Origin: a bacterium
GTDB lineage: Bacteria; Patescibacteriota; Minisyncoccia; Moranbacterales; DUUL01
Direction of reading: 5' to 3'
Assembly: GCA_018675685.1 (NCBI GenBank)
Contig: JABGXP010000020.1
Span: 37,680 to 101,679, forward strand
DNA length: 64,000 nt
Below the pieces are notes generated by a model. That model had not been told where the DNA came from. It was given only the letters and a program-made list of their open reading frames with translations, and searched no databases. Each line of letters starts with the position of its first letter. Within the stretch, counting starts at the first letter, position 1. The position numbers and the translations under genes were made by a program. This document shows positions 1 through 64,000 of the stretch, one piece after another.

Positions 1-576
1 AATGCAAATCAAGACGGACTCCTGGCTCGCCTTCAGAGGGTTGAGGGTTTAAGAATCAAAACAATAGCTCAAGGAGCTGCTTTGGCCCAAAATCTTTTTG
101 GAGGAGAAATTGAAGAGGAAATTGAAGAGCTTTCCGGGAAGAAGATTATTGGACTAATTGAAAAAGTGAAGCTTACCAGCATTGACGGAAGGGCAATCGA
201 AGTAGAAGCAAAAATTGATACTGGTGCTGACTCTTCCTCTATTGACATTGAGCTTGCAAGACAACTTGGTTTTGGAGCGATAATTAACGGATTTAATGAA
301 GCTGATATTTCCAATTACGATATTGATCCTGGAAAAGAGAAGGAAATTAAGGAAGACTTCATGAGTCAGTTTGGAACGAAAATTCCAGGAATAGAAAGCG
401 TCGCAGTTATTTTTTCATCCAGTGGAAAATCAATTCGCCCAGTTGTAAAATGTTCATTTGTGATGGATGAGGAAAAAGTTATTTCTAAAATGAACATCAC
501 TGATCGGAGCAAGCTAAATTATCAAATGATTGTAGGGCGTAAAGATCTGAGGAAATTTTTAGTGGAAATTAGATAG
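1..576 (+). CDS. RimB-like retropepsin / 'putative ATP-dependent zinc protease' (pfam05618-like) aspartic peptidase; probably 5'-partial, since the frame is open back to nt 1 (the ORF track starts at TTG 82)
   Basis: It has a DTGA aspartic-protease motif (…AKIDTGADSSSIDIELAR…) and resembles the RimK-associated peptidase family. It sits directly upstream of RimK-type ATP-grasp genes. There is no in-frame stop between nt 1 and 82. Confidence 0.55.
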   Translation, partial: NANQDGLLARLQRVEGLRIKTIAQGAALAQNLFGGEIEEEIEELSGKKIIGLIEKVKLTSIDGRAIEVEAKIDTGADSSSIDIELARQLGFGAIINGFNEADISNYDIDPGKEKEIKEDFMSQFGTKIPGIESVAVIFSSSGKSIRPVVKCSFVMDEEKVISKMNITDRSKLNYQMIVGRKDLRKFLVEIR

Positions 577-617
577 TTTAGTGCAAGAAAAGGAAGTTAA
601 TTGAATAATCAAAGAAA

Positions 618-1478
618 ATGAAATTTTTAATTTTAGGTGCAATTGACACAGAAAACACAAAAGATCTTGAATTGGAAATTTTAAAAAAAGGTCATGAAGT
701 TGCTAAGGTAAATCCAAAAGATTTCCTCTTCAGTGTTGAGAACAATGAATTTAATATAGCTGCGAGTGGAGTTAATCTTCTTAATTTTGATATATATCTT
801 CTTCGAGGATATAACATTTCCATCACTGAAACTAGGATTTTTGTTGAAAAATTGTTAAGTTTAGGGAAGATTGTAATAGATGAGGTTGTTGGAGAACAAT
901 ATATCCCCAGCAAGCTTTTTGAAGCCAGTTGTCTTTCTCGAGTCGGTTTGAATCACCCAAAAACATTTTCTATTTTAAAAGAGGAATCATTTGATTTATT
1001 TAAAGAAAAACTCGACTACCCAGTAATTGTAAAGCCAGTGGATGGACAGAAAGGACAGGATATGTACAAGTTCGAGTCGGAAGACCAATTAAATATTTTT
1101 ATTAAAAAAAATCAACGTGGCTGGTTGATTCAGGAGTGTTTACCAATAGATGGAGATGTAAGAGTTTTTGTCGTCGGAAGCGAAGTTCTGGGTGCTATTA
1201 AGAGATTTACAGTCGAAGGAGATTTTCGCTCAAATGCATCGCTCGGAGCAAACGCTAAAGAATTCGAATTAACCGAGGAGATAAAAGAAATTGCCCTAAA
1301 AGCCAAGGAGGCAATGAACTGTGAAGTAGCTGGAGTCGATTTGGCCTGGTCTAAAGAGAAGTGGTATGTGATTGAAGTTAATTTTTCCCCACAATGGCAA
1401 AAATTCAAAGAAATAACAGGATTAAACCCTGCTGAAAAAATAATTGAATATGCAATAGGTAAATATAACAATAAATAG
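618..1478 (+). CDS. RimK-family ATP-grasp ligase (alpha-L-glutamate ligase-like)
   Basis: 286 aa with ATP-grasp C-terminal motifs (…DVRVFVVGSEVLGAIKR…GDFRSNASLGANA…YVIEVNFSPQW…GLNPAEKII). Its stop overlaps the next start (TAGATG). Confidence 0.7.
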   Translation: MKFLILGAIDTENTKDLELEILKKGHEVAKVNPKDFLFSVENNEFNIAASGVNLLNFDIYLLRGYNISITETRIFVEKLLSLGKIVIDEVVGEQYIPSKLFEASCLSRVGLNHPKTFSILKEESFDLFKEKLDYPVIVKPVDGQKGQDMYKFESEDQLNIFIKKNQRGWLIQECLPIDGDVRVFVVGSEVLGAIKRFTVEGDFRSNASLGANAKEFELTEEIKEIALKAKEAMNCEVAGVDLAWSKEKWYVIEVNFSPQWQKFKEITGLNPAEKIIEYAIGKYNNK

Positions 1479-2417
1479 ATGAAGAAAAAAATAGGATTTT
1501 TTAAAAAACCGCAGGGAGTTTTTACAGAAGACTTTATTGGAGAAATCAAGGAAACATTAATGAACATTGAAGGGATCGAACTTTTTACAGAGCTTGATTA
1601 TCGAGAAGCATTTGTTAAAAACGGAGAGGTGTATATTGGTGATTTCAATCTAAATCAGCTCGATGTTTATTTTTGGCATGATATTGTCCATGTTAAGTTA
1701 TGGAAAGGGGATAACTACATTTTGAATGTCCTTAGTGCATTGGAAAAAGATTGTGTAGTTGTAAACTCAGTTAAATCCTCGAGAATTGTTAATGACAAAT
1801 ACCTTTCACATCTTGAATTGTTAAAGGCTGGATTGCCAGTTTCAGATTTTTCACTAGTTAATATCAAAAACCGAGATGCAGTAAGAAATGCTTTCAATGG
1901 AATGGGTGGTTCTGTTCTTTTGAAACCACGATACGGGGGTTTTGGGAGTGGAATTGTGAAAATCGACTCAGAAGAAAGATTGTTTGAGGTTTTGGAGTTT
2001 ATGCAAAATTATGTTGAAGCTCCAGATCAGCAGATATTAATGGAACGATTCTATGAAAACGACATTGAAAAGTGGACATCAGTTGTGGTTTTTGGTGACA
2101 AGGTCTTGTTCGGTTATCGAAAAAAAGTACTTGGTGATTCTGATTGGAAAGTTTATGATCCAGAAAGAAAAGACGCAAAGGGTCAATTCACTGATTATGT
2201 GAAAGTCGATGAAGAATTAGCAGTATTAGCGTTGAAGGCGAAAAATGCAATTGGAAAAGATATTATTTGTTTTGACTTTATTCACACCAAAGAGGGTTGG
2301 AAAATTATCGATGAAAACGGTCGGCCAGGATTATATCGACATTGCTTAGAAGCAGCTGGTGTAGATTTAAAAAAAGAAGTTGTGGATTTGATATTGTCAA
2401 AAATCAAGAAAGACTAG
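1479..2417 (+). CDS. ATP-grasp ligase, a divergent RimK/GshB-like paralog
   Basis: 312 aa containing …LLKPRYGGFGSGIVKI… and …VVVFGDKVLFGYRKK…GWKIIDENGRPGLY. It is translationally coupled to the upstream ATP-grasp gene. Confidence 0.6.
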   Translation: MKKKIGFFKKPQGVFTEDFIGEIKETLMNIEGIELFTELDYREAFVKNGEVYIGDFNLNQLDVYFWHDIVHVKLWKGDNYILNVLSALEKDCVVVNSVKSSRIVNDKYLSHLELLKAGLPVSDFSLVNIKNRDAVRNAFNGMGGSVLLKPRYGGFGSGIVKIDSEERLFEVLEFMQNYVEAPDQQILMERFYENDIEKWTSVVVFGDKVLFGYRKKVLGDSDWKVYDPERKDAKGQFTDYVKVDEELAVLALKAKNAIGKDIICFDFIHTKEGWKIIDENGRPGLYRHCLEAAGVDLKKEVVDLILSKIKKD

Positions 2418-2458
2418 AAGTTTATTTGTTAAAAAGGTAAAAAATAAAGTTCAAAGAT

Positions 2459-3337
2459 ATGAAAAGGATGCTTATTATCGTCGAAAACAGTGAAGAAGAA
2501 CAGTATCGTACCCTGAGAATTTTAGAAGAGGCAGAAAAAATGGGCTGCAAAGTTGATCTAATCAATAGCAGCGGAATGAAATTTCTGACAAATAAAGTCT
2601 TTGTCAAAGGAAAAGAACTCTACTTTGAAGAGTATGATGCGATTTATTCAATCGGAAACAGTGATAGACATCACTATTTTATTATGTTAGCAACAATCAA
2701 AACAGGAGTTCGGATTTGGCCTAGCAACAAACATCTTTTAATGAATGACAAGTTTTTCGAAGGAATCTTTTTGGACAATTTAGGAATCAGAACGCCCAAG
2801 ACAATTTTACTAACAAGCAAGGAAAAAGTAGTTGTAGATAAATTAGTAGAAGAAATTGGCGGTTACCCATGTGTTGCAAAGAAGGTTACGGGCTCTGAAG
2901 GAAGATATGTTTGCTTGGTAGAATCTTTTGATGATCTGTATAAATTTCTAGAGAAATTACCACATCCAAGCATTTCAGGAAAGAAAGGCATTCTTTTGCA
3001 AGAATATATAGAAGAATCCAAAGGGACTGATTTTAGGACATATTGCGTTGGTGATGAGATTCTAGGAGCTATTCAAAGAACCTCGCAAACTGATGATTTC
3101 AGAGCTAATGTTTCTTTAGGTGGTGTAGCGGAAAAGATTGAGGTGACAGCTGAAATGGAGGAGTTTTCAAGAAAAATAATGAAAGAAGGAAATTTTTTGT
3201 TTGCTGGAATCGATTTTATTATGAGCAACAGTGGTTTAGTAGCAATTGAAATCAATACATCTGCTGATTTTAAGGGATTTGAAAAAGCCACAGGAATTAA
3301 TGTCGCAGAAAAAATAATCAAAAAGTTTTTAGAATAA
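2459..3337 (+). CDS. RimK-family ATP-grasp ligase (third paralog)
   Basis: 292 aa containing …DFRTYCVGDEILGAIQRTSQTDDFRANVSLGG…VAIEINTSADFKGFEKATGINVAEKII. Confidence 0.65.
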   Translation: MKRMLIIVENSEEEQYRTLRILEEAEKMGCKVDLINSSGMKFLTNKVFVKGKELYFEEYDAIYSIGNSDRHHYFIMLATIKTGVRIWPSNKHLLMNDKFFEGIFLDNLGIRTPKTILLTSKEKVVVDKLVEEIGGYPCVAKKVTGSEGRYVCLVESFDDLYKFLEKLPHPSISGKKGILLQEYIEESKGTDFRTYCVGDEILGAIQRTSQTDDFRANVSLGGVAEKIEVTAEMEEFSRKIMKEGNFLFAGIDFIMSNSGLVAIEINTSADFKGFEKATGINVAEKIIKKFLE

Positions 3338-3473
3338 ATTTTTTAAAAAAGAGTTTTGCTCAAAAGAACTTAACAATAGTTGTATCTGAAAAAGTGGAGT
3401 TTGAAAAAGTGGAAAAAGAAATTTAAACTTGCTAGAATAAAAAAAGAAATTTGTAATAGTAAAATTAGATAAT

Positions 3474-5882
3474 ATGTGGTTAGTGAAACTGATACTTCTT
3501 GCAGTAGGAACTTGGATTTTGGCCAAGTTGTTTTTGTCGGATAAGGACCTAGGAAATTTAATAAAAAAGAAGAATCGCAAACTTTCCCCAACTAAAGGGA
3601 GTAACAAAAAAAGAAAACCAAGAAGTTTTCTTGTGAAGTCTTTATGGACAATGTTTTATATAGGCATTTCGTTAGTTGCTATTGTTGTTTGTATTTTAGG
3701 ATATGCCTTTGTTAAATATGCAAAGGATTTACCAGACCCAGAAAAAGTAAACAGTCGTGTTGTCGCTGAGTCAACAAAGATTTTCGATCGAACGGGTGAT
3801 GTTTTACTATACGAAGTGTTTGGTGAAGAGAAAAGGACAATAATTCCATTGGAAGAGATTCCTGATTCTGTTAAATATGCAACAATCGTTTTGGAAGATG
3901 ATATTTTCTATTCTCATAATGGTTTTGATATGGGCGGGCTCGTGAAAGCTATTTGCCATGAAGCTTCCTCGAGGGCTGGAATGGGTGATTTGGGAGGGAT
4001 TTGCCCCCGAAGAGGCGGCTCAACCATTACCCAACAATTTATTAAGAATTCTATTTTAACATCGGAAAGAAGTTATGAGCGAAAATTGAAAGAATTAATC
4101 CTAGCTGTAGAGATTGAGCAAAAGTTCTCTAAAGATGAGATCTTGCGAATGTATTTAAATGAAATTCCTTATGGTTCAAATGCATATGGAATTGAGGCCG
4201 CAGCACAAACATTTTTTGGAGTTCATGCCAAAGAACTGACATTAGCACAATCAGCTCTATTAGCTGGGTTGCCCAATGCTTCAACTTTCTATTCTCCACA
4301 CGGTTCTAATACGGATAGATTGCTGGTTCGTTGGAAAAAGGCTTTGAATTTAATGTCTGACCTAGGTTATATCACAAAAGAACAAGCTGTTTCAGCAATA
4401 GCAGAAGATATTTTAGGACAAATAAAACCGATTAAGGCTGATATTAAAGCACCTCACTTTGCTTTGTATGTAAGAGAGAAATTGATTGAAGAGTTTGGCG
4501 AAGAAAAATTAAAGGAAAAGGGCTTGAAGATCTACACTACGCTTGATTGGGATTTGCAACAATTAGGAGAAAAAGTTGTAAAAGAAGGTGTCGAAAAAAA
4601 TGGTGAACGCTATGGTTTTACAAACTCTGCATTAGTTGCAACAAATCCTAAAAATGGACAGGTTTTGGCGATGGTTGGATCAAAAGATTATTTTGATGAA
4701 GAGATTGATGGGAATGTTAATGTTACGACACGTTTAAGGCAACCAGGTTCATCTGTTAAGCCATATGTATATGCACAAGCTTTTTCAAAGGGCTATGACC
4801 CAGAGACGATTATTTTTGATGTAAAAACAAAGTTTTCTGAATCTGATAATAAAGAGGAGGAATATAAGCCAGAGAATTATGACGGAAAATTCAGAGGCCC
4901 AGTTTCAATGAAGAAAGCTTTGTCGACATCTTTAAATGTACCAGCAGTAAAAACGCTCTATCTCGCAGGAATAAAACCATCGATAAATTTGATGAGGGAA
5001 ATGGGGATTAGCACGCTAACTGATCCAGGGAGATATGGTCTTTCGCTTGTTCTTGGCGGTGGAGAAGTCAAGCTGATTGAGCACGTGGGAGCTTTTGGTG
5101 TCTTTGCTAATGAAGGGAGGAAACATGAACAATCAGTAATTTTAAGAGTTGAGGATGCTGAAGGGAATATTTTACAAGAATTCAAGGAAAAGGAAGGAAG
5201 ACAGGTTTTAGGCAAAAAGGTCGCAGCAACAATGAGTGCTATCTTGTCAGATAACAATCTTAGGGCCTCAGCATTTGGAACTCAGAACCCACTATATATT
5301 GAAGGAAGAAGCGTGATTGCAAAGACTGGGACAACAAATGAATTTCGTGATGGATGGCTTGTAGGCGCTTCGCGTTCATTGGCAGCAGGCGTTTGGTCAG
5401 GCAATAATGATAATACAGCGATGAAACCGGGTGCAGCAGGAGCAAACATCTCTGGTCCAACTTGGCATGCTTTCATGGTGGAGGCTTTGAAAAATTCGCA
5501 AGATGAGGAATTTTTGAAAATTGAAGATATTGAAGATGAAGAAAATGACGACGAGGAAGTAAAGCGTAAAGGAATTCTATACGGAAAAATAGATTTTGTT
5601 GAAAAAATTGAAGTTTGTAAATATGATGACGGTGATTATTGTTTGGAAAATAGTAGTTGTCCAGAGAAAAAAGTCGATAAGAAAAAATATTTCACGGGGC
5701 ATAACATACTTTACTATGTAAATAAGGATGACCCCCAAGGTGGACCGCCAAAAAGAGCTAAGGATGATCCACAATATAAAAATTGGGAAAAAGCAGTCTT
5801 GGAATGGGCAGAAGATCATGCCGACGGTAAAGGTCGCAAGCTACCACCGGAAAAGAAGTGTAAGGATAGTTATTTTGATTAA
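3474..5882 (+). CDS. mrcA: Class A penicillin-binding protein 1A (bifunctional transglycosylase/transpeptidase) with a roughly 130-aa acidic, Cys-containing C-terminal tail
   Basis: GT51 motifs EDDIFYSHNGFD and GGSTITQQ are present. Transpeptidase motifs SSVKP (SxxK), SLN and KTGT are present, along with a transmembrane helix. An alternative in-frame ATG start lies at 3651. Confidence 0.85.
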   Translation: MWLVKLILLAVGTWILAKLFLSDKDLGNLIKKKNRKLSPTKGSNKKRKPRSFLVKSLWTMFYIGISLVAIVVCILGYAFVKYAKDLPDPEKVNSRVVAESTKIFDRTGDVLLYEVFGEEKRTIIPLEEIPDSVKYATIVLEDDIFYSHNGFDMGGLVKAICHEASSRAGMGDLGGICPRRGGSTITQQFIKNSILTSERSYERKLKELILAVEIEQKFSKDEILRMYLNEIPYGSNAYGIEAAAQTFFGVHAKELTLAQSALLAGLPNASTFYSPHGSNTDRLLVRWKKALNLMSDLGYITKEQAVSAIAEDILGQIKPIKADIKAPHFALYVREKLIEEFGEEKLKEKGLKIYTTLDWDLQQLGEKVVKEGVEKNGERYGFTNSALVATNPKNGQVLAMVGSKDYFDEEIDGNVNVTTRLRQPGSSVKPYVYAQAFSKGYDPETIIFDVKTKFSESDNKEEEYKPENYDGKFRGPVSMKKALSTSLNVPAVKTLYLAGIKPSINLMREMGISTLTDPGRYGLSLVLGGGEVKLIEHVGAFGVFANEGRKHEQSVILRVEDAEGNILQEFKEKEGRQVLGKKVAATMSAILSDNNLRASAFGTQNPLYIEGRSVIAKTGTTNEFRDGWLVGASRSLAAGVWSGNNDNTAMKPGAAGANISGPTWHAFMVEALKNSQDEEFLKIEDIEDEENDDEEVKRKGILYGKIDFVEKIEVCKYDDGDYCLENSSCPEKKVDKKKYFTGHNILYYVNKDDPQGGPPKRAKDDPQYKNWEKAVLEWAEDHADGKGRKLPPEKKCKDSYFD

Positions 5883-5924
5883 GCTTAATTTTTTGAGTGT
5901 GTAAAAATTTATAGCAAAAAAAGG

Positions 5925-6779
5925 ATGAAACAAAAAACAAAAAAACAAAAAAACACCAAACTTCTTGATAGAATTAACAGGCAAGCTGAAAAAATAAAAA
6001 GATTGTTAGTTATTTTGGTTTTGGTTATAACTCCCATATATGTTTTATTCGCTGCCTTTCTATACTTTAATCAAGCCAATTTCTTCTACTACCCTGATAA
6101 GAGAGACTTTGAGAAATGTGATAGTTTCAAGGATTATCAAAAAACAAACAGCAATGGAACCAGAATGTATTATCAGGAAAAATCGAAAGAAGAAGTGATC
6201 GTTTTTTATCACGGCAATGTTGGTTCGGCTTGTGACAGGACTCATCTAAAACGTATTTTTAAAGGGACTAATAAATCAGTTATTTTTGTTGAATATGCTG
6301 GATATGCTGATGATCCCAAGATTCCCAGCAAAGAGTTAATTTTTCAAGACGTTTTCAATGTGAACACTTTTGTTCGTGAAAAAAGTTTCAAAAACATAAC
6401 AGTCGTAGGGGAAAGTATCGGAACAGGACCAGCCTCTTTCCATGCGAAAATTGGACAAGTTGAAAAACTATTGTTAGTAGCACCATTTGGGAAGATAGAA
6501 GATGTTGCTAAGGGTCGATATCCGATTTTTCCAATTTCAATCATGATCAAGGAAGATTATGATAATGTTAAAGCCCTTGAGAATTATAGAGGAAAAGTTT
6601 TAATTATTTCTGGGTCTGAGGACAAAGTCCTTCCAGCTAGATTTTCAGAGGAACTGTTTGAGAAATTGAATGTTCGTGAAAAAGAGCATGTTTCAGTTTT
6701 TGGGGCAGTGCACAACGATTTATTTAGTTTTCCTGAAACAATAGAAGGGATTGAAGAATTTATAAAAGATGAGGAATAA
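5925..6779 (+). CDS. Alpha/beta-fold hydrolase with an N-terminal membrane anchor
   Basis: GESIG nucleophile elbow (VVGESIGTGPAS) and an N-terminal hydrophobic helix. Confidence 0.6.
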   Translation: MKQKTKKQKNTKLLDRINRQAEKIKRLLVILVLVITPIYVLFAAFLYFNQANFFYYPDKRDFEKCDSFKDYQKTNSNGTRMYYQEKSKEEVIVFYHGNVGSACDRTHLKRIFKGTNKSVIFVEYAGYADDPKIPSKELIFQDVFNVNTFVREKSFKNITVVGESIGTGPASFHAKIGQVEKLLLVAPFGKIEDVAKGRYPIFPISIMIKEDYDNVKALENYRGKVLIISGSEDKVLPARFSEELFEKLNVREKEHVSVFGAVHNDLFSFPETIEGIEEFIKDEE

Positions 6780-7341
6780 AGAGAGGTGCAAGTGGGTTGA
6801 CTTAAATAACCCGCTTTACATTAAATATCATGATACAGCTTGGGGAGTGCCTGTTCATAGCGACAGGCTCCTTTTTGAAATGTTAACATTAGAGGGTGCA
6901 CAGGCCGGGCTTTCTTGGAGTACTATCTTGGCAAAAAGAGAAGGGTATAGAAACGCCTTTGAATGTTTCGATGTTGAAGTGATTGCAAGATATGGTGATA
7001 AAAAAATTCAAAAGTTGTTAAAGGATGAAGGAATCATTCGGAATCATTTGAAAATTCGCTCAACCATTAGGAACGCAAAAGTATTTATCGAGATTCAAAA
7101 GAAGTTTGATTCTTTCGATAAATATATTTGGGGCTTTGTTGGTGGAAAAACTATTCAAAATAATTTCAAAGAATCTAAGGATTTACCAGCAGAGACAAAG
7201 TTGAGTGAAGAAATCTCGCAAGATCTAAAAAAACGCGGAATGAATTTTGTTGGCCCAACAATTGTCTATGCTTTTATGCAAGCAATTGGGATGGTTAATG
7301 ATCATGAAAAAGGATGTTTCAGACATCAAGAATTAACTTAA
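6769..7341 (+). CDS. tag: DNA-3-methyladenine glycosylase I
   Basis: Tag family signature …YHDTAWGVPVHSDRLLFEMLTLEGAQAGLSWSTIL… It overlaps the upstream gene by 11 nt. Confidence 0.85.
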   Translation: MRNKERCKWVDLNNPLYIKYHDTAWGVPVHSDRLLFEMLTLEGAQAGLSWSTILAKREGYRNAFECFDVEVIARYGDKKIQKLLKDEGIIRNHLKIRSTIRNAKVFIEIQKKFDSFDKYIWGFVGGKTIQNNFKESKDLPAETKLSEEISQDLKKRGMNFVGPTIVYAFMQAIGMVNDHEKGCFRHQELT

Positions 7342-7354
7342 ATACTAATAATTC

Positions 7355-7382
7355 TTGACAAGAATTGAGTTCAAGTTACAAT
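7355..7382 (+). promoter_or_regulatory. Sigma70-type promoter for groL: TTGACA-N16-TACAAT
   Basis: TTGACA at 7355–7360 and TACAAT at 7377–7382, with a 16-nt spacer. Confidence 0.6.
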
Positions 7383-7393
7383 ATGAAGTATGA

Positions 7394-7420
7394 TTAGCAA
7401 CCAAAGCAGTAGAGTGCTAA
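7394..7420 (+). promoter_or_regulatory. CIRCE element (HrcA operator) upstream of groL
   Basis: TTAGCAACC-N9-GAGTGCTAA compared with the consensus TTAGCACTC-N9-GAGTGCTAA. The right arm is perfect and the left arm matches 7/9. It lies between the promoter and the groL start. Confidence 0.7.
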
Positions 7421-7425
7421 TGTGA

Positions 7426-9216
<1,791 letters not shown>

Positions 9217-9242
9217 TTTGAGAAAATAAATTTGAAATAACA

Positions 9243-9282
9243 AAAAACAGCCTGCAAATGAATTGCGATAGGCTGTTTTTTG
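9243..9282. terminator. Bidirectional rho-independent terminator after groL
   Basis: An A-run, then stem AACAGCCT…AGGCTGTT (about 10 bp), then a T-run (TTTTTTG). Confidence 0.7.
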
Positions 9283-9357
9283 TTCGCAGAAAGTGCATTT
9301 TTTTAGGGGTCTGCTCAATGAGCAGACCCCTAAGCGGAGAATGATGAAAAAAGTTTA

Positions 9358-9489
9358 ACACATACAATGTGATGCTGGTGCAGCTTTTCTTGGGAACGGA
9401 TCAAAACCCATGTCCTTTTTTGTCTGCCGGCGGATGTTGGCAATTATGTTTTTTGGTGTCTCAATAAGAAAAATAATTATTTTTTTCAT
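9358..9489 (-). CDS. Candidate small protein (44 aa, MKKIIIFLIETPKNIIANIRRQTKKDMGFDPFPRKAAPASHCMC) with its own extended -10 promoter and ribosome-binding site
   Basis: On the minus strand there is an AAGGAGG/GGAGG ribosome-binding site 6 nt upstream of the ATG (plus 9496–9500). Upstream of that is a TGTGTATAAT extended -10 (plus 9515–9524). The unit is bracketed by terminator hairpins. Confidence 0.3.
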
Positions 9490-9613
9490 AGAGCGCCTCC
9501 TTTTCTCCACACTTTCATTATACACATTTTTTAGCGGAAAAGAAAAGATAGTCGGACAAAGTTTGTCCGACTATCCTGCTTCTATTTACAAATATCTTTT
9601 TGCAAATGATCTT

Positions 9614-10333
9614 TTAAGTTTCATTTAGCTGTAAGCTCAAAGACCTTTCCTTTCGTATCGGATTGTGTCTTGCTCCAGCAGTAAAGCCATAGCAAATGAC
9701 CCAGAGCAATTCGGTGATTGGGACATTTGCAAATCTGATATCTAGTGGGGTGTCATAGAGAAACCACCAGCTTCTTAGAATGTCCTCAGTATTTATGATT
9801 AAGATTCTACCGAAGTAATAAACAGAGAAGAGCAGAACTGTCATGAATGCACTTGTGAGAAGAGCACTTTCTAGAGACGCCTCTCTTTTGAAAATCATGA
9901 TAATTCCACTGGAACCATATCCCAATGCTGTTGCAAAAATAGAGTTGACTCCCATCATAATTAAGACAATTGTGATGAAAAAAAATGTAAAATAATGGAG
10001 TGCCAATCTGCTGTGTTTGATTTCCATATTTCGTTTATCTTTGTTACGGAAAATTGCTTGATATGCAACTGCGGCGATTCCACCGAAAAAGAATGCAAAT
10101 AACATTGATTCTAAGAGAATATTAACTGATCCGACTTGGAAACTAAGAATACTTTTCGGTGTCCAGTAATCAGTAAAGAAAAATAGATCAATTGCAATGC
10201 CAAAAGGCATCTTTGCTAAACTCAATTTCAGTTGCCTTCTTCTAGTGTTTGGTGAAAATATTAAAAACAAAAACCAAACAAAAATGAAAGGCACACACAA
10301 TCCAATATATGAATACTTAAGTTCTAAAAACAT
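9614..10333 (-). CDS. Hypothetical polytopic membrane protein
   Basis: 239 aa with several hydrophobic helices. A hairpin terminator (GTCGGACAAAGTTTGTCCGAC, 9551–9571) lies downstream on the minus strand. Confidence 0.45.
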   Translation of the reverse strand: MFLELKYSYIGLCVPFIFVWFLFLIFSPNTRRRQLKLSLAKMPFGIAIDLFFFTDYWTPKSILSFQVGSVNILLESMLFAFFFGGIAAVAYQAIFRNKDKRNMEIKHSRLALHYFTFFFITIVLIMMGVNSIFATALGYGSSGIIMIFKREASLESALLTSAFMTVLLFSVYYFGRILIINTEDILRSWWFLYDTPLDIRFANVPITELLWVICYGFTAGARHNPIRKERSLSLQLNET

Positions 10334-10442
10334 CTGGACTCCTCCTTTGTTTTGATTGCTGGTTTACAGAAATTTGAAAATGATAAGGACTATTTCATGA
10401 AACAATAGCATGAATCATCTAATTTAGCAATGATCAAGGGGC

Positions 10443-11210
10443 TTAGCTTGTTTCAATTGTCATGGTAATAGGAAGGTGATCAGAAAGCTTATTCCCTAAG
10501 ACCTTAATTTCAAACTTTAGGTCATTTGGGACAAGGAAGAGATCAAGTGCTTTTTGAGGTTTAAAAGAGGGAAAAGTAGCCTGTTTACTTGTAAATTTAA
10601 GTTGGGACTTTTCCATCAAAGAACTAAGTTCAGTGAGTCCTCCGTAGACATTAAAATCTCCACAAATTATTTTTGATTTAACTTTTCCAAATTTTTGCTG
10701 AATTTCTTGAAACTGTTTTGCGCGAATTTTTTTGCTTAATGAAAAATGCATAAAAAAAAGACTAGTTCTATTTGGAAGTTCAACTTCAAGTAGTAGTTTT
10801 TTTGTGCCATTTTCGAGATAGTGTTTTTTGCACGACAATTTCTTTTTTGAAATCACAGCATTTCCTTTCGATTTGAATGGGGGTAACTTACGAAGGAAAC
10901 TGTTTTCTCCATATTTCACTGCGATGTCATGAAATGCATAACTCTCACTCAGCAGAGTTCTTATTTGTTTCCCCTGTTTGATTTCCGTCAGGCAAATCAA
11001 ATCAGGGTTTTCAGTCTTAATTATTGCTTTTAATTCACTTAGTACTTCATCTTCAATTTTTTCCGGTAGAAAAGGGTAGCGGTAAAATTTTGTGAAATAA
11101 TCTTTCATTGAACCATCGAGCTTGGTGCAATAACCAAGATTTAGTAGCAGTATTTTAAATTTTTTCAAATCGTTCATATTTATTTTTGTGAAGCCTTTAA
11201 ATGACTGCAT
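10443..11210 (-). CDS. Endonuclease/exonuclease/phosphatase (EEP) family protein
   Basis: C-terminal …LSDHLPITMTIE motif and EEP-like core motifs (…DLICLTEI…). Confidence 0.6.
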   Translation of the reverse strand: MQSFKGFTKINMNDLKKFKILLLNLGYCTKLDGSMKDYFTKFYRYPFLPEKIEDEVLSELKAIIKTENPDLICLTEIKQGKQIRTLLSESYAFHDIAVKYGENSFLRKLPPFKSKGNAVISKKKLSCKKHYLENGTKKLLLEVELPNRTSLFFMHFSLSKKIRAKQFQEIQQKFGKVKSKIICGDFNVYGGLTELSSLMEKSQLKFTSKQATFPSFKPQKALDLFLVPNDLKFEIKVLGNKLSDHLPITMTIETS

Positions 11211-11255
11211 TTTGAGTTTATGATGAAGAAGAAAGCAAGCTTCAAAAAACTAGGA

Positions 11256-11870
11256 TTATAAACCTTCTTTGCCCAATTTCATTTTAAGAAAGACTTGGTT
11301 ATTATTGTTTCTGTCAAAAAATACAAGTTCTTTCACCTCAATCTTTATTTCTTCTTCTTTTTTTAATAGAGCAATCTTTGTTTTTTGAAAAACTTCTTCA
11401 CCCATATCATTGCCAGCTACTGTGAAATGCGGAGAAAAAAACTCAAAGCAGAAATGATAGCCATGTTCATTGACATATTCTTTTTGTTTTCCTTTGAAAT
11501 TATTATTATTTTCATATTGATCTGGAATCCAAGGATCCTTATATTTAGCTATAATTTTCATGCAACCATCGTGTAATTTTTGCAGAGATAGATTTTTTTC
11601 AATATCTAAAAATATAAGTCTCCAAGGATAAAAGCCATATTTTGATAAACTTAATTTTAATGGGCTGATTGTGTTGCAAAATTTTTGAATTTCTTTTTGG
11701 AGCTTAGAAATATTTTGGTCTTGAATTTTAAAGTCTCCACGAACTGAAAAGTGGGGTTGAAAAGACAATGCATTCCCAGAAGAGCATTGTGAAGAAATTT
11801 CCTCGCTTATTCTCCGAATAATTTCAGAAGAAGCTTTATCTGGTAAACAAGCACAACTTAGAGTTTTCAT
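11256..11870 (-). CDS. 2H phosphoesterase superfamily protein (LigT/cyclic phosphodiesterase-like)
   Basis: Two H-x-(T/S)-x motifs, PHFSVRG and PHFTVAG, separated by about 110 aa. Confidence 0.6.
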   Translation of the reverse strand: MKTLSCACLPDKASSEIIRRISEEISSQCSSGNALSFQPHFSVRGDFKIQDQNISKLQKEIQKFCNTISPLKLSLSKYGFYPWRLIFLDIEKNLSLQKLHDGCMKIIAKYKDPWIPDQYENNNNFKGKQKEYVNEHGYHFCFEFFSPHFTVAGNDMGEEVFQKTKIALLKKEEEIKIEVKELVFFDRNNNNQVFLKMKLGKEGL

Positions 11871-11879
11871 GACGTTTTG

Positions 11880-12377
11880 TTAATTATTTTTTTTCAAATA
11901 TTTTTCAAGTCCAATAATGAGTTGAGGGCTGAATCTATTAGAATTTTCAGTAATTCTTTTTTGTAATCTTTCCAATGATACCCATTGCACAGAATCAATT
12001 TCTTCGGGATCGTAAACAATCTCTTTGTTTGTTTGTGCAGAGAATACAGCATTAAACACCCGATCATTTTTTTCACTTGGAGTTATCTTGAAAAGAAATT
12101 TGAATTTCAAATCAGTCAGTCCAAGTTCTTCTTTGGCTTCTCTTTCGATACACTCCTTATCTGATTCATCCCCCGTTGTTCCACTAACAGAAAATTCATA
12201 GACTCCCGGGAACCATTTTTTTGACACTGATCTTTTTTGGAGCAATAACTCACCTTCGTTATTGAAAAGAAGAAGGACGGAAGAGCGATGGTAGAGTTTA
12301 TCGGTGTAGAAATCTTCTCTTGAGCGCATCCCAATGGAATTGTCATCTTTGTCGATTTCAAGAATTAGTTCCGGCAT
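11880..12377 (-). CDS. Nudix hydrolase
   Basis: Nudix box GTTGDESDKECIEREAKEELGL. Confidence 0.75.
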   Translation of the reverse strand: MPELILEIDKDDNSIGMRSREDFYTDKLYHRSSVLLLFNNEGELLLQKRSVSKKWFPGVYEFSVSGTTGDESDKECIEREAKEELGLTDLKFKFLFKITPSEKNDRVFNAVFSAQTNKEIVYDPEEIDSVQWVSLERLQKRITENSNRFSPQLIIGLEKYLKKNN

Positions 12378-12403
12378 TGTAGAATATTATAAATTATTCA
12401 AAA

Positions 12404-12700
12404 TCATCCATTTAAAAGAAAACCTAGTAAATAGATTATAAAAAATCCACCAATAAAGTAAAGAAATGCTTTCATTCCCGCATCTTTTCCAGCAAAAATA
12501 GCATAGAAAGTGGAGAAGCCGAAACCCAAAAAAATAAAACCAAGAGAAATTGGCAACAAATCTCTTAGATAGTCTATTTTCTTTCCAAAAATTTCAAAGA
12601 AAAAGAAATCAGCGAAGAAAGCAAAGATTGAAAAGATTATCATAAATGCTCCCACGCGCTGGTTGATTTGGTAATCTACCTTCATTTTTGACATAGACAA
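12404..12700 (-). CDS. Small hypothetical membrane protein
   Basis: 98 aa with 2–3 hydrophobic helices. Confidence 0.4.
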   Translation of the reverse strand: MSMSKMKVDYQINQRVGAFMIIFSIFAFFADFFFFEIFGKKIDYLRDLLPISLGFIFLGFGFSTFYAIFAGKDAGMKAFLYFIGGFFIIYLLGFLLNG

Positions 12701-13170
12701 ATTTTATATTTATTAAATAGTTACTTATTTGTTGGCTCTTTCAATAGAGATGTTCTACGGATTCATTAGGTCACTTTTGTTTGTTTTCTTTTTTAAACTA
12801 AAATTTCCCCATCCTTCATTATAATTAGCGCAATAATCCCTGCTCTCACGAAAGTGATTTATTATAACTTAGTTATAAATTTTAGATATCTAGCTTTTTA
12901 GCCAAAAGATTCTCTAAGATAAATTCACCGTTTGGATATATTAGCAGTATGCAGTATTTTTATGATTCTTACCATTGACTTTACCCCCATTTCAAAGTAA
13001 GATTGGCTTAGATAAGTCCTATAAAAAGAATTTTTAGAATTGCTAGAACTTTAATCCTAAGGGGTAAAAAAGTTTCTCTATTATACCAATAATTGGTCTA
13101 CATTCGCAAATAAAATTGACGATTGTAGCGTAGAGAGTGCTAATGAAATTTGAGAAATTATAGACACAAA

Positions 13171-14955
13171 ATGAAGAATATCAGAAATTTTTGTATCATT
13201 GCGCATATTGATCACGGAAAGTCTACTTTAGCAGACCGTCTCTTGGAGATGACCGAGACGGTTGAAAAAAGAAAGATCTCTGAGCAGATGATGGACACCA
13301 TGGAGCTTGAACAGGAAAGAGGGATCACTATCAAGTTGCAACCAGCAACAATGAAGTATGGCGAATACACCTTGAATTTGATTGACACACCAGGTCATGT
13401 TGATTTTGGCTACGAAGTCTCTCGTTCTTTAGCGGCAGTGGAAGGTGCAGTTCTGTTGGTGGATTGTACACAAGGAGTACAAGCTCAGACTCTTGCAAAT
13501 CTATATCAAGCGATTGATCAGGATCTGGAAATTATCCCAGTGCTCAACAAAATAGACTTGCCAAATGCTGATATTGAGAAAACTAAGAAAGAAATTGTTC
13601 ACATTCTTGGCTGTAACCCCGACGACATTCTTTGTGTTAGTGGTAAGACTGGCGAAGGCGTTGAAAAGCTTTTGGAAGAAATTATTGAAAAAGTACCAGT
13701 TCCGGAAGGAAGACCGGAAGCACCTCTTCGAGCGATGATTTTCGATTCCAAATATGATTCATATAAAGGAGTTTTAGCATATGTAAGAATTGTCGATGGA
13801 GCTGTGAAGGCAGAAGATGACATTCGTCTTATGGTTGGTGGTAGAGATGCTCACATTATTGAAGTTGGAAAGTTCACACCAGCGCTTGAAAAATTGGATT
13901 TATTGAGTACAGGTGATATCGGATATATTGCGACTGGACTCAAAAGCGTTGATCAATGTAAGGTTGGTGACACAATTAGCTTCCAAACGAGCGTGAAAAA
14001 GGAAGAAGTAAAAACTCTACCAGGATACAAAGATGTGAGGCCAATGGTTTATGCAAGTTTTTATCCAACTGATGGAGAGGACTATAATCAATTTCGTGAT
14101 GCACTTGATAAATTGAAATTAAATGACGCAGCTTTAGTTTTTGAAGGGGAGAGCTCTATGGCTTTAGGTAGAGGCTTTCGGATTGGTTTTTTGGGGCTTT
14201 TGCACTTGGAGATCATTCGAGAACGACTCTTGAGAGAGTTTAATTTTGAACCGGTTATCACAACCCCGAGTGTTGTGTATGAAATTGTGCTTTCTAATGG
14301 AGAAGAGAAGAAGATTTACGCAGCAGCCGAAATGCCTGAGGCTAATGCAATTAAAGAGATTCGTGAGCCACATGTGAAATTAGACATCATTACCCCTTCT
14401 CAATATCTGGGCAATGTAATGGAGCTTGTCAGGAATGTGACAAGAGCTAAATATCTAAGCACAGAATATATTGATGAGACAAGACTAGTGCTTTCTTTTG
14501 ATGCGCCACTAGCGGAAGTGATCGTGAATTTACATGATGGAATTCAATCTGCTACCAGCGGATTTGCATCTTTTTCTTATGAAATGACAGGGTATGTGCC
14601 TGCTGATCTTGTTAGGATGGATATCTATGTAGCTGAGGAAAAAATTGAAGCATTTTCACAAATCGTGCCAAAAGAAAACGTTAACACTGAGGGGAATAGA
14701 ATTGTAAAAAAACTGAAAGATGTGATCCCTCGACAGAATTTTTTAGTTAAATTACAGGCTGCAATTGGTGGAAAATTCGTGGGACGTGAGAACATAACGC
14801 CGTATCGAAAAGATGTGACAGGACATCTCTATGGTGGTGACATTACTCGAAAAAGAAAACTTTTGGAAAAACAGAAAAGAGGGAAAAAGAGAATGAAGGG
14901 CGCAGGAAAAGTAGATATTCCACAAAAAGCATTTTTGGAAGTTTTGAAACGATAG
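13171..14955 (+). CDS. lepA: Elongation factor 4 (LepA)
   Basis: MKNIRNFCIIAHIDHGKSTLADRLL… G-domain and the LepA-specific C-terminus. The ORF is open from 13150 (ORF-track start; MRNYRHK-MKNIRNF), and the canonical LepA N-terminus begins at the in-frame ATG at 13171. Confidence 0.92.
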   Translation: MKNIRNFCIIAHIDHGKSTLADRLLEMTETVEKRKISEQMMDTMELEQERGITIKLQPATMKYGEYTLNLIDTPGHVDFGYEVSRSLAAVEGAVLLVDCTQGVQAQTLANLYQAIDQDLEIIPVLNKIDLPNADIEKTKKEIVHILGCNPDDILCVSGKTGEGVEKLLEEIIEKVPVPEGRPEAPLRAMIFDSKYDSYKGVLAYVRIVDGAVKAEDDIRLMVGGRDAHIIEVGKFTPALEKLDLLSTGDIGYIATGLKSVDQCKVGDTISFQTSVKKEEVKTLPGYKDVRPMVYASFYPTDGEDYNQFRDALDKLKLNDAALVFEGESSMALGRGFRIGFLGLLHLEIIRERLLREFNFEPVITTPSVVYEIVLSNGEEKKIYAAAEMPEANAIKEIREPHVKLDIITPSQYLGNVMELVRNVTRAKYLSTEYIDETRLVLSFDAPLAEVIVNLHDGIQSATSGFASFSYEMTGYVPADLVRMDIYVAEEKIEAFSQIVPKENVNTEGNRIVKKLKDVIPRQNFLVKLQAAIGGKFVGRENITPYRKDVTGHLYGGDITRKRKLLEKQKRGKKRMKGAGKVDIPQKAFLEVLKR

Positions 14956-15028
14956 AGCTTTTGCTTTGTCGTTTTTTTTCTTAATATCAAAAATAAGTGA
15001 GATAAAAATTTAAAATAAAAAGCTAAAA

Positions 15029-16540
15029 ATGTTCAAGGATTACAACCGACCAAATTATTCAAAAAGTGATCAACCAAAAGAAAATCGACGAAGGGAGGTC
15101 CCTGGTGAAAAGAAGATGGGGAGACGAACCTTCCTAAAAGCCACAGCTCTGATTGGCGCTAGTTTGGGGATTGGTAAATTCGCAATGAATCTTTTTGATG
15201 ATAAGGAAGTGGAGGATGACAATGAACAAGAAAGACTTGAAAAAGGTGAGCCAAGAGAAGAGTTGGCGACAGAAGGTCAACTGGAGATTGAGCGAGATGA
15301 TGAAAACATTATTGGTAGCACAATTGAAGAGCAGTTGAAGAAGAGCGAAAAAGTGACATTGAATATTGAAACTAAGAATGCTCTTCGCAAGAAATGGAAA
15401 GAAAGTTATGCAAAGAAACCAGTTGATTGTCCTGCAGAAGATAAGGAAACTGGGAGAAATCATCTTGGGCTCTTGCAATCAATGGAAAGAATGCAACCTT
15501 GGATTGCGGATATCAAAGCTGAATTTAGAAAAATTGGTGTTCCAGAGAAATTTGCATATCTTGCAATCCCAGAATCACATTTTGACGTCAATGGTAACTC
15601 CAGAGCGATGGCTAAGGGTCCGTATCAGTTTACAAAAGAAACTGCAAAGCTTTTCGAACTATCTGTTGGAAATGGAATTGATGAGCGTTGTGACCCAATC
15701 CAGAGCGCTAGAGCCTGTGCTGAACATTTAAAATATAGCTATGGAAGATTTAATGATGACTGGGAACTAGCCTTTGCCGACTATAATGGTGGTTTTACGA
15801 ATGATTATGCCAAGTTTCGTCCCAAGAAAGCAGATAGAAATTATGAAGATTATTTAGCTTGGCGAGAAGGGAGAATCAATAATTATATCGCAAAAGACCA
15901 CTATCAGCACAAGGTGAAGAAGAGCGACCAGAATCTAACAAAAATTTCTAGATTCTACGGAATTTCAGTTGCTGATATTATGGAAGCAAACGAGATGAAG
16001 GATGACCAAATCAATATTGGACAAGAATTGAAAATTCCAGCAACAACTTCTGTTAAAATGTTTAAATTGCGCGATTCCTTGGAGAATTTAAACTATCCAG
16101 AAAAATTCTATGCGGTGCTAGATGTAATTGAAGAAGAAGAACTGGAAAAACAGTTTCCTTCATCGCCAGTACAGTTCAATGTAGAAGAAGTTCCTAGGAT
16201 TAAAACAACAGATTTTTCATATAAAGTGAAAAAAGGAGATGGATTGTTTGCTATCGCAAGAAGGATCAAATCTGCAGCAGAAAAGAAAAGTTCCAAGATG
16301 AATCTTTCCATTTTACAGGTTCAGCGGTTTATCCAAGAACAAAACAAGATATCAAATCCTGGGAAAATATATCAGGGGCAGGAATTGAAAGTCAAATTGC
16401 CCTTAGAAGGAGGGGTCTCTCTTAACAAGATTGCACATGATCGCAGAATGTTGATTAAGGATTTGGAGTATTTAAACCCAGCCATTGTTGATTCGAAAGA
16501 AATTTTGTCTATAGGGAGGATTATTAGAACTCCAAAATAA
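15029..16540 (+). CDS. Lytic transglycosylase (SLT domain) with two LysM domains
   Basis: SLT catalytic region (…LAIPESHFDVNG…AKGPYQF…) and LysM repeats (…TKISRFYGISVADIM…; …YKVKKGDGLFAIARRI…). An alternative ATG start at 15116 gives a MGRRTFLKATALIGA twin-arginine-like signal. Confidence 0.75.
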   Translation: MFKDYNRPNYSKSDQPKENRRREVPGEKKMGRRTFLKATALIGASLGIGKFAMNLFDDKEVEDDNEQERLEKGEPREELATEGQLEIERDDENIIGSTIEEQLKKSEKVTLNIETKNALRKKWKESYAKKPVDCPAEDKETGRNHLGLLQSMERMQPWIADIKAEFRKIGVPEKFAYLAIPESHFDVNGNSRAMAKGPYQFTKETAKLFELSVGNGIDERCDPIQSARACAEHLKYSYGRFNDDWELAFADYNGGFTNDYAKFRPKKADRNYEDYLAWREGRINNYIAKDHYQHKVKKSDQNLTKISRFYGISVADIMEANEMKDDQINIGQELKIPATTSVKMFKLRDSLENLNYPEKFYAVLDVIEEEELEKQFPSSPVQFNVEEVPRIKTTDFSYKVKKGDGLFAIARRIKSAAEKKSSKMNLSILQVQRFIQEQNKISNPGKIYQGQELKVKLPLEGGVSLNKIAHDRRMLIKDLEYLNPAIVDSKEILSIGRIIRTPK

Positions 16541-16619
16541 TTTCATAATAAAAATATCTAACGCCTGTGTTGGTAGCCGTGATTTTTTCGGTTAATACAA
16601 TCTCTAAACAAAAAAAGAA

Positions 16620-16651
16620 AGTAGTCTAGGCCAAATTTGGCTCAGACTACT
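16620..16651. terminator. Bidirectional terminator hairpin between convergent genes
   Basis: AGTAGTCTAGGCCAAA/TTTGGCTCAGACTACT imperfect inverted repeat, flanked by A and T runs. Confidence 0.6.
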
Positions 16652-16657
16652 TTTCTG

Positions 16658-17014
16658 CTACGCAGCTCGGGTAAAAAGTTCCCCCGACTTCTTCAGGACA
16701 CCCCTTTCAGTATGAATTGAGAGGACTTGAGGGTGACCGTTTGAATCAATTTCTTGTTCAGGCAAAAGCTCAACTTTAAAGGCCATAAATGGTCCATCGC
16801 CATAGAACGATTGAGCTTTTTTGATCTCTCCGACCAGTTTCTCAAGGGACGCCATTCTTTTCTTGAAGTAAGTCGTAATATTGTCCCCAGCCACATCTTT
16901 CCGTATTAGAGTGGTTTTCATTTGTTCAAGGCACTCCTGGACGTCAGTTCTGAAATTAACAAAATTTTGTTGTCCAAAAACCTCATACTCATTTTTGTCG
17001 ATTACTTTGCTCAT
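16658..17014 (-). CDS. Hypothetical protein
   Basis: 118-aa ORF with no recognisable motif. Confidence 0.4.
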   Translation of the reverse strand: MSKVIDKNEYEVFGQQNFVNFRTDVQECLEQMKTTLIRKDVAGDNITTYFKKRMASLEKLVGEIKKAQSFYGDGPFMAFKVELLPEQEIDSNGHPQVLSIHTERGVLKKSGELFTRAA

Positions 17015-17176
17015 TTTTGTCTCCTCAAAGCTGCTATTGATTGAAAAAAGTGCTACTCACAGGTGAATATATTAGTATAATGTCATAAATATGTTATTTT
17101 GTCAAGAAAAATAAAAAGAAGCACAGAGCTTCTTTTGGAAAAGTTCAAAATGTTTTTAATTCAACCTCGATGGTTT

Positions 17177-17575
17177 TTAGATTTCAATAAATCCAAAATG
17201 TTTGAGAACTGGTGCAATGTTGGGCGCCACCCCTTCCTTTTCTAGTTTTTCAAGTGAAATCCAATCCCACTCCCGAACTTCTTCACCTGGAACAACCTCA
17301 CCAATCCTTTTCGAGAGAAAATGGACCAAAATCACATCAAGGATACCTTTTGGAGTTTCTTTTTTCGTGTAGAAGAGCAAAGGGTTTTCATCGAGAATTT
17401 CAATCTCGATTCCCAGCTCCTCCTTTGATCTTCTGATAGCAGTTTCAACTAAAGTCTCTCCCTCTTTTTGTTTCCCCCCACAAAACTTCCAAAATCTATC
17501 ATCACCTTGTCTATCAAGGAGTACTTTGTTTTCTTCAACAATGACTGGCCCTGACACAATGATTACTTTTTGCAT
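17177..17575 (-). CDS. Nudix hydrolase (MutT-like)
   Basis: Nudix box GGKQKEGETLVETAIRRSKEELGI. It lies 44 nt downstream of the elp3 homolog on the same strand. Confidence 0.75.
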   Translation of the reverse strand: MQKVIIVSGPVIVEENKVLLDRQGDDRFWKFCGGKQKEGETLVETAIRRSKEELGIEIEILDENPLLFYTKKETPKGILDVILVHFLSKRIGEVVPGEEVREWDWISLEKLEKEGVAPNIAPVLKHFGFIEI

Positions 17576-17618
17576 AGTCTTTGTGTTAATGGTTATGAAA
17601 AATATTTAAAATATTAAA

Positions 17619-19211
17619 TTATAACTTCTTTGTCATATATTCATTTTCAAGTTTATAGTCAAACTTTTTATAATACTCCCTAACCCCAACTCCCGAGATA
17701 ATCGCAATTTTTTCAAAACCAAACTCTTCTTTGCTAATAGACTCTGCTTTTTGAAGAAGCTTTCTCCCAAGACCGATATGTTGAGGTGACGAAGAATCCG
17801 TTTTATCTATTTTAGCAAGTTTTCCAAAAGTATGCACCTCTCGAATAAGAGCACTACCTGAAAGTGCTGGAATTATAGTTTCTAATGGATTGTTTTTTGG
17901 AGGAATACGAAGCCGTAACATAGCATATAGCTTCATTTTGTTTGGCGAAACGTATTGCAGGAAAATTTCTTTTCCCTTTGACGCCTTATAATCAATTCTG
18001 TCTAGAATGATTTTATCCTTTTTTGTAAAATCATCACGAACCTCGCGACAGCGGATGCACTCACAATGCACTTTTTCTTGTTGTAGAATTTGTCTCATAT
18101 TTGAAATATTTGGACCAGCTATAATTGATTCTTCTGGAATATCACGGATGAGACGAGTTATTCTTGTGTATTGTGGAATGATCGGTTTTATTTTTTTAAG
18201 TAACTGTTTGTTTTGAGAGTTAGTCAGTGGTGTATATTTTCCTTGTCTCCAAAGAGAAAAAAGTTCAGAATTGTTAGTAACGACACAAGGATATATCTTT
18301 ATTAGATCTGGAGCGAAGCGTTCATCAGAAAAGAGGGTTTTAAACATCATAAAATCTTTCTTCACATTGCTGCCATACATCCCAGGCATCAAATGATAAT
18401 TAACTTTAAATCCAGCATTCTTTAAAAGAGCAGTTGCCTTGGTCGTTGCTAGCGTGAGATGTCCACGTTTGTTTTTCTTTAAAACATCATCGAAAATAGT
18501 TTGAACACCAATTTCCACTCTTGTTGCACCAAATCTTCTGAATTTCAGAAGTTCTTTAGGTGTAATGAAATCCTGTCTAGTTTCTAAAGTAAGTCCAATG
18601 ATACGATTTTTTGCTTTTTCATTTCTGCTTTTTTCCTTTTCCAGAGAAACGCTTCCTTTTTTTTGTAATGAATTGCGCGGAAAATCGTTAGCTGCTCGGA
18701 AGCACTCTTTGATGAACCAAGATTGATATTGCGGAGGAAAGTGAGAAAATGTTCCTCCCATCACTATCAATTCGAGCTTATCAGTAGAGTGTCCATTAAG
18801 AGATAGCGCTCGCATTCTCGCATGCACTTGCTTGTATGGGTGAAAGCTTGTTTTAATGGCTCGCATCACAGCTGGCTCATTCGAAAGATAACTTTTCGGC
18901 ATGTTTTTTTCAGAGGGGCAGTAGATGCATTTTCCAGGACAGCTACTCGGCTTTGTTAAAACCGCAATAACCGCAACTCCTGACAGAGTGCGAATTTTTT
19001 TTGTAATAAGTAGTTTTCTGAGTGTTTCATTGGATCGCACTTCTCCTTTTTTGATCATTTCAAAATACACCTTATTAATTTCGGCATTTTTAATGAAAAC
19101 CTCCTTTTCTTCGATTGCGAATTCCTTCTTAATTTTCTCCAAAGATTTAATATCCGACAAAGGCGCGGAGAGAGCTTTCAAAATAAACTTTTTTATGTTA
19201 GATTTCTTCAT
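17619..19211 (-). CDS. elp3: Elp3-family radical-SAM/GNAT tRNA uridine(34) acetyltransferase homolog
   Basis: Radical-SAM Cys cluster CPGKCIYCP. Strong similarity to the eukaryotic/archaeal Elp3 core (…EPAVMRAIKTSFHPYKQVHARMRALSLNGHSTDKLELIVMGGTF…). C-terminal GNAT acetyltransferase domain. 530 aa. Confidence 0.8.
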   Translation of the reverse strand: MKKSNIKKFILKALSAPLSDIKSLEKIKKEFAIEEKEVFIKNAEINKVYFEMIKKGEVRSNETLRKLLITKKIRTLSGVAVIAVLTKPSSCPGKCIYCPSEKNMPKSYLSNEPAVMRAIKTSFHPYKQVHARMRALSLNGHSTDKLELIVMGGTFSHFPPQYQSWFIKECFRAANDFPRNSLQKKGSVSLEKEKSRNEKAKNRIIGLTLETRQDFITPKELLKFRRFGATRVEIGVQTIFDDVLKKNKRGHLTLATTKATALLKNAGFKVNYHLMPGMYGSNVKKDFMMFKTLFSDERFAPDLIKIYPCVVTNNSELFSLWRQGKYTPLTNSQNKQLLKKIKPIIPQYTRITRLIRDIPEESIIAGPNISNMRQILQQEKVHCECIRCREVRDDFTKKDKIILDRIDYKASKGKEIFLQYVSPNKMKLYAMLRLRIPPKNNPLETIIPALSGSALIREVHTFGKLAKIDKTDSSSPQHIGLGRKLLQKAESISKEEFGFEKIAIISGVGVREYYKKFDYKLENEYMTKKL

Positions 19212-19240
19212 AGAGACATTGAATAGATTAAGTAAAGAAA

Positions 19241-19933
19241 ATGAATAAACATTCTGAAATTAGAAAGGAGTTGAGAAAGTTTTATGATCAGGTGGCTGAA
19301 AATTTTTCAAGCACCAGGAAATATTGGTGGAGAGACCTTCACTTTATCAAAAAATATTTAAAAAGGGAAGGGAAGGTGCTAGATTTTGGCTGCGGAAATG
19401 GGCGGTTGCTGGATTTTCTCGAAGGAACAAAATTGAACTATACAGGAATTGACGCCTCAGGAAAATTAATTAAAATAGCTCAAAAAAAATATCCAGGCAA
19501 ATCTTTTTTGCAAATCGAAAATGAAGGGAGATTACCCTTTAAAGATAAAGAGTTTGACATGATTTTTTCCATCGCTGTTTTCCATCACTTTACACCAAAA
19601 ATGGCTGACAATGCCTTGGGAGAAATGAAAAGAATTTTGAAAGATGACGGAATTTTGATTTTAACAATTTGGAATCTTTGGAATGTGAAATATTTGAAAT
19701 TTCTATTCAAAAGTTTTTTAAAGGGAAGCATCAACTTGGCTGCAAGGATATCTTTTAAATACCAAGATCAGATTAAATGGAGATTTTGTTATTGGTGGAC
19801 GAAAAGGGGGATTTTGAAAAAAATGAATAATTTTGAATTTAAAATTATTGAGAGTGGTTTTACGTTTGGTCAAAAGAAGAAAACAAAAGAGAAGTTCAAG
19901 CGAAATATCTTTATTGTGGCAGGGAAAAAGTAG
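19241..19933 (+). CDS. Class I SAM-dependent methyltransferase (Methyltransf_11-like)
   Basis: Motif I VLDFGCGNGRLLDFL and a post-I acidic residue. It is divergently transcribed from elp3. Confidence 0.7.
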   Translation: MNKHSEIRKELRKFYDQVAENFSSTRKYWWRDLHFIKKYLKREGKVLDFGCGNGRLLDFLEGTKLNYTGIDASGKLIKIAQKKYPGKSFLQIENEGRLPFKDKEFDMIFSIAVFHHFTPKMADNALGEMKRILKDDGILILTIWNLWNVKYLKFLFKSFLKGSINLAARISFKYQDQIKWRFCYWWTKRGILKKMNNFEFKIIESGFTFGQKKKTKEKFKRNIFIVAGKK

Positions 19934-20112
19934 TCTTTAAAAAGTATTTTTTCTGAGAATTTAGAAATAAAAAAGAGGCAAAAAAAGTTTTTATAATATT
20001 GAGATTTATGGTACACTATTAAGTGAAACCTATGCAGTGTGTGTCAGTTGTAAAAGACTGGTATTTTGTGTAGTAAAAACATAAACAAAAATAGAATTAT
20101 CATAATTACGCA

Positions 20113-21435
20113 GTGCAATTAGCAAAACCAAGAGTACTAATGTTTGGCTGGGAATTTCCACCGTATAGTGTGGGGGGTCTTGGTGTTGCCTGTCATGGAC
20201 TAACTAAGAGTATGGTGAGGCTTGGAATGAAAGTTACTTTTGTTGTTCCAAGGGCACCAAGAGGCGCAAAAAGTCATTTCCTAAACTTATTGGTTGCTGA
20301 CAGAGTGAGTGTTGGAAGAGAAGATGTTGATAGAATTGAAGGATTAAAAATAGAGAAAGTCGATTCGCTTTTAATGCCTTATATGAATTCTACAAAGTAC
20401 AGTTCTTTGGTAGAGTATCTAAAGAAGCGAGGGGGAACCATCGATAATTTCATATATTCAAGTGACTCAGGAAATTTTGATTCAAAGGATCAATATGGTG
20501 TTAATCTATTCGAGGAAGTTTGGAGATATGCTAATAAAGCTGCTATAATAGCCAAAAAAGAGGTTTTCGATGTGATTCATGTTCATGATTGGATGACATT
20601 TAGAGCGGGAATCGTGGCGAAGGAAGTTAGCGGTAAGCCGTTGGTCGTCCATATTCATAACACAGCGTTTGATCGGAGTGGCGGAAATCCTGGGCAACGT
20701 GAGTATGAAATTGAAAAAGAGGGTTTTGAGAAGGCAGATAAAATAATTGCAATAAGCCATCATGTCAAAAGTAGACTGATCGAACAATATGAGGTTAGTC
20801 CAGAGAAAATTATTGTCGCACATAATGGAATTGATTCCGAGGATTATTGCTTTAAATCTTCCGAGAGGCATATCCATAACAAAATTGTTTTGTATGCCGG
20901 AAGGGTAACCCTGCAAAAAGGACCAGAATGTTTTGTCAAAGCAGCTGCAAAAATTTCTGAAATCAGAGACGATGTAACCTTTATTCTAGCGGGTGGCGGA
21001 GATATGTTGTCGGATATGATCGAACTTGCAGCACATTTGAAAATTTCAGATAGATTTGTTTTCACAGATTGGTATAATAAGAGTGAAGGTGAGGCAGTGA
21101 TGAATATGGCTGATGTTTTTGTGATGCCTTCTGTTTCAGAGCCATTCGGACTCGTTCCTTTAGAGGCAATGTTACAAAGAACTCCCACGATAATCTCAAA
21201 GCAATCTGGAGTGAGTGAGGTCCTAGTGAATACGTTAAAAGTTGATTTTTGGGATATTGATGAAATGGCGAATAAAATAGTGTCAGTTCTAGATCATAAC
21301 TCCCTAAAAACACATTTAATTGAAATGGGAGAGAAGGAGGCAAAAGCTATGACCTGGGATAAGGCAGCTTTTGAGTGCCGAAGAGTTTTCGAGAAGTTGA
21401 TATTTGAATATAAAATGTCAGAACATTATTACTAA
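20113..21435 (+). CDS. Glycogen/alpha-glucan synthase-like glycosyltransferase (archaeal-type, GT4/GT5-like)
   Basis: The N-terminus …FGWEFPPYSVGGLGVACHGL… resembles the Pyrococcus-type glycogen synthase. C-terminal E-x7-E region (…SEPFGLVPLEAM…). Confidence 0.6.
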   Translation: MQLAKPRVLMFGWEFPPYSVGGLGVACHGLTKSMVRLGMKVTFVVPRAPRGAKSHFLNLLVADRVSVGREDVDRIEGLKIEKVDSLLMPYMNSTKYSSLVEYLKKRGGTIDNFIYSSDSGNFDSKDQYGVNLFEEVWRYANKAAIIAKKEVFDVIHVHDWMTFRAGIVAKEVSGKPLVVHIHNTAFDRSGGNPGQREYEIEKEGFEKADKIIAISHHVKSRLIEQYEVSPEKIIVAHNGIDSEDYCFKSSERHIHNKIVLYAGRVTLQKGPECFVKAAAKISEIRDDVTFILAGGGDMLSDMIELAAHLKISDRFVFTDWYNKSEGEAVMNMADVFVMPSVSEPFGLVPLEAMLQRTPTIISKQSGVSEVLVNTLKVDFWDIDEMANKIVSVLDHNSLKTHLIEMGEKEAKAMTWDKAAFECRRVFEKLIFEYKMSEHYY

Positions 21436-21456
21436 TTAATTTGATTAAAAGAGAAA

Positions 21457-22668
21457 ATGCCTAATATTTGTTTCTATTTTCAAGTGCATCAACCATATAG
21501 AGTCAAAAACTACAAAGTTTTTGATATTGGTAAGGATCATAACTATTTCAACGATGCCTCTGAAGGTAATCTAAATAATAGCTGGATTATTCAGAAAGTT
21601 GCTAGAAAATGCTATTTACCAACAAATAAAATTCTTTTGAATTTATTAAACAGACATCCTGATTTCAGAATAAGCTTTTCTTTTTCTGGGGTTTATCTGG
21701 ATCAGCTGGAGCAGTTTGCACCAAATGTTTTAAGGTCATTTCAAGAACTAGTTGCAACTGGAAGAGCAGAGGTTTTAAGCGAAACATATTATCATTCCTT
21801 AGCCTTCTTGTATTCCCAGGAAGAATTCATTTATCAAGTCGAGAAACATAAAGAAAAAATAGTTAGCTTATTTGGAGTTGTCCCAACGGTTTTTCGTAAT
21901 ACGGAATTAATATACAACAATGACTTGGCAAGAAAAGTTGAATCAATGGGCTACAAGGGTATAATAGCTGAGGGGGCTGAAAAAGTATTGGACTGGAAAA
22001 GTCCCAATTTTCTCTATGAAGCTGCTGGATGCGATAATTTGAAATTACTATTGAAAAACTATAAATTATCTGATGATATCGCATTTCGCTTCTCTGATCA
22101 TAACTGGGCAGAGCATCCATTGTCAGCAAGAACTTTTGCAGATTGGATTTCTGAACACAACGGCAGTGGTGAATTAATCAATCTTTTTATGGATTATGAA
22201 ACATTCGGTGAACATCAATGGGAGGATTCAGGAATCTTTGATTTTCTAGGCCATTTACCAGAGTTTGTATTGCAGAATCCATCAAACGGCTTTATGACAC
22301 CAAGCGAAGCAATTGAAAAACTTGAGAGTAAAGGCAAAATAGATTTTTTTGATTTTATTTCCTGGGCAGATGAAGAAAGAGATCTTTCTGCTTGGCGCTC
22401 AAATGCATTGCAAACAGATGCTTTAGAAAAAGTCTATGCACTAGAAAAGGATGTTCTCAATACTCAAAACGAAGGAATCATTGATGACTGGAGAAAGCTG
22501 CAGACCTCAGACCATTTTTATTATATGTGTACCAAGTATTTTGCTGATGGTGATGTTCATAAATATTTCAATCCATATGAGACGCCTCATGATGCCTTTA
22601 TAGCTTTCATGAATGCACTAAATGATATGAAAATAAGAATTGGTCAAAACTCTCCAGTAAAAGCCTAA
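21457..22668 (+). CDS. Glycoside hydrolase family 57 protein (alpha-amylase/4-alpha-glucanotransferase-like)
   Basis: N-terminal …FYFQVHQPYR… GH57 signature. 403 aa. Confidence 0.6.
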   Translation: MPNICFYFQVHQPYRVKNYKVFDIGKDHNYFNDASEGNLNNSWIIQKVARKCYLPTNKILLNLLNRHPDFRISFSFSGVYLDQLEQFAPNVLRSFQELVATGRAEVLSETYYHSLAFLYSQEEFIYQVEKHKEKIVSLFGVVPTVFRNTELIYNNDLARKVESMGYKGIIAEGAEKVLDWKSPNFLYEAAGCDNLKLLLKNYKLSDDIAFRFSDHNWAEHPLSARTFADWISEHNGSGELINLFMDYETFGEHQWEDSGIFDFLGHLPEFVLQNPSNGFMTPSEAIEKLESKGKIDFFDFISWADEERDLSAWRSNALQTDALEKVYALEKDVLNTQNEGIIDDWRKLQTSDHFYYMCTKYFADGDVHKYFNPYETPHDAFIAFMNALNDMKIRIGQNSPVKA

Positions 22669-22718
22669 AAAAGAGCAGTGAACTTAAATTAATATATATA
22701 AATCTTATAAAAACAAAA

Positions 22719-23096
22719 ATGAATCTATTTAAACAACTTATTGTCAACAACGAGGATGAGGAAGCTGCAAATGAGGAGGCAGTGAAAGAGTCTGTAGCTA
22801 AAACTCACAAAGACAGCGAAAATACAGTTGAGGTTAAGAAAATAAAAGCTTTCGATACATCTCCAAACGAAGATTTTTGGTTTCATTATGGACCAGTAGT
22901 GAAGAATCTTGCAGAGTTAAGGGATGCTCTTTTGCGCATTGATGATGACCTTTATAATTATCATGCAAAAGGGGAAGAGAATGATTTTGCGAGGTGGGTG
23001 GGCGATGTTTTTGGATACAAAGACTTGGCAAGTAAGATTGAAAAAGCTAAAACAAGAAAAAAAGCATATAAAATTTTGGATGATGCAGTGGAGTAA
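22719..23096 (+). CDS. Hypothetical protein within the glucan cluster
   Basis: 125 aa with no recognisable motif. Confidence 0.4.
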   Translation: MNLFKQLIVNNEDEEAANEEAVKESVAKTHKDSENTVEVKKIKAFDTSPNEDFWFHYGPVVKNLAELRDALLRIDDDLYNYHAKGEENDFARWVGDVFGYKDLASKIEKAKTRKKAYKILDDAVE

Positions 23097-23175
23097 TCTC
23101 TGCTTTGAAATTAGCAGTTATGACGCTTTGTGGTTTCAGGTGAAACAAAAAAATAAGTTTTGAAATAAAATAAAA

Positions 23176-25137
23176 ATGCCAAAATCTCTCGTATTAGGTA
23201 ATGGAAATATGCTATTATGCTTTGACAACAAAGCCCGTGTTCGTGATTTCTATTATCACTATGTTGGATTAGAGAATCATGCAGGAAGTGGTTGTGTGCA
23301 TAGAATAGGGATTATGATTGATGGTGATTTTTCTTGGATTGAGGAGGCTGCTTGGAAAGTAACTATGGATTATCAAACGGACTCACTTGTTTCCAAGGTG
23401 GAAATGGTTAACAAGGAGCTTGGCATCAAACTTGATTTTAAGGACACTGTTTATAACGAGAAGTGTATTTTTTTAAGAAATGTGACGATCAGCAATCTTT
23501 GGGACGAAAAACGAAAAATAAAATTATTTTTTCATCAGCAATTTAGAATATATGATACAGAGAGAAGGGACACTGGTTACTATGACCCTGAAGAAGAAGT
23601 TATTATTCATTACGAGGGAAGAAGGGTCTTTATAGTAGGCGGAAGACAAGGAAATACAAGTTTTGATGACTATTGCATTGGAAACTATGGAATTGAAGGC
23701 AAAATAGGAACATGGAAAGATGCAGAGGATGGTGAGCTAGAGAAGAACCCTATTGAGCATGGACCAGTTGATTCAGTAATAGCATTCACATTCGAAATAG
23801 AAGGACATAAAAAGAAAGTTGTTGACTATTGGATTAGTGCTGCCAAAATTTTGGCAGAGGCGAGGAAATTACATCAATATGTTTTAACAAGGACGGCAAA
23901 TCACCTCCTTGAATCAACAGAGGACTATTGGAGTGCTTGGGTAAACAAGAATAATCTGGATTTCAAGGATATGAATAAGGAGTCTGTCGACTTATTCAAA
24001 AAATCATTATTAATAATTCGAACGCACATAGGAAATGAAGGTGGAATTATAGCATCAGCTGATTCTGATATGTTGCAATATGGTCGTGACACATATGCAT
24101 ATGTATGGCCAAGAGACGGAGCGTTCGTTGCGCTGTCTTTGATAAAAGCTAAATACCATACAATCCCTAGAAAGTTTTTTGAATTTTGCAATGACGTGAT
24201 TTCGGAAGAGGGGTATTTTTTTCATAAATACAGAAGCGATAAATCGGTTGGAAGCTCTTGGCATCCTTGGTCTAAGGAGGGGAAGAAGCAGCTTGCCATC
24301 CAAGAGGATGAAACAGCTTTAATTATATTCTCACTTTGGGAATATTATCAGGCAAGTTTGAATATAGAGTTTATCGAAAGTGTCTATAATTCACTAATAA
24401 AGAAGGCAGCGGAGTTTATGTATCACTATCGTGATAAAAGAACCGGATTACCAAAGGAAAGTTATGACCCTTGGGAGCAAAAATATGGAATATCTACTTT
24501 TACTTGCAGTACGGTATATGGGGGACTTTTAGCAGCGAGTAAATTTGCAAAAGTTCTTGGAAAAGAAGAGGACGCAAAGAAATACCTACATGAAGCAGAG
24601 GAGATAAAATCCCTAACAGTGAAGTATCTATATAACAGTGATAATGGATATTTCTACAACAGAATAATGCCCAATAAAGAGGGGTTTGGGTTTGATAATA
24701 CAATTGACATCAGTAGTTTCTTCGGTTTATTCTATTTTGATATTCTGGATATTAACGATACCATGTTAGATGATGTTTTTGATGTTGTTGAAAGAGAACT
24801 CTTTTGCAAGACCAAAGTTGGTGGAGTCATGAGGTATGTTGGTGATGAATATCACAGAGTTGATGATGATGCCCCTGGAAATCCTTGGATTATAACAACT
24901 CTTTGGGTCGCACAATATCGAATTAAAAAAGCCAAGACACTAGACGCTCTAGAGGAGGTTAAAAAAACTTTTGAGTGGGTCTCTGCGCAAACAACTAACG
25001 CTGGACTACTCCCAGAACAAATTAGTTCAGATAAAGGGGAACACCTTTCAGCAGCTCCGCTCACCTGGAGTCATGCCGAATATGTTACAACTGTCATGCA
25101 ATACTTAGAAAGAAAAAAAGAATTAGAAAATAAATAG
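23176..25137 (+). CDS. GH15-family glucoamylase/glucodextranase-like protein
   Basis: …GIIASADSDMLQYGRDTYAYVWPRDGAFVALSL… matches the GH15 catalytic-domain signature. 653 aa. Confidence 0.65.
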   Translation: MPKSLVLGNGNMLLCFDNKARVRDFYYHYVGLENHAGSGCVHRIGIMIDGDFSWIEEAAWKVTMDYQTDSLVSKVEMVNKELGIKLDFKDTVYNEKCIFLRNVTISNLWDEKRKIKLFFHQQFRIYDTERRDTGYYDPEEEVIIHYEGRRVFIVGGRQGNTSFDDYCIGNYGIEGKIGTWKDAEDGELEKNPIEHGPVDSVIAFTFEIEGHKKKVVDYWISAAKILAEARKLHQYVLTRTANHLLESTEDYWSAWVNKNNLDFKDMNKESVDLFKKSLLIIRTHIGNEGGIIASADSDMLQYGRDTYAYVWPRDGAFVALSLIKAKYHTIPRKFFEFCNDVISEEGYFFHKYRSDKSVGSSWHPWSKEGKKQLAIQEDETALIIFSLWEYYQASLNIEFIESVYNSLIKKAAEFMYHYRDKRTGLPKESYDPWEQKYGISTFTCSTVYGGLLAASKFAKVLGKEEDAKKYLHEAEEIKSLTVKYLYNSDNGYFYNRIMPNKEGFGFDNTIDISSFFGLFYFDILDINDTMLDDVFDVVERELFCKTKVGGVMRYVGDEYHRVDDDAPGNPWIITTLWVAQYRIKKAKTLDALEEVKKTFEWVSAQTTNAGLLPEQISSDKGEHLSAAPLTWSHAEYVTTVMQYLERKKELENK

Positions 25138-25233
25138 GAATAGTCGCCTTGAGGAAACTTTAAGTTTTTATAGGAATTTGTTATAATGACATAGATAATT
25201 ATTGTCTGATAAATAAAGTAAGTAAACAGATAT

Positions 25234-25467
25234 ATGAAAATAAAAATTGACCAAGAAAGATGTGTTGGTTGTGGAAGATGCACGGAAATGTGTCCTTCAG
25301 TTTTCAAGTTGAGTGAAGAAGGGAAGGCGATTGTTATTAACGAGCGGATTGATGAATGCGAGGACGAGCCAAGAGGAGAAGAGTGTGCAGTTGTCAGCGA
25401 TGTGGTAAAGAAAGCAGCTGACGAGTGTATTGTTGAGGCGATAGACATCGATATGGAAATAGAATAA
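25234..25467 (+). CDS. Small ferredoxin (single [4Fe-4S]/[3Fe-4S] type)
   Basis: CVGCGRCTEMCP cluster-binding motif. 77 aa. Confidence 0.7.
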   Translation: MKIKIDQERCVGCGRCTEMCPSVFKLSEEGKAIVINERIDECEDEPRGEECAVVSDVVKKAADECIVEAIDIDMEIE

Positions 25468-25501
25468 TTTCTCATTACAAAGATTATATTTGAAAGTTAT
25501 C

Positions 25502-25527
25502 AAAAAACCCAATTAATTGGGTTTTTT
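25502..25527. terminator. Bidirectional terminator (palindrome AAAAACCCAATTAATTGGGTTTTT)
   Basis: A perfect palindrome flanked by A and T runs, between the ferredoxin (+) and gpmI (-). Confidence 0.7.
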
Positions 25528-25552
25528 GATATAAGTATAAAAGATTTGGTCT

Positions 25553-27142
25553 TTAACGATTTACATTTAGTATCTCTAAAAGGCTCTGTCCTGACATTTC
25601 TGGGCCTTTTGGAATCTCCATTAATTCTAGTATTGTGGGAGTAAGATCAACAAGCATACCTTCTATTGGATGGTTTTTGATCTCTTCCAGTGCTTCATCT
25701 CGATGGTTTGTAGCTGTAATGTACCAACAAGGAACAGGGTTGGTTGAATGCTCAGTGTCTCTCTCTCCAGTTCTTAAATTTGTCATCTCTTCAACGTTCC
25801 CATGATCAGCTGTTATAAGCAAGCAACCATTTTGTTCGATTACTGTTGTAATTAAACGATCCAAGCACTTATCGGTTATTTCTAGTGCAGTCACAGCAGC
25901 TCCTATATCGCCAGTGTGCCCAACCATATCAGGGTTTGCGTAATTAACGAGAATAAAATCATAATCCTTCTCTTTGTCTTTTAGTACATCAATGAGTTTG
26001 TCTGTGACTTCAAGCGCACTCATCTCAGGAACATCTGCATAAGAAGGAACGTTTTTTGAGAGCACAGGGATTCGATCTTCGCCTTTATAGGGTTTTTCTG
26101 CTCCTCCGTTGAAGAAATATGTTACATGAGCGAATTTCTCAGTTTCAGCAATTCTCAACTGAGAGAGTTTGTTTTCTTCAAATATTTGCCCCAATCTCGT
26201 TGTGATTTCTTGAGAAGGAAAGGCTATGTTAGAGCAAAGACCTTTTTCATATTCAGAAAAACAACAGAACATTACATTATTCAACTTTTTAGATTCTTTG
26301 AATCTATCAAAATTCGGTTGTTCAAAGGCTTGAGTTATTTGTCTAGCACGATCTTTTCTGAAATTGAAAAAAACCACAGCATCATTGTCTTTTATCCCTC
26401 CTATAGGCTCACCTGAAGAGTCTGTTATCACGATTGGTTTGATATATTCGTCTGTAGTATTCTCTTTGTATTGTTTTTCAATTGCTGCTACTGGGTCAGT
26501 CTCTTTTGTACCCTCTCCTTCGGTCATCAATCTAAAACCTTTTTCAACTCGATCCCAATTTTTATTCCTATCCATCGTAAAGTATCTCCCTATAAGAGAG
26601 GCAATTTTTCCAACTCCTAAGGCTTCTGTACGATTCTGGATTTTATTAATAAAATCGATAGCAGCTTTTGGCGGAGTATCACGTCCATCAGTAATACCAT
26701 GGATATATACATTTTCTAGTTTTTGTTCACTTGCAAACTCCAAGAGCGCATTAAGGTGGTCGATGTGAGAGTGCACAGCGCCATTACTAATCATCCCCAT
26801 CAAGTGTAGACTCGAGTTATGTTCTTTTGTCCATGCAACAGCTTTTAAAAGCGTTTCATTTTCAAAAAACTTACCATTTTCAATTGCTGCCGTAATAACG
26901 GGTAGAAATTGATAAATAATTTGACCAGTTCCTATTGTTTGGTGTCCAACTTCAGAATTGCCATAAATTCCCCAGGGAAGACCAACGGACATCCCCGATG
27001 CCTGGAGCAATGTTTTCGGATAGTATTTATTTAATTTGTCAATTGTTGGCAAGTTGGAAATTGGAACTGGATTTCCTTGTGGATTACTCCATTCGCCCCA
27101 ACCATCAAGAATAACAAGGGTAACTGGCTTTTTTCTTGCCAT
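25553..27142 (-). CDS. gpmI: 2,3-bisphosphoglycerate-independent phosphoglycerate mutase
   Basis: iPGM family signature (MARKKPVTLVILDGWGEW…), 529 aa. Confidence 0.9.
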   Translation of the reverse strand: MARKKPVTLVILDGWGEWSNPQGNPVPISNLPTIDKLNKYYPKTLLQASGMSVGLPWGIYGNSEVGHQTIGTGQIIYQFLPVITAAIENGKFFENETLLKAVAWTKEHNSSLHLMGMISNGAVHSHIDHLNALLEFASEQKLENVYIHGITDGRDTPPKAAIDFINKIQNRTEALGVGKIASLIGRYFTMDRNKNWDRVEKGFRLMTEGEGTKETDPVAAIEKQYKENTTDEYIKPIVITDSSGEPIGGIKDNDAVVFFNFRKDRARQITQAFEQPNFDRFKESKKLNNVMFCCFSEYEKGLCSNIAFPSQEITTRLGQIFEENKLSQLRIAETEKFAHVTYFFNGGAEKPYKGEDRIPVLSKNVPSYADVPEMSALEVTDKLIDVLKDKEKDYDFILVNYANPDMVGHTGDIGAAVTALEITDKCLDRLITTVIEQNGCLLITADHGNVEEMTNLRTGERDTEHSTNPVPCWYITATNHRDEALEEIKNHPIEGMLVDLTPTILELMEIPKGPEMSGQSLLEILNVNR

Positions 27143-27200
27143 CTTTTATTTGTTTATTTGTTTTTAGATCTTACTTTAGAGTATAGAACAAAAATAAACT

Positions 27201-27650
27201 TTATTCAATTTCAGAATCTTCCGTCTCGGAAGTTTCCTCAGCTGTAGTTATTTGAGGGGGAGCGTCTTGAGGAGTTGGTTTTTCTTCTATTTGTTTGGCA
27301 CTTGTTTTCTTAAAAGAGACGGAAAAATTCGGTTCATATAGATTATTATATTCGTCAACAACTTCAACCGGTTTACCTTCCATTAGAGTTGTCATTGCAA
27401 TGTCATTTTGAATTTGTTTTAGATCTGCTATTGTCATCTTTAAATCATCAATACGATCCCAGCGAGTACCCATTTGTGATTGAGCAATTGTTTCAAGCTC
27501 TTTTTTCCGCAACTTTAATTCATCTAACTTCTCAACTAATTCCTGATATTCTTGATTCTGAGTCAAAGCGTCTTTATATTCAGCGCGGATTTCGGATTGT
27601 TCTCTTTTCGCCTCTTTTAGCTCATTGAAAATTTCTTGAATCTCTTTCAT
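27201..27650 (-). CDS. Hypothetical coiled-coil protein with an acidic C-terminus
   Basis: Heptad-rich, Glu/Lys/Gln-rich sequence of 149 aa. Confidence 0.4.
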   Translation of the reverse strand: MKEIQEIFNELKEAKREQSEIRAEYKDALTQNQEYQELVEKLDELKLRKKELETIAQSQMGTRWDRIDDLKMTIADLKQIQNDIAMTTLMEGKPVEVVDEYNNLYEPNFSVSFKKTSAKQIEEKPTPQDAPPQITTAEETSETEDSEIE

Positions 27651-27699
27651 TTTTATTTTTTATAATTTAATTTAGATAAAACTTTCTTAGATTGAACTA

Positions 27700-28479
27700 T
27701 TATTTTTCAATAAGGGTTATTTTTTCGATTACAATTGGCTCAATAGGTCGATCACTAGAGTCAGTTGGAGCTTCTTCAATCTTCTGAACTACATCCATTC
27801 CGTTTACTATAAAGCCAAAATTTGTATGCTTACCATCTAACCAACTAGTTTCTTCTTTTGTTACAATGAAAAACTGTGAGCCATTTGTGTTTGGTCCAGA
27901 GTTTGCCATTGCAAGAGAACCCCGAACTAATTTGTGTGAATTGAATTCATCAGGAAAGGAATAGCCAGGATCACCAACCCCCCATGAGCTAGGTTGATCA
28001 TCGTTCTTAGAATTTGGGTCTCCTCCTTGAATCATAAAATCAGCAATTATTCTGTGAAATTTAATGCCATCATAAAATCCTTCATGTGCTAATTTCATGA
28101 AATTATTGACAGTAGCAGGAGAGTCCTCTGAGTAAAATTCAACCTCAATTTTTCCGAGAGTTGTTTTGATTTTAGCGCCCTTATATTTTTCTTTATAATC
28201 AAGCGAAGTTAATTCTTTCAATTCCATAAGCCTTTTTGTTAATTGTTTAGTTACTTTTGGTGCTTTTGGTTCCGGCGCACTTTTCGTTTTTTTTGTTTCT
28301 CCTAGAGCCTCTTTCTGTCTTTCTTGTTGAGCTTCTAGGTCATATTCGGTAATTTTGGAATTTTTATTCTCACCAACATTCTGACCAGTTTGTTCTGTGT
28401 TTGGTAGACTAGTAGTGGAGCAACCAGTGACCATTGTTGCACAAAAAAAGGCGAGTGTTGCCTTGGATAGGCTTTTCAT
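27700..28479 (-). CDS. Peptidyl-prolyl cis-trans isomerase, cyclophilin type, lipoprotein
   Basis: Cyclophilin motifs (…FHRIIADFMIQGGDP…). The probable start is ATG at 28479, giving the MKSLSKATLAFFCATMVTGC lipobox. The ORF track extends to 28650. Confidence 0.8.
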   Translation of the reverse strand: MKSLSKATLAFFCATMVTGCSTTSLPNTEQTGQNVGENKNSKITEYDLEAQQERQKEALGETKKTKSAPEPKAPKVTKQLTKRLMELKELTSLDYKEKYKGAKIKTTLGKIEVEFYSEDSPATVNNFMKLAHEGFYDGIKFHRIIADFMIQGGDPNSKNDDQPSSWGVGDPGYSFPDEFNSHKLVRGSLAMANSGPNTNGSQFFIVTKEETSWLDGKHTNFGFIVNGMDVVQKIEEAPTDSSDRPIEPIVIEKITLIEK

Positions 28480-28746
28480 TTTTTTCTCATATATTCTTAA
28501 TAAATAATTCATTAAACAGTATAGACCATTTTCTTTTTTGAAGCCAGTACTAAATATTTTAAAACCAAAAATTTTCCTTAAATGTTGACTTTTATTAGAC
28601 AATACCTCATACTGTAGCTGTATGTAAGGTTGTAGAAACTTTTTTAACATGAACTGATGTAATGTGTGCGATTTTATATCAAGGAATCGTTAAAAATAAA
28701 TACGCAACAAAACTTGCAGACAGGTATAAATTTTTTAAGTTTACAA

Positions 28747-29046
28747 ATGGAACAAGAACAAGAAGTTAACAAAAAAAAGCTCTTCGTGGGAAACATTAGT
28801 TATGGAGTAACAGATGAGCTACTAGCAGAACACTTTACACAGGTTGGTCAAGTTGAGTCAGCAAAAGTTATTATCGACAAGATGACTGGTCGATCAAAAG
28901 GATTCGGATTCGTTGAAATGTCAACAGAAGACGAAGCTCAAAAAGCAATTGCTGAGTTAGATCAAAAAGAACTTGATGGACGTGAATTGAATGTTAATGA
29001 AGCACAACCACCAAAAAGACACTACGAAAACAGAGGGAATTTCTAG
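28747..29046 (+). CDS. RRM-domain RNA-binding protein
   Basis: RNP2/RNP1 motifs KLFVGNIS and KGFGFVEM. The start is chosen at MEQEQE (the ORF is open from 28666). Confidence 0.75.
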   Translation: MEQEQEVNKKKLFVGNISYGVTDELLAEHFTQVGQVESAKVIIDKMTGRSKGFGFVEMSTEDEAQKAIAELDQKELDGRELNVNEAQPPKRHYENRGNF

Positions 29047-29074
29047 ATATTGTCGGTTCGACATAGAAAAAAAG

Positions 29075-29105
29075 ACAGGGAGCGCACAGCCCTGTTTTTA
29101 TTTTT
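29075..29105 (+). terminator. Rho-independent terminator after the RRM gene
   Basis: ACAGGG…CCCTGT stem followed by a T-run. Confidence 0.6.
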
Positions 29106-29112
29106 CTTTATT

Positions 29113-29139
29113 AAAAAACACGAGCTTACCGTGTTTTTT
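29113..29139. terminator. Second, bidirectional terminator hairpin
   Basis: AAAAAACACG-AGCTTAC-CGTGTTTTTT. Confidence 0.6.
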
Positions 29140-29150
29140 AATTTTAGAAG

Positions 29151-29522
29151 CTAGCTTTTTGGTCGGATGATAACAAGAATGGAGGTTATTACAAATCCGA
29201 ATATCCCACTATAAATCAAAGCGTTTATAGTCGAAATTTTTAGTTTCAAGACATCAAAATAGGTTATTGCTGGAATTATCGCTAATAAAACGAGCAACGC
29301 TCCAAAAATTTGATAAACAGGCACTGCCTTTTTATCAGAGTCAAATGTGATTGGAAGGATAGCTAAAAAAAGCATTGCAGCCGCAAAAGACCACAAAAAG
29401 AATTCAAAAAAATCCCTTTCAATGAAATTAGTAAAGGCTACCAAACCACAAGCAATTGGAACAAGCAGAATAATGATTCGCATTTTATTTTTTATTACTC
29501 TAGTCTGGAAATAGTATAGCAT
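29151..29522 (-). CDS. Hypothetical small membrane protein (about 4 TM helices)
   Basis: 123 aa, hydrophobic. Confidence 0.4.
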   Translation of the reverse strand: MLYYFQTRVIKNKMRIIILLVPIACGLVAFTNFIERDFFEFFLWSFAAAMLFLAILPITFDSDKKAVPVYQIFGALLVLLAIIPAITYFDVLKLKISTINALIYSGIFGFVITSILVIIRPKS

Positions 29523-29629
29523 TTATTTATGGGAAAGAAAATTAAAAGTAAAGATGTCTTGAAAAAAACCAATATCTACTATAAGCTAGATATATTGAGA
29601 ACAAACCTTATAAAATTAAAGTTAATATA

Positions 29630-32600
29630 ATGAAAAAAGGAAAGATTGCCCCAAGATATGACTTTGCGAAAATTGAAAAGAAATGGCAAAAAATTTGGCA
29701 AGAAAAGAAACTTTTCGAAATCAAGCTTGACGGTGCAAAAAAACCTTTTTATAACTTGATGATGTTTCCATACCCCTCAGCTGAAGGATTGCATGTGGGC
29801 GGCGTCTATACATACACAGGAGTTGATACCTTCGGACGCTTCAAGAGAATGCAAGGGTATGATGTGTTTGAGCCAATCGGATTAGATGGGTTTGGGATTC
29901 ATAGTGAGAACTATGCAATGAAAATCGGAGAACATATAGACGAGGTTTCGAAGAGAACGGAGAAGAATTTTTACAGGCAGCTAGGTTCAATTGGAAATAT
30001 GTTTGATTGGTCACGGACTGTGGAAACCTATAAACCAGAGTATTATCGCTGGACCCAATGGATATTCCTTCAGATGTTTAAGAAAGGTTTAGCATATCAA
30101 AAGAAAGCAAAAGTTAATTGGTGTCCTTCTTGTAAAACCGTTCTTTCGGATGAACAGGTGATTCAGGGACAATGTGAGAGATGTGACAGTTTTGTTGATA
30201 AACGAGAATTAAAACAATGGTTTTTTCGGATCACAAAATATGCTGATCGACTTTTGAAAAATTTGGACTGGATCGATTGGCCTGAGGATGTAAAAACAAA
30301 TCAGCGAAACTGGATTGGGCGAAGCGAAGGTGCGAATATTAAGTTTAAAGTTGAATATACTGGGGAAGAAAAGAGCGAATTAGAAGTTTTTACAACAAGA
30401 CCTGACACACTTTTTGGTGCAACATACATGGTGCTTGCGCCAGAGCATGAGCTTGTAAATAAAGCAAGGGAAGCTATTGAAAATTTTGATGAAGTCGAGA
30501 GGTATGCAAAGAAGGCGATCAGTAAGTCAGAGCAGGAAAGGAAGAACGATGAAAAAACTAAAACAGGAGTTGAATTGAAAGGTGTTTCGGCTATAAATCC
30601 TGTTAACGGTGATAAAATCCCAGTTTGGGTCGCTGACTATGTTTTGGCGGGCTATGGAACAGGAGCGATTATGGCAGTCCCAGCTCATGACCAGAGAGAT
30701 TTCGAATTTGCAAATAAATTTGGAATTGAGATTAGGCAAGTTGTGGCACCTTATTTTCCAGCTAAAAAAACAAGTGATCTTCCTGTTAGAGAGGACAGAA
30801 AAACCGTTAAAAGAAATGTCGTTTATGGAGTTGTTAAAAACCCAAAGACAGGGAAATTTTTAATGATTAGCTGGAAAGATTATCCAGGAAAGTCTTTTAT
30901 TATTGGTGGTGCTAAAGATAATGAAGATATAATAAATGCAGCTAGGCGCGAAGTCACGGAAGAGACTGGATATGCAAACTTGAAATTCGTTAAAAAATCT
31001 CAATTTGAAATCCACGCAAGTTATTTTGCTGTGCATAAAGATGAAAACCGATATGGAGTCATTAATTGGGTTTATTTTGAACTAGCAGATGAGACTAAGA
31101 AAGAAATTAAGAAGGAAGACGAAGGTAAGCATAAAATTTTCTGGGTCAAAGAAAAGGAAGTTGATAAAGAACTACCATATACGAATTATCATTATGCCTG
31201 GAAGACGCTTACTTCAGGAAAGGAGTGTGCTACTGACAATGGAATCATGATTAATTCCGGATTTTTAGATGGACTAAAAACTGATGAAGCTAAAACTAAA
31301 ATACTTAAGTGGCTTGAGAAAGAAAAAGTTGGGAAAAAATCAATCGATTTCAAATTACGAGATTGGTGTGTTTCTCGTCAAAGGTATTGGGGGCCTCCGA
31401 TTCCAATCGTATGGTGCAAGGAATGTGCGAAAAAGGAGAATAAAACAAAAGTTCTGTTTCTCCATGGTTTTGAAGGTAACGGTGAGTGTAATTGGTTTCC
31501 TGAATTAAAAAAGAAGTTAGAAAAAGCAGGTTGTGAAGTTTTTTCACCAACAATGCCATCACCTGAAAGTCCAAAATTCGAAGAGTGGATGAATGAAATC
31601 AAGGTCTACATGGACAAAATGGGAGAAAATGACGTGATTGTTGGTCACAGTCTTGGTTCTGGAGCTGCCATGCACTATCTTGGGCGAACAAATCAGAAAC
31701 TAAAAAAAGTATTTTTAGTTGCCGCCGCTGTTGGAGATGGTCCGCGAAGAGACTGGGACGCACTACGAAAAGCATGGCCAACTGCTGATGTTGATTCGTT
31801 AGAAAAGTTCTGGAAACATAAAATTGACTGGAAGTCAGTTAATAAAAGTGTCTTAAAAGAGACTAGGGTGATTTTCTCAAAAGACGATCCGTATATTGAC
31901 CCAGAACACTACAAACTTGTTGATTTGGATGATGTTGTTTTGGAAAAATGGGATGGATTAAAACACTTTATCACTGCTAGTTGTCCAAAACTAACTGACT
32001 ACATTACGGAGAATATCGTGGGAGATATTAGTCCTGTTGCAGTTCCTGTTCCAGACGAAAGTTTACCAGTCGAATTACCGCCAATGGAAAATTTTCTTCC
32101 CGAAGGAACTGGAAAGGGACCTTTGGCGCGGAACGAAGAGTTTGTGAAAACAACTTGTCCGGTTTGTGGCGCGGAGGCTGAAAGAGAAACTGATGTTTCA
32201 GATCCATTTGTAGACTCATCATGGTACTTTTTTCGATATCCATCAACTGAGTTCAATGACAATGCTTTTGATCCAGAGCGAACGAAAAAGTGGCTTCCAG
32301 TAGACAGTTATATTGGTGGAAAAGAACACACTGTGTTGCATTTACTCTATTCACGGTTTGTAACTATGGTTTTCAAGGATTTGGGGCTTATTGATTTTGA
32401 GGAGCCGTATAAAAGATTTTTTGGGCATGGACTTATCACAAAAGAAGGAGCGAAAATGTCGAAATCAAAGGGAAATGTTGTCAATCCAGATGATATGATT
32501 GAAAAATATGGTGCAGATACAACAAGAATGTATTTGAGATTTTTAGGAGACTTTTCACAAGGAGGGGATTGGAGAGACTCTGGCGTAGAGGGGATGAGCA

Positions 32601-33133
32601 AATTTGTAAAGAAGTTGTGGACTCTTTTTTCTGAGCTCAAAGGAGAAGGTGTTGGTCTAGGAAATCTTTCGATGATTGATAAAACGGTAAAGGTTGTTGG
32701 TGAAGACTTAGAAAGACTTTCATTTAACACAGCAGTCGCAAGACTTATGGAATTCACAAATTGGGCGAAGGAAAATAAAGCCGTTTTCAATAAAGAAGAA
32801 GCGGCGCAAGTGAGGAAAGTAATGGCACTCGTTTTTTCACCAATGATGCCTCATCTCGCAGAAGAATTTTGGGAAAAAATTGGAGGAAAAGATTCTGTTT
32901 GTAATCAATCTTGGCCAAAATATAATAAAGAGAATATTATTGATAGCGAAATCGAACTCGTAGTGCAGGTCAATGGGAAACTTCGAGATAAAGTTGTAGT
33001 TTCAAAGGATGTCAAAGAGGAAGAAGCTAAAAAATTAGCGCTTGAAAGTGAAAATGTACAAAAGTTCATAGAGCAAAAAGAGATAAAAAAAGTGATATAT
33101 GTTATCGGAAAACTTGTTAATATTGTTGTATAG
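29630..33133 (+). CDS. leuS: Leucyl-tRNA synthetase carrying two inserted domains: a Nudix hydrolase and an RBBP9/YdeN-like serine hydrolase
   Basis: LeuS core motifs are present: PYPSAEGLHVGG, the CP1 editing domain (TTRPDTLFG…GTGAIMAVPAHDQRDFEF), RDWCVSRQRYWGPPIPI, the zinc-knuckle CKEC…CPVC, DSSWYF and KMSKS. The protein is 1167 aa, compared with about 800–880 for typical bacterial LeuS. It has a Nudix box GGAKDNEDIINAARREVTEETGY and a GHSLG serine-hydrolase elbow. Confidence 0.9.
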   Translation: MKKGKIAPRYDFAKIEKKWQKIWQEKKLFEIKLDGAKKPFYNLMMFPYPSAEGLHVGGVYTYTGVDTFGRFKRMQGYDVFEPIGLDGFGIHSENYAMKIGEHIDEVSKRTEKNFYRQLGSIGNMFDWSRTVETYKPEYYRWTQWIFLQMFKKGLAYQKKAKVNWCPSCKTVLSDEQVIQGQCERCDSFVDKRELKQWFFRITKYADRLLKNLDWIDWPEDVKTNQRNWIGRSEGANIKFKVEYTGEEKSELEVFTTRPDTLFGATYMVLAPEHELVNKAREAIENFDEVERYAKKAISKSEQERKNDEKTKTGVELKGVSAINPVNGDKIPVWVADYVLAGYGTGAIMAVPAHDQRDFEFANKFGIEIRQVVAPYFPAKKTSDLPVREDRKTVKRNVVYGVVKNPKTGKFLMISWKDYPGKSFIIGGAKDNEDIINAARREVTEETGYANLKFVKKSQFEIHASYFAVHKDENRYGVINWVYFELADETKKEIKKEDEGKHKIFWVKEKEVDKELPYTNYHYAWKTLTSGKECATDNGIMINSGFLDGLKTDEAKTKILKWLEKEKVGKKSIDFKLRDWCVSRQRYWGPPIPIVWCKECAKKENKTKVLFLHGFEGNGECNWFPELKKKLEKAGCEVFSPTMPSPESPKFEEWMNEIKVYMDKMGENDVIVGHSLGSGAAMHYLGRTNQKLKKVFLVAAAVGDGPRRDWDALRKAWPTADVDSLEKFWKHKIDWKSVNKSVLKETRVIFSKDDPYIDPEHYKLVDLDDVVLEKWDGLKHFITASCPKLTDYITENIVGDISPVAVPVPDESLPVELPPMENFLPEGTGKGPLARNEEFVKTTCPVCGAEAERETDVSDPFVDSSWYFFRYPSTEFNDNAFDPERTKKWLPVDSYIGGKEHTVLHLLYSRFVTMVFKDLGLIDFEEPYKRFFGHGLITKEGAKMSKSKGNVVNPDDMIEKYGADTTRMYLRFLGDFSQGGDWRDSGVEGMSKFVKKLWTLFSELKGEGVGLGNLSMIDKTVKVVGEDLERLSFNTAVARLMEFTNWAKENKAVFNKEEAAQVRKVMALVFSPMMPHLAEEFWEKIGGKDSVCNQSWPKYNKENIIDSEIELVVQVNGKLRDKVVVSKDVKEEEAKKLALESENVQKFIEQKEIKKVIYVIGKLVNIVV

Positions 33134-33166
33134 ATAGGTGTCTTTTAATTACATTGGATTAAATAG

Positions 33167-35044
33167 ATGAAGAAAAAAAACAAAAAAAGGAAGGTTTTGG
33201 ATTCAGTAAACTTCCCCAGTGATATCAAAAAATTACCAGTGGAACGTCTGGAGAATCTTTGTGAAGACGTAAGAGCATTTGTAATTGAAACAGTTTCAAA
33301 AACAGGCGGCCATTTTGGTTCAAATTTAGGGGTAGTTGAATTAACAGTAGCCCTTCATCGTGTTTTTGATACACCAAAAGACCTCCTGATTTGGGACGTA
33401 GGTCATCAAGCCTATCCACATAAGATTCTCACAGGACGAAAAGATAAAATGTATACAATTCGCAAAAAAGGAGGGCTTTCACCGTTTCCTCGTCGTAGTG
33501 AGAGTGAATATGATGCTCTTGGAGTGGGACATTCCAGTACATCGATCGGCTCCGCAGTTGGAATGACGATTGCAAATAAAGGAAAACTAAATTCACCAAA
33601 AGTGATAGCTGTAATTGGTGATGCAGCGCTTACAGGAGGGATGGCATTAGAGGCGCTTAATCACGCAGGCGACATCAAGGCTGATGTTTTAGTTGTTTTA
33701 AACGACAATAAGATGTCAATTTCTCCAAACGTGGGAGGTATGAGAAAGTATCTTACGAGGCTTATCTCGTCTGAACCATATTTAAAGTTACGCGGTAAAG
33801 GAGAGAAAGTTCTAGGAAGGGTATCTCCTGGAGTTCAAGATTTTATGCGCAGAGCAGATTCTTACACCAGAGGGCTTATTACAAAAGGAACATTTTTTGA
33901 AGAATTAGGATTTAAGTATTATGGCCCCATCGATGGACATGACATAAAAACACTCACAGAAGTTCTAGAAAATTTGAAAAATATCAAAGGACCTAAATTT
34001 TTACATGTTGTAACAAAAAAAGGAAAAGGATATAAATTTGCTGAAGACGACGCCTTTTCTTTGCATGCTGTAAAACCTTTTGACCCGGTTACTGGAAAAA
34101 ACAATGGACCAAAAAATTCCAACATTACCTATACGAAAGTATTTTCCCAGTGGATTTGTGATAAGGCAAAGAGAGAAAGCGACTTGCATGCAATTACACC
34201 TGCGATGTGTGAGGGTTCAGGATTGGCAAAATTTAGCAGAGAGTTCCCAGAGAGATATCATGACGTTGGAATTGCAGAGCAACATGCTGTAACCTTCGCT
34301 GCTGGTCTTGCTTGTCAAAAGAAAAAGCCAGTAGTAGCAATCTATTCATCATTTTTACAACGTGCCTATGACCAGTTGATTCATGATGTAGCCTTACAGG
34401 AATTAGACATTCTTTTTGCTATTGATCGAGCAGGCATCGTTGGAGCTGATGGTGCAACCCACGCGGGTACTTTTGATCTTTCTTTTTTACGTCCAATTCC
34501 GAATTTAGTTTTAATGGCTCCTTCTTCGGAGAATGAGTGCTATAAGATGCTTGATTTTGGATATGATTACAAGGGGATTGTGGCTGTTAGGTATCCAAGG
34601 GGAGGTGGGAGTGATAAGTATGAAAAAGGCAAAGATATTTCAATTGAGCTTGGAAAGGCTAAAGTTTTTGTAAAAGGAAGGGATGTTGCCATTTTAGCAT
34701 TTGGATCGATGGTTGAGAATTCGAGGAGAGCTGCTAAGGAGATCGGAGCTACGCTTGTTGATATGCGCTTTATAAAACCATTAGACGAAAAACTTTTAAA
34801 AGAGCTTGCAAAAGATCATAAATTTTTCATTACAGTCGAAGACAATGTAATTGCTGGAGGTGCTGGAAGCGCTGTTAATGAGTTTGTTTTAAATAGCGGC
34901 ATTGGAGTTGCAGTTAAGAATCTTGGTCTGCCAGATTTTTTTACTGTACATGGTGCAAGGGATGAAATTTTGGAAGAAATTGGACTCGGAGAAGTAGGAA
35001 TCTTGAAATCAATTGAAAAATTTTTAATAAAAAATAGAAAATAA
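33167..35044 (+). CDS. dxs: 1-deoxy-D-xylulose-5-phosphate synthase
   Basis: …GGHFGSNLGVVELTVALHRVFDTPKDLLIWDVGHQAYPHKILTGR… Dxs signature. 625 aa. Confidence 0.9.
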   Translation: MKKKNKKRKVLDSVNFPSDIKKLPVERLENLCEDVRAFVIETVSKTGGHFGSNLGVVELTVALHRVFDTPKDLLIWDVGHQAYPHKILTGRKDKMYTIRKKGGLSPFPRRSESEYDALGVGHSSTSIGSAVGMTIANKGKLNSPKVIAVIGDAALTGGMALEALNHAGDIKADVLVVLNDNKMSISPNVGGMRKYLTRLISSEPYLKLRGKGEKVLGRVSPGVQDFMRRADSYTRGLITKGTFFEELGFKYYGPIDGHDIKTLTEVLENLKNIKGPKFLHVVTKKGKGYKFAEDDAFSLHAVKPFDPVTGKNNGPKNSNITYTKVFSQWICDKAKRESDLHAITPAMCEGSGLAKFSREFPERYHDVGIAEQHAVTFAAGLACQKKKPVVAIYSSFLQRAYDQLIHDVALQELDILFAIDRAGIVGADGATHAGTFDLSFLRPIPNLVLMAPSSENECYKMLDFGYDYKGIVAVRYPRGGGSDKYEKGKDISIELGKAKVFVKGRDVAILAFGSMVENSRRAAKEIGATLVDMRFIKPLDEKLLKELAKDHKFFITVEDNVIAGGAGSAVNEFVLNSGIGVAVKNLGLPDFFTVHGARDEILEEIGLGEVGILKSIEKFLIKNRK

Positions 35045-35182
35045 AACATCACAAAGAGGAATTTCAAACAAATCAAAAAATATGCTACAATGATGCTACG
35101 GACAGAAGAAGGAAACTTTCTAGTTTGATTTCCAGAGAATTGCCTGGAAAGAGACAATTGAAAACACCCCTTAAAAAACAAA

Positions 35183-36451
35183 ATGCAACTATTTAAAAAG
35201 ATTTTTTCCAGAAAGTCATCTGGGAGTGATTATGTGATTTCGCTTGATATCGGCACTGAGTTTGTGAAAGTGCTTGTTTTTAGAGTGGATGAGGACAATC
35301 AAAAAGGGATTGTAGTTGGTTTTGGAAAGAGAAGACAAAAGCTTAGAAACATGATCTCAGGAGCTGTCAGTGACATTAATGGAGTGATCGAAACTTGTCG
35401 TGGTGCAATCGATGAAGCAGAAGAAATGGCTGGAATAAAAAATGTGCAAAGAGCTATTATGGGAATTGCAGGAGAATTAGTCAAAGGAACAACAACCACC
35501 GTTCACTATGAGCGCGCAAAACCTGAAATTAGAATTGATATGCCAGAACTTAAAAATATAATTTCGAAAGTCCAATGGAAAGCATTCGATCGGATTAGAA
35601 AGCAACTGGCATGGGAAACTGGTCATAATGAAATAGATGTTGAGCTTATTAATGCTGCTATTGTGGGTGTAAAAATAGATGGATATCGCATCTCTGATCC
35701 AATGGGTTTTCAAGGAAGAGACGTCTCTATTAGTGTTTTTAATGCTTATGCGCCAATGATGCACCTGGGGGCACTTCATAAAATTGCGAATGAGTTAAAT
35801 TTGGAATTGCTTTCGATTGCTGCAGAGCCATATGCAGTTGCGCAGTCAATGGGCACATACAACAACCCAGATTTCGGTGCTATCATTATTGATATTGGAG
35901 GGGGAACAACCGATGTTGCGCTAGTAAGAAATGGGGGATTAGAAGGAACGGTCATGTATGCTTTTGGGGGAAGGGCCTTTACGAAACGACTTGCGACCTC
36001 TTTAGACCTGGGGTTTGATGAGGCGGAAAAGTTGAAAATGAAATACTCGCTAGGAAGACTTTCTCCTGAAATGACAAAAAGGGTAGACAAAATTTTTGAA
36101 TCAGATTGTGAAATTTGGGCTTCTGGGCTTGAGATTGCACTGGATAGTTTTTCTAATTATGACCTTTTGCCTCCAAGGATCCTGCTTTGTGGTGGAGGCA
36201 GTGGTCTGCCAGGAATAGGAAGAATTTTAGCAAAAGGTGAGTGGATTGATAATATACCAATATCTTCACAACCAAAAGTGAGTTTTATTCAACCAAGGGA
36301 TGTAGTGAACATTGTAGATCAAACAAAGCAGTTAAAGAGTCCGCAATTAGTAGCACCAATGGGGCTTGCAAACTTAGTGCTGGGCTTAACTGGGGAAGAG
36401 AAGGTACTTTCTAATGTACTTGGAAAAGCAGTGAAAATAATACAAAACTAA
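35183..36451 (+). CDS. ftsA: FtsA-like actin-family ATPase (cell division)
   Basis: Phosphate-1 motif ISLDIGTEFVKV and phosphate-2 motif IIIDIGGGTTDVALV. 422 aa. Confidence 0.65.
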   Translation: MQLFKKIFSRKSSGSDYVISLDIGTEFVKVLVFRVDEDNQKGIVVGFGKRRQKLRNMISGAVSDINGVIETCRGAIDEAEEMAGIKNVQRAIMGIAGELVKGTTTTVHYERAKPEIRIDMPELKNIISKVQWKAFDRIRKQLAWETGHNEIDVELINAAIVGVKIDGYRISDPMGFQGRDVSISVFNAYAPMMHLGALHKIANELNLELLSIAAEPYAVAQSMGTYNNPDFGAIIIDIGGGTTDVALVRNGGLEGTVMYAFGGRAFTKRLATSLDLGFDEAEKLKMKYSLGRLSPEMTKRVDKIFESDCEIWASGLEIALDSFSNYDLLPPRILLCGGGSGLPGIGRILAKGEWIDNIPISSQPKVSFIQPRDVVNIVDQTKQLKSPQLVAPMGLANLVLGLTGEEKVLSNVLGKAVKIIQN

Positions 36452-36484
36452 AAAGATTTAAAATAAAAAGATAAGTGGAATTTT

Positions 36485-38734
36485 ATGCATAAGACGATTT
36501 ATATCGACATAGACGAAGAAATAACCAGTGTTTTGGATAAAATAAGAGACGAAAAATCTAGTGAGATTTGCATTGTTGTTCCGAAGAACGCAGCCTTGAC
36601 ACAGGGAATTATCAATTTGAAATTGTTGAAAAAAGAGTCGGCTAAGTACGGAAAAACAATAGTAATCGCAACTAACGATCCCCAGGCTAGGAAAGTTATC
36701 AAGCGCCTTGAAATAAAAACACAAGAGATTGCAGAAACTGATTTGAAAGGGAGTAGCGAGTTAAAGAAAGTCGAAAAGACTGAAAAGGAAACTGAGCCAA
36801 TGGAAATCCAAGAGGAAGCAAACAATCAAACTGAAGAACTCAAAGGTGAAATCAAGATGACAAAAGAAGAATTTGTGACCAGCGATATAGGTTCAGAGAC
36901 ATTTTTTGATGGAATTATTCCGGAGCCAATCATTGATGATAAAAAGGAGAACAATATCAAAAGTGATATTAAAAAACAAGAACCAAATTTAATCTCACCG
37001 AATGAATTGCGCGAAGAATTATATCCCAGAAAAACAGATTTTAAGAATGAAAAAGTTCCACAGATAAAGCAGAAAAAAAATAAAGAGACCGTTTCTGCAA
37101 GTTTGGAAGAGATGTCTGATTTGAAGCCAGTAACAACCGTTGATAAACAAAACGACCTAATAAAAAGAGTTGATACAATGGACAGACAAGCTAAAACTGT
37201 CAGAAAAATCACTCCTTCAGAAGGGAAGAATTCTTCCGAAGCAAACCCAGCCATGAAAACAATTCCAAGAGGAGGCAAAACAGTTGTTTCTCGTTCAGTC
37301 GACTTTGGAGATAAAATGCAAGAATCAAAAAAAGGTCCAAGTAACGGAAGAGTATTAGCTACCAGTTTTGATTTGCAGAAGCAATCGTCCGAGGGAGGAG
37401 ATTTCAAGGTAACAGAAGAGCTCAATTTAAAAAGCTTTGATGAAGAAACTTCGAAGAAAGCAGAAGAATTTTTTGGAATAGAGCCCAAGAAACCAAAGGA
37501 GTCCATAAAAGAGATGAAAAAACAAGTAAAGAGGGTTGAGAAGGAAATTGTCCAGTCAAAAAACCAAAAGGGATTTATAAGGCGCTGGGGATTTGCTATT
37601 ATGATAGCCTTTTCATTTGTTGGAATTGGTGGTTTTACTGCTTGGGGGTATATGAATTATCCACAGGCTGAAATTAAAATTCATCCAAGAAAGAAAGATT
37701 TTTCTAAAGAGATTAAAATTTCAGTCAAAGAAGGCGCAGATAAAAGCGGCTTTGAGAAAGGTGTTATTCCAGGGCAATACAAGGAAATGACAGTTCAAAA
37801 GACAATGAAGTTCAATGCTACTGGTGAGACCTACGCGACTGATGATGGAAAAGCAAAAGGAAAAGTTACTATATATAATAAGTATTCAAAAAAAGAACAA
37901 CCCCTTGTTGCGACTACAAGAGTTCTCTCTAAAGAAGGTAAGCTGTTTAGACTTATTAAGGGCGTTACAGTTCCGGGAATGGAAAATGATAATCCTGGCA
38001 CAGTCGAAGCCGCTGTGATTGCTGATAAGCCAGGGGAGGAGTTTAATATCGGTTCTTCCGCTTTTACGATTGAGGGATTTAAGGGGAAACCACAGTATGA
38101 TAAATTTGAAGTGAAATCTTTCGAACCAATGACAGATGGAGGTTCTCCGGATTCAAACAAGAAATTATCCATGATCTCGATAGCTGATATCGCAAGGGCT
38201 CGTGAAAAAACAATTACAGCTTTAGAAAAAAGTCTTGAAGAAGAAGTGAAAGCCCAATTAGGAGTTGAAATGAGTGCGATGTTTGACTCAGTTGAAAAAG
38301 AAATTATAGGAGCTTCTTCTACTAATGAGGTCAAGGATGTCGTGAAAAGTTTTTCATACACTGTTGAGCAAAAAATTAAATTGATTACTTTTCTGACAGC
38401 AGATGTTAATTCAGCCGTACTTCTTGGCATGAGACAGGATGTTGAAGATGGCTATGAAATAGAAGAGTCTGAAAGTAATGTTACTTTCAAAAAAAGTATC
38501 ACTGATCTTGAAAAGAAAACAATGACGATGTATCTAGATTCCTCAGCCACAGCTTGGCCAATAATCGAAGCGGAGCAGTTAGCGCAAAGTATTGCTGAGA
38601 AAAAGGAAGAAGAAATTCGTGTTATCTTGCTAGGATATCCCACAATTGAAAAAATTGAATTTTTAGTGAAACCGTCCTGGTTAACAGGTCTGCCAATTTC
38701 AAAGGACAAGATTGATGTTTCAGTTGTGAAATAG
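36485..38734 (+). CDS. Hypothetical large bitopic membrane protein (cytoplasmic N-terminal domain, one TM helix, large extracytoplasmic C-terminal domain)
   Basis: 749 aa. One hydrophobic helix (…FAIMIAFSFVGIGGFTAWGY…). It lies immediately downstream of the ftsA-like gene. Confidence 0.45.
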   Translation: MHKTIYIDIDEEITSVLDKIRDEKSSEICIVVPKNAALTQGIINLKLLKKESAKYGKTIVIATNDPQARKVIKRLEIKTQEIAETDLKGSSELKKVEKTEKETEPMEIQEEANNQTEELKGEIKMTKEEFVTSDIGSETFFDGIIPEPIIDDKKENNIKSDIKKQEPNLISPNELREELYPRKTDFKNEKVPQIKQKKNKETVSASLEEMSDLKPVTTVDKQNDLIKRVDTMDRQAKTVRKITPSEGKNSSEANPAMKTIPRGGKTVVSRSVDFGDKMQESKKGPSNGRVLATSFDLQKQSSEGGDFKVTEELNLKSFDEETSKKAEEFFGIEPKKPKESIKEMKKQVKRVEKEIVQSKNQKGFIRRWGFAIMIAFSFVGIGGFTAWGYMNYPQAEIKIHPRKKDFSKEIKISVKEGADKSGFEKGVIPGQYKEMTVQKTMKFNATGETYATDDGKAKGKVTIYNKYSKKEQPLVATTRVLSKEGKLFRLIKGVTVPGMENDNPGTVEAAVIADKPGEEFNIGSSAFTIEGFKGKPQYDKFEVKSFEPMTDGGSPDSNKKLSMISIADIARAREKTITALEKSLEEEVKAQLGVEMSAMFDSVEKEIIGASSTNEVKDVVKSFSYTVEQKIKLITFLTADVNSAVLLGMRQDVEDGYEIEESESNVTFKKSITDLEKKTMTMYLDSSATAWPIIEAEQLAQSIAEKKEEEIRVILLGYPTIEKIEFLVKPSWLTGLPISKDKIDVSVVK

Positions 38735-38765
38735 TAAGAGCAGTGGGTTTTTAAACTCAAATTAA

Positions 38766-38800
38766 AAAGGTATGTTCCGATTTGGAACACACCTTTTTTC
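38766..38800. terminator. Bidirectional terminator hairpin
   Basis: GGTATGTTCC-GATTT-GGAACACACC stem (one mismatch), flanked by A and T runs. Confidence 0.6.
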
Positions 38801-38824
38801 TTTCTGATAAAAGAACTGCGGTTT

Positions 38825-39508
38825 TTAAGGGTTAAATAAAAGGCCCGTATCAATTTTGGAAAACAGACTTTTAGCGTACTCCTTAATTGTTGTGCTTTTG
38901 GGTTGAAAATCTGGCTGACCAGCGACTGATGCGTCAGCTGCATCCAGAATGTTCTGAATCTGTTGATCACTAAATTTTACAAGCTTTAGATAATATAGAG
39001 CGCCGAGAAACAACGACATATCCTCCCATTCTTTAAGACCAGAGGCTGCGCCAATGATGCTGAGGATGATTACTTTGCCAGAAACGGAAATCAGTTTAAA
39101 GATAACATGAGCTGATCCGCCCCATTTGCTGTTCGTAGGATCCCTGTTTTGATGAGAGCAGATAAGGTTGGAAAAGATAGTCCGCTGTACCTTTTCAGCT
39201 GCAAAACGCGAACAATTTTTCTCAAATTCGATATCCGGAAAAGTCTTTCCAATTTTCTCATGAATTGGCACCGGCACCAAAGAATGATCTGTGTACATGA
39301 ATTCACAATTAAAATAGACTGCCTTTCTGTCAGGTGCCAATGTCTGGTTGGCATCCAGCATAAGTCCCAAAACCTTTCCCATACTGTTTATGAGTTGAGG
39401 TCCTAAGTCCGTTGTATGTGTAAGCAATTTAAACAAATCCTTTTGCTCGCTTTCCTTAATTACAATTGGCGTAACTTTTTCCTCATAAATTAACTTTGAT
39501 TCTGGCAT
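38825..39508 (-). CDS. Hypothetical protein
   Basis: 227-aa ORF with no recognisable motif. Confidence 0.4.
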   Translation of the reverse strand: MPESKLIYEEKVTPIVIKESEQKDLFKLLTHTTDLGPQLINSMGKVLGLMLDANQTLAPDRKAVYFNCEFMYTDHSLVPVPIHEKIGKTFPDIEFEKNCSRFAAEKVQRTIFSNLICSHQNRDPTNSKWGGSAHVIFKLISVSGKVIILSIIGAASGLKEWEDMSLFLGALYYLKLVKFSDQQIQNILDAADASVAGQPDFQPKSTTIKEYAKSLFSKIDTGLLFNP

Positions 39509-39622
39509 CTTCCGCTCCTCCTGTAAAATCCTAGATTTAAGTAAGCACTACTCCAATTTTAGCCTGAGTAACATTTTAAAATACACACAAACAATCCGAA
39601 TCATGTTTGCTATTGGCGACAT

Positions 39623-39946
39623 TCACTTTTTGCAAAAAGATGTAAAAACAATTTTTTCCAAGTCTCCCAGAGTATCATCCTGGCTGACAGTAACGGAGAA
39701 ACTTATGCTCCTAGAGTCTTTTAATTGCTTTATTCCATTACAAATTGCTAGAAGAGCTAAATGGATAGCGTTAAGGTTGCTAGATTTTCCATTTTCTAGC
39801 TGTAAGTACTGAATTTTAATTACTTCCTCTTTGGTTAATTCCAAAACAACCTTCTCTTTGTAGCCAATAGTTTTTATACTACCAGCAATACTTTTGAAGA
39901 TTTCCCTTAAGTCAAGAATAAATTCCCTTCCATTAATTTTAGCCAT
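39623..39946 (-). CDS. Hypothetical protein
   Basis: 107-aa ORF located upstream of 38825–39508 on the same strand. Confidence 0.4.
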   Translation of the reverse strand: MAKINGREFILDLREIFKSIAGSIKTIGYKEKVVLELTKEEVIKIQYLQLENGKSSNLNAIHLALLAICNGIKQLKDSRSISFSVTVSQDDTLGDLEKIVFTSFCKK

Positions 39947-40074
39947 TCATCCTTCCTCCCCTGTTTCCAGGGTAGCTGCAGATTATAGTAAGAACTGTTG
40001 ACTCATTATTAAAGCACCGAAAATTCCTTTTGTCAATATAATAAATAGATGTTTACACATACCGCGTTAACCCC

Positions 40075-40103
40075 TTGACATCTCTATTGATTTTAGGTAT
40101 TAT
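40075..40103 (+). promoter_or_regulatory. Sigma70-type promoter for the infA–r-protein–rpoA operon: TTGACA-N17-TATTAT
   Basis: TTGACA at 40075–40080 and TATTAT at 40098–40103. Confidence 0.6.
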
Positions 40104-40200
40104 CAGAACTAGTAAAATTTTTAGTTACAATTTAGTAGCTTTTGAAAATCAAAAGCGCACAAAGAAGGTGAAAGGGAAAGAATTCAAGACTTAGGACAGA

Positions 40201-40225
40201 GACGAAAAGAACCTTCGTTTTTTTG
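40201..40225 (+). promoter_or_regulatory. Candidate leader attenuator/terminator hairpin in the infA 5'UTR
   Basis: GACGAA-AAGAACC-TTCGTT stem-loop followed by TTTTTTT, about 45 nt upstream of the infA ATG. Confidence 0.3.
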
Positions 40226-40267
40226 GTTGTTCAAATTTAAATTTAATAAATTTTAATAAAAGGAATT

Positions 40268-40480
40268 ATGGCGAAAGAGATAATCAAGCTCGAGGGGGAG
40301 GTTGTAGAACTGCTTCCAAGTACAATGTTCCGTGTGAAGCTCGAGAATGGTCATGTCGTTCTAGCTCATATTTCTGGGAAGATGCGAATTCATTTCATTA
40401 AATTAATGCCAGGGGATAAAGTCGAGATTGAAATGAGTCCATATGATCTCACAAAGGGCCGAATCACAAGAAGGCTCTAA
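40268..40480 (+). CDS. infA: Translation initiation factor IF-1
   Basis: [40 protein letters not shown]…, 70 aa. Confidence 0.95.
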
Positions 40481-40529
40481 TGACAGAAGAGTGAGAGTTG
40501 AATTAAAGTAATATAACTTAACGAAAAAG

Positions 40530-40643
40530 ATGAAAGTTCAAGCTTCAGTTAAAAAAAGATGCGACAAATGCAAGATTGTCAAAAGAAAAGGGGTAGTATT
40601 TGTTATTTGTGAGATTAAAAAACACAAACAACGACAAGGGTAG
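40530..40643 (+). CDS. rpmJ: 50S ribosomal protein L36
   Basis: Manual translation gives [37 protein letters not shown] (37 aa). The ORF is below the track's length cutoff. Confidence 0.85.
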
Positions 40644-40676
40644 TTTTAATAAATCATTTAAATTCTAAATAAAAGT

Positions 40677-41066
40677 ATGGCAGTAAGAATTGCTGGTGTA
40701 AATATTCCAGACGAAAAGAGAATTGAAATTGCTCTCACTTATATCTATGGAATCGGACGAACAAGATCAAATCAAATTTTAGAAAAAGTTGGAATCGATA
40801 AAGATATTAGAGCAAACAAAATTCCCGCAGAAGAACTAAACAAGCTTCGTGCTGAAATTGAGAGTGGTGATGTTCTAGAGGGGGAATTGAAGAGACAAGT
40901 GATGATGAATGTGAAGAGACTAAAAGAAGTTGGGAGCTACAGAGGTTCTCGACACGCGAAAGGTCTTCCAGTAAGAGGACAAAGGACCAAGACTAACAAC
41001 CGAACTGTTCGAGGAAACAAAAGAGCAACTATGGGGAGTGGCCGACGATCAGTTGAGAAGAAATAG
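40677..41066 (+). CDS. rpsM: 30S ribosomal protein S13
   Basis: MAVRIAGVNIPDEKRIEIALTYIYGIGR…. Confidence 0.95.
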   Translation: MAVRIAGVNIPDEKRIEIALTYIYGIGRTRSNQILEKVGIDKDIRANKIPAEELNKLRAEIESGDVLEGELKRQVMMNVKRLKEVGSYRGSRHAKGLPVRGQRTKTNNRTVRGNKRATMGSGRRSVEKK

Positions 41067-41104
41067 TTTACTATAATATTAATTGAATTTTAATAACGCT
41101 TATT

Positions 41105-41704
41105 ATGGCTGAAGAGAAGGACAATAAAACTACTCAGAAGGAAACTGAAAAGAAGGTTTCTAAGAAAAAGGAAACTGCTTCTAAAGTTGAAACAACTAAA
41201 AAAGTTGAAGCTACTGAGAAATCAAAAACTCCGTCCAAGGACGAGGTAGTTGATAAGAAAGAAGTAAAGAAAGAAGTAAAAAAGGAGAAAACCCAAGAAG
41301 AATCAGTGGAAATTGCTGCTGCTCCTGTAATGAAGAAGAAAAAGAATTTGCGACGACAAATTCAAAGAGGACGTGCATATATACGGTCTTCATATAACAA
41401 TACAGTTGTTTCATTGACTGATTTGCACGGAAATCTTCTAGCCTGGTCATCTTCTGGATTACTTGGATTTAAGGGTGCAAAGAAAGCAACGACATATGCT
41501 GCGACTCAAGTTGCTGCAGATGTTGATGAAAAAGTTCAAAAGTATGGACTTCGAGATATCGAGGTTTATATCAAAGGTGTTGGTTCTGGAAGAGAGGCCG
41601 CACTTAGAGCTTTAGCTCAAAAAGGATACGGGATCACGAAGATTAAAGATATGACTCCAATTCCACACAATGGTTGTAGATCAAAAAAACCAAGAAGAGT
41701 TTAA
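41105..41704 (+). CDS. rpsK: 30S ribosomal protein S11 with a roughly 75-aa Lys/Glu-rich N-terminal extension
   Basis: The S11 core (…AYIRSSYNNTVVSLTDLHGN…TPIPHNGCRSKKPRRV) is preceded by the low-complexity extension MAEEKDNKTTQKETEKK…. Confidence 0.9.
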   Translation: MAEEKDNKTTQKETEKKVSKKKETASKVETTKKVEATEKSKTPSKDEVVDKKEVKKEVKKEKTQEESVEIAAAPVMKKKKNLRRQIQRGRAYIRSSYNNTVVSLTDLHGNLLAWSSSGLLGFKGAKKATTYAATQVAADVDEKVQKYGLRDIEVYIKGVGSGREAALRALAQKGYGITKIKDMTPIPHNGCRSKKPRRV

Positions 41705-41740
41705 TCGAATTTAAAGAATTATTAAAGATTTTAAATACAT

Positions 41741-42385
41741 ATGGCAAATCAAGAAAAGTCAAAATGTAAGTTATGCCGAAGAGCGGGTGAAAAACTTTTC
41801 CTAAAAGGGGATCGTTGTGTCTCACCAAAATGCGCTATGGTACGAAAGCCTTACATCCCTGGAGCTCACGGAAACGCTGGAGGCGGAAGAAAAGGACGTG
41901 GACTGTCTGATTTTGGGAAACAATTAGCTGAAAAACAGAAGCTAAAAAGACTCTATAGAGTTACTGAAAAACAGTTTAAAAAACATCTAAAAGAGGCTCA
42001 AATACAATCAGGTGTTGTAGGTGATAATCTAGTCATTCGTCTTGAATCTAGACTTGATAATATTATCTATCGTCTTGGTTTCGCTGTTTCAAGAGCGCAA
42101 GCACGACAATTAGTAAGTCACAGCATGTTTACTGTTAATGGAAAGATGCTAAATGTTCCATCCGCAATTTTAAAGGTTGGCGATGAGATAGCCCTAAAAT
42201 CTCAAAAGAAAGAAAAAACATTCTTTAAAGAACTTCAGACCGTTCTAAAAAAGAAAAAAAATGTTGCAGGTTGGCTTTCTTTCGATGCTAACAATATGAC
42301 CGCCAAAGTACTAGCTACTCCAAGTAAGGATGACCTAGGAACTGGAGTGAATATTTCTTTGGTGATTGAATTCTATTCACGATAG
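41741..42385 (+). CDS. rpsD: 30S ribosomal protein S4
   Basis: Zn-ribbon N-terminus CKLCRRAGEKLFLKGDRC and an S4 domain. Confidence 0.93.
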   Translation: MANQEKSKCKLCRRAGEKLFLKGDRCVSPKCAMVRKPYIPGAHGNAGGGRKGRGLSDFGKQLAEKQKLKRLYRVTEKQFKKHLKEAQIQSGVVGDNLVIRLESRLDNIIYRLGFAVSRAQARQLVSHSMFTVNGKMLNVPSAILKVGDEIALKSQKKEKTFFKELQTVLKKKKNVAGWLSFDANNMTAKVLATPSKDDLGTGVNISLVIEFYSR

Positions 42386-42428
42386 TCGTTTCAATTATCA
42401 AATATAAAATAACTATTAAGTTAAATTA

Positions 42429-43391
42429 ATGCTCTCAGTATCATTACCACAAGCTCCACTACACGAAGATCTAGGTGAAAGCACTGGAAAGTTCGTTATT
42501 AAAGGATGTTATCCTGGTTTCGGAACAACATTGGGAAATTCTCTAAGAAGAGTTCTACTTTCTTCCTTGCCGGGGAACGCAGCAGTTTCAGTTAAAATTA
42601 AAGGAATCACTCATGAATTTGCAACAATCGATGATGTGATGGAAGATGCAGTTCAAATTATCTTAAACCTTAAGAAAGTTAGGTTTAAACTCCATGGAGT
42701 TGAGGAAGCAACTATTTTCTTGGCGGTTAAGGGTGAAAAAGAAGTTACTGCAAAAGACTTCAAAACAACATCAGAAATTGAAGTTGTGAATAAGAAGCAA
42801 ATCATTGCAACAACAACATCACCATCAGCTGAATTGGAATTAGAAGTTAAGGTTCAGCGAGGATTGGGATATGTTCCGGTTGAACAGCAAGAAAGAGAGG
42901 AGAAAGAAATTGGCTCAATTGCTATTGACGCTGTGTATACTCCAATTAAAAGAGTGAACTTTGTTGTTGATAACATGCGTGTTGGGAAAAGAACTGATTT
43001 TGATAAGATTACATTAGAAATTGTCACAGATGGTTCGATTCTTCCAGAAGAAGCATATTCACAAGCAGCAGAAATTTTGCTAGAACAAGTTACTTCTATT
43101 GCTCAATTTGGAGAAGAAATTGAAGAAGTTGAAGAAATTGAAGTCAAAGAAGAGACAAAAGAAGAAGGAAAGAAAAAGCCAGAGAAAAAAAACCCAGAGG
43201 AAATTTTAATAACAGAACTTGGAATTTCAACTAGAACAATGAATGTTCTAGAAACTGCTGAATTTGCAACTGTTGGACAGGTTGCTGATAAAACAGAAGA
43301 GGAGATTCTGGAACTTGAAGGAATGGGTGATAAGGGAGTAAAAGAGATTAAAAAGTCAATTGGAACTTTAGGAATCACTCTAAAATCCTAA
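42429..43391 (+). CDS. rpoA: DNA-directed RNA polymerase subunit alpha
   Basis: Alpha N-terminal domain (…GFGTTLGNSLRRVLLSSLPG…) and C-terminal domain (…ELGISTRTMNVLE…). Confidence 0.92.
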   Translation: MLSVSLPQAPLHEDLGESTGKFVIKGCYPGFGTTLGNSLRRVLLSSLPGNAAVSVKIKGITHEFATIDDVMEDAVQIILNLKKVRFKLHGVEEATIFLAVKGEKEVTAKDFKTTSEIEVVNKKQIIATTTSPSAELELEVKVQRGLGYVPVEQQEREEKEIGSIAIDAVYTPIKRVNFVVDNMRVGKRTDFDKITLEIVTDGSILPEEAYSQAAEILLEQVTSIAQFGEEIEEVEEIEVKEETKEEGKKKPEKKNPEEILITELGISTRTMNVLETAEFATVGQVADKTEEEILELEGMGDKGVKEIKKSIGTLGITLKS

Positions 43392-43420
43392 CGAATAATT
43401 TAGCATAAGACTAGACATCA

Positions 43421-43942
43421 ATGAATAAGCGAAAGAAAGGAAGAACATTATCTAGGTCAAAATCTCAAAGAGAGGCTCTACTCAGAACTCTTTTGGTGAG
43501 TTTGACTAAATACAAGAGAATCGAGACTTCCTTAGCAAAGGCTAAGGAACTCCGACCTTTTGCAGAACGGATGATTACAAAAGCCAAACGAGCTTCACAA
43601 GGTGAAGGGCGAAGAATGGCTATGATTCGAGAGCTCAAAAAAGATCTTCCAACTGAAACAGTAATGGAGCTCTTGAGATTTGCAGAGAAATTTGCAAAGA
43701 GAGAAGGAGGATATCTTCGAATCATTAAAATGATGCACAGAAGAAGCGATGCTTCAGACAGAGCATTAGTTGAATGGGTTGAAGAATTTGAGGAAGTGGA
43801 GGAAAAAGAAGCGAAGAAAGCTCCAGTTACTGCAAAAAAAGAAGTGAAGAAAGTCAAAAAAACTTCTTCTAGCGCTAAAGTGGAGGAAAAGAAGGTCGAC
43901 AAAACTGAAGACAAGAAGGATAAAAAGCAATCAGACGAATAA
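43421..43942 (+). CDS. rplQ: 50S ribosomal protein L17 with a Lys-rich C-terminal extension
   Basis: MNKRKKGRTLSRSKSQREALLRTLL… 173 aa, compared with about 120–130 for typical L17. Confidence 0.9.
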   Translation: MNKRKKGRTLSRSKSQREALLRTLLVSLTKYKRIETSLAKAKELRPFAERMITKAKRASQGEGRRMAMIRELKKDLPTETVMELLRFAEKFAKREGGYLRIIKMMHRRSDASDRALVEWVEEFEEVEEKEAKKAPVTAKKEVKKVKKTSSSAKVEEKKVDKTEDKKDKKQSDE

Positions 43943-43947
43943 TTTGT

Positions 43948-44370
43948 TTGAAAAATAAGAATAATTTTATGGAACAGGAGAAACCAAAGTACAAGCTATT
44001 CGATGCAAAAGGCCAAATCCTTGGAAGATTTGCTGTTGAGATTGCAAAATATCTTTCTGGAAAGAACGAAGTTAACTTTACACCAAATATTGGTGGGAAT
44101 GGTTGGGCTATTGTTATAAATTCAGACAAGGTTCGATTAAGTGGAGATAAAGCTAAGAAAAAGATTTATTGGCACCATACAGGATTTCCAGGAGGAATCA
44201 AAGCAGCTACTTTTGAAGAGATGATGATAAAAGACTCTCGAAAAGTAATCGAAAAAGCTGTGAAAGGAATGATGCCGAAAAATAAACTCTCAGTTGCTGC
44301 TAATAAGAGGTTACGAATTTTCAAGGATGAAAATCACTCTTATGCTAAACAGCTCGAGAAATCAGAGTAA
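43948..44370 (+). CDS. rplM: 50S ribosomal protein L13
   Basis: …GRFAVEIAKYLSGK…IYWHHTGFPGG…. Confidence 0.92.
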   Translation: MKNKNNFMEQEKPKYKLFDAKGQILGRFAVEIAKYLSGKNEVNFTPNIGGNGWAIVINSDKVRLSGDKAKKKIYWHHTGFPGGIKAATFEEMMIKDSRKVIEKAVKGMMPKNKLSVAANKRLRIFKDENHSYAKQLEKSE

Positions 44371-44388
44371 AAAATAATTAGAATATCT

Positions 44389-44796
44389 ATGGCAAAAAAA
44401 GCAGATCAATACTATGAAGGAATCGGTCGACGAAAGTCAGCTGTAGCAAGAGTTCGAATTGTTGAAGCAACAAAAGGGAATGAAGTTATTGTGAATACAA
44501 AGAAATATGACGAATTTTTTGATACAGAAGAATTAAGAGTTACAGTCAAAGCCCCTATGGTGGCAACAGGAACAGAAAAGAAATTTTCAGTTTCAGTTTC
44601 TGTAAAAGGTGGGGGAATTAGAGGACAAGCAGAAGCTTCTCAATTAGGACTTTCTAGGGCTCTAGTGAAATTTGACGAAGAGCTTCAAAGAACTCTTCGA
44701 GATCTTGATTATTTGAAGAGAGATCCAAGACAAAAAGAAAGAAAGAAGCCAGGATTGAAAAAAGCGAGAAAATCGCCACAATGGAGTAAACGATAG
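44389..44796 (+). CDS. rpsI: 30S ribosomal protein S9
   Basis: …GIGRRKSAVARVRI… C-terminal KKARKSPQWSKR. Confidence 0.93.
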   Translation: MAKKADQYYEGIGRRKSAVARVRIVEATKGNEVIVNTKKYDEFFDTEELRVTVKAPMVATGTEKKFSVSVSVKGGGIRGQAEASQLGLSRALVKFDEELQRTLRDLDYLKRDPRQKERKKPGLKKARKSPQWSKR

Positions 44797-44827
44797 GTCA
44801 ATTTTTTCAAATAGAAATATTGATGTC

Positions 44828-44856
44828 AAAAAACCGCTTTTAACAGCGGTTTTTTA
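44828..44856 (+). terminator. Rho-independent terminator after rpsI
   Basis: AACCGCT-TTTAAC-AGCGGTT followed by TTTTT. Confidence 0.7.
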
Positions 44857-44991
44857 TTTGGAAAAATTATTGCAAAAGAGCAAATAGAATAGTAAAATAG
44901 AGATGTACAAAATACTGAACGAATATCGCGCTTGGATTCAAAATGCGTGATTGTTTTGTAGATTAAAATAAGTATAAATTAAAAACAATAG

Positions 44992-47487
44992 ATGCTCAAA
45001 AAAATAATGTCAAAAAAGGTTGCTGTTATGTTCATGTTGATCATGCTACTTGGAGGTTCTCTACGTCTATATAAACTTGGGATGCAGTCATTTATTGCAG
45101 ATGAATTTTTGGGCATTAAGATTTCCACTGGTTATAATAAAACAGGTGAGTGGAAGCACTGGGATTTTAATACCAACGCACCTAGTGGGGAAACTTATAC
45201 GCGAGGGAAGGTTTATTATTGGCAAGTTTCGAAGCTTTTGAATATTCTTCCGACATCAGAAGCAAACTCTCGCTTGGTAAGCGTGGTTTGGGGTATGATT
45301 GCTATGATTACAGTGTTCTTAGCAACATTTTTTATTACAAGAAGCTGGACAATTGCACTTATTGCACTTTTTCTTTCAGCGATGAGTATAACGGAACTTG
45401 CTTATGATAGGAAATTACGTATGTATTCGATGTTTGCTCCTGTTTATCTCTGGTTCTCCTTTGCAGTGTTTAAGTTTTTAGAATACAAAAAAGATTCGAA
45501 ATGCGCTTTTTTTGGAAAATTTTGTAAGGCTAAGAAGGGGGCTGAAAGTAGGTGTGTTATTACAAGGTTTTCCCAGAAAACAGGGTTGGACTGGATGTGG
45601 TTTTTGCCATCACTGATACTAGGATTTTTATCGCTAAAAACACACGACTTAACAGTGAATATTGTGCCCACAATACTCGTTTATCTTCTAGTTATGGGTT
45701 TATTTTTATTCTTTAAAAAGAAACAAAAAAACAATCATTATTTAAGAGTGACAGGCATTTTTGTGCTATCGGGATTAGCCTTAATATCAATTTTGCCGTT
45801 TTTAAAAACAATTCCAATTATTGGATATATTCTTCAAAAAGCAGTTGGCGCAACAAGTGCTGTCGCCTGGGTTTTCCACCCTAGTTATTTGCAGAAAGTG
45901 ACACTTGATTATAGCTACATTCTTTTCGGAATCTTCTTTATTTCAATTGGAGCATACTTAATGATCAGGAAATATGGAAAAATTGGTCTTTGGACAGTAT
46001 TATCATTTCTAGTCCCCTTAGTTTTAGCGATCTTCACTTGGAAAAGGAACGTTGGTGATCAGTATATATACCTCACTCAGCTTTTCAAGGTTATAGTTGT
46101 GGCTTGTGGAATATATTTTGTCTCCCAAGGAATTGCTAAATTATTTAAAAATACTAAAAAAGTATTTATGCTAGTTCTTGGTCTAATCCTCTTGCTTCTA
46201 GTTAATTTTTCTTTTTTCTATTCAGAACACGGATTTTATCAAAGCGTAAAAGAATGGCAACATTCAAATTATCGAGAAGTTTTTGATTATTTTTTGGAAA
46301 AAAAGGGTGAGAATGTAGCACTCTTTGCAAGACCGCTCACCAATTATTATTTAAGAGGGAATAATACCAAATTACTTCCTTATGGTGAAGATAATCAATT
46401 AACAGCTCTGAGAATTTTTGAAGCTCAAAATGAATATGATGAATTGTGGGTGATTTTTTCCAAGAATACTAATATCAAAGGAGATGCAAAGAGATTGATG
46501 GAGCGAGAATTTAAACTTGTAGAAACAAAGTATACCAATAAAAAGGTGAAAGTTTATCGTTGGAAGAAGAACCATGATAAATTGAAAATAGGATTTGTTA
46601 CAGATTCACATTGCTACGCTAAGCAGGACAAGGAATCAAAGAATTGGGAATTGAACTGGCGTTGCAAGGAACCTATGACTGACTTTGTTAATAAAATGAA
46701 TGACGAGTTCAAGCCAGATATGGTTATTGAAGGCGGGGACCTTGTTGATGGCAGGGACGACAATGCTTTTTGGGATTTCAAGGAGGTCAAAGGAATTCTC
46801 GAAAAAGCTAATGCTCCGGTGTACCACGTTCTTGGGAACCACGAAACTCGTTCTTTTCCAAAAAAAGATTGGCTTGATTTAACGGAAAATAAAAAAACTT
46901 ATTATAAAATTGACATAAAGGGTTTCAGGGTGATCGTATTAGATGCGAACTTCACAGCAAAAGGAGAAGATACTACACCTATAAAAGAATCTTACGCAGG
47001 AGTGATCAATCAAGAACAACTAGAGTGGCTAAAAGAAACCCTTATAGATGCAGAAGATCTTCGCAAAATCGTCTTTGTACATCAACCACCGATCGAAACG
47101 GATGCGAGAAAACAATCAGAATTATTCAAAAACTCAGAGGAGTTAAGGAGTCTACTCTCAAAATTTTCCGTAGAAGCCGTTTTCTCTGGGCACATTGAAA
47201 GATTTTGCAAAACTAAACTTGGAACAGACACCGATTATTATGTCTTGCAAGGTTTTTGGAAACAAAACGGAAGGCTGAAGGAAGAGTTCAAATATCCAGA
47301 GGCAGGCACTTTTAGTGAGATTACAATTGGCAAAGACATTGAAGTGAGTGTGAATTATAGGGAAAAAGATGAGACAGAATATAATTCTTTTATAATGAAC
47401 TCTGATAACTCTTCCTGTGAGGACGGGAACACTGTTATTTCCAGGAAGCTTAGAGATGATTACAAAAATAAAAATGAAAATAAATAG
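44992..47487 (+). CDS. Fusion protein: N-terminal GT-C (ArnT/PMT-like) polytopic glycosyltransferase domain and C-terminal calcineurin-like metallophosphoesterase domain
   Basis: N-terminal multi-TM region with a first-loop DE motif (…FIADEF…). C-terminal metallophosphoesterase motifs GFVTDSHC, GGDLVDGRDD and VLGNHE. 831 aa. Confidence 0.6.
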   Translation: MLKKIMSKKVAVMFMLIMLLGGSLRLYKLGMQSFIADEFLGIKISTGYNKTGEWKHWDFNTNAPSGETYTRGKVYYWQVSKLLNILPTSEANSRLVSVVWGMIAMITVFLATFFITRSWTIALIALFLSAMSITELAYDRKLRMYSMFAPVYLWFSFAVFKFLEYKKDSKCAFFGKFCKAKKGAESRCVITRFSQKTGLDWMWFLPSLILGFLSLKTHDLTVNIVPTILVYLLVMGLFLFFKKKQKNNHYLRVTGIFVLSGLALISILPFLKTIPIIGYILQKAVGATSAVAWVFHPSYLQKVTLDYSYILFGIFFISIGAYLMIRKYGKIGLWTVLSFLVPLVLAIFTWKRNVGDQYIYLTQLFKVIVVACGIYFVSQGIAKLFKNTKKVFMLVLGLILLLLVNFSFFYSEHGFYQSVKEWQHSNYREVFDYFLEKKGENVALFARPLTNYYLRGNNTKLLPYGEDNQLTALRIFEAQNEYDELWVIFSKNTNIKGDAKRLMEREFKLVETKYTNKKVKVYRWKKNHDKLKIGFVTDSHCYAKQDKESKNWELNWRCKEPMTDFVNKMNDEFKPDMVIEGGDLVDGRDDNAFWDFKEVKGILEKANAPVYHVLGNHETRSFPKKDWLDLTENKKTYYKIDIKGFRVIVLDANFTAKGEDTTPIKESYAGVINQEQLEWLKETLIDAEDLRKIVFVHQPPIETDARKQSELFKNSEELRSLLSKFSVEAVFSGHIERFCKTKLGTDTDYYVLQGFWKQNGRLKEEFKYPEAGTFSEITIGKDIEVSVNYREKDETEYNSFIMNSDNSSCEDGNTVISRKLRDDYKNKNENK

Positions 47488-49294
47488 AAAAAAAATAGAT
47501 AATCATTTGAAAAAATGGTGGCATCTATACGTCTTAGCGTTGATTGTGCTGGTGGCATTTTTCATTAGAACTTACAACTTCGCAGATTGGATTTATCTGA
47601 AAAGTGACCAAGTGCGTGATATAAAAAAAGTTCAGAGCATTTACGAAGGTGGGCTGGCTGAATTACCACTTTTAGGTCCAAAAGCATCAGGATCCAATCT
47701 TTTTTTGGGACCGATTTTCTATTATTTTCAATATGCATCAGCGGTTTTATTTCAAAGTGTTGAGCCGCACGTACTTGTTTTCCCTGATCTTATCGCCTCG
47801 CTCCTAACTATTCCACTACTATTCTATTTTTTGAGACAATTTTTTTCGAAGAAAATTTCTCTACTAACAGTTGCAGTTTTTGCTTCTTCATATATGTTCA
47901 CGCAATATGCAAGGTTTGGTTGGAATCCGAACTCCCTCCCTTTCTGGGGATTGCTTGCAATGCTCGGAGTTTTCAAGGTTGGAACTGAGAAAGACCGCAA
48001 TAAAGCGGGAAAATGGCTTATCATGTCCGCATTCGCTTTTGGAGTAGTAAGTCAATTACATTTCATTGCATTCCTTGGATATCCAATCGTTACATTTTTG
48101 TTTTGGATTTTTTATCCACCAAAAAAGATTCATCCAAAATTTTGGTTAGCTGCAATTTGTGTATTTTTATTTTTGAATTTACCAATGATTGCAAATGACA
48201 CCATTGGGGGAGGGAATAATTGGAAACATTTTGTTTATACATTAACACACAAAGCTGAGCCAAGAGGGGCCCTAGAAAGCGCTCTAAGAGCTGCTACGTA
48301 TGAAGGAAGGTTCTTTATGGCATTTGTTACATCTATTAACAATAACGAGGTTTCCAAGATAGACTTCATTGGTATTCTATACGTAACAACTTCTATTTTT
48401 TTGGGAGTATTTTTGTGGAAAAAGAAAGCAACTGCTCTGTTCAGGGAGCTTTCCTCAAAACAACGAGCATTTTTAGTCTTTATCTTTGTGTGGCTTGCTG
48501 GTTTCACGCCTTTGTATTGGAAATTAGCGTATGATATAAATAACTCTCGTTTCTGGGCAGTGGTATTCGTTATTCCTTTTGTATCTCTCGCTCTTTATTT
48601 TCAAATTATTTTTCAAATAGGAAAAAACAAAAACTGGCAAAGGGCCTTCCAAGTCACACCATATTTAATCGCAACAATATTGATAATTTTGAATTTTACA
48701 GCAATTGGAAAATGGTATGGAAGTTTAGCAGCGCAAGAAGAAATTGATTTATTCGGAAGAAAGTGGTCAAGTAAAACCTTCCAACAACAGAAGCTAGAAA
48801 CTGTATGGGTGCAAAAAGAAACCTCGAAGTATATGATTGAAGAATCTAGCAAAAAGAATAAAAAGGTTTGCTTTAAATCTCCCAACGTATACTCAGCTGT
48901 GTATAGATATTTTATCAATCAAAATCTTAATGGAGAGGTGGTTGACAGCGGAGATATTGAAAGGGAGACAATTGTAGCACTGGGCAAAGAATGTGAATTT
49001 TTTCTTATCGATAAAGCAGAAAAGAGTAGCAATCAAGCTTTAGCAAAAGTGGGGAAGGGCCTGAAATTAAATGACAAGAAAGCAATAGGCTCTGTAGCTA
49101 TTTGGATTGTTGAATTAGATGGAGACTTTAATGTGAAAAAGGAAAAAAAACAGAGTGTTTTCGAAATAATCCAGCAAGATATTGTAACTGAAATAAAAAT
49201 TGAGGAAAATAAAGAAATAAAAGAGAGAGAAGAAAAAGAAGACAAAAAACCAGAAAGGAAAGAGGATAAGGACTGGGGTGATTTATGGTACTAA
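47456..49294 (+). CDS. GT-C family (ArnT/PMT_2-like) membrane glycosyltransferase
   Basis: Polytopic protein with …DQVRD…LPLLGPKASGS…NPNSLPFWGLL…, a paralog of the 50522–52390 gene. The start is uncertain (ATG at 47456 or 47474; the ORF is open from 47417). It overlaps the upstream gene end. Confidence 0.6.
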   Translation: MITKIKMKINRKKIDNHLKKWWHLYVLALIVLVAFFIRTYNFADWIYLKSDQVRDIKKVQSIYEGGLAELPLLGPKASGSNLFLGPIFYYFQYASAVLFQSVEPHVLVFPDLIASLLTIPLLFYFLRQFFSKKISLLTVAVFASSYMFTQYARFGWNPNSLPFWGLLAMLGVFKVGTEKDRNKAGKWLIMSAFAFGVVSQLHFIAFLGYPIVTFLFWIFYPPKKIHPKFWLAAICVFLFLNLPMIANDTIGGGNNWKHFVYTLTHKAEPRGALESALRAATYEGRFFMAFVTSINNNEVSKIDFIGILYVTTSIFLGVFLWKKKATALFRELSSKQRAFLVFIFVWLAGFTPLYWKLAYDINNSRFWAVVFVIPFVSLALYFQIIFQIGKNKNWQRAFQVTPYLIATILIILNFTAIGKWYGSLAAQEEIDLFGRKWSSKTFQQQKLETVWVQKETSKYMIEESSKKNKKVCFKSPNVYSAVYRYFINQNLNGEVVDSGDIERETIVALGKECEFFLIDKAEKSSNQALAKVGKGLKLNDKKAIGSVAIWIVELDGDFNVKKEKKQSVFEIIQQDIVTEIKIEENKEIKEREEKEDKKPERKEDKDWGDLWY

Positions 49295-49370
49295 TTAGCA
49301 AGAAATATTATAATAAAAAACTGAGCATAAAACTCAGTTTTTTATTATAATATTTTAAACGCCAGAATCA

Positions 49371-50498
49371 TTAGTTACGCACTTTCATTTTCCAAACTAA
49401 TTTTGTTGCTAATACAAAATTTAGACCTGTTGCGAAGATAATAGCGATAAAAGCTGAAAGAAGATAAAAAATTCCGAAAGATAAACAAAAGCGATAGATT
49501 GCATAGTTAAAGAGCATAACAAAACCAGAAATCAGATAATAATAGATCATCCTACGGATACTTTCCCTTCTTGACTCTGAACGCTTGTCGCTATATGTGA
49601 AAATTGAATTGATAGAGAAATTGGTCAATATTGAAATTAAAATTGCTATAATATAAGCGATTCCATCTTTGTCTTGATGAAAAATCTCAACAAGAAGGGT
49701 GAGAATCCCAAGATTGACAAAAACCCCACTAAGACCAACTAAACAAAATTTTAAAAACCTTCCTGCTTCGGGAAGTGTGCGAAAAATAAACCAAAGATGA
49801 TTAAAGAATTCCAAGCCTTGGGCAATAGTTGCCTTCGAGTCATCATTTTCGCGTGGTAAAAAAGTGTAAGTGATCTCATCAACCTTGCTATATTTAGCGC
49901 GCATTAGAATTTCAACAAGAATCTTGAAACCTTTAGGTTGTAATTTCACTCCTTCGATAATCTCTTTCTTGAAAAGGAAAAACCCTCCCAACGGATCACT
50001 GGTTTTTCTGGTTTGAATAAAGATAATCTGAGTAAAATATTTCACACCCAAAGAAACTGCTCTTCGGTAGACTCCATAGCAAGTCTTCAAACTCCCAAGA
50101 CCTATTGCACTGCCGCCTTTTGCATAGCGAGTTCCTGCAATGATATCTGAATCAGTTCCCAGCGCTTTTTCTAAAAGTTCGATAACCTTTTCTGGAGGAT
50201 GTTGCAAGTCAGCATCAATGCAACAAATATATTTGCCACTAGCTTCCTTGAAGCCAGCAATAAAAGCTGGAGCGAGACCTTTTCTTGGCCCATTAACTAG
50301 TTTAATACGAGAATCTTTCTTTATTTCATTCTTGATGATTTCAGGAGTGTCATCATTACTATCATCAGCAAAAATAATTTCATAATCATACCCTTTCGAC
50401 TGGAAAGAGGAAGTGATTTTCTCGACTAATATTTTCACATTACCTTTTTCATTGAAGGTTGGAAAGATTATCGAAAGAATTTTTTGTCTTGAAGTCAT
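49371..50498 (-). CDS. GT2 polyprenyl-phosphate sugar synthase (DPM1/GtrB-like) with a C-terminal GtrA-like TM domain
   Basis: …ILSIIFPTFNEKGN…YICCIDADLQHPPEKV… GT2 DxD context, plus a C-terminal four-helix hydrophobic domain. Confidence 0.7.
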   Translation of the reverse strand: MTSRQKILSIIFPTFNEKGNVKILVEKITSSFQSKGYDYEIIFADDSNDDTPEIIKNEIKKDSRIKLVNGPRKGLAPAFIAGFKEASGKYICCIDADLQHPPEKVIELLEKALGTDSDIIAGTRYAKGGSAIGLGSLKTCYGVYRRAVSLGVKYFTQIIFIQTRKTSDPLGGFFLFKKEIIEGVKLQPKGFKILVEILMRAKYSKVDEITYTFLPRENDDSKATIAQGLEFFNHLWFIFRTLPEAGRFLKFCLVGLSGVFVNLGILTLLVEIFHQDKDGIAYIIAILISILTNFSINSIFTYSDKRSESRRESIRRMIYYYLISGFVMLFNYAIYRFCLSFGIFYLLSAFIAIIFATGLNFVLATKLVWKMKVRN

Positions 50499-50521
50499 TT
50501 ATTTCTATTTGTAATTTTTTA

Positions 50522-52390
50522 TCATTCCATATTCCTTATTTCTTTGTGTTCCACTCCCTTTTTGTTTCCAACAAAGTCTTTCCAGAAAAGTCTTGGAATT
50601 TTTTCAATTATAATCTCTGGCTCTTTTTTATTTTGAGCAGCTTTGATTGCTTTCATTTTTAAGTGCGCAGTGACTTTTTCTTGATCAATTTTCATTTCAA
50701 AAACCATCAGTTGACCAAATTGTTTTTCAGAAATTTTTGAAAGAAATGGTCGAATTTCTTTTTTGACTGATTTTGTACCACCTCTTTTAGTCACTACAAA
50801 GAAGAGAGTGTTATGACCCTCCAGTTCAGACACTCTATCTGCTAATTTTGATTTTAAAGTGGGGTCCTTTTTTTGAGCTAAGAGATATTTAACGGGAGTT
50901 TTGTATTCGGGCTTGGTGTTAAAGACCACTATTCCTTGATTCCTTTGCTTGTAAAGATGATTAGTGACTCTTTCTAATTGCCCAAGTGTTATCCCGTCTT
51001 GCCTTTTTAGAATAAAAGTTCGGTTTGTTTCGATACTTTTAGTTTGAGAGTCAGCTTGTTCTTTAAACCAAAGTTTAGTTTCACGAATATTTAGTACTAG
51101 GAAAGCAAGAGCAATTAGCCCTACGATAAACCAGTAATACTTGGTAAGTTTTTTATTTTTAAATTCAGCTAAAAAAGAGAACCAAAGCGCTAACATAATA
51201 AAGGGAACTGGGAAGATCGGAGCAAAATAACGAGGACGCAACTGATATGCATTTGGAATTGTGATGATGAAGAACAAACCAGACCATAAGATGAGAATAA
51301 GTAAGAAATTCCTTTTTGAAGATTTCTTTTCTTTTCGGATTTGCCAAAAGGCCAGAAGAAGACTTCCAAATAGCAAAATTGTTCCAAAAGTAACGGTTAT
51401 TGGATCTGCTTTGTTTCCTTGGCGATGACTTTTACCGATAGTAATCAGTGAATATCCTTTGGCTTGTTCTCTGAAATTTCGAACTAATTTCTCCGAAAAA
51501 GTTTTAGTTTTTGATTTCTTCCCAGTCTCAAAAACTTCTTCGTCGATATCAGACCTGTCTGCTACAACTGAGATAAACCTTTTTGTATTATTCCAGTCAG
51601 TTTTTGTTTCGCTTAAAATGACAGGGAGGTAAAGAAATCCAATGATTAAAATGGCCACCAGAGAATAATAAGCAGCACTCTTTGTTAGAAATAATTTCCT
51701 TAAAGAAGTAAATTTTTCTCTAGTAAAAATTGAAGCCTTGCCCTCTAAAATAGCAAAGAAAAGAAGAAAAGCGCCAGAGGTCGCCGTCAGTGAAAAAAGT
51801 CCAAAAAAATGATATTGAGAAGCGATTGCAAAGGCGAATGCCCAAAGAGAAATCCAACCCAACTTATGTTTGAATTTTTTAGCAGCAGTAAATCTTAAGA
51901 GTCCATAGAGCGCAAGCAGGATGAAAAATGGAAGGGAGTTTGGATTCCAAGAAAAACGCGAATGTTGAATAATGATAAAAGAACCAGCATAAAGAGTAGT
52001 CGAGATAAGGGAGAGGTTTCTAGAGAAATAAAGCCTTAAAAATAGAAATAAGAGGGGAATCGTTAAGATTGAAAAAAGCAGATCTGGGTAGGCAAAAACA
52101 TCCGGCGACGTGCTTTGGAAAATTACGCCCGAAAGGTATTGAGTGTAATAATAAGCTGGCCCAAGACGCAAATAATCACCATCGGCCTTTGCAGCTCTTG
52201 GCCCAAGCAAGGGAAGTTCCCCAGGACCATTTTCAATTGCTAAAGAGAGAATAGTCGCGTCACGAGCCTGATCCCATTTAAAAAAAAGCCATTCGTGATA
52301 ATTATATGTTCGCACCCATATTGCCAAAAAAACAATAAGAGAAAGTGCGATTAATGTAAAACGAGCTTTTTTTGTGAGTTTTATTTTCAT
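50522..52390 (-). CDS. GT-C family (ArnT/PMT_2-like) membrane glycosyltransferase, paralog of 47456–49294
   Basis: …DQARD…LPLLGPRAAKADGD…NPNSLPFFILL…, 622 aa, polytopic. Confidence 0.6.
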   Translation of the reverse strand: MKIKLTKKARFTLIALSLIVFLAIWVRTYNYHEWLFFKWDQARDATILSLAIENGPGELPLLGPRAAKADGDYLRLGPAYYYTQYLSGVIFQSTSPDVFAYPDLLFSILTIPLLFLFLRLYFSRNLSLISTTLYAGSFIIIQHSRFSWNPNSLPFFILLALYGLLRFTAAKKFKHKLGWISLWAFAFAIASQYHFFGLFSLTATSGAFLLFFAILEGKASIFTREKFTSLRKLFLTKSAAYYSLVAILIIGFLYLPVILSETKTDWNNTKRFISVVADRSDIDEEVFETGKKSKTKTFSEKLVRNFREQAKGYSLITIGKSHRQGNKADPITVTFGTILLFGSLLLAFWQIRKEKKSSKRNFLLILILWSGLFFIITIPNAYQLRPRYFAPIFPVPFIMLALWFSFLAEFKNKKLTKYYWFIVGLIALAFLVLNIRETKLWFKEQADSQTKSIETNRTFILKRQDGITLGQLERVTNHLYKQRNQGIVVFNTKPEYKTPVKYLLAQKKDPTLKSKLADRVSELEGHNTLFFVVTKRGGTKSVKKEIRPFLSKISEKQFGQLMVFEMKIDQEKVTAHLKMKAIKAAQNKKEPEIIIEKIPRLFWKDFVGNKKGVEHKEIRNME

Positions 52391-52496
52391 GGGTTTTTTG
52401 TGATGTGATGTAAAAAAGAGACACTTTTCATCTTTAGTGTCATTTAAAATTCTTTGTCTGTATAACTATTATAGTCCATCACTTGCTTTTTTCAAG

Positions 52497-53945
52497 CTAC
52501 TTGTTTCTAATACTGTCTCTTAAGAGAAGAAAATCTTTCTTCGAAAGTTCTTTTGTGAAGAATAAGAACACGAAATAAACACCGAGGAGTAAAATAGACC
52601 AAAGAATGAATATGAATTTATGTTGAGAGAGGAAGCTGTCAGCAACCACATAAATAAGCCCACTACCGACAAGGTATTTTAGGACAGAAAAGGGTTTAAA
52701 GAAAGAGGCTAGTTTTCTTTGAACAAAAATAATCATAAGAAGCATGACAACAAAAGATGAAACAGAAGTAGCAATTGCTGCTCCGTTTATTCCATACTCT
52801 TGAATTAAATAATAATTAAGAATCGAATTCAATATCATGCCAAATAGAGCTATCCACATAGGAAACTTATTCTTTCCTGCACCGTTGAGTGCAAAAGCAA
52901 GAATGTAAAAAACAACCAGAAAACCTAGTCCAAATGCTAAAATCGAAAGAGGCGCCCCTGCTAAGATATATTGATTTCCAAAAAATAATTGAGATGCTGA
53001 GGTTGAGAAGAACGACAAAAGTGTGACAGCTGGAATAAGCAAGATGAATAAAAATCGCATTGCAAAAGAAAGGATATTTTTTGTTTTTACTAAGTCTTGT
53101 TTTGAAGTAGCCTCAGATATCTTTGGCAACAGAATTATTGTTAGGAAGTAGAAAGCATAAAAGGGTAGTCTACCAATTGTAAGAGCTGCATTATATAATC
53201 CAGTTAATTCGTCACTTCCCAATAAACCTTTCACCATGTATAAATCAATCGAAATCATTATTTCATAGAAAATCATAAAAAGTGTAATTGGCCAGGCAAA
53301 AGAAAGCATTTTCTGCCAAGATATAGGAGATTTTTTATGAGCCTTTTCTTTCCTGAAGGGATCAAGAAAATATGCAAACACAAACACAGACAGTGGTGCC
53401 AACGCATGACCAACAACAGCACCTTTTGTTGAAAATAAAAAACCAAGCGAAATAATGAAGACAATCTTTACAATCCCTCTATAAAACTTAATAAGAGACT
53501 GAGAATTAAATTTATGAATGCCATTAAAATAATAAACATAGAAACTTGCTAGCGCGAAAGCTGGAATTATTGGTGTTGAAATTTTAAAAAGTTGAACCAA
53601 AGAAGGGTCTCCTAAGAGTTTACCTGCAACAGGCGGTACGATAAAATAATACAAAACAGTTACTATCGAAATAAGAATTGTTTGGACGATTGCTCCTGTT
53701 TTTCGCACAGACAAAATTGTGCCAGCATCTTTCTTACGTACCTCACTGAGATATTTACTCATTGCTACTGGAACGCCCCTTCCAACCAAAACAACAATCA
53801 TTGTCGCAAAAGTGATAATGATTCCATAGCGACCATATTCAGCAGGTCCTAAAAAACGACCTAAAAGAGCATGGACAATATAGCCCGAGAGGTTGAAAAC
53901 TAATTCTGCGATTGTCAGCCAAAAAGAGGCTTTGATTAGGGACAT
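52497..53945 (-). CDS. MOP-superfamily oligosaccharide flippase (Wzx/MurJ-like polysaccharide biosynthesis protein)
   Basis: 482 aa with about 12–14 TM helices. The N-terminus resembles the Wzx-like polysaccharide biosynthesis protein family (…LLGRFLGPAEYGRYG…). Confidence 0.55.
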   Translation of the reverse strand: MSLIKASFWLTIAELVFNLSGYIVHALLGRFLGPAEYGRYGIIITFATMIVVLVGRGVPVAMSKYLSEVRKKDAGTILSVRKTGAIVQTILISIVTVLYYFIVPPVAGKLLGDPSLVQLFKISTPIIPAFALASFYVYYFNGIHKFNSQSLIKFYRGIVKIVFIISLGFLFSTKGAVVGHALAPLSVFVFAYFLDPFRKEKAHKKSPISWQKMLSFAWPITLFMIFYEIMISIDLYMVKGLLGSDELTGLYNAALTIGRLPFYAFYFLTIILLPKISEATSKQDLVKTKNILSFAMRFLFILLIPAVTLLSFFSTSASQLFFGNQYILAGAPLSILAFGLGFLVVFYILAFALNGAGKNKFPMWIALFGMILNSILNYYLIQEYGINGAAIATSVSSFVVMLLMIIFVQRKLASFFKPFSVLKYLVGSGLIYVVADSFLSQHKFIFILWSILLLGVYFVFLFFTKELSKKDFLLLRDSIRNK

Positions 53946-53957
53946 CTTAGTAGTTAT

Positions 53958-54563
53958 TTATATTTTCGATATTTCTTTAATTTTCTTGAAAACTTCGCAG
54001 GCAGTTCCTTCTCCGTTTATAAGCTTAATTTCCCAATGCTTTATGAGGTAGTCAAAGATACATTGTTTATTGATAAGAAATTGCTTTCCTTGTTCAATAT
54101 CACGATCGCGAGAAACTGCGACTTCCGGTGAAACCTCAATGAAAAGTGCAATGTCTGGTTTTTTGATTAATTTTTCAGCAAGTCTTTGCCAGGCAGGAAT
54201 TTTTTCTCCATCATTGATTTTCTCTAAATAGCGAATGTTGACAATTTGATCATAAAAATACCTGTCAGTTAAGAGGTAATCATAACCACTAGATAGTTTC
54301 CTGAAGAGTTGATTGAACCTTGTTGCGTCAATAATAAGAGCTATCTTTCTTAGTGTGATTGTAAAACTATTGGCACTCACAACTGCTCTAGCTGGTTTTG
54401 ATGAATTTTCTTTTCTGCGACCAAGAATTTTTTTGGCAATTGAAAACTCTGTAATATGAAAGCGGGATACTTTTTTATTAGCATCCTTTAAGCTTCTCTC
54501 AAGTTTGTCTAGTTGAGTTGTTTTTCCACTCCCATCTAATCCAGAAATTGTAATAAGCTGCAT
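53958..54563 (-). CDS. tmk: Thymidylate kinase-family P-loop kinase
   Basis: P-loop ISGLDGSGKTTQ and DRY-like motif LLTDRYFYDQ. 201 aa. Confidence 0.55.
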   Translation of the reverse strand: MQLITISGLDGSGKTTQLDKLERSLKDANKKVSRFHITEFSIAKKILGRRKENSSKPARAVVSANSFTITLRKIALIIDATRFNQLFRKLSSGYDYLLTDRYFYDQIVNIRYLEKINDGEKIPAWQRLAEKLIKKPDIALFIEVSPEVAVSRDRDIEQGKQFLINKQCIFDYLIKHWEIKLINGEGTACEVFKKIKEISKI

Positions 54564-54575
54564 ATCGAAAGAGTG

Positions 54576-56066
54576 TTAAGCCATTAATACTGCTACGGGC
54601 ATCATTTTTACCACAGGTTTCACTACCTTATTTGCTTCCATCCCAGCTATTGCAAGTGTTGGATCTTTGTAATGTGAAGCATCTTGATTTTCAATTCCTC
54701 TCGAAGCTCCGTTATAAAGACGTACCTTTCTTTTTTCCATTTTCTTCATTAATTCCTCTCGGTTTTCTGGAACTTTTGATGTTTTATCTTTTGATTTTCC
54801 AGTGCCATGAGCCGCGCTGAAAAATGTTTGTTCATTTTCATCTGTCCCCACTCCAAAATAAGCCTCTGTGCTCATTGATGAGGGCATGAAAATTGGCTCT
54901 CCTGTCTCTTCAAAAAGTTTGTGACCCTTCATTTTCTCTGGTCCGTATGCTCTAGTCGCATTACTTCTGTGAACTATCACATCTTCCCCAAAGTGTTTTT
55001 CTTTTGTTGCTGATACATGAGTCATGTCATAGACAAGTTTCAATGCATTTTTCTCCCCAAGAACTTTTTCAATCGCATTTTTCAGATTATACTGAAGTAA
55101 TGTTCTGTTTGCAAAACCATGATTCGCAGCTGCTCGATGTGCATTGAAGTAGTTTTTCCCAAGTTCTGAATTTGCTTTAATTTTGAAAAATTCCTTCGAA
55201 TCGCTATACTTTGGGATAGCTTCTTTAAGAGTTTTATGCCACTCGGTTTTATTGTCCAAGAAAGTGAGTCTAGAAAATTCAGAAATCAATTTTTGGCTGG
55301 AATGTTCTTTCTTCTTGGGTGTATAGAAATAACTAGCATATTGACCAAAAAGTCCTGATCCGGTATGCATTAAAAAAACATACTGATTTTTATGCAAACC
55401 AAATTTAGAAGCCAAATCCTCATCAACAACATCAGTAATTTTCATCAAGTCCAAGAAGTGATTTCCTGCAGCACCCAAGATCCCTGTTCTTAATTGTGCG
55501 ATATGAAAAAAAAGTTTTGGAATTGCTTTATATAAATCTTTATCTGTTACTCTTTCTTCTCCAAACATATTTCCGCCATGTAAAATTCTATCAACTTCGC
55601 CAGTGTCTTCTTTTAGATACTCTAAGAGAGCAATACTACCACGGCGTGAAATATCCATGATTACTTTATAGGGAAGATAGGTCCCCAAGTAAGTTTTAGT
55701 TGGGATTACATTAATTAATTCCTTGAAAAGTCGATCAATTTTTTCTTCTGTTAGGTCATTAGCATCAAAAGGTGTTGAAATTAAACGCATCCCACAATTC
55801 GGAGCAGTGTCTAATAGTTGTGGCATGAAATAATCCTTAGTAGCAACAACCGTGCCAGAAGGGTTCTTTCTTCCAGGTTTCTGACAAACGTCAGTCAACG
55901 CTGCTACGTGTTGAAATACCTCCTTGTTCTTGGCTACTTCAGCCAATTGATCTATCGTTGCTTGATCTGGCATTAATTCATCAGAAACTCCAAAAGACAC
56001 AGACCCTTTTCCTTCTTTCAAATCCAGAGTTTGTTTGAATTTCGATATTTTTTTAACTGTATTCAT
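54576..56066 (-). CDS. rtcB: RtcB-family RNA ligase homolog (divergent)
   Basis: RtcB-like motifs …DTAPNCGMRL…, …HTGSGLFGQ…, …AAGNHFLDL…, …AAHGTGKSK… 496 aa. Confidence 0.5.
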   Translation of the reverse strand: MNTVKKISKFKQTLDLKEGKGSVSFGVSDELMPDQATIDQLAEVAKNKEVFQHVAALTDVCQKPGRKNPSGTVVATKDYFMPQLLDTAPNCGMRLISTPFDANDLTEEKIDRLFKELINVIPTKTYLGTYLPYKVIMDISRRGSIALLEYLKEDTGEVDRILHGGNMFGEERVTDKDLYKAIPKLFFHIAQLRTGILGAAGNHFLDLMKITDVVDEDLASKFGLHKNQYVFLMHTGSGLFGQYASYFYTPKKKEHSSQKLISEFSRLTFLDNKTEWHKTLKEAIPKYSDSKEFFKIKANSELGKNYFNAHRAAANHGFANRTLLQYNLKNAIEKVLGEKNALKLVYDMTHVSATKEKHFGEDVIVHRSNATRAYGPEKMKGHKLFEETGEPIFMPSSMSTEAYFGVGTDENEQTFFSAAHGTGKSKDKTSKVPENREELMKKMEKRKVRLYNGASRGIENQDASHYKDPTLAIAGMEANKVVKPVVKMMPVAVLMA

Positions 56067-56097
56067 TCGATTGTTTATTTTTCAAAATATATTAAAT

Positions 56098-57276
56098 TTA
56101 ATCTTCTTTATTCAGTAGCTTAGTGTACACTTTTTTGTATTGTTTAACAACATTTCTAATGTCAAATGTGCTATGTGCATAATCCCTAGCATTTTCAGCT
56201 AATCTATTCCGTTTTTTTTCATTTGTTATTAATTCTAGAACCGCATCTCTTAGTTGATTCGGCGCTCCCTTCGAAACAACAAGACCTGTTTCATCATTTT
56301 TTACAAATTCTTTTAAGACATCAATATCAGAAACGATGGTTGCCTTCTTGCAAGCCATCGCTTCAACAATTGCAAGTGGAATATCAAATTTTCCAGCCAT
56401 CTCTTGAACAGGAAAGATGTTGATATCGGAGACATTGAAAAGCCTAGGCATGTTCTCAACTGTTTCTAGAAAAATTATCTTATCAAAATATCCACCTTCC
56501 TTGGCCTCCTTTTTTATAATTCTTTGCTTCTTTGCATCTTCGGGGCATTTTATTCTACAGGCCAAGATAAGCTTCAATTTTTTGGCCTCTTTCTTGTGCT
56601 TTTCAAAAATTTGTTCAAAAGCGGAAATGATATCATCAACTGCCTTTAGTCTGGTATATTCTCCGGCAAATAAAACAATAAATTCATCCTTGCTAATCCC
56701 TAGGCTTTTCATCATCTCATCGTTTTTTTCCTGAGGGAAGAATCTTTCAAGATTAATCCCTGGATAGATAACCTCAATATTATTAACACCAGCATTCTTA
56801 AGCTTACTCTCAGTTATATATGACTGAGCAATGATTTGATCAGCGAAAAGAACCTTTTTTAATTTTTTCGGATCTTCGATGATAGCATCATCTATAGTCG
56901 CCAATGTTTGAAGCGTTTTTGCTTTCGAAAAAAATAATTTAGCGCGAAACAAGAAAGAAGTTAATGGTCTAGGAGTGAAAAGAAAATGCACAATGTCACT
57001 TCCAATTCTAATCCTAAAAAGCCTCTTGATAAGTGATAGCTTTGCTCTGGTGTCAAAAGTAGCTGATTTAAAAATAGGCTCAGCAGTCAACGCCTCCTTT
57101 TGTGCCAAATAACACTTTTGAATTGAGGAAGAATAGTCTTTCGTTGTCAATAGGTGAAAATTAAAAGTTCCATCTGAATTCAAAGCTATATCATACGCAA
57201 GATTTTTAGATGCTTCATCCCAAGGTGGAGCCAGTGGGCGAGTGTATAGCAGAATATGTTTTTTATTATTTTTCAT
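56098..57276 (-). CDS. GT4-family glycosyltransferase
   Basis: C-terminal GT4 E-x7-E region (…IFPVQEMAGKFDIPLAIVEAMA…). Confidence 0.65.
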   Translation of the reverse strand: MKNNKKHILLYTRPLAPPWDEASKNLAYDIALNSDGTFNFHLLTTKDYSSSIQKCYLAQKEALTAEPIFKSATFDTRAKLSLIKRLFRIRIGSDIVHFLFTPRPLTSFLFRAKLFFSKAKTLQTLATIDDAIIEDPKKLKKVLFADQIIAQSYITESKLKNAGVNNIEVIYPGINLERFFPQEKNDEMMKSLGISKDEFIVLFAGEYTRLKAVDDIISAFEQIFEKHKKEAKKLKLILACRIKCPEDAKKQRIIKKEAKEGGYFDKIIFLETVENMPRLFNVSDINIFPVQEMAGKFDIPLAIVEAMACKKATIVSDIDVLKEFVKNDETGLVVSKGAPNQLRDAVLELITNEKKRNRLAENARDYAHSTFDIRNVVKQYKKVYTKLLNKED

Positions 57277-57691
57277 TGGATAATTCGAATTGTTTTTTTA
57301 AAGCACCTTTTTTATCTTTTTCTTCTCCCCATTGGAAGGAAACAGTGTATTTATTTGAAGCATTTTGAGAAGCTTCCTCGATAATTTTTTCACTTGGTTC
57401 AATGATGAAGTTGCTTCTTGCTGCAACTAAGATTTCCTGAAAATCAATTTGCCTATCATTCACAGAAATAGAGACTAGATATTCAATATTTTCTTCCTCT
57501 GAATTTTCAATATTGATCTTAAGGGCCGAAAGATCGCCCTTTTTAATAGACTCCTTTGAATTTAGAAAGCTAAAAACAGAATAACCAACCACAGCTCTTT
57601 TGTTGATCGCTGTTTCTCCGTGCCACAATAAGAATGTGAGTGGAACGAATAAAATAAAAAACATGTATAGTAAAAGAGTTTTATTTTGCAT
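57266..57691 (-). CDS. Hypothetical protein with an N-terminal TM anchor
   Basis: 141 aa with an N-terminal hydrophobic helix. It overlaps neighbouring genes by a few nucleotides, consistent with an operon. Confidence 0.4.
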   Translation of the reverse strand: MQNKTLLLYMFFILFVPLTFLLWHGETAINKRAVVGYSVFSFLNSKESIKKGDLSALKINIENSEEENIEYLVSISVNDRQIDFQEILVAARSNFIIEPSEKIIEEASQNASNKYTVSFQWGEEKDKKGALKKQFELSNEK

Positions 57692-59624
57692 TGTTTTTTT
57701 GATAAATTACAACATTGGGAGAGGTGTATATCTTTGAAAAATTTTCAGATCTTTCAAATTGTGCAGTCTCAAAACCATCCTTCAAGACTATGTACTTAAC
57801 ACCAGTCTCTTTGAAACATTCCTTTCCAATCTCAGAGTGTGGAATTGCAATCATGTCACGTGTGCAAGTTTCCCTTTTCTTTGTTGGGTCTGCGTATCTA
57901 CGCAAGAATGATCGAGAAAGTGGATACTTGTAATCTCTCATAAAAAATAATTTCATCCAAGTATCTCCTTTCAGATAGATATGATCTTTTAATACATTTT
58001 CTTCTTCTTTTGCGATGGAATTGAGGTACCGAGAGGCCCTATATGTTTGCATGACTTCTCTCTCTTCCGCTGGGTCATTTTTGCGCACAGAATCAGAAAT
58101 ATCAGCAAAACCCGAAATCATCCCAGTTCCGATAACAACAAAGAAAAGTATCTGCGCAATCATCGGAGGTGCTTTTTTGAATAATCTTTGAAATACAAAT
58201 GCTATAAAAAAGGCGCTAAAAATTGCTAACGGAAAGGTGATATAACTAACAATTCTACTAGAAATTATATCAACTTTTAAAAGCGCTGGTTTTGTACTCA
58301 TTAAAAATATAGTAAGAAACCAAGAGAATGTTAATGAGATTGAAGCAATTTGTAATATCGTTGTCCTAGAATTCTTCTTTAAGAGCTTCTTACTAGCAAC
58401 AATACTTAAAACTAGGGCTCCAAGAATTGCATAAAAAAGCTTCCAGGCTCCAACACTGAGAGTGATTGCTCCGAAGGGAAGTCCTACACGAGTTGATTTA
58501 CTAGGTGCACCGACTGCTGTGTTCACGGCAGTTTTGTTTAGATATGAAGGTGTGTGAACAAATAATATAAAACAAACAATAATAAGTAATGTGACTAAAT
58601 TCCACTTAGAGAAGAAAACCTTGAAATAGGGGAACACGTTCTTCCAGAGAATAGATAGATTGAATCGATAAACTGAAACTGCAAAAACAAAAAAGATTAC
58701 TAGGAAGCCAAGAAATACATAAAGAAAAATAAAGGTTGAAAGGTGATGAGTGAAGCCTAGTCCTGCTAAACAGAGATAGAAGAGTGTCGCCATGCGAGAA
58801 TCTTTTTTCCTGATAGCCAAAATAAACAGATAGATAGTAATTGGAATGAAAAGATTTCCAATAGTATTCCCAATAACACCACCAGCAATAAATTTTGCTT
58901 GAGGTGAGGATGTTGCATAAAATGTTCCTGCGATGAGCAAGGTGAATAATGCAGAATTTCGCGCAATTTTTTTAGTTGCAAAACCTGCAACTAGAGAATA
59001 AGCACAAACCGAGATAGCAAGTAGAGAAAAAACATTAATTAAAAACAGAACCGAAACAGACATCGAGCTTATATATGAAAAGCCACTTAACATCTGGACA
59101 ACAGCGAAGATAATATGCTCTCCAATAATAAAATCTGGCATCCCATAGCTTGGCAATTGTCCTGTTTCGGAAATTGTTTTAGACCAATAAATATGATGAC
59201 CTAAGTCAGTCGTTTGTGGCACAATCCCATCTGCGAGATAAAATGTTCTTATAATACAACTCAAAGCCAATATACCAAGAAATAAAAAAAGTTGTTTTTT
59301 AGAAAAGCCCCCAAAGCCAGAAGTACTAACTTTGGAAATCTCTCCCAACTTTTGATTTTTTCTAGACAAAAACCAAAAAATAGCAGAGAAAAGAATAAAT
59401 ACAATTAAGAGCGAGGATACAGTCAGCTTGATCGACAAAAAATTCATCGCAATAACTAGAAAATTTGTAATAAGAAGACTGAAACCAAACGAAAGCAAAA
59501 CCCATTCTACAATCGAAAAGTATCTCTTTTGCTCTTTAAAAAGAGTTTTAATGAAAAAATGCCCTGGGATAAACAGGGTTAGAGCAATCGCTATGTAGAA
59601 TTTAAACAAAAGAAGAATTATCAT
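57681..59624 (-). CDS. Large polytopic membrane protein, putative GT-C-type glycosyltransferase or oligosaccharyl-/polymerase-like
   Basis: 647 aa, with more than 12 predicted TM helices followed by a soluble C-terminal domain. It sits inside the glycosylation cluster. Confidence 0.45.
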   Translation of the reverse strand: MIILLLFKFYIAIALTLFIPGHFFIKTLFKEQKRYFSIVEWVLLSFGFSLLITNFLVIAMNFLSIKLTVSSLLIVFILFSAIFWFLSRKNQKLGEISKVSTSGFGGFSKKQLFLFLGILALSCIIRTFYLADGIVPQTTDLGHHIYWSKTISETGQLPSYGMPDFIIGEHIIFAVVQMLSGFSYISSMSVSVLFLINVFSLLAISVCAYSLVAGFATKKIARNSALFTLLIAGTFYATSSPQAKFIAGGVIGNTIGNLFIPITIYLFILAIRKKDSRMATLFYLCLAGLGFTHHLSTFIFLYVFLGFLVIFFVFAVSVYRFNLSILWKNVFPYFKVFFSKWNLVTLLIIVCFILFVHTPSYLNKTAVNTAVGAPSKSTRVGLPFGAITLSVGAWKLFYAILGALVLSIVASKKLLKKNSRTTILQIASISLTFSWFLTIFLMSTKPALLKVDIISSRIVSYITFPLAIFSAFFIAFVFQRLFKKAPPMIAQILFFVVIGTGMISGFADISDSVRKNDPAEEREVMQTYRASRYLNSIAKEEENVLKDHIYLKGDTWMKLFFMRDYKYPLSRSFLRRYADPTKKRETCTRDMIAIPHSEIGKECFKETGVKYIVLKDGFETAQFERSENFSKIYTSPNVVIYQKNNAK

Positions 59625-59632
59625 AATTGATT

Positions 59633-60742
59633 TTAGTATTTTTTCATTTCAGCTAAGTATTGATTTGCTATTTTGCTCCAAGTATTATTTTTTTCTACAT
59701 ATAAGGAGGCCTTCTCTCCAAAATCTCGAATAAAGCCAGAGTCTTTTTTCAGAATAGAATTTACCTTGTCTACCCAAACAGGAACGTTTTCACTTTCTAT
59801 CAAGAATCCACTTTGCCCGTCAGAGACAGCATCAGTGAGGCCCTCAAGATTGGAGGCAATTACAACTCGTTTGCAAATTGCTGCTTCAATCACATTAATT
59901 CCAAAACCTTCCATTGTCCCAGCAACCTTGATATTGGGAGCAACGACTAAGTCAACTGTATTTAAAAGAGTCTTAACATCTTCCCAGAGGAGAGAGGGGA
60001 GCAATATTGTTTTTTCTTCAAGTTTTTGTTCCGCAATAATTTCTTCACAGGTTTGAAAATCATCTTTATCACCAGCTGTATTTTTTGAAACTCTGTTTCC
60101 GGCTGCTACAAAAATACAATTCTTGGGAAGCTTTGATACGACATTATTCAAAAACCAACTAGTCCCTTTGTGCGGAACAAACCTTCCGAGTCGCAAAACA
60201 ACTTTTTTTCCATCAAGATCTTGCCCTAACAATTTCTCTAAATCTTTTCGTGTTCGTTTAGCAACAAGTTCTTCCTTGAAAACTCCGTTTGGAACGAAGG
60301 TGCAAATGGATTGATCAACACCAACACCAATAGCTTCTTTGATTGTTGCGTTTCCAACCATGAAAAGTTGATTCAATTTTTTAAGTGCAGAAATATTTAC
60401 TAAGCGATATATAGCTGGTAGAATACCCGACCTATTAGCATAGGTCACATCCAGTCCATGAACAACACAAAAAAACTTCTTTTTTGGATGCAAAAACTTC
60501 AAGAAAGCTCCGACTGGGGCAAGAACCCCACTGCCCAAAAGACAAGCGTCGTAACTACCCATCTTAAAAAATGCTCTAAAAGTTGCAGTAACAACAAAAA
60601 AGGGGAGAAATAACTTCCCCTTTGTGTTTGCAATAACTTCTAAATCAGTAAAGTTAGATAAGCTCTTTGATAAATTAAAATTCTGACTTTCAACTCCTCC
60701 AATTGTTGGGGGGTAGGAATGTGAAATAAATAAAATTTTCAT
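59633..60742 (-). CDS. GT4-family glycosyltransferase
   Basis: MKILFISHSYPPTIGGVE… N-terminus and a GT4 C-terminal domain. Confidence 0.65.
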   Translation of the reverse strand: MKILFISHSYPPTIGGVESQNFNLSKSLSNFTDLEVIANTKGKLFLPFFVVTATFRAFFKMGSYDACLLGSGVLAPVGAFLKFLHPKKKFFCVVHGLDVTYANRSGILPAIYRLVNISALKKLNQLFMVGNATIKEAIGVGVDQSICTFVPNGVFKEELVAKRTRKDLEKLLGQDLDGKKVVLRLGRFVPHKGTSWFLNNVVSKLPKNCIFVAAGNRVSKNTAGDKDDFQTCEEIIAEQKLEEKTILLPSLLWEDVKTLLNTVDLVVAPNIKVAGTMEGFGINVIEAAICKRVVIASNLEGLTDAVSDGQSGFLIESENVPVWVDKVNSILKKDSGFIRDFGEKASLYVEKNNTWSKIANQYLAEMKKY

Positions 60743-60840
60743 ATCGAATCAATTCAGTCTTATATGGTTGCTATTTTTTGAGCTCATCGCATAGTGATCT
60801 ATATCTTCGTTTTGTTTTACACGTAGAAGTTCAGGACGCT

Positions 60841-61134
60841 CTAGTGTTTGGAATAGAATGAGCGATTTGCTACTATTCCAATTCCTAATAGTAAGAAAAC
60901 AATAGCAATCGGAAAAAGAAAAAGATCCTTCATGTAATTAGAAGCACTTGCTTTAAAACTAAGCCCGAGAATTTCTAGCATAATTGACGCTCCTGTAACG
61001 ATAATTAAGAGCCCTAGGAAAAATAGGAATTTTTCCTTTGATCTTTGGTGAACATTATTTGTGATAGCTTTTTTTCTTTTCGTCACCTTTCTTTTTGTGG
61101 CAGTTTTAGCCACTTTTTTTAGCTTTTTTGGCAT
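60841..61134 (-). CDS. Small hypothetical membrane protein with a Lys-rich N-terminus
   Basis: 97 aa with two TM helices. Confidence 0.35.
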   Translation of the reverse strand: MPKKLKKVAKTATKRKVTKRKKAITNNVHQRSKEKFLFFLGLLIIVTGASIMLEILGLSFKASASNYMKDLFLFPIAIVFLLLGIGIVANRSFYSKH

Positions 61135-61150
61135 TTTTTATTTTTTATTT

Positions 61151-62131
61151 TTATTTTATATAGCGATCCTTTTTGTTTTGATACATCATTTCTTCTGTCA
61201 ATTGTCTATTTGATTTAATCATGTCAGCAATTAAGGCAAAAATAATCAATTGAATTCCAAACATAATCGAAATAGAAGAGAAAACAATATAGTTTAAGAA
61301 GGGACTAATTTTAAAATCTTGAACATAATGTCCTAAGAAAATTAAAAACCCAATAAATCCAAGACCAACTAAAAACATTCCAGGCCAACCAAAGAATTTC
61401 AATGGCCGAACATCTCTAATTGCTTTTAGTATTATTTTACACGAATTTCCAACAAATTGCCAGATAGACTTTACTATTCTCGATTCTCTATCTGCAAAAT
61501 ATGCAACACTGACAGGAATCCACTCTATTTTCAAGCTTTTTCCAATCGCGTCAATTATTGTTTCTTGGGTGTATGTAAAATGAACATTTGTTAGGTTGAG
61601 TCGCAACAGAGTTTCTCTATTATGAGCCCTAAAACCGCAAGTGAGATCATCAATGTCATGATTTAGGAAGAATCCAATCATTTTTGCAGCTAGTCTGTTA
61701 AGTATGCTTTTGATCTTCGGCATATTTTTTGCTTTATGTTTTCCAAAGCGACTTGCCACAACCATATCAACTTTTCCATTCAAAATCGGCTTTAAAAGTT
61801 TTGGAATATCTTCGGGATCAAATTGACCGTCAGCATCTATGTTCACCATAAAATCAGCACCTTGTGCCAAGGAGCTTTCAACTGCTTGCTTAAAGGAATA
61901 AGCTAAACGCCTATTGGGTTGGTATGAAATTACAATATCTGCGTTTTTTCTGGCAATTTCAGCAGTTCTATCGGAAGATCCATCATCAACAACCTGAACC
62001 AACTTTTTTGTAATTTTTAAACCACTCCCTTGGTTGTAAAAATCACTTTGAAAGCTTTTTTTGATCCTTCGGATTGTCTGTTCAATTTTCCCCTCTTCAT
62101 TATACGCTGGAATATTAACGATAAGCTTCAT
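61151..62131 (-). CDS. GT2 polyprenyl-phosphate glycosyltransferase (DPM1-like) with C-terminal TM helices
   Basis: …IVNIPAYNEEGKI…VVDDGSSDRT…NIDADGQFDPEDI…. Confidence 0.7.
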   Translation of the reverse strand: MKLIVNIPAYNEEGKIEQTIRRIKKSFQSDFYNQGSGLKITKKLVQVVDDGSSDRTAEIARKNADIVISYQPNRRLAYSFKQAVESSLAQGADFMVNIDADGQFDPEDIPKLLKPILNGKVDMVVASRFGKHKAKNMPKIKSILNRLAAKMIGFFLNHDIDDLTCGFRAHNRETLLRLNLTNVHFTYTQETIIDAIGKSLKIEWIPVSVAYFADRESRIVKSIWQFVGNSCKIILKAIRDVRPLKFFGWPGMFLVGLGFIGFLIFLGHYVQDFKISPFLNYIVFSSISIMFGIQLIIFALIADMIKSNRQLTEEMMYQNKKDRYIK

Positions 62132-62336
62132 GAAATAGTAAAAATTATTAGATAAACTACAAACACCCTCATGTAAACAGAGGACCTTACTTTAAATTCT
62201 ATTTAAGTATATACATTATACTATATTTTTATTTTTTTTTCAATTTTTTCGGAGCTTTATAAGGGGAGTTTAAATCTATGATCTAGTTCATAAAAGAGTG
62301 ATTTTCCCAGAAAAGATATTTTTCTCCAGTGAAAAG

Positions 62337-63623
62337 CTAGCTCCTTCCGATTCCATGGTATTCCATCCCTAGACTTTTGATTTTCTCTCCATCCAAAGCG
62401 TTCATTCCGTCTACAATCGCTACAACCCCATTCTCTTTAAATTTTTCAGGAGTAATTTTCATAAATTCTTTGTGATTTGTTACAAAAATCACAGCCTGAA
62501 CCTCTTCTAAGAATTCATCAACCGTTTTCACGTCTGACATATCCAAAATATATGGGTCAAATGAAACAATGGAAGCTTTTTTCTTTTCAAGTTCCTTGAT
62601 AATTTTAACAGCGGGTGATTCTCGCAAGTCATCAATGTTCGCTTTATAAGAAAGTCCCATCACACCAATTTTTATTCCTTTCATCGGGAGCTTAGCATTG
62701 TTAAGTAGATCCTGCATCAACTCCACGGTATAGTTTGGCATACTATTGTTGATTTCTCGTGCAACTCTAAGGAAATGATGATCAAATCCTTTTTTCTTAG
62801 CTTGTTCAATGAGATAATATGGATCAACTGGAATACAATGTCCGCCAACTCCACGTCCTGGGAAGTGAGGCATGAAAGCAAAAGGCTTTGTGGCAGCGCC
62901 TAGAATTACATCCTTAACATCAATATCCATTTGATCGAAGCTTTTCGCAAGCTCATTTACAAAGGCAATGTTGATATCTCGAAAAGAATTTTCAACAACC
63001 TTGGTTGCCTCAGCTTCTCGGATTGACTTCATTACACGAACCTCACCATCAATAATGGAGGCGTAGAATTTTTGTGCAATCTCAGCTCCTTTTACTGAAA
63101 GAGATCCAACAACCCTAGGAATATTTGTGACGTTCCATTTTTCATTTCCTGGATCAATTCGCTCAGGGCAGTGTGCTAAGAAATAATCCTTCCCTTCATC
63201 AAGACCTGCCTTAGCAAGCATTGGCTCAACAACCTCTTCACAAACCCCAGGATTAATTGTTGATTCAACAACAATTAGTTGGCCAGGCTTTCTATTTTCG
63301 ATACACATTTTAATGGCACCCTTAACAGGATTAAGATTTGGATAGAACTGTTCATCAACTGGAGTCGGAACACAAATAAGGATAATGTCAGCTTCGACAA
63401 GCTTCGAAGCATCGTTGGAAGCTTCAAGTTTTTCAAGTAAATCCAGTCTTTCTTCGATAAACTCTTCTTTGAAAGGGCTTTTCCTGTTTGCAATTGCTGT
63501 AAGCTTCTTTTGATCAAGGTCCAGCCCAATAACAGAGTATCCTTTTTCAATACATCGAATTGCAAGAGGGAGCCCAACATATCCCAAACCAATAACTGCA
63601 ATTTTATTTTTCTTAATGTCCAT
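62337..63623 (-). CDS. Nucleotide-sugar dehydrogenase (UDP-glucose/UDP-ManNAc 6-dehydrogenase family)
   Basis: N-terminal Rossmann IAVIGLGYVGLPLA and catalytic-Cys region …GGHCIPVDPYYL… 428 aa. Confidence 0.8.
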   Translation of the reverse strand: MDIKKNKIAVIGLGYVGLPLAIRCIEKGYSVIGLDLDQKKLTAIANRKSPFKEEFIEERLDLLEKLEASNDASKLVEADIILICVPTPVDEQFYPNLNPVKGAIKMCIENRKPGQLIVVESTINPGVCEEVVEPMLAKAGLDEGKDYFLAHCPERIDPGNEKWNVTNIPRVVGSLSVKGAEIAQKFYASIIDGEVRVMKSIREAEATKVVENSFRDINIAFVNELAKSFDQMDIDVKDVILGAATKPFAFMPHFPGRGVGGHCIPVDPYYLIEQAKKKGFDHHFLRVAREINNSMPNYTVELMQDLLNNAKLPMKGIKIGVMGLSYKANIDDLRESPAVKIIKELEKKKASIVSFDPYILDMSDVKTVDEFLEEVQAVIFVTNHKEFMKITPEKFKENGVVAIVDGMNALDGEKIKSLGMEYHGIGRS

Positions 63624-64000
63624 TTTTTATTTCCTTTAGGTGATTAATGAGTTGCTATTTATAGCCAGTGGCTATCAAAGTTATAGCAAAGAGATACCTC
63701 TATCATGGTAGTACAATTTTCTAGAAATGCAAGATTTCAAATAGTGGAGTAAATTTTTCAAACCGTAACAATGAGATTTAAATAAATACGTCTAGACAGG
63801 GCGGTTAGGTTGGATTGTTAATAAAATAAGAAATAAACTTAAAAAATTGCGAAAAATAGTCAAGCATCGATCTGTTCATAGAGTGAGAATAAATGATTCA
63901 CATCAAGCGAGTGATGTGGTATAATAAAAGTAAGATTTTAACAAATAAAATTAAAAATAAAAATGAAACTTAAAGAAGCCTTCATTGGAATGTTTTTGGG

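What the first reader, a model, noticed from the sequence alone, without database searches (positions are those of the whole stretch)
44992..47487. GT-C membrane glycosyltransferase fused to a calcineurin-like metallophosphoesterase
The N-terminal roughly 500 aa is a polytopic ArnT/PMT-like GT-C domain with a first-loop DE motif. The C-terminal roughly 300 aa carries classic metallophosphatase motifs (GDLVDGRDD, GNHE, GH). Coupling a lipid-linked-sugar transferase to a phosphoesterase suggests transfer of a phospho-sugar followed by dephosphorylation, or recycling of the polyprenyl-(pyro)phosphate carrier.
Basis: partly seen in the sequence, partly recalled or inferred. Interest (0 to 1): 0.55.

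Follow-up and report, generated by a model that had tools for sequence, protein, structure and literature searches.

The report
Membrane glycosyltransferase fused to outward-facing phosphoesterase
One intact gene of an uncultured Patescibacteria (Moraniibacteriota) bacterium joins a membrane sugar-transferring enzyme to a metal-dependent phosphate-ester-cutting enzyme on the outer face of the membrane. The same pairing has arisen several times independently in this group, which points to an undescribed step in building the cell surface, though what the second enzyme cuts is unknown.

Summary
Window 44992-47487 (+) is one uninterrupted 831-aa ORF. Residues 1-410 form an 11-helix GT-C glycosyltransferase with an invariant D37-E38 in the first outer loop. 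The AF2 model has pLDDT 92, and the top 39 Foldseek PDB hits are all GT-C enzymes. Residues 411-525 are the family's own outer soluble domain. Residues 531-~805 are a calcineurin-like metallophosphoesterase (MPE; Pfam E=3.4e-16) with all metal ligands conserved and motif V reading GHxE.

In the closest non-fused relatives the two halves are adjacent, co-directional genes 0-16 nt apart. The free-standing MPE there carries a signal anchor, lipobox or Tat signal. The fusion removed exactly that anchor, so the MPE stays outside the cell. The same MPE subfamily is also fused to a second GT-C family (PMT_2, homologous to the window's neighbouring genes), and a shorter MPE type is fused to the first family.

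The gene sits in a conserved Moraniibacteriota envelope-glycan cluster containing GT2-GtrA, 2-4 GT-C paralogues and Wzx. A functional link is therefore well supported, but the phosphoester substrate is not. My best guess is trimming of a phosphate or phosphodiester on the shared envelope acceptor. Carrier-lipid (Und-PP or Und-P-glycan) hydrolysis is the main rival. This is a new variant of known kinds, of moderate interest.

The parts
44992..47487 (+). Whole fused gene, 831 aa (GT-C::metallophosphoesterase). NCBI annotates the start 5 codons downstream (826 aa).
44992..46221 (+). GT-C transmembrane domain, aa 1-410, about 11 TM helices, N-terminus inside.
   Evidence: Hydropathy and positive-inside counts; AF2 helices; Foldseek hits to GT-C only
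45100..45105 (+). Codons for D37-E38, the putative catalytic acidic pair in the first extracytoplasmic loop (aa 27-91).
   Evidence: Invariant in 81 homologues; lies between TM1 and TM2
46222..46566 (+). The GT-C family's own C-terminal alpha/beta soluble domain, aa 411-525. It is present in all N-terminal-only homologues, which end at about the ...VYRW motif.
46567..46581 (+). Fusion junction KNHDK (aa 526-530). It lies between the last strand of the GT-C soluble domain and the first strand of the MPE. The signal anchor and linker of free-standing MPEs (about 45-60 aa) is absent.
46582..47406 (+). Calcineurin-like metallophosphoesterase domain, aa 531-~805. Ligands are D538, H540, D583, N616, H617, H697, H734 and E736. 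Cys541/558 and Cys739/809 are co-conserved.
47407..47484 (+). Low-confidence charged C-terminal tail (aa 806-831), not conserved.
   Evidence: pLDDT 43-59
44832..44859 (+). Hairpin plus T-run after rpsI (AACCGCT-6 nt-AGCGGTT, then TTTTATTT), read by eye. A promoter-like TTGCAA-17-TAAAAT lies at 44870-44898. Together these suggest the fused gene starts its own transcription unit.
   Evidence: Sequence. The terminator scan did not list the hairpin; the promoter match is listed there as a consensus match only.
47474..49294 (+). Downstream GT-C paralogue (Pfam PMT_2). The likely ATG at 47474 overlaps the fused gene's end by 14 nt; the mechanical ORF starts at GTG 47417. It is homologous to the N-terminal halves of class-B fusions.
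49371..50498 (-). GT2 + GtrA/DPMS-TM protein, an ArnC/GtrB/DPMS-like candidate polyprenyl-phosphate-sugar synthase.
50522..52390 (-). Third GT-C paralogue (weak PMT_2/PMT hits), also homologous to class-B fusion N-termini.
52497..53945 (-). Wzx/MurJ-type (MOP) flippase, conserved convergent to the GT-C gene in 57 of 80 related loci.

Best explanation
The gene encodes a bifunctional envelope enzyme.

Shown or strongly inferred: an 11-TM GT-C glycosyltransferase has its D37-E38 catalytic loop and its C-terminal soluble domain on the outer face of the membrane. A 5-residue junction tethers that soluble domain to a catalytically intact dimetal phosphoesterase, which therefore also sits outside, next to the membrane surface. 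The fusion arose from two adjacent operon genes by an in-frame loss of the stop codon, the intergenic spacer and the phosphoesterase's own signal anchor.

Inferred function: the GT-C half transfers a sugar from a polyprenyl-phosphate-sugar, made by the neighbouring GT2-GtrA enzyme, onto a surface glycan or glycoconjugate built by the surrounding Wzx/GT4/GT2 cluster. The phosphoesterase half hydrolyses a phosphate or phosphodiester-linked substituent on that same acceptor or product. This would either expose or finish the glycosylation site. The logic parallels lipid A 1-/4'-phosphatases working with ArnT-type GT-C enzymes, or the metallophosphoesterase PGAP5 trimming GPI glycans built by GT-C mannosyltransferases.

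The confidence below (0.4) is for this acceptor-trimming mechanism. The narrower claims of a real fusion, an outward-facing MPE and a functional link are much firmer, roughly 0.85-0.9.
For: The ORF is intact and found in independent assemblies. GT-C fold and invariant DE. MPE domain and ligands.

Outside location rests on five lines:
- Odd TM count with positive-inside bias: 20 K/R in 60 residues of inside loops against 7 in 44 residues of short outside loops.
- 59 of 74 free-standing homologues have an N-terminal K/R-plus-hydrophobic anchor. Some have lipoboxes, and distant ones have Tat motifs.
- The anchor is precisely absent in the fused forms.
- Two co-conserved Cys pairs.
- GT-C enzymes generally place their C-terminal domain outside (established knowledge).

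Operon origin: in L004, L006 and L010-L016 the MPE gene follows the GT-C gene by 0-16 nt on the same strand.

Functional coupling: the same MPE subfamily is fused to a different GT-C family (PMT_2), homologous to the window's neighbouring genes, in at least 10 clusters at 50% identity. A shorter MPE type is fused to the first family.

The cluster is conserved in 80 species-level loci.

Acceptor-directed rather than carrier-directed:
- The MPE is accessory (31 of 80 loci).
- It is multi-copy.
- It has catalytically degenerate paralogues fused to a repeat or propeller-like domain.
- GT2-GtrA implies monophosphate-linked donors.
Against: No substrate evidence of any kind exists. The MPE's nearest characterised relatives (GpdQ, Rv0805, CpdA/SpdA, purple acid phosphatases, zebrafish 2nxf) are promiscuous and distant: 15-18% identity in structure alignments, and NCBIfam scores far below cutoffs. 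The acceptor polymer is unknown. The full-length model's pTM falls to 0.76 from 0.92 for the N-terminal half alone, so domain packing is uncertain, and no coordinates were available to measure distances between active sites. One relative keeps only a 5'-truncated gene (TM9-11 + MPE), so the MPE may work without the GT-C half. Fusion of operon neighbours can also be selected merely for co-localisation.
Confidence: 0.4

Rival explanations
1. Carrier-lipid phosphoesterase. The MPE domain acts on the polyprenyl carrier at the outer leaflet. It would either dephosphorylate polyprenyl-PP released when PP-linked glycans flipped by the conserved Wzx are consumed, or hydrolyse stalled polyprenyl-P(P)-glycans to free polyprenyl-P. 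Fusion to the GT-C half would place it where the lipid product emerges.
For: A metallophosphoesterase (UpsH/YpbG) that liberates UndP from UndPP-linked polymers is published (PMC11898649). An envelope phosphatase can serve both lipid A and C55-PP (LpxE, PMC6581854 abstract). Wzx is conserved beside the GT-C gene in 57 of 80 loci. The best fold matches of the GT-C half include PP-donor enzymes (PglB, STT3). The top structural match of the MPE half is 2nxf, a protein I recall as related to ADP-ribose/CDP-alcohol diphosphatases; that is my own knowledge and was not checked here. Fusion to any GT-C paralogue fits a shared lipid substrate.
Against: The cluster's GT2-GtrA enzyme implies monophosphate-linked donors, whose use leaves polyprenyl-P with nothing to dephosphorylate. 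The MPE is absent from most related clusters (49 of 80 loci), which is unexpected for an essential recycling step. UpsH belongs to another MPE branch and acts on the cytoplasmic face; the only related NCBIfam model hit, YaeI, scores E=0.038 at 13 bits against a cutoff of 188. Degenerate propeller-fused paralogues suggest a macromolecular ligand.
Confidence: 0.27
2. No mechanistic coupling. The MPE is a surface nutrient-scavenging phosphodiesterase or nucleotidase, acting on nucleotides, glycerophosphodiesters or host and environmental phosphoesters, as would suit auxotrophic Patescibacteria. The GT-C protein simply replaced its membrane anchor.
For: The closest sequence families are cyclic-nucleotide and glycerophosphodiester phosphodiesterases: SpdA 1.8e-16, CpdA 2.6e-11, GpdQ and Rv0805 about 4e-7. 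Free-standing forms are anchored or secreted on their own. A truncated gene keeps only the last TMs plus the MPE.
Against: Tight operon adjacency (0-16 nt) recurs. Fusion is specifically to GT-C proteins of two families plus a third MPE type. The gene sits inside a conserved glycan cluster. Random anchoring would not be expected to pick GT-C partners repeatedly.
Confidence: 0.15
3. Donor processing, the first reader's option 1. The GT-C half transfers a phosphorylated sugar, or uses a phosphorylated polyprenyl-P-sugar, and the MPE removes that phosphate afterwards.
For: Only the domain combination itself. A cytoplasmic analogue exists in decaprenyl-phosphoryl-5-phosphoribose dephosphorylation in mycobacteria (my own knowledge, not checked here).
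Against: Nothing in the cluster suggests a sugar kinase or a phospho-sugar donor. The known precedent uses a PAP2 enzyme on the cytoplasmic face.
Confidence: 0.06
4. Assembly or annotation artefact: two genes wrongly joined.
For: None found.
Against: The same fusion is present in at least 4 divergent sequences (62-100% identity) from independent samples and assemblers. The junction lacks the anchor-coding segment rather than a single stop codon. The AF2 model is confident across the junction, with pLDDT 82-93.
Confidence: 0.01

Closest known systems
ArnT / PMT_2-type GT-C glycosyltransferases (GT83/GT39-like; e.g. C. metallidurans ArnT, 5ezm/5f15)
   Same: Polytopic GT-C fold (TM-score 0.55-0.56 both ways). 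Acidic pair in the first outer loop. C-terminal outer soluble domain. Partnered with a GT2 polyprenyl-phosphate-sugar synthase.
   Different: No Pfam PMT_2/PMT hit for this protein and no sequence-profile hit to any PDB chain. About 11 rather than 13 TM helices. Carries an extra enzyme domain. Acceptor unknown; Patescibacteria have no lipid A.
Oligosaccharyltransferases AglB/PglB/STT3
   Same: Best Foldseek E-values (3.7e-8 to 1e-6). Same GT-C_A core.
   Different: No WWDxG motif. The C-terminal domain is unrelated. About 10-12% identity.
GpdQ / Rv0805 / CpdA-SpdA class-III phosphodiesterases (calcineurin-like, COG1409)
   Same: Fold and all dimetal ligands. Best sequence and structure matches for the C-terminal half.
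   Different: Those enzymes are soluble and mostly cytoplasmic. Here the domain is extracytoplasmic and membrane-tethered. Motif V is GHxE rather than GHxH (62 of 75 family members). There are two conserved Cys pairs. NCBIfam scores are far below the equivalog cutoffs.
UpsH (YpbG) of Bacillus subtilis, the UndPP-polymer hydrolase (PMC11898649)
   Same: A metallophosphoesterase linked to polyprenyl-carrier glycopolymer pathways. It gives a precedent for a lipid-carrier substrate.
   Different: A different MPE branch (COG1408). It acts on the cytoplasmic face, is not fused to a GT, and is stress-regulated. No meaningful similarity was detected here.
Lipid A phosphatase plus GT-C pairs (LpxE/LpxF with ArnT-, FlmK- or Rgt-type enzymes), and PGAP5 in GPI remodelling
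   Same: The logic of an outer-face or luminal phosphoesterase acting on the same glycolipid that GT-C enzymes decorate with polyprenyl-P-sugars.
   Different: LpxE and LpxF are PAP2 enzymes, not MPEs. None of these is fused to the GT. The organisms and substrates differ. This is an analogy from established knowledge, not tested here.

Membership tests
GT-C glycosyltransferase superfamily (GT-C_A fold) | Polytopic membrane core with the GT-C fold | tested here: met
   AF2 pLDDT 92.2, pTM 0.92. The top 39 Foldseek PDB hits are all GT-C, E down to 3.7e-8, TM-score up to 0.56.
GT-C glycosyltransferase superfamily (GT-C_A fold) | Conserved acidic catalytic residue(s) in the first extracytoplasmic loop | tested here: met
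   D37 and E38 are invariant in 81 homologues and lie between TM1 and TM2.
GT-C glycosyltransferase superfamily (GT-C_A fold) | Uses a polyprenyl-phosphate-linked sugar donor | not testable with these tools
   Context only: a GT2+GtrA_DPMS_TM gene lies 1.9 kb away and recurs in related clusters.
Pfam PMT_2 (PF13231) / GT39-GT83 sequence families | HMM score above the gathering threshold | tested here: not met
   No hit at E<=0.1 for this protein. 7 of 81 relatives hit, best 1.1e-7. NCBIfam TIGR03663 scores only 28 bits against a cutoff of 126.
Oligosaccharyltransferase (STT3/PglB/AglB) | WWDxG motif in the C-terminal domain | tested here: not met
   No WWD or W[WYF]D[YWF]G anywhere in the protein.
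Calcineurin-like metallophosphoesterase (PF00149) | HMM score above the gathering threshold | tested here: met
   60.7 bits against 21.5, E=3.4e-16, aa 531-735.
Calcineurin-like metallophosphoesterase (PF00149) | Five metal-binding motifs: DxH, GD, GNH(D/E), H, GHxH | tested here: met
   D538, H540, D583, N616-H617, H697 and H734 are invariant or >90% conserved. The last His of motif V is Glu (E736) in 62 of 75 members and His in 13 of 75.
Calcineurin-like metallophosphoesterase (PF00149) | Beta-sandwich MPE fold | tested here: met
   The full-length model (pLDDT 91) matches 2nxf, GpdQ, Rv0805 and purple acid phosphatases at E 1e-10 to 1e-8, with target TM-score 0.6-0.74.
CpdA / SpdA cyclic-nucleotide phosphodiesterase equivalogs | NCBIfam equivalog cutoff | tested here: not met
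   SpdA 60.6 bits against 400; CpdA 43.5 bits against 225.
UpsH/YpbG-type UndPP-polymer hydrolase | Sequence membership in the YpbG/YaeI (COG1408) branch, acting at the cytoplasmic face | tested here: inconclusive
   No YpbG sequence was compared directly. The related YaeI model scores E=0.038, 13.4 bits against 188. The predicted location is outside, whereas the paper places UpsH on the cytoplasmic face.

The most novel reading that the evidence does not exclude
GT-C::MPE proteins define a new class of bifunctional extracytoplasmic envelope enzymes. In this class a dimetal phosphoesterase is mechanistically coupled to polyprenyl-phosphate-dependent glycosyl transfer. It would either swap a phosphate or phosphodiester for a sugar on a surface glycoconjugate in a single enzyme, or be the first outer-face metallophosphoesterase that regenerates polyprenyl-phosphate. 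In the second case it would replace or supplement BacA/PAP2 enzymes in reduced Patescibacteria genomes.
Probability: 0.3. Interest if true: 0.75.

Novelty: new variant of a known kind. Interest (0 to 1): 0.55.

Why it matters
Patescibacteria make up a large share of bacterial diversity, yet the chemistry of their envelope is essentially unknown. Here a surface phosphoesterase has been fused repeatedly and independently to lipid-linked-sugar transferases inside a conserved glycan cluster. This is a "Rosetta-stone" signal: when two proteins are fused in some genomes, they probably work together in the others. It implies that a phosphoester-cleaving step belongs to an extracytoplasmic glycosylation pathway. 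If the target is the acceptor, the fusion reveals a new glycan-remodelling reaction. If the target is the carrier lipid, it adds an outer-face metallophosphoesterase route to polyprenyl-phosphate recycling, a pathway of antibiotic interest. The soluble domain (aa 526-831) is a tractable target for biochemistry.

Tried and rejected
- **Pfam or NCBIfam assignment of the N-terminal half.** No Pfam hit was found, only a sub-threshold Agl23/TIGR03663 match.
- **Family profile (81 sequences) against all PDB sequences.** Nothing at E<=10.
- **hhalign of the family against the neighbouring PMT_2 protein.** Only a 36-column TM1/loop match with probability 2%.
- **One combined alignment of N-terminal-only, C-terminal-only and fused proteins (A1).** MAFFT smeared the C-terminal-only sequences across the whole length, giving about 15% identity. 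I rebuilt it with fewer N-terminal-only sequences (A4).
- **Literature.** No paper links Candidate Phyla Radiation bacteria with metallophosphoesterases. Only one paper mentions GT-C together with a metallophosphoesterase, and it does not describe a fusion.
- **OST identity.** Considered and rejected because there is no WWDxG motif.
- **Artefactual fusion.** Considered and rejected.
- **A second MPE or a second copy of this GT-C family in the window.** None found.
- **Not possible with these tools.** Model coordinates and PAE were not available, so the distance between the two active sites could not be measured. Whole-genome presence or absence of BacA/PAP2 could not be checked either.
Full report
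**1. What is at the coordinates**

Window 44992..47487 (+) is a single ATG-initiated ORF of 831 codons with no internal stop. It follows the rpoA-rplQ-rplM-rpsI genes. A hairpin plus T-run, visible by eye at 44832-44859, and a promoter-like match at 44870-44898 (a consensus match only) separate it from rpsI. The window has about 35% GC.

An identical protein is deposited as a hypothetical protein of an uncultured bacterium. That annotation is 826 aa because its start lies five codons downstream. Fused proteins at 74%, 72% and 62% identity come from other samples and assemblers. The fusion is therefore not an assembly artefact.

**2. The C-terminal half is a catalytically intact metallophosphoesterase (MPE)**

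- Pfam Metallophos matches aa 531-735 at E=3.4e-16.
- Against PDB sequences, the best hits are the glycerophosphodiesterase GpdQ and the phosphodiesterase Rv0805, at E about 4e-7.
- In the full-length AF2 model (mean pLDDT 91.0), this half matches zebrafish dimetal phosphatase 2nxf, GpdQ, Rv0805, Lmo2642 and purple acid phosphatases at E 1e-10 to 1e-8.
- In an alignment of 75 homologues, D538, D583, N616, H617, H697 and H734 are invariant and H540 is >90% conserved.
- The final His of motif V is Glu (GHIE) in 62 of 75 members. The canonical GHxH survives only in distant homologues.
- NCBIfam equivalog models for CpdA and SpdA score far below their cutoffs. No specific substrate can be transferred from known families.

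**3. The N-terminal half is a GT-C glycosyltransferase, by fold rather than by HMM**

Pfam gives no PMT_2 hit for this protein, and only 7 of 81 family members reach one. A family profile finds nothing among PDB sequences.

The AF2 model of aa 1-525, built on 81 sequences, is very confident (pLDDT 92.2, pTM 0.92). Its top 39 Foldseek PDB matches are exclusively GT-C enzymes: AglB, ALG9, STT3, PglB, ArnT (TM-score 0.56/0.55), AftA, Pmt4, DPY19, Emb and AftD. Unrelated transporters appear only at E>0.1.

D37-E38, in the loop after TM1, is invariant across the family, as is a block of Trp/Arg/Tyr residues. There is no WWDxG motif, so the protein is not an oligosaccharyltransferase. Residues 411-525 form an alpha/beta soluble domain that every stand-alone homologue also has.

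**4. Topology: the phosphoesterase is outside**

- Hydropathy and the AF2 helices give 11 TM segments. Inside loops hold 20 K/R in 60 residues, and short outside loops hold 7 in 44. This places the N-terminus inside and the C-terminus outside. GT-C enzymes generally have their catalytic first loop and C-terminal domain outside (established knowledge).
- Independently, 59 of 74 free-standing homologues of the MPE begin with a K/R-rich segment followed by a hydrophobic anchor. Several have lipoprotein boxes (…LFSGC…). The distant ones carry twin-arginine motifs (…TRRxFLK…).
- The free-standing orthologue in L001 most likely starts at an upstream TTG, which gives MKKNKLYICLMLTVVFTVAFLF (read by eye).
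- In every fused protein this anchor and its linker are missing. The GT-C soluble domain (…KVKVYRW) runs into the first MPE strand (LKIGFVTD) through about 5-6 residues. Keeping the anchor would have flipped the MPE into the cytoplasm, so its precise loss argues that the outside location is selected.
- Two co-conserved cysteine pairs (541/558 and 739/809) fit an extracytoplasmic protein. This is inference; the distances were not measured.

**5. Origin and recurrence of the fusion**

Among 80 species-level genome loci carrying the N-terminal family, all Moraniibacteriota/Patescibacteria, the ten closest (at least 41% identity) break down as follows:
- one is fused;
- seven have an orthologous MPE gene 0-16 nt downstream on the same strand;
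- one has it upstream;
- one has none.

Look-ups of individual relatives show the same GT-C–MPE(–MPE)–PMT_2 gene order. A variant has PMT_2 in between.

An exhaustive HMMER search of 1.84 billion representative proteins with the MPE domain alone found 2098 hits. Among them are about a dozen 797-833-aa proteins with the MPE at the same C-terminal position. These fall into classes:
- **Class A.** P0210 and P0217, plus the fragment P0215, have the window's GT-C family as their N-terminus (34-40% identity).
- **Class B.** The others I compared (nine full-length proteins, plus the fragment P0152) have a PMT_2 N-terminus. It is homologous not to the fused protein's N-terminus but to the two GT-C genes next door in the window, 47417-49294 and 50522-52390, at E 1e-25 to 1e-48.
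- **Class C.** A third type joins the window's GT-C family to a shorter, more distant MPE that keeps a canonical SGHWH motif (L056, L085).

Stand-alone relatives at 63% identity are closer to the window protein than the fused P0210 at 40% is. Several independent fusion events are therefore the parsimonious reading. A formal tree was not built.

**6. Genomic setting**

The downstream PMT_2 gene probably starts at ATG 47474, overlapping the fused gene by 14 nt. It is followed by:
- a GT2+GtrA/DPMS-TM protein (ArnC/GtrB-like);
- a third GT-C;
- a Wzx/MurJ-type flippase;
- tmk and rtcB;
- two GT4 genes;
- a DUF1616/DUF6541 membrane protein;
- a GT2;
- a UDP-glucose dehydrogenase.

Across the 80 loci the core order [GT2-GtrA]–PMT_2–GT-C–(MPE), convergent with Wzx–RtcB–DUF1616, is conserved. 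Counts are PMT2b 59, Wzx 57, RtcB 45, MPE 31, DUF1616 31, PMT2a 25 and GT2-GtrA 20. The window has no second MPE and no second copy of this GT-C family. Elsewhere it encodes a class A PBP and DXP synthase, so the organism makes peptidoglycan and has the first enzyme of the isoprenoid (MEP) pathway.

**7. Mechanism**

Shown:
- The ORF is fused and intact.
- It has a GT-C fold with a conserved acidic loop.
- The dimetal site is intact.
- The two halves derive from adjacent operon genes.
- Independent fusions recur.
- The gene sits in a conserved glycan cluster.

Strongly inferred: the MPE is extracytoplasmic and held close to the GT-C outer domain by a very short linker. Relative orientation is uncertain, because pTM is 0.76 for the whole protein against 0.92 for the N-terminal half.

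Inferred only: the chemistry. I favour hydrolysis of a phosphate or phosphodiester on the shared acceptor or product (confidence about 0.4), for four reasons:
- The MPE is accessory and multi-copy.
- It has catalytically degenerate, repeat-domain-fused paralogues, for example GNHE→GGAEE in L001:5780-7945. That suggests a macromolecular ligand.
- It fuses indifferently to any GT-C of the cluster.
- The cluster's GT2-GtrA implies monophosphate-linked donors that need no pyrophosphatase.

The main rival (about 0.27) is action on the carrier lipid. Its support is the UpsH precedent (PMC11898649), LpxE's dual lipid A/C55-PP activity (PMC6581854 abstract) and the conserved Wzx. A scavenging phosphodiesterase that merely borrowed an anchor gets about 0.15. 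It fits the nearest sequence families and the 5'-truncated gene in L007, but it does not explain the repeated choice of GT-C partners.

**8. Comparison with known systems, and novelty**

Both domains belong to well-known superfamilies. The N-terminal half fails sequence membership in PMT_2/GT39/GT83, and the C-terminal half fails all equivalog tests. I found no paper describing a GT-C–metallophosphoesterase fusion. This is therefore a new variant of known kinds: an uncharacterised, recurrent domain architecture found here only in Patescibacteria.

Interest is moderate at 0.55. The evidence for functional coupling is unusually clean and leads directly to experiments. However, the components are ordinary and the substrate is unknown.

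Noticed in passing
L001:5780-7945 (also the 712-742-aa ORFs in L009-L014): A signal-anchored paralogue in the same cluster has a degenerate MPE domain (GNHE replaced by GGAEE; 29% identity to the window's MPE). It is followed by about 450 aa of repeats that look propeller-like. It may be a pseudo-enzyme or binding protein.
   Followed up: partly
L007:5470-6957 (P0088): A 5'-truncated copy of the fused gene. Only aa 336-825 survive (the last TMs, the soluble domain and the MPE), next to unrelated genes. It is either a pseudogene or a minimal anchored MPE.
   Followed up: partly
L056:9965-12136; L085:6251-8443 and L085:9995-12130: Tandemly triplicated copies of the GT-C family. One or two copies are fused to a shorter, more distant MPE that keeps a canonical SGHWH motif, and a convergent free MPE gene lies 8-10 nt away.
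   Followed up: partly
L027:3034-5745, L030:2846-5581, L068:2989-5811: ORFs of 904-941 aa in the same clusters whose C-terminal region gives a split, weak MPE match and lacks the DxH and GNH motifs. Phmmer recovered a PMT_2-type N-terminus only for the L027 ORF. They may be degenerate fusions.
   Followed up: no
window 47474-47487: The likely ATG start of the downstream PMT_2 gene overlaps the fused gene's stop region by 14 nt, suggesting translational coupling. The mechanical ORF call starts at GTG 47417.
   Followed up: partly
window 53958-56066 (and 45 of 80 related loci): Thymidylate kinase and the RNA ligase RtcB sit, conserved, in the middle of the envelope-glycan cluster between Wzx and the GT4 genes. 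No explanation.
   Followed up: no
window 57681-59624: A 647-aa DUF1616/DUF6541 polytopic membrane protein, conserved in 31 of 80 related loci. It is a candidate polymerase or a further GT-C-like enzyme of the cluster.
   Followed up: no
window 618-3337: Three tandem RimK-like ATP-grasp genes (286, 312 and 292 aa).
   Followed up: no
window 36485-38734: A 749-aa ORF with no Pfam hit at E<=0.001, downstream of an FtsA/PilM-like gene.
   Followed up: no
L012, L014-L017 and many other loci: Many MAG records titled 'uncultured Bdellovibrionales bacterium' carry this Moraniibacteriota-type cluster. The record taxonomy is probably wrong.
   Followed up: no
window 47197-47199 (E736 codon); alignment A3: The MPE clade close to the window protein replaces the last His of motif V with Glu (GHxE, 62 of 75 members) and gains two co-conserved Cys pairs. 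The distant homologues keep GHxH.
   Followed up: partly
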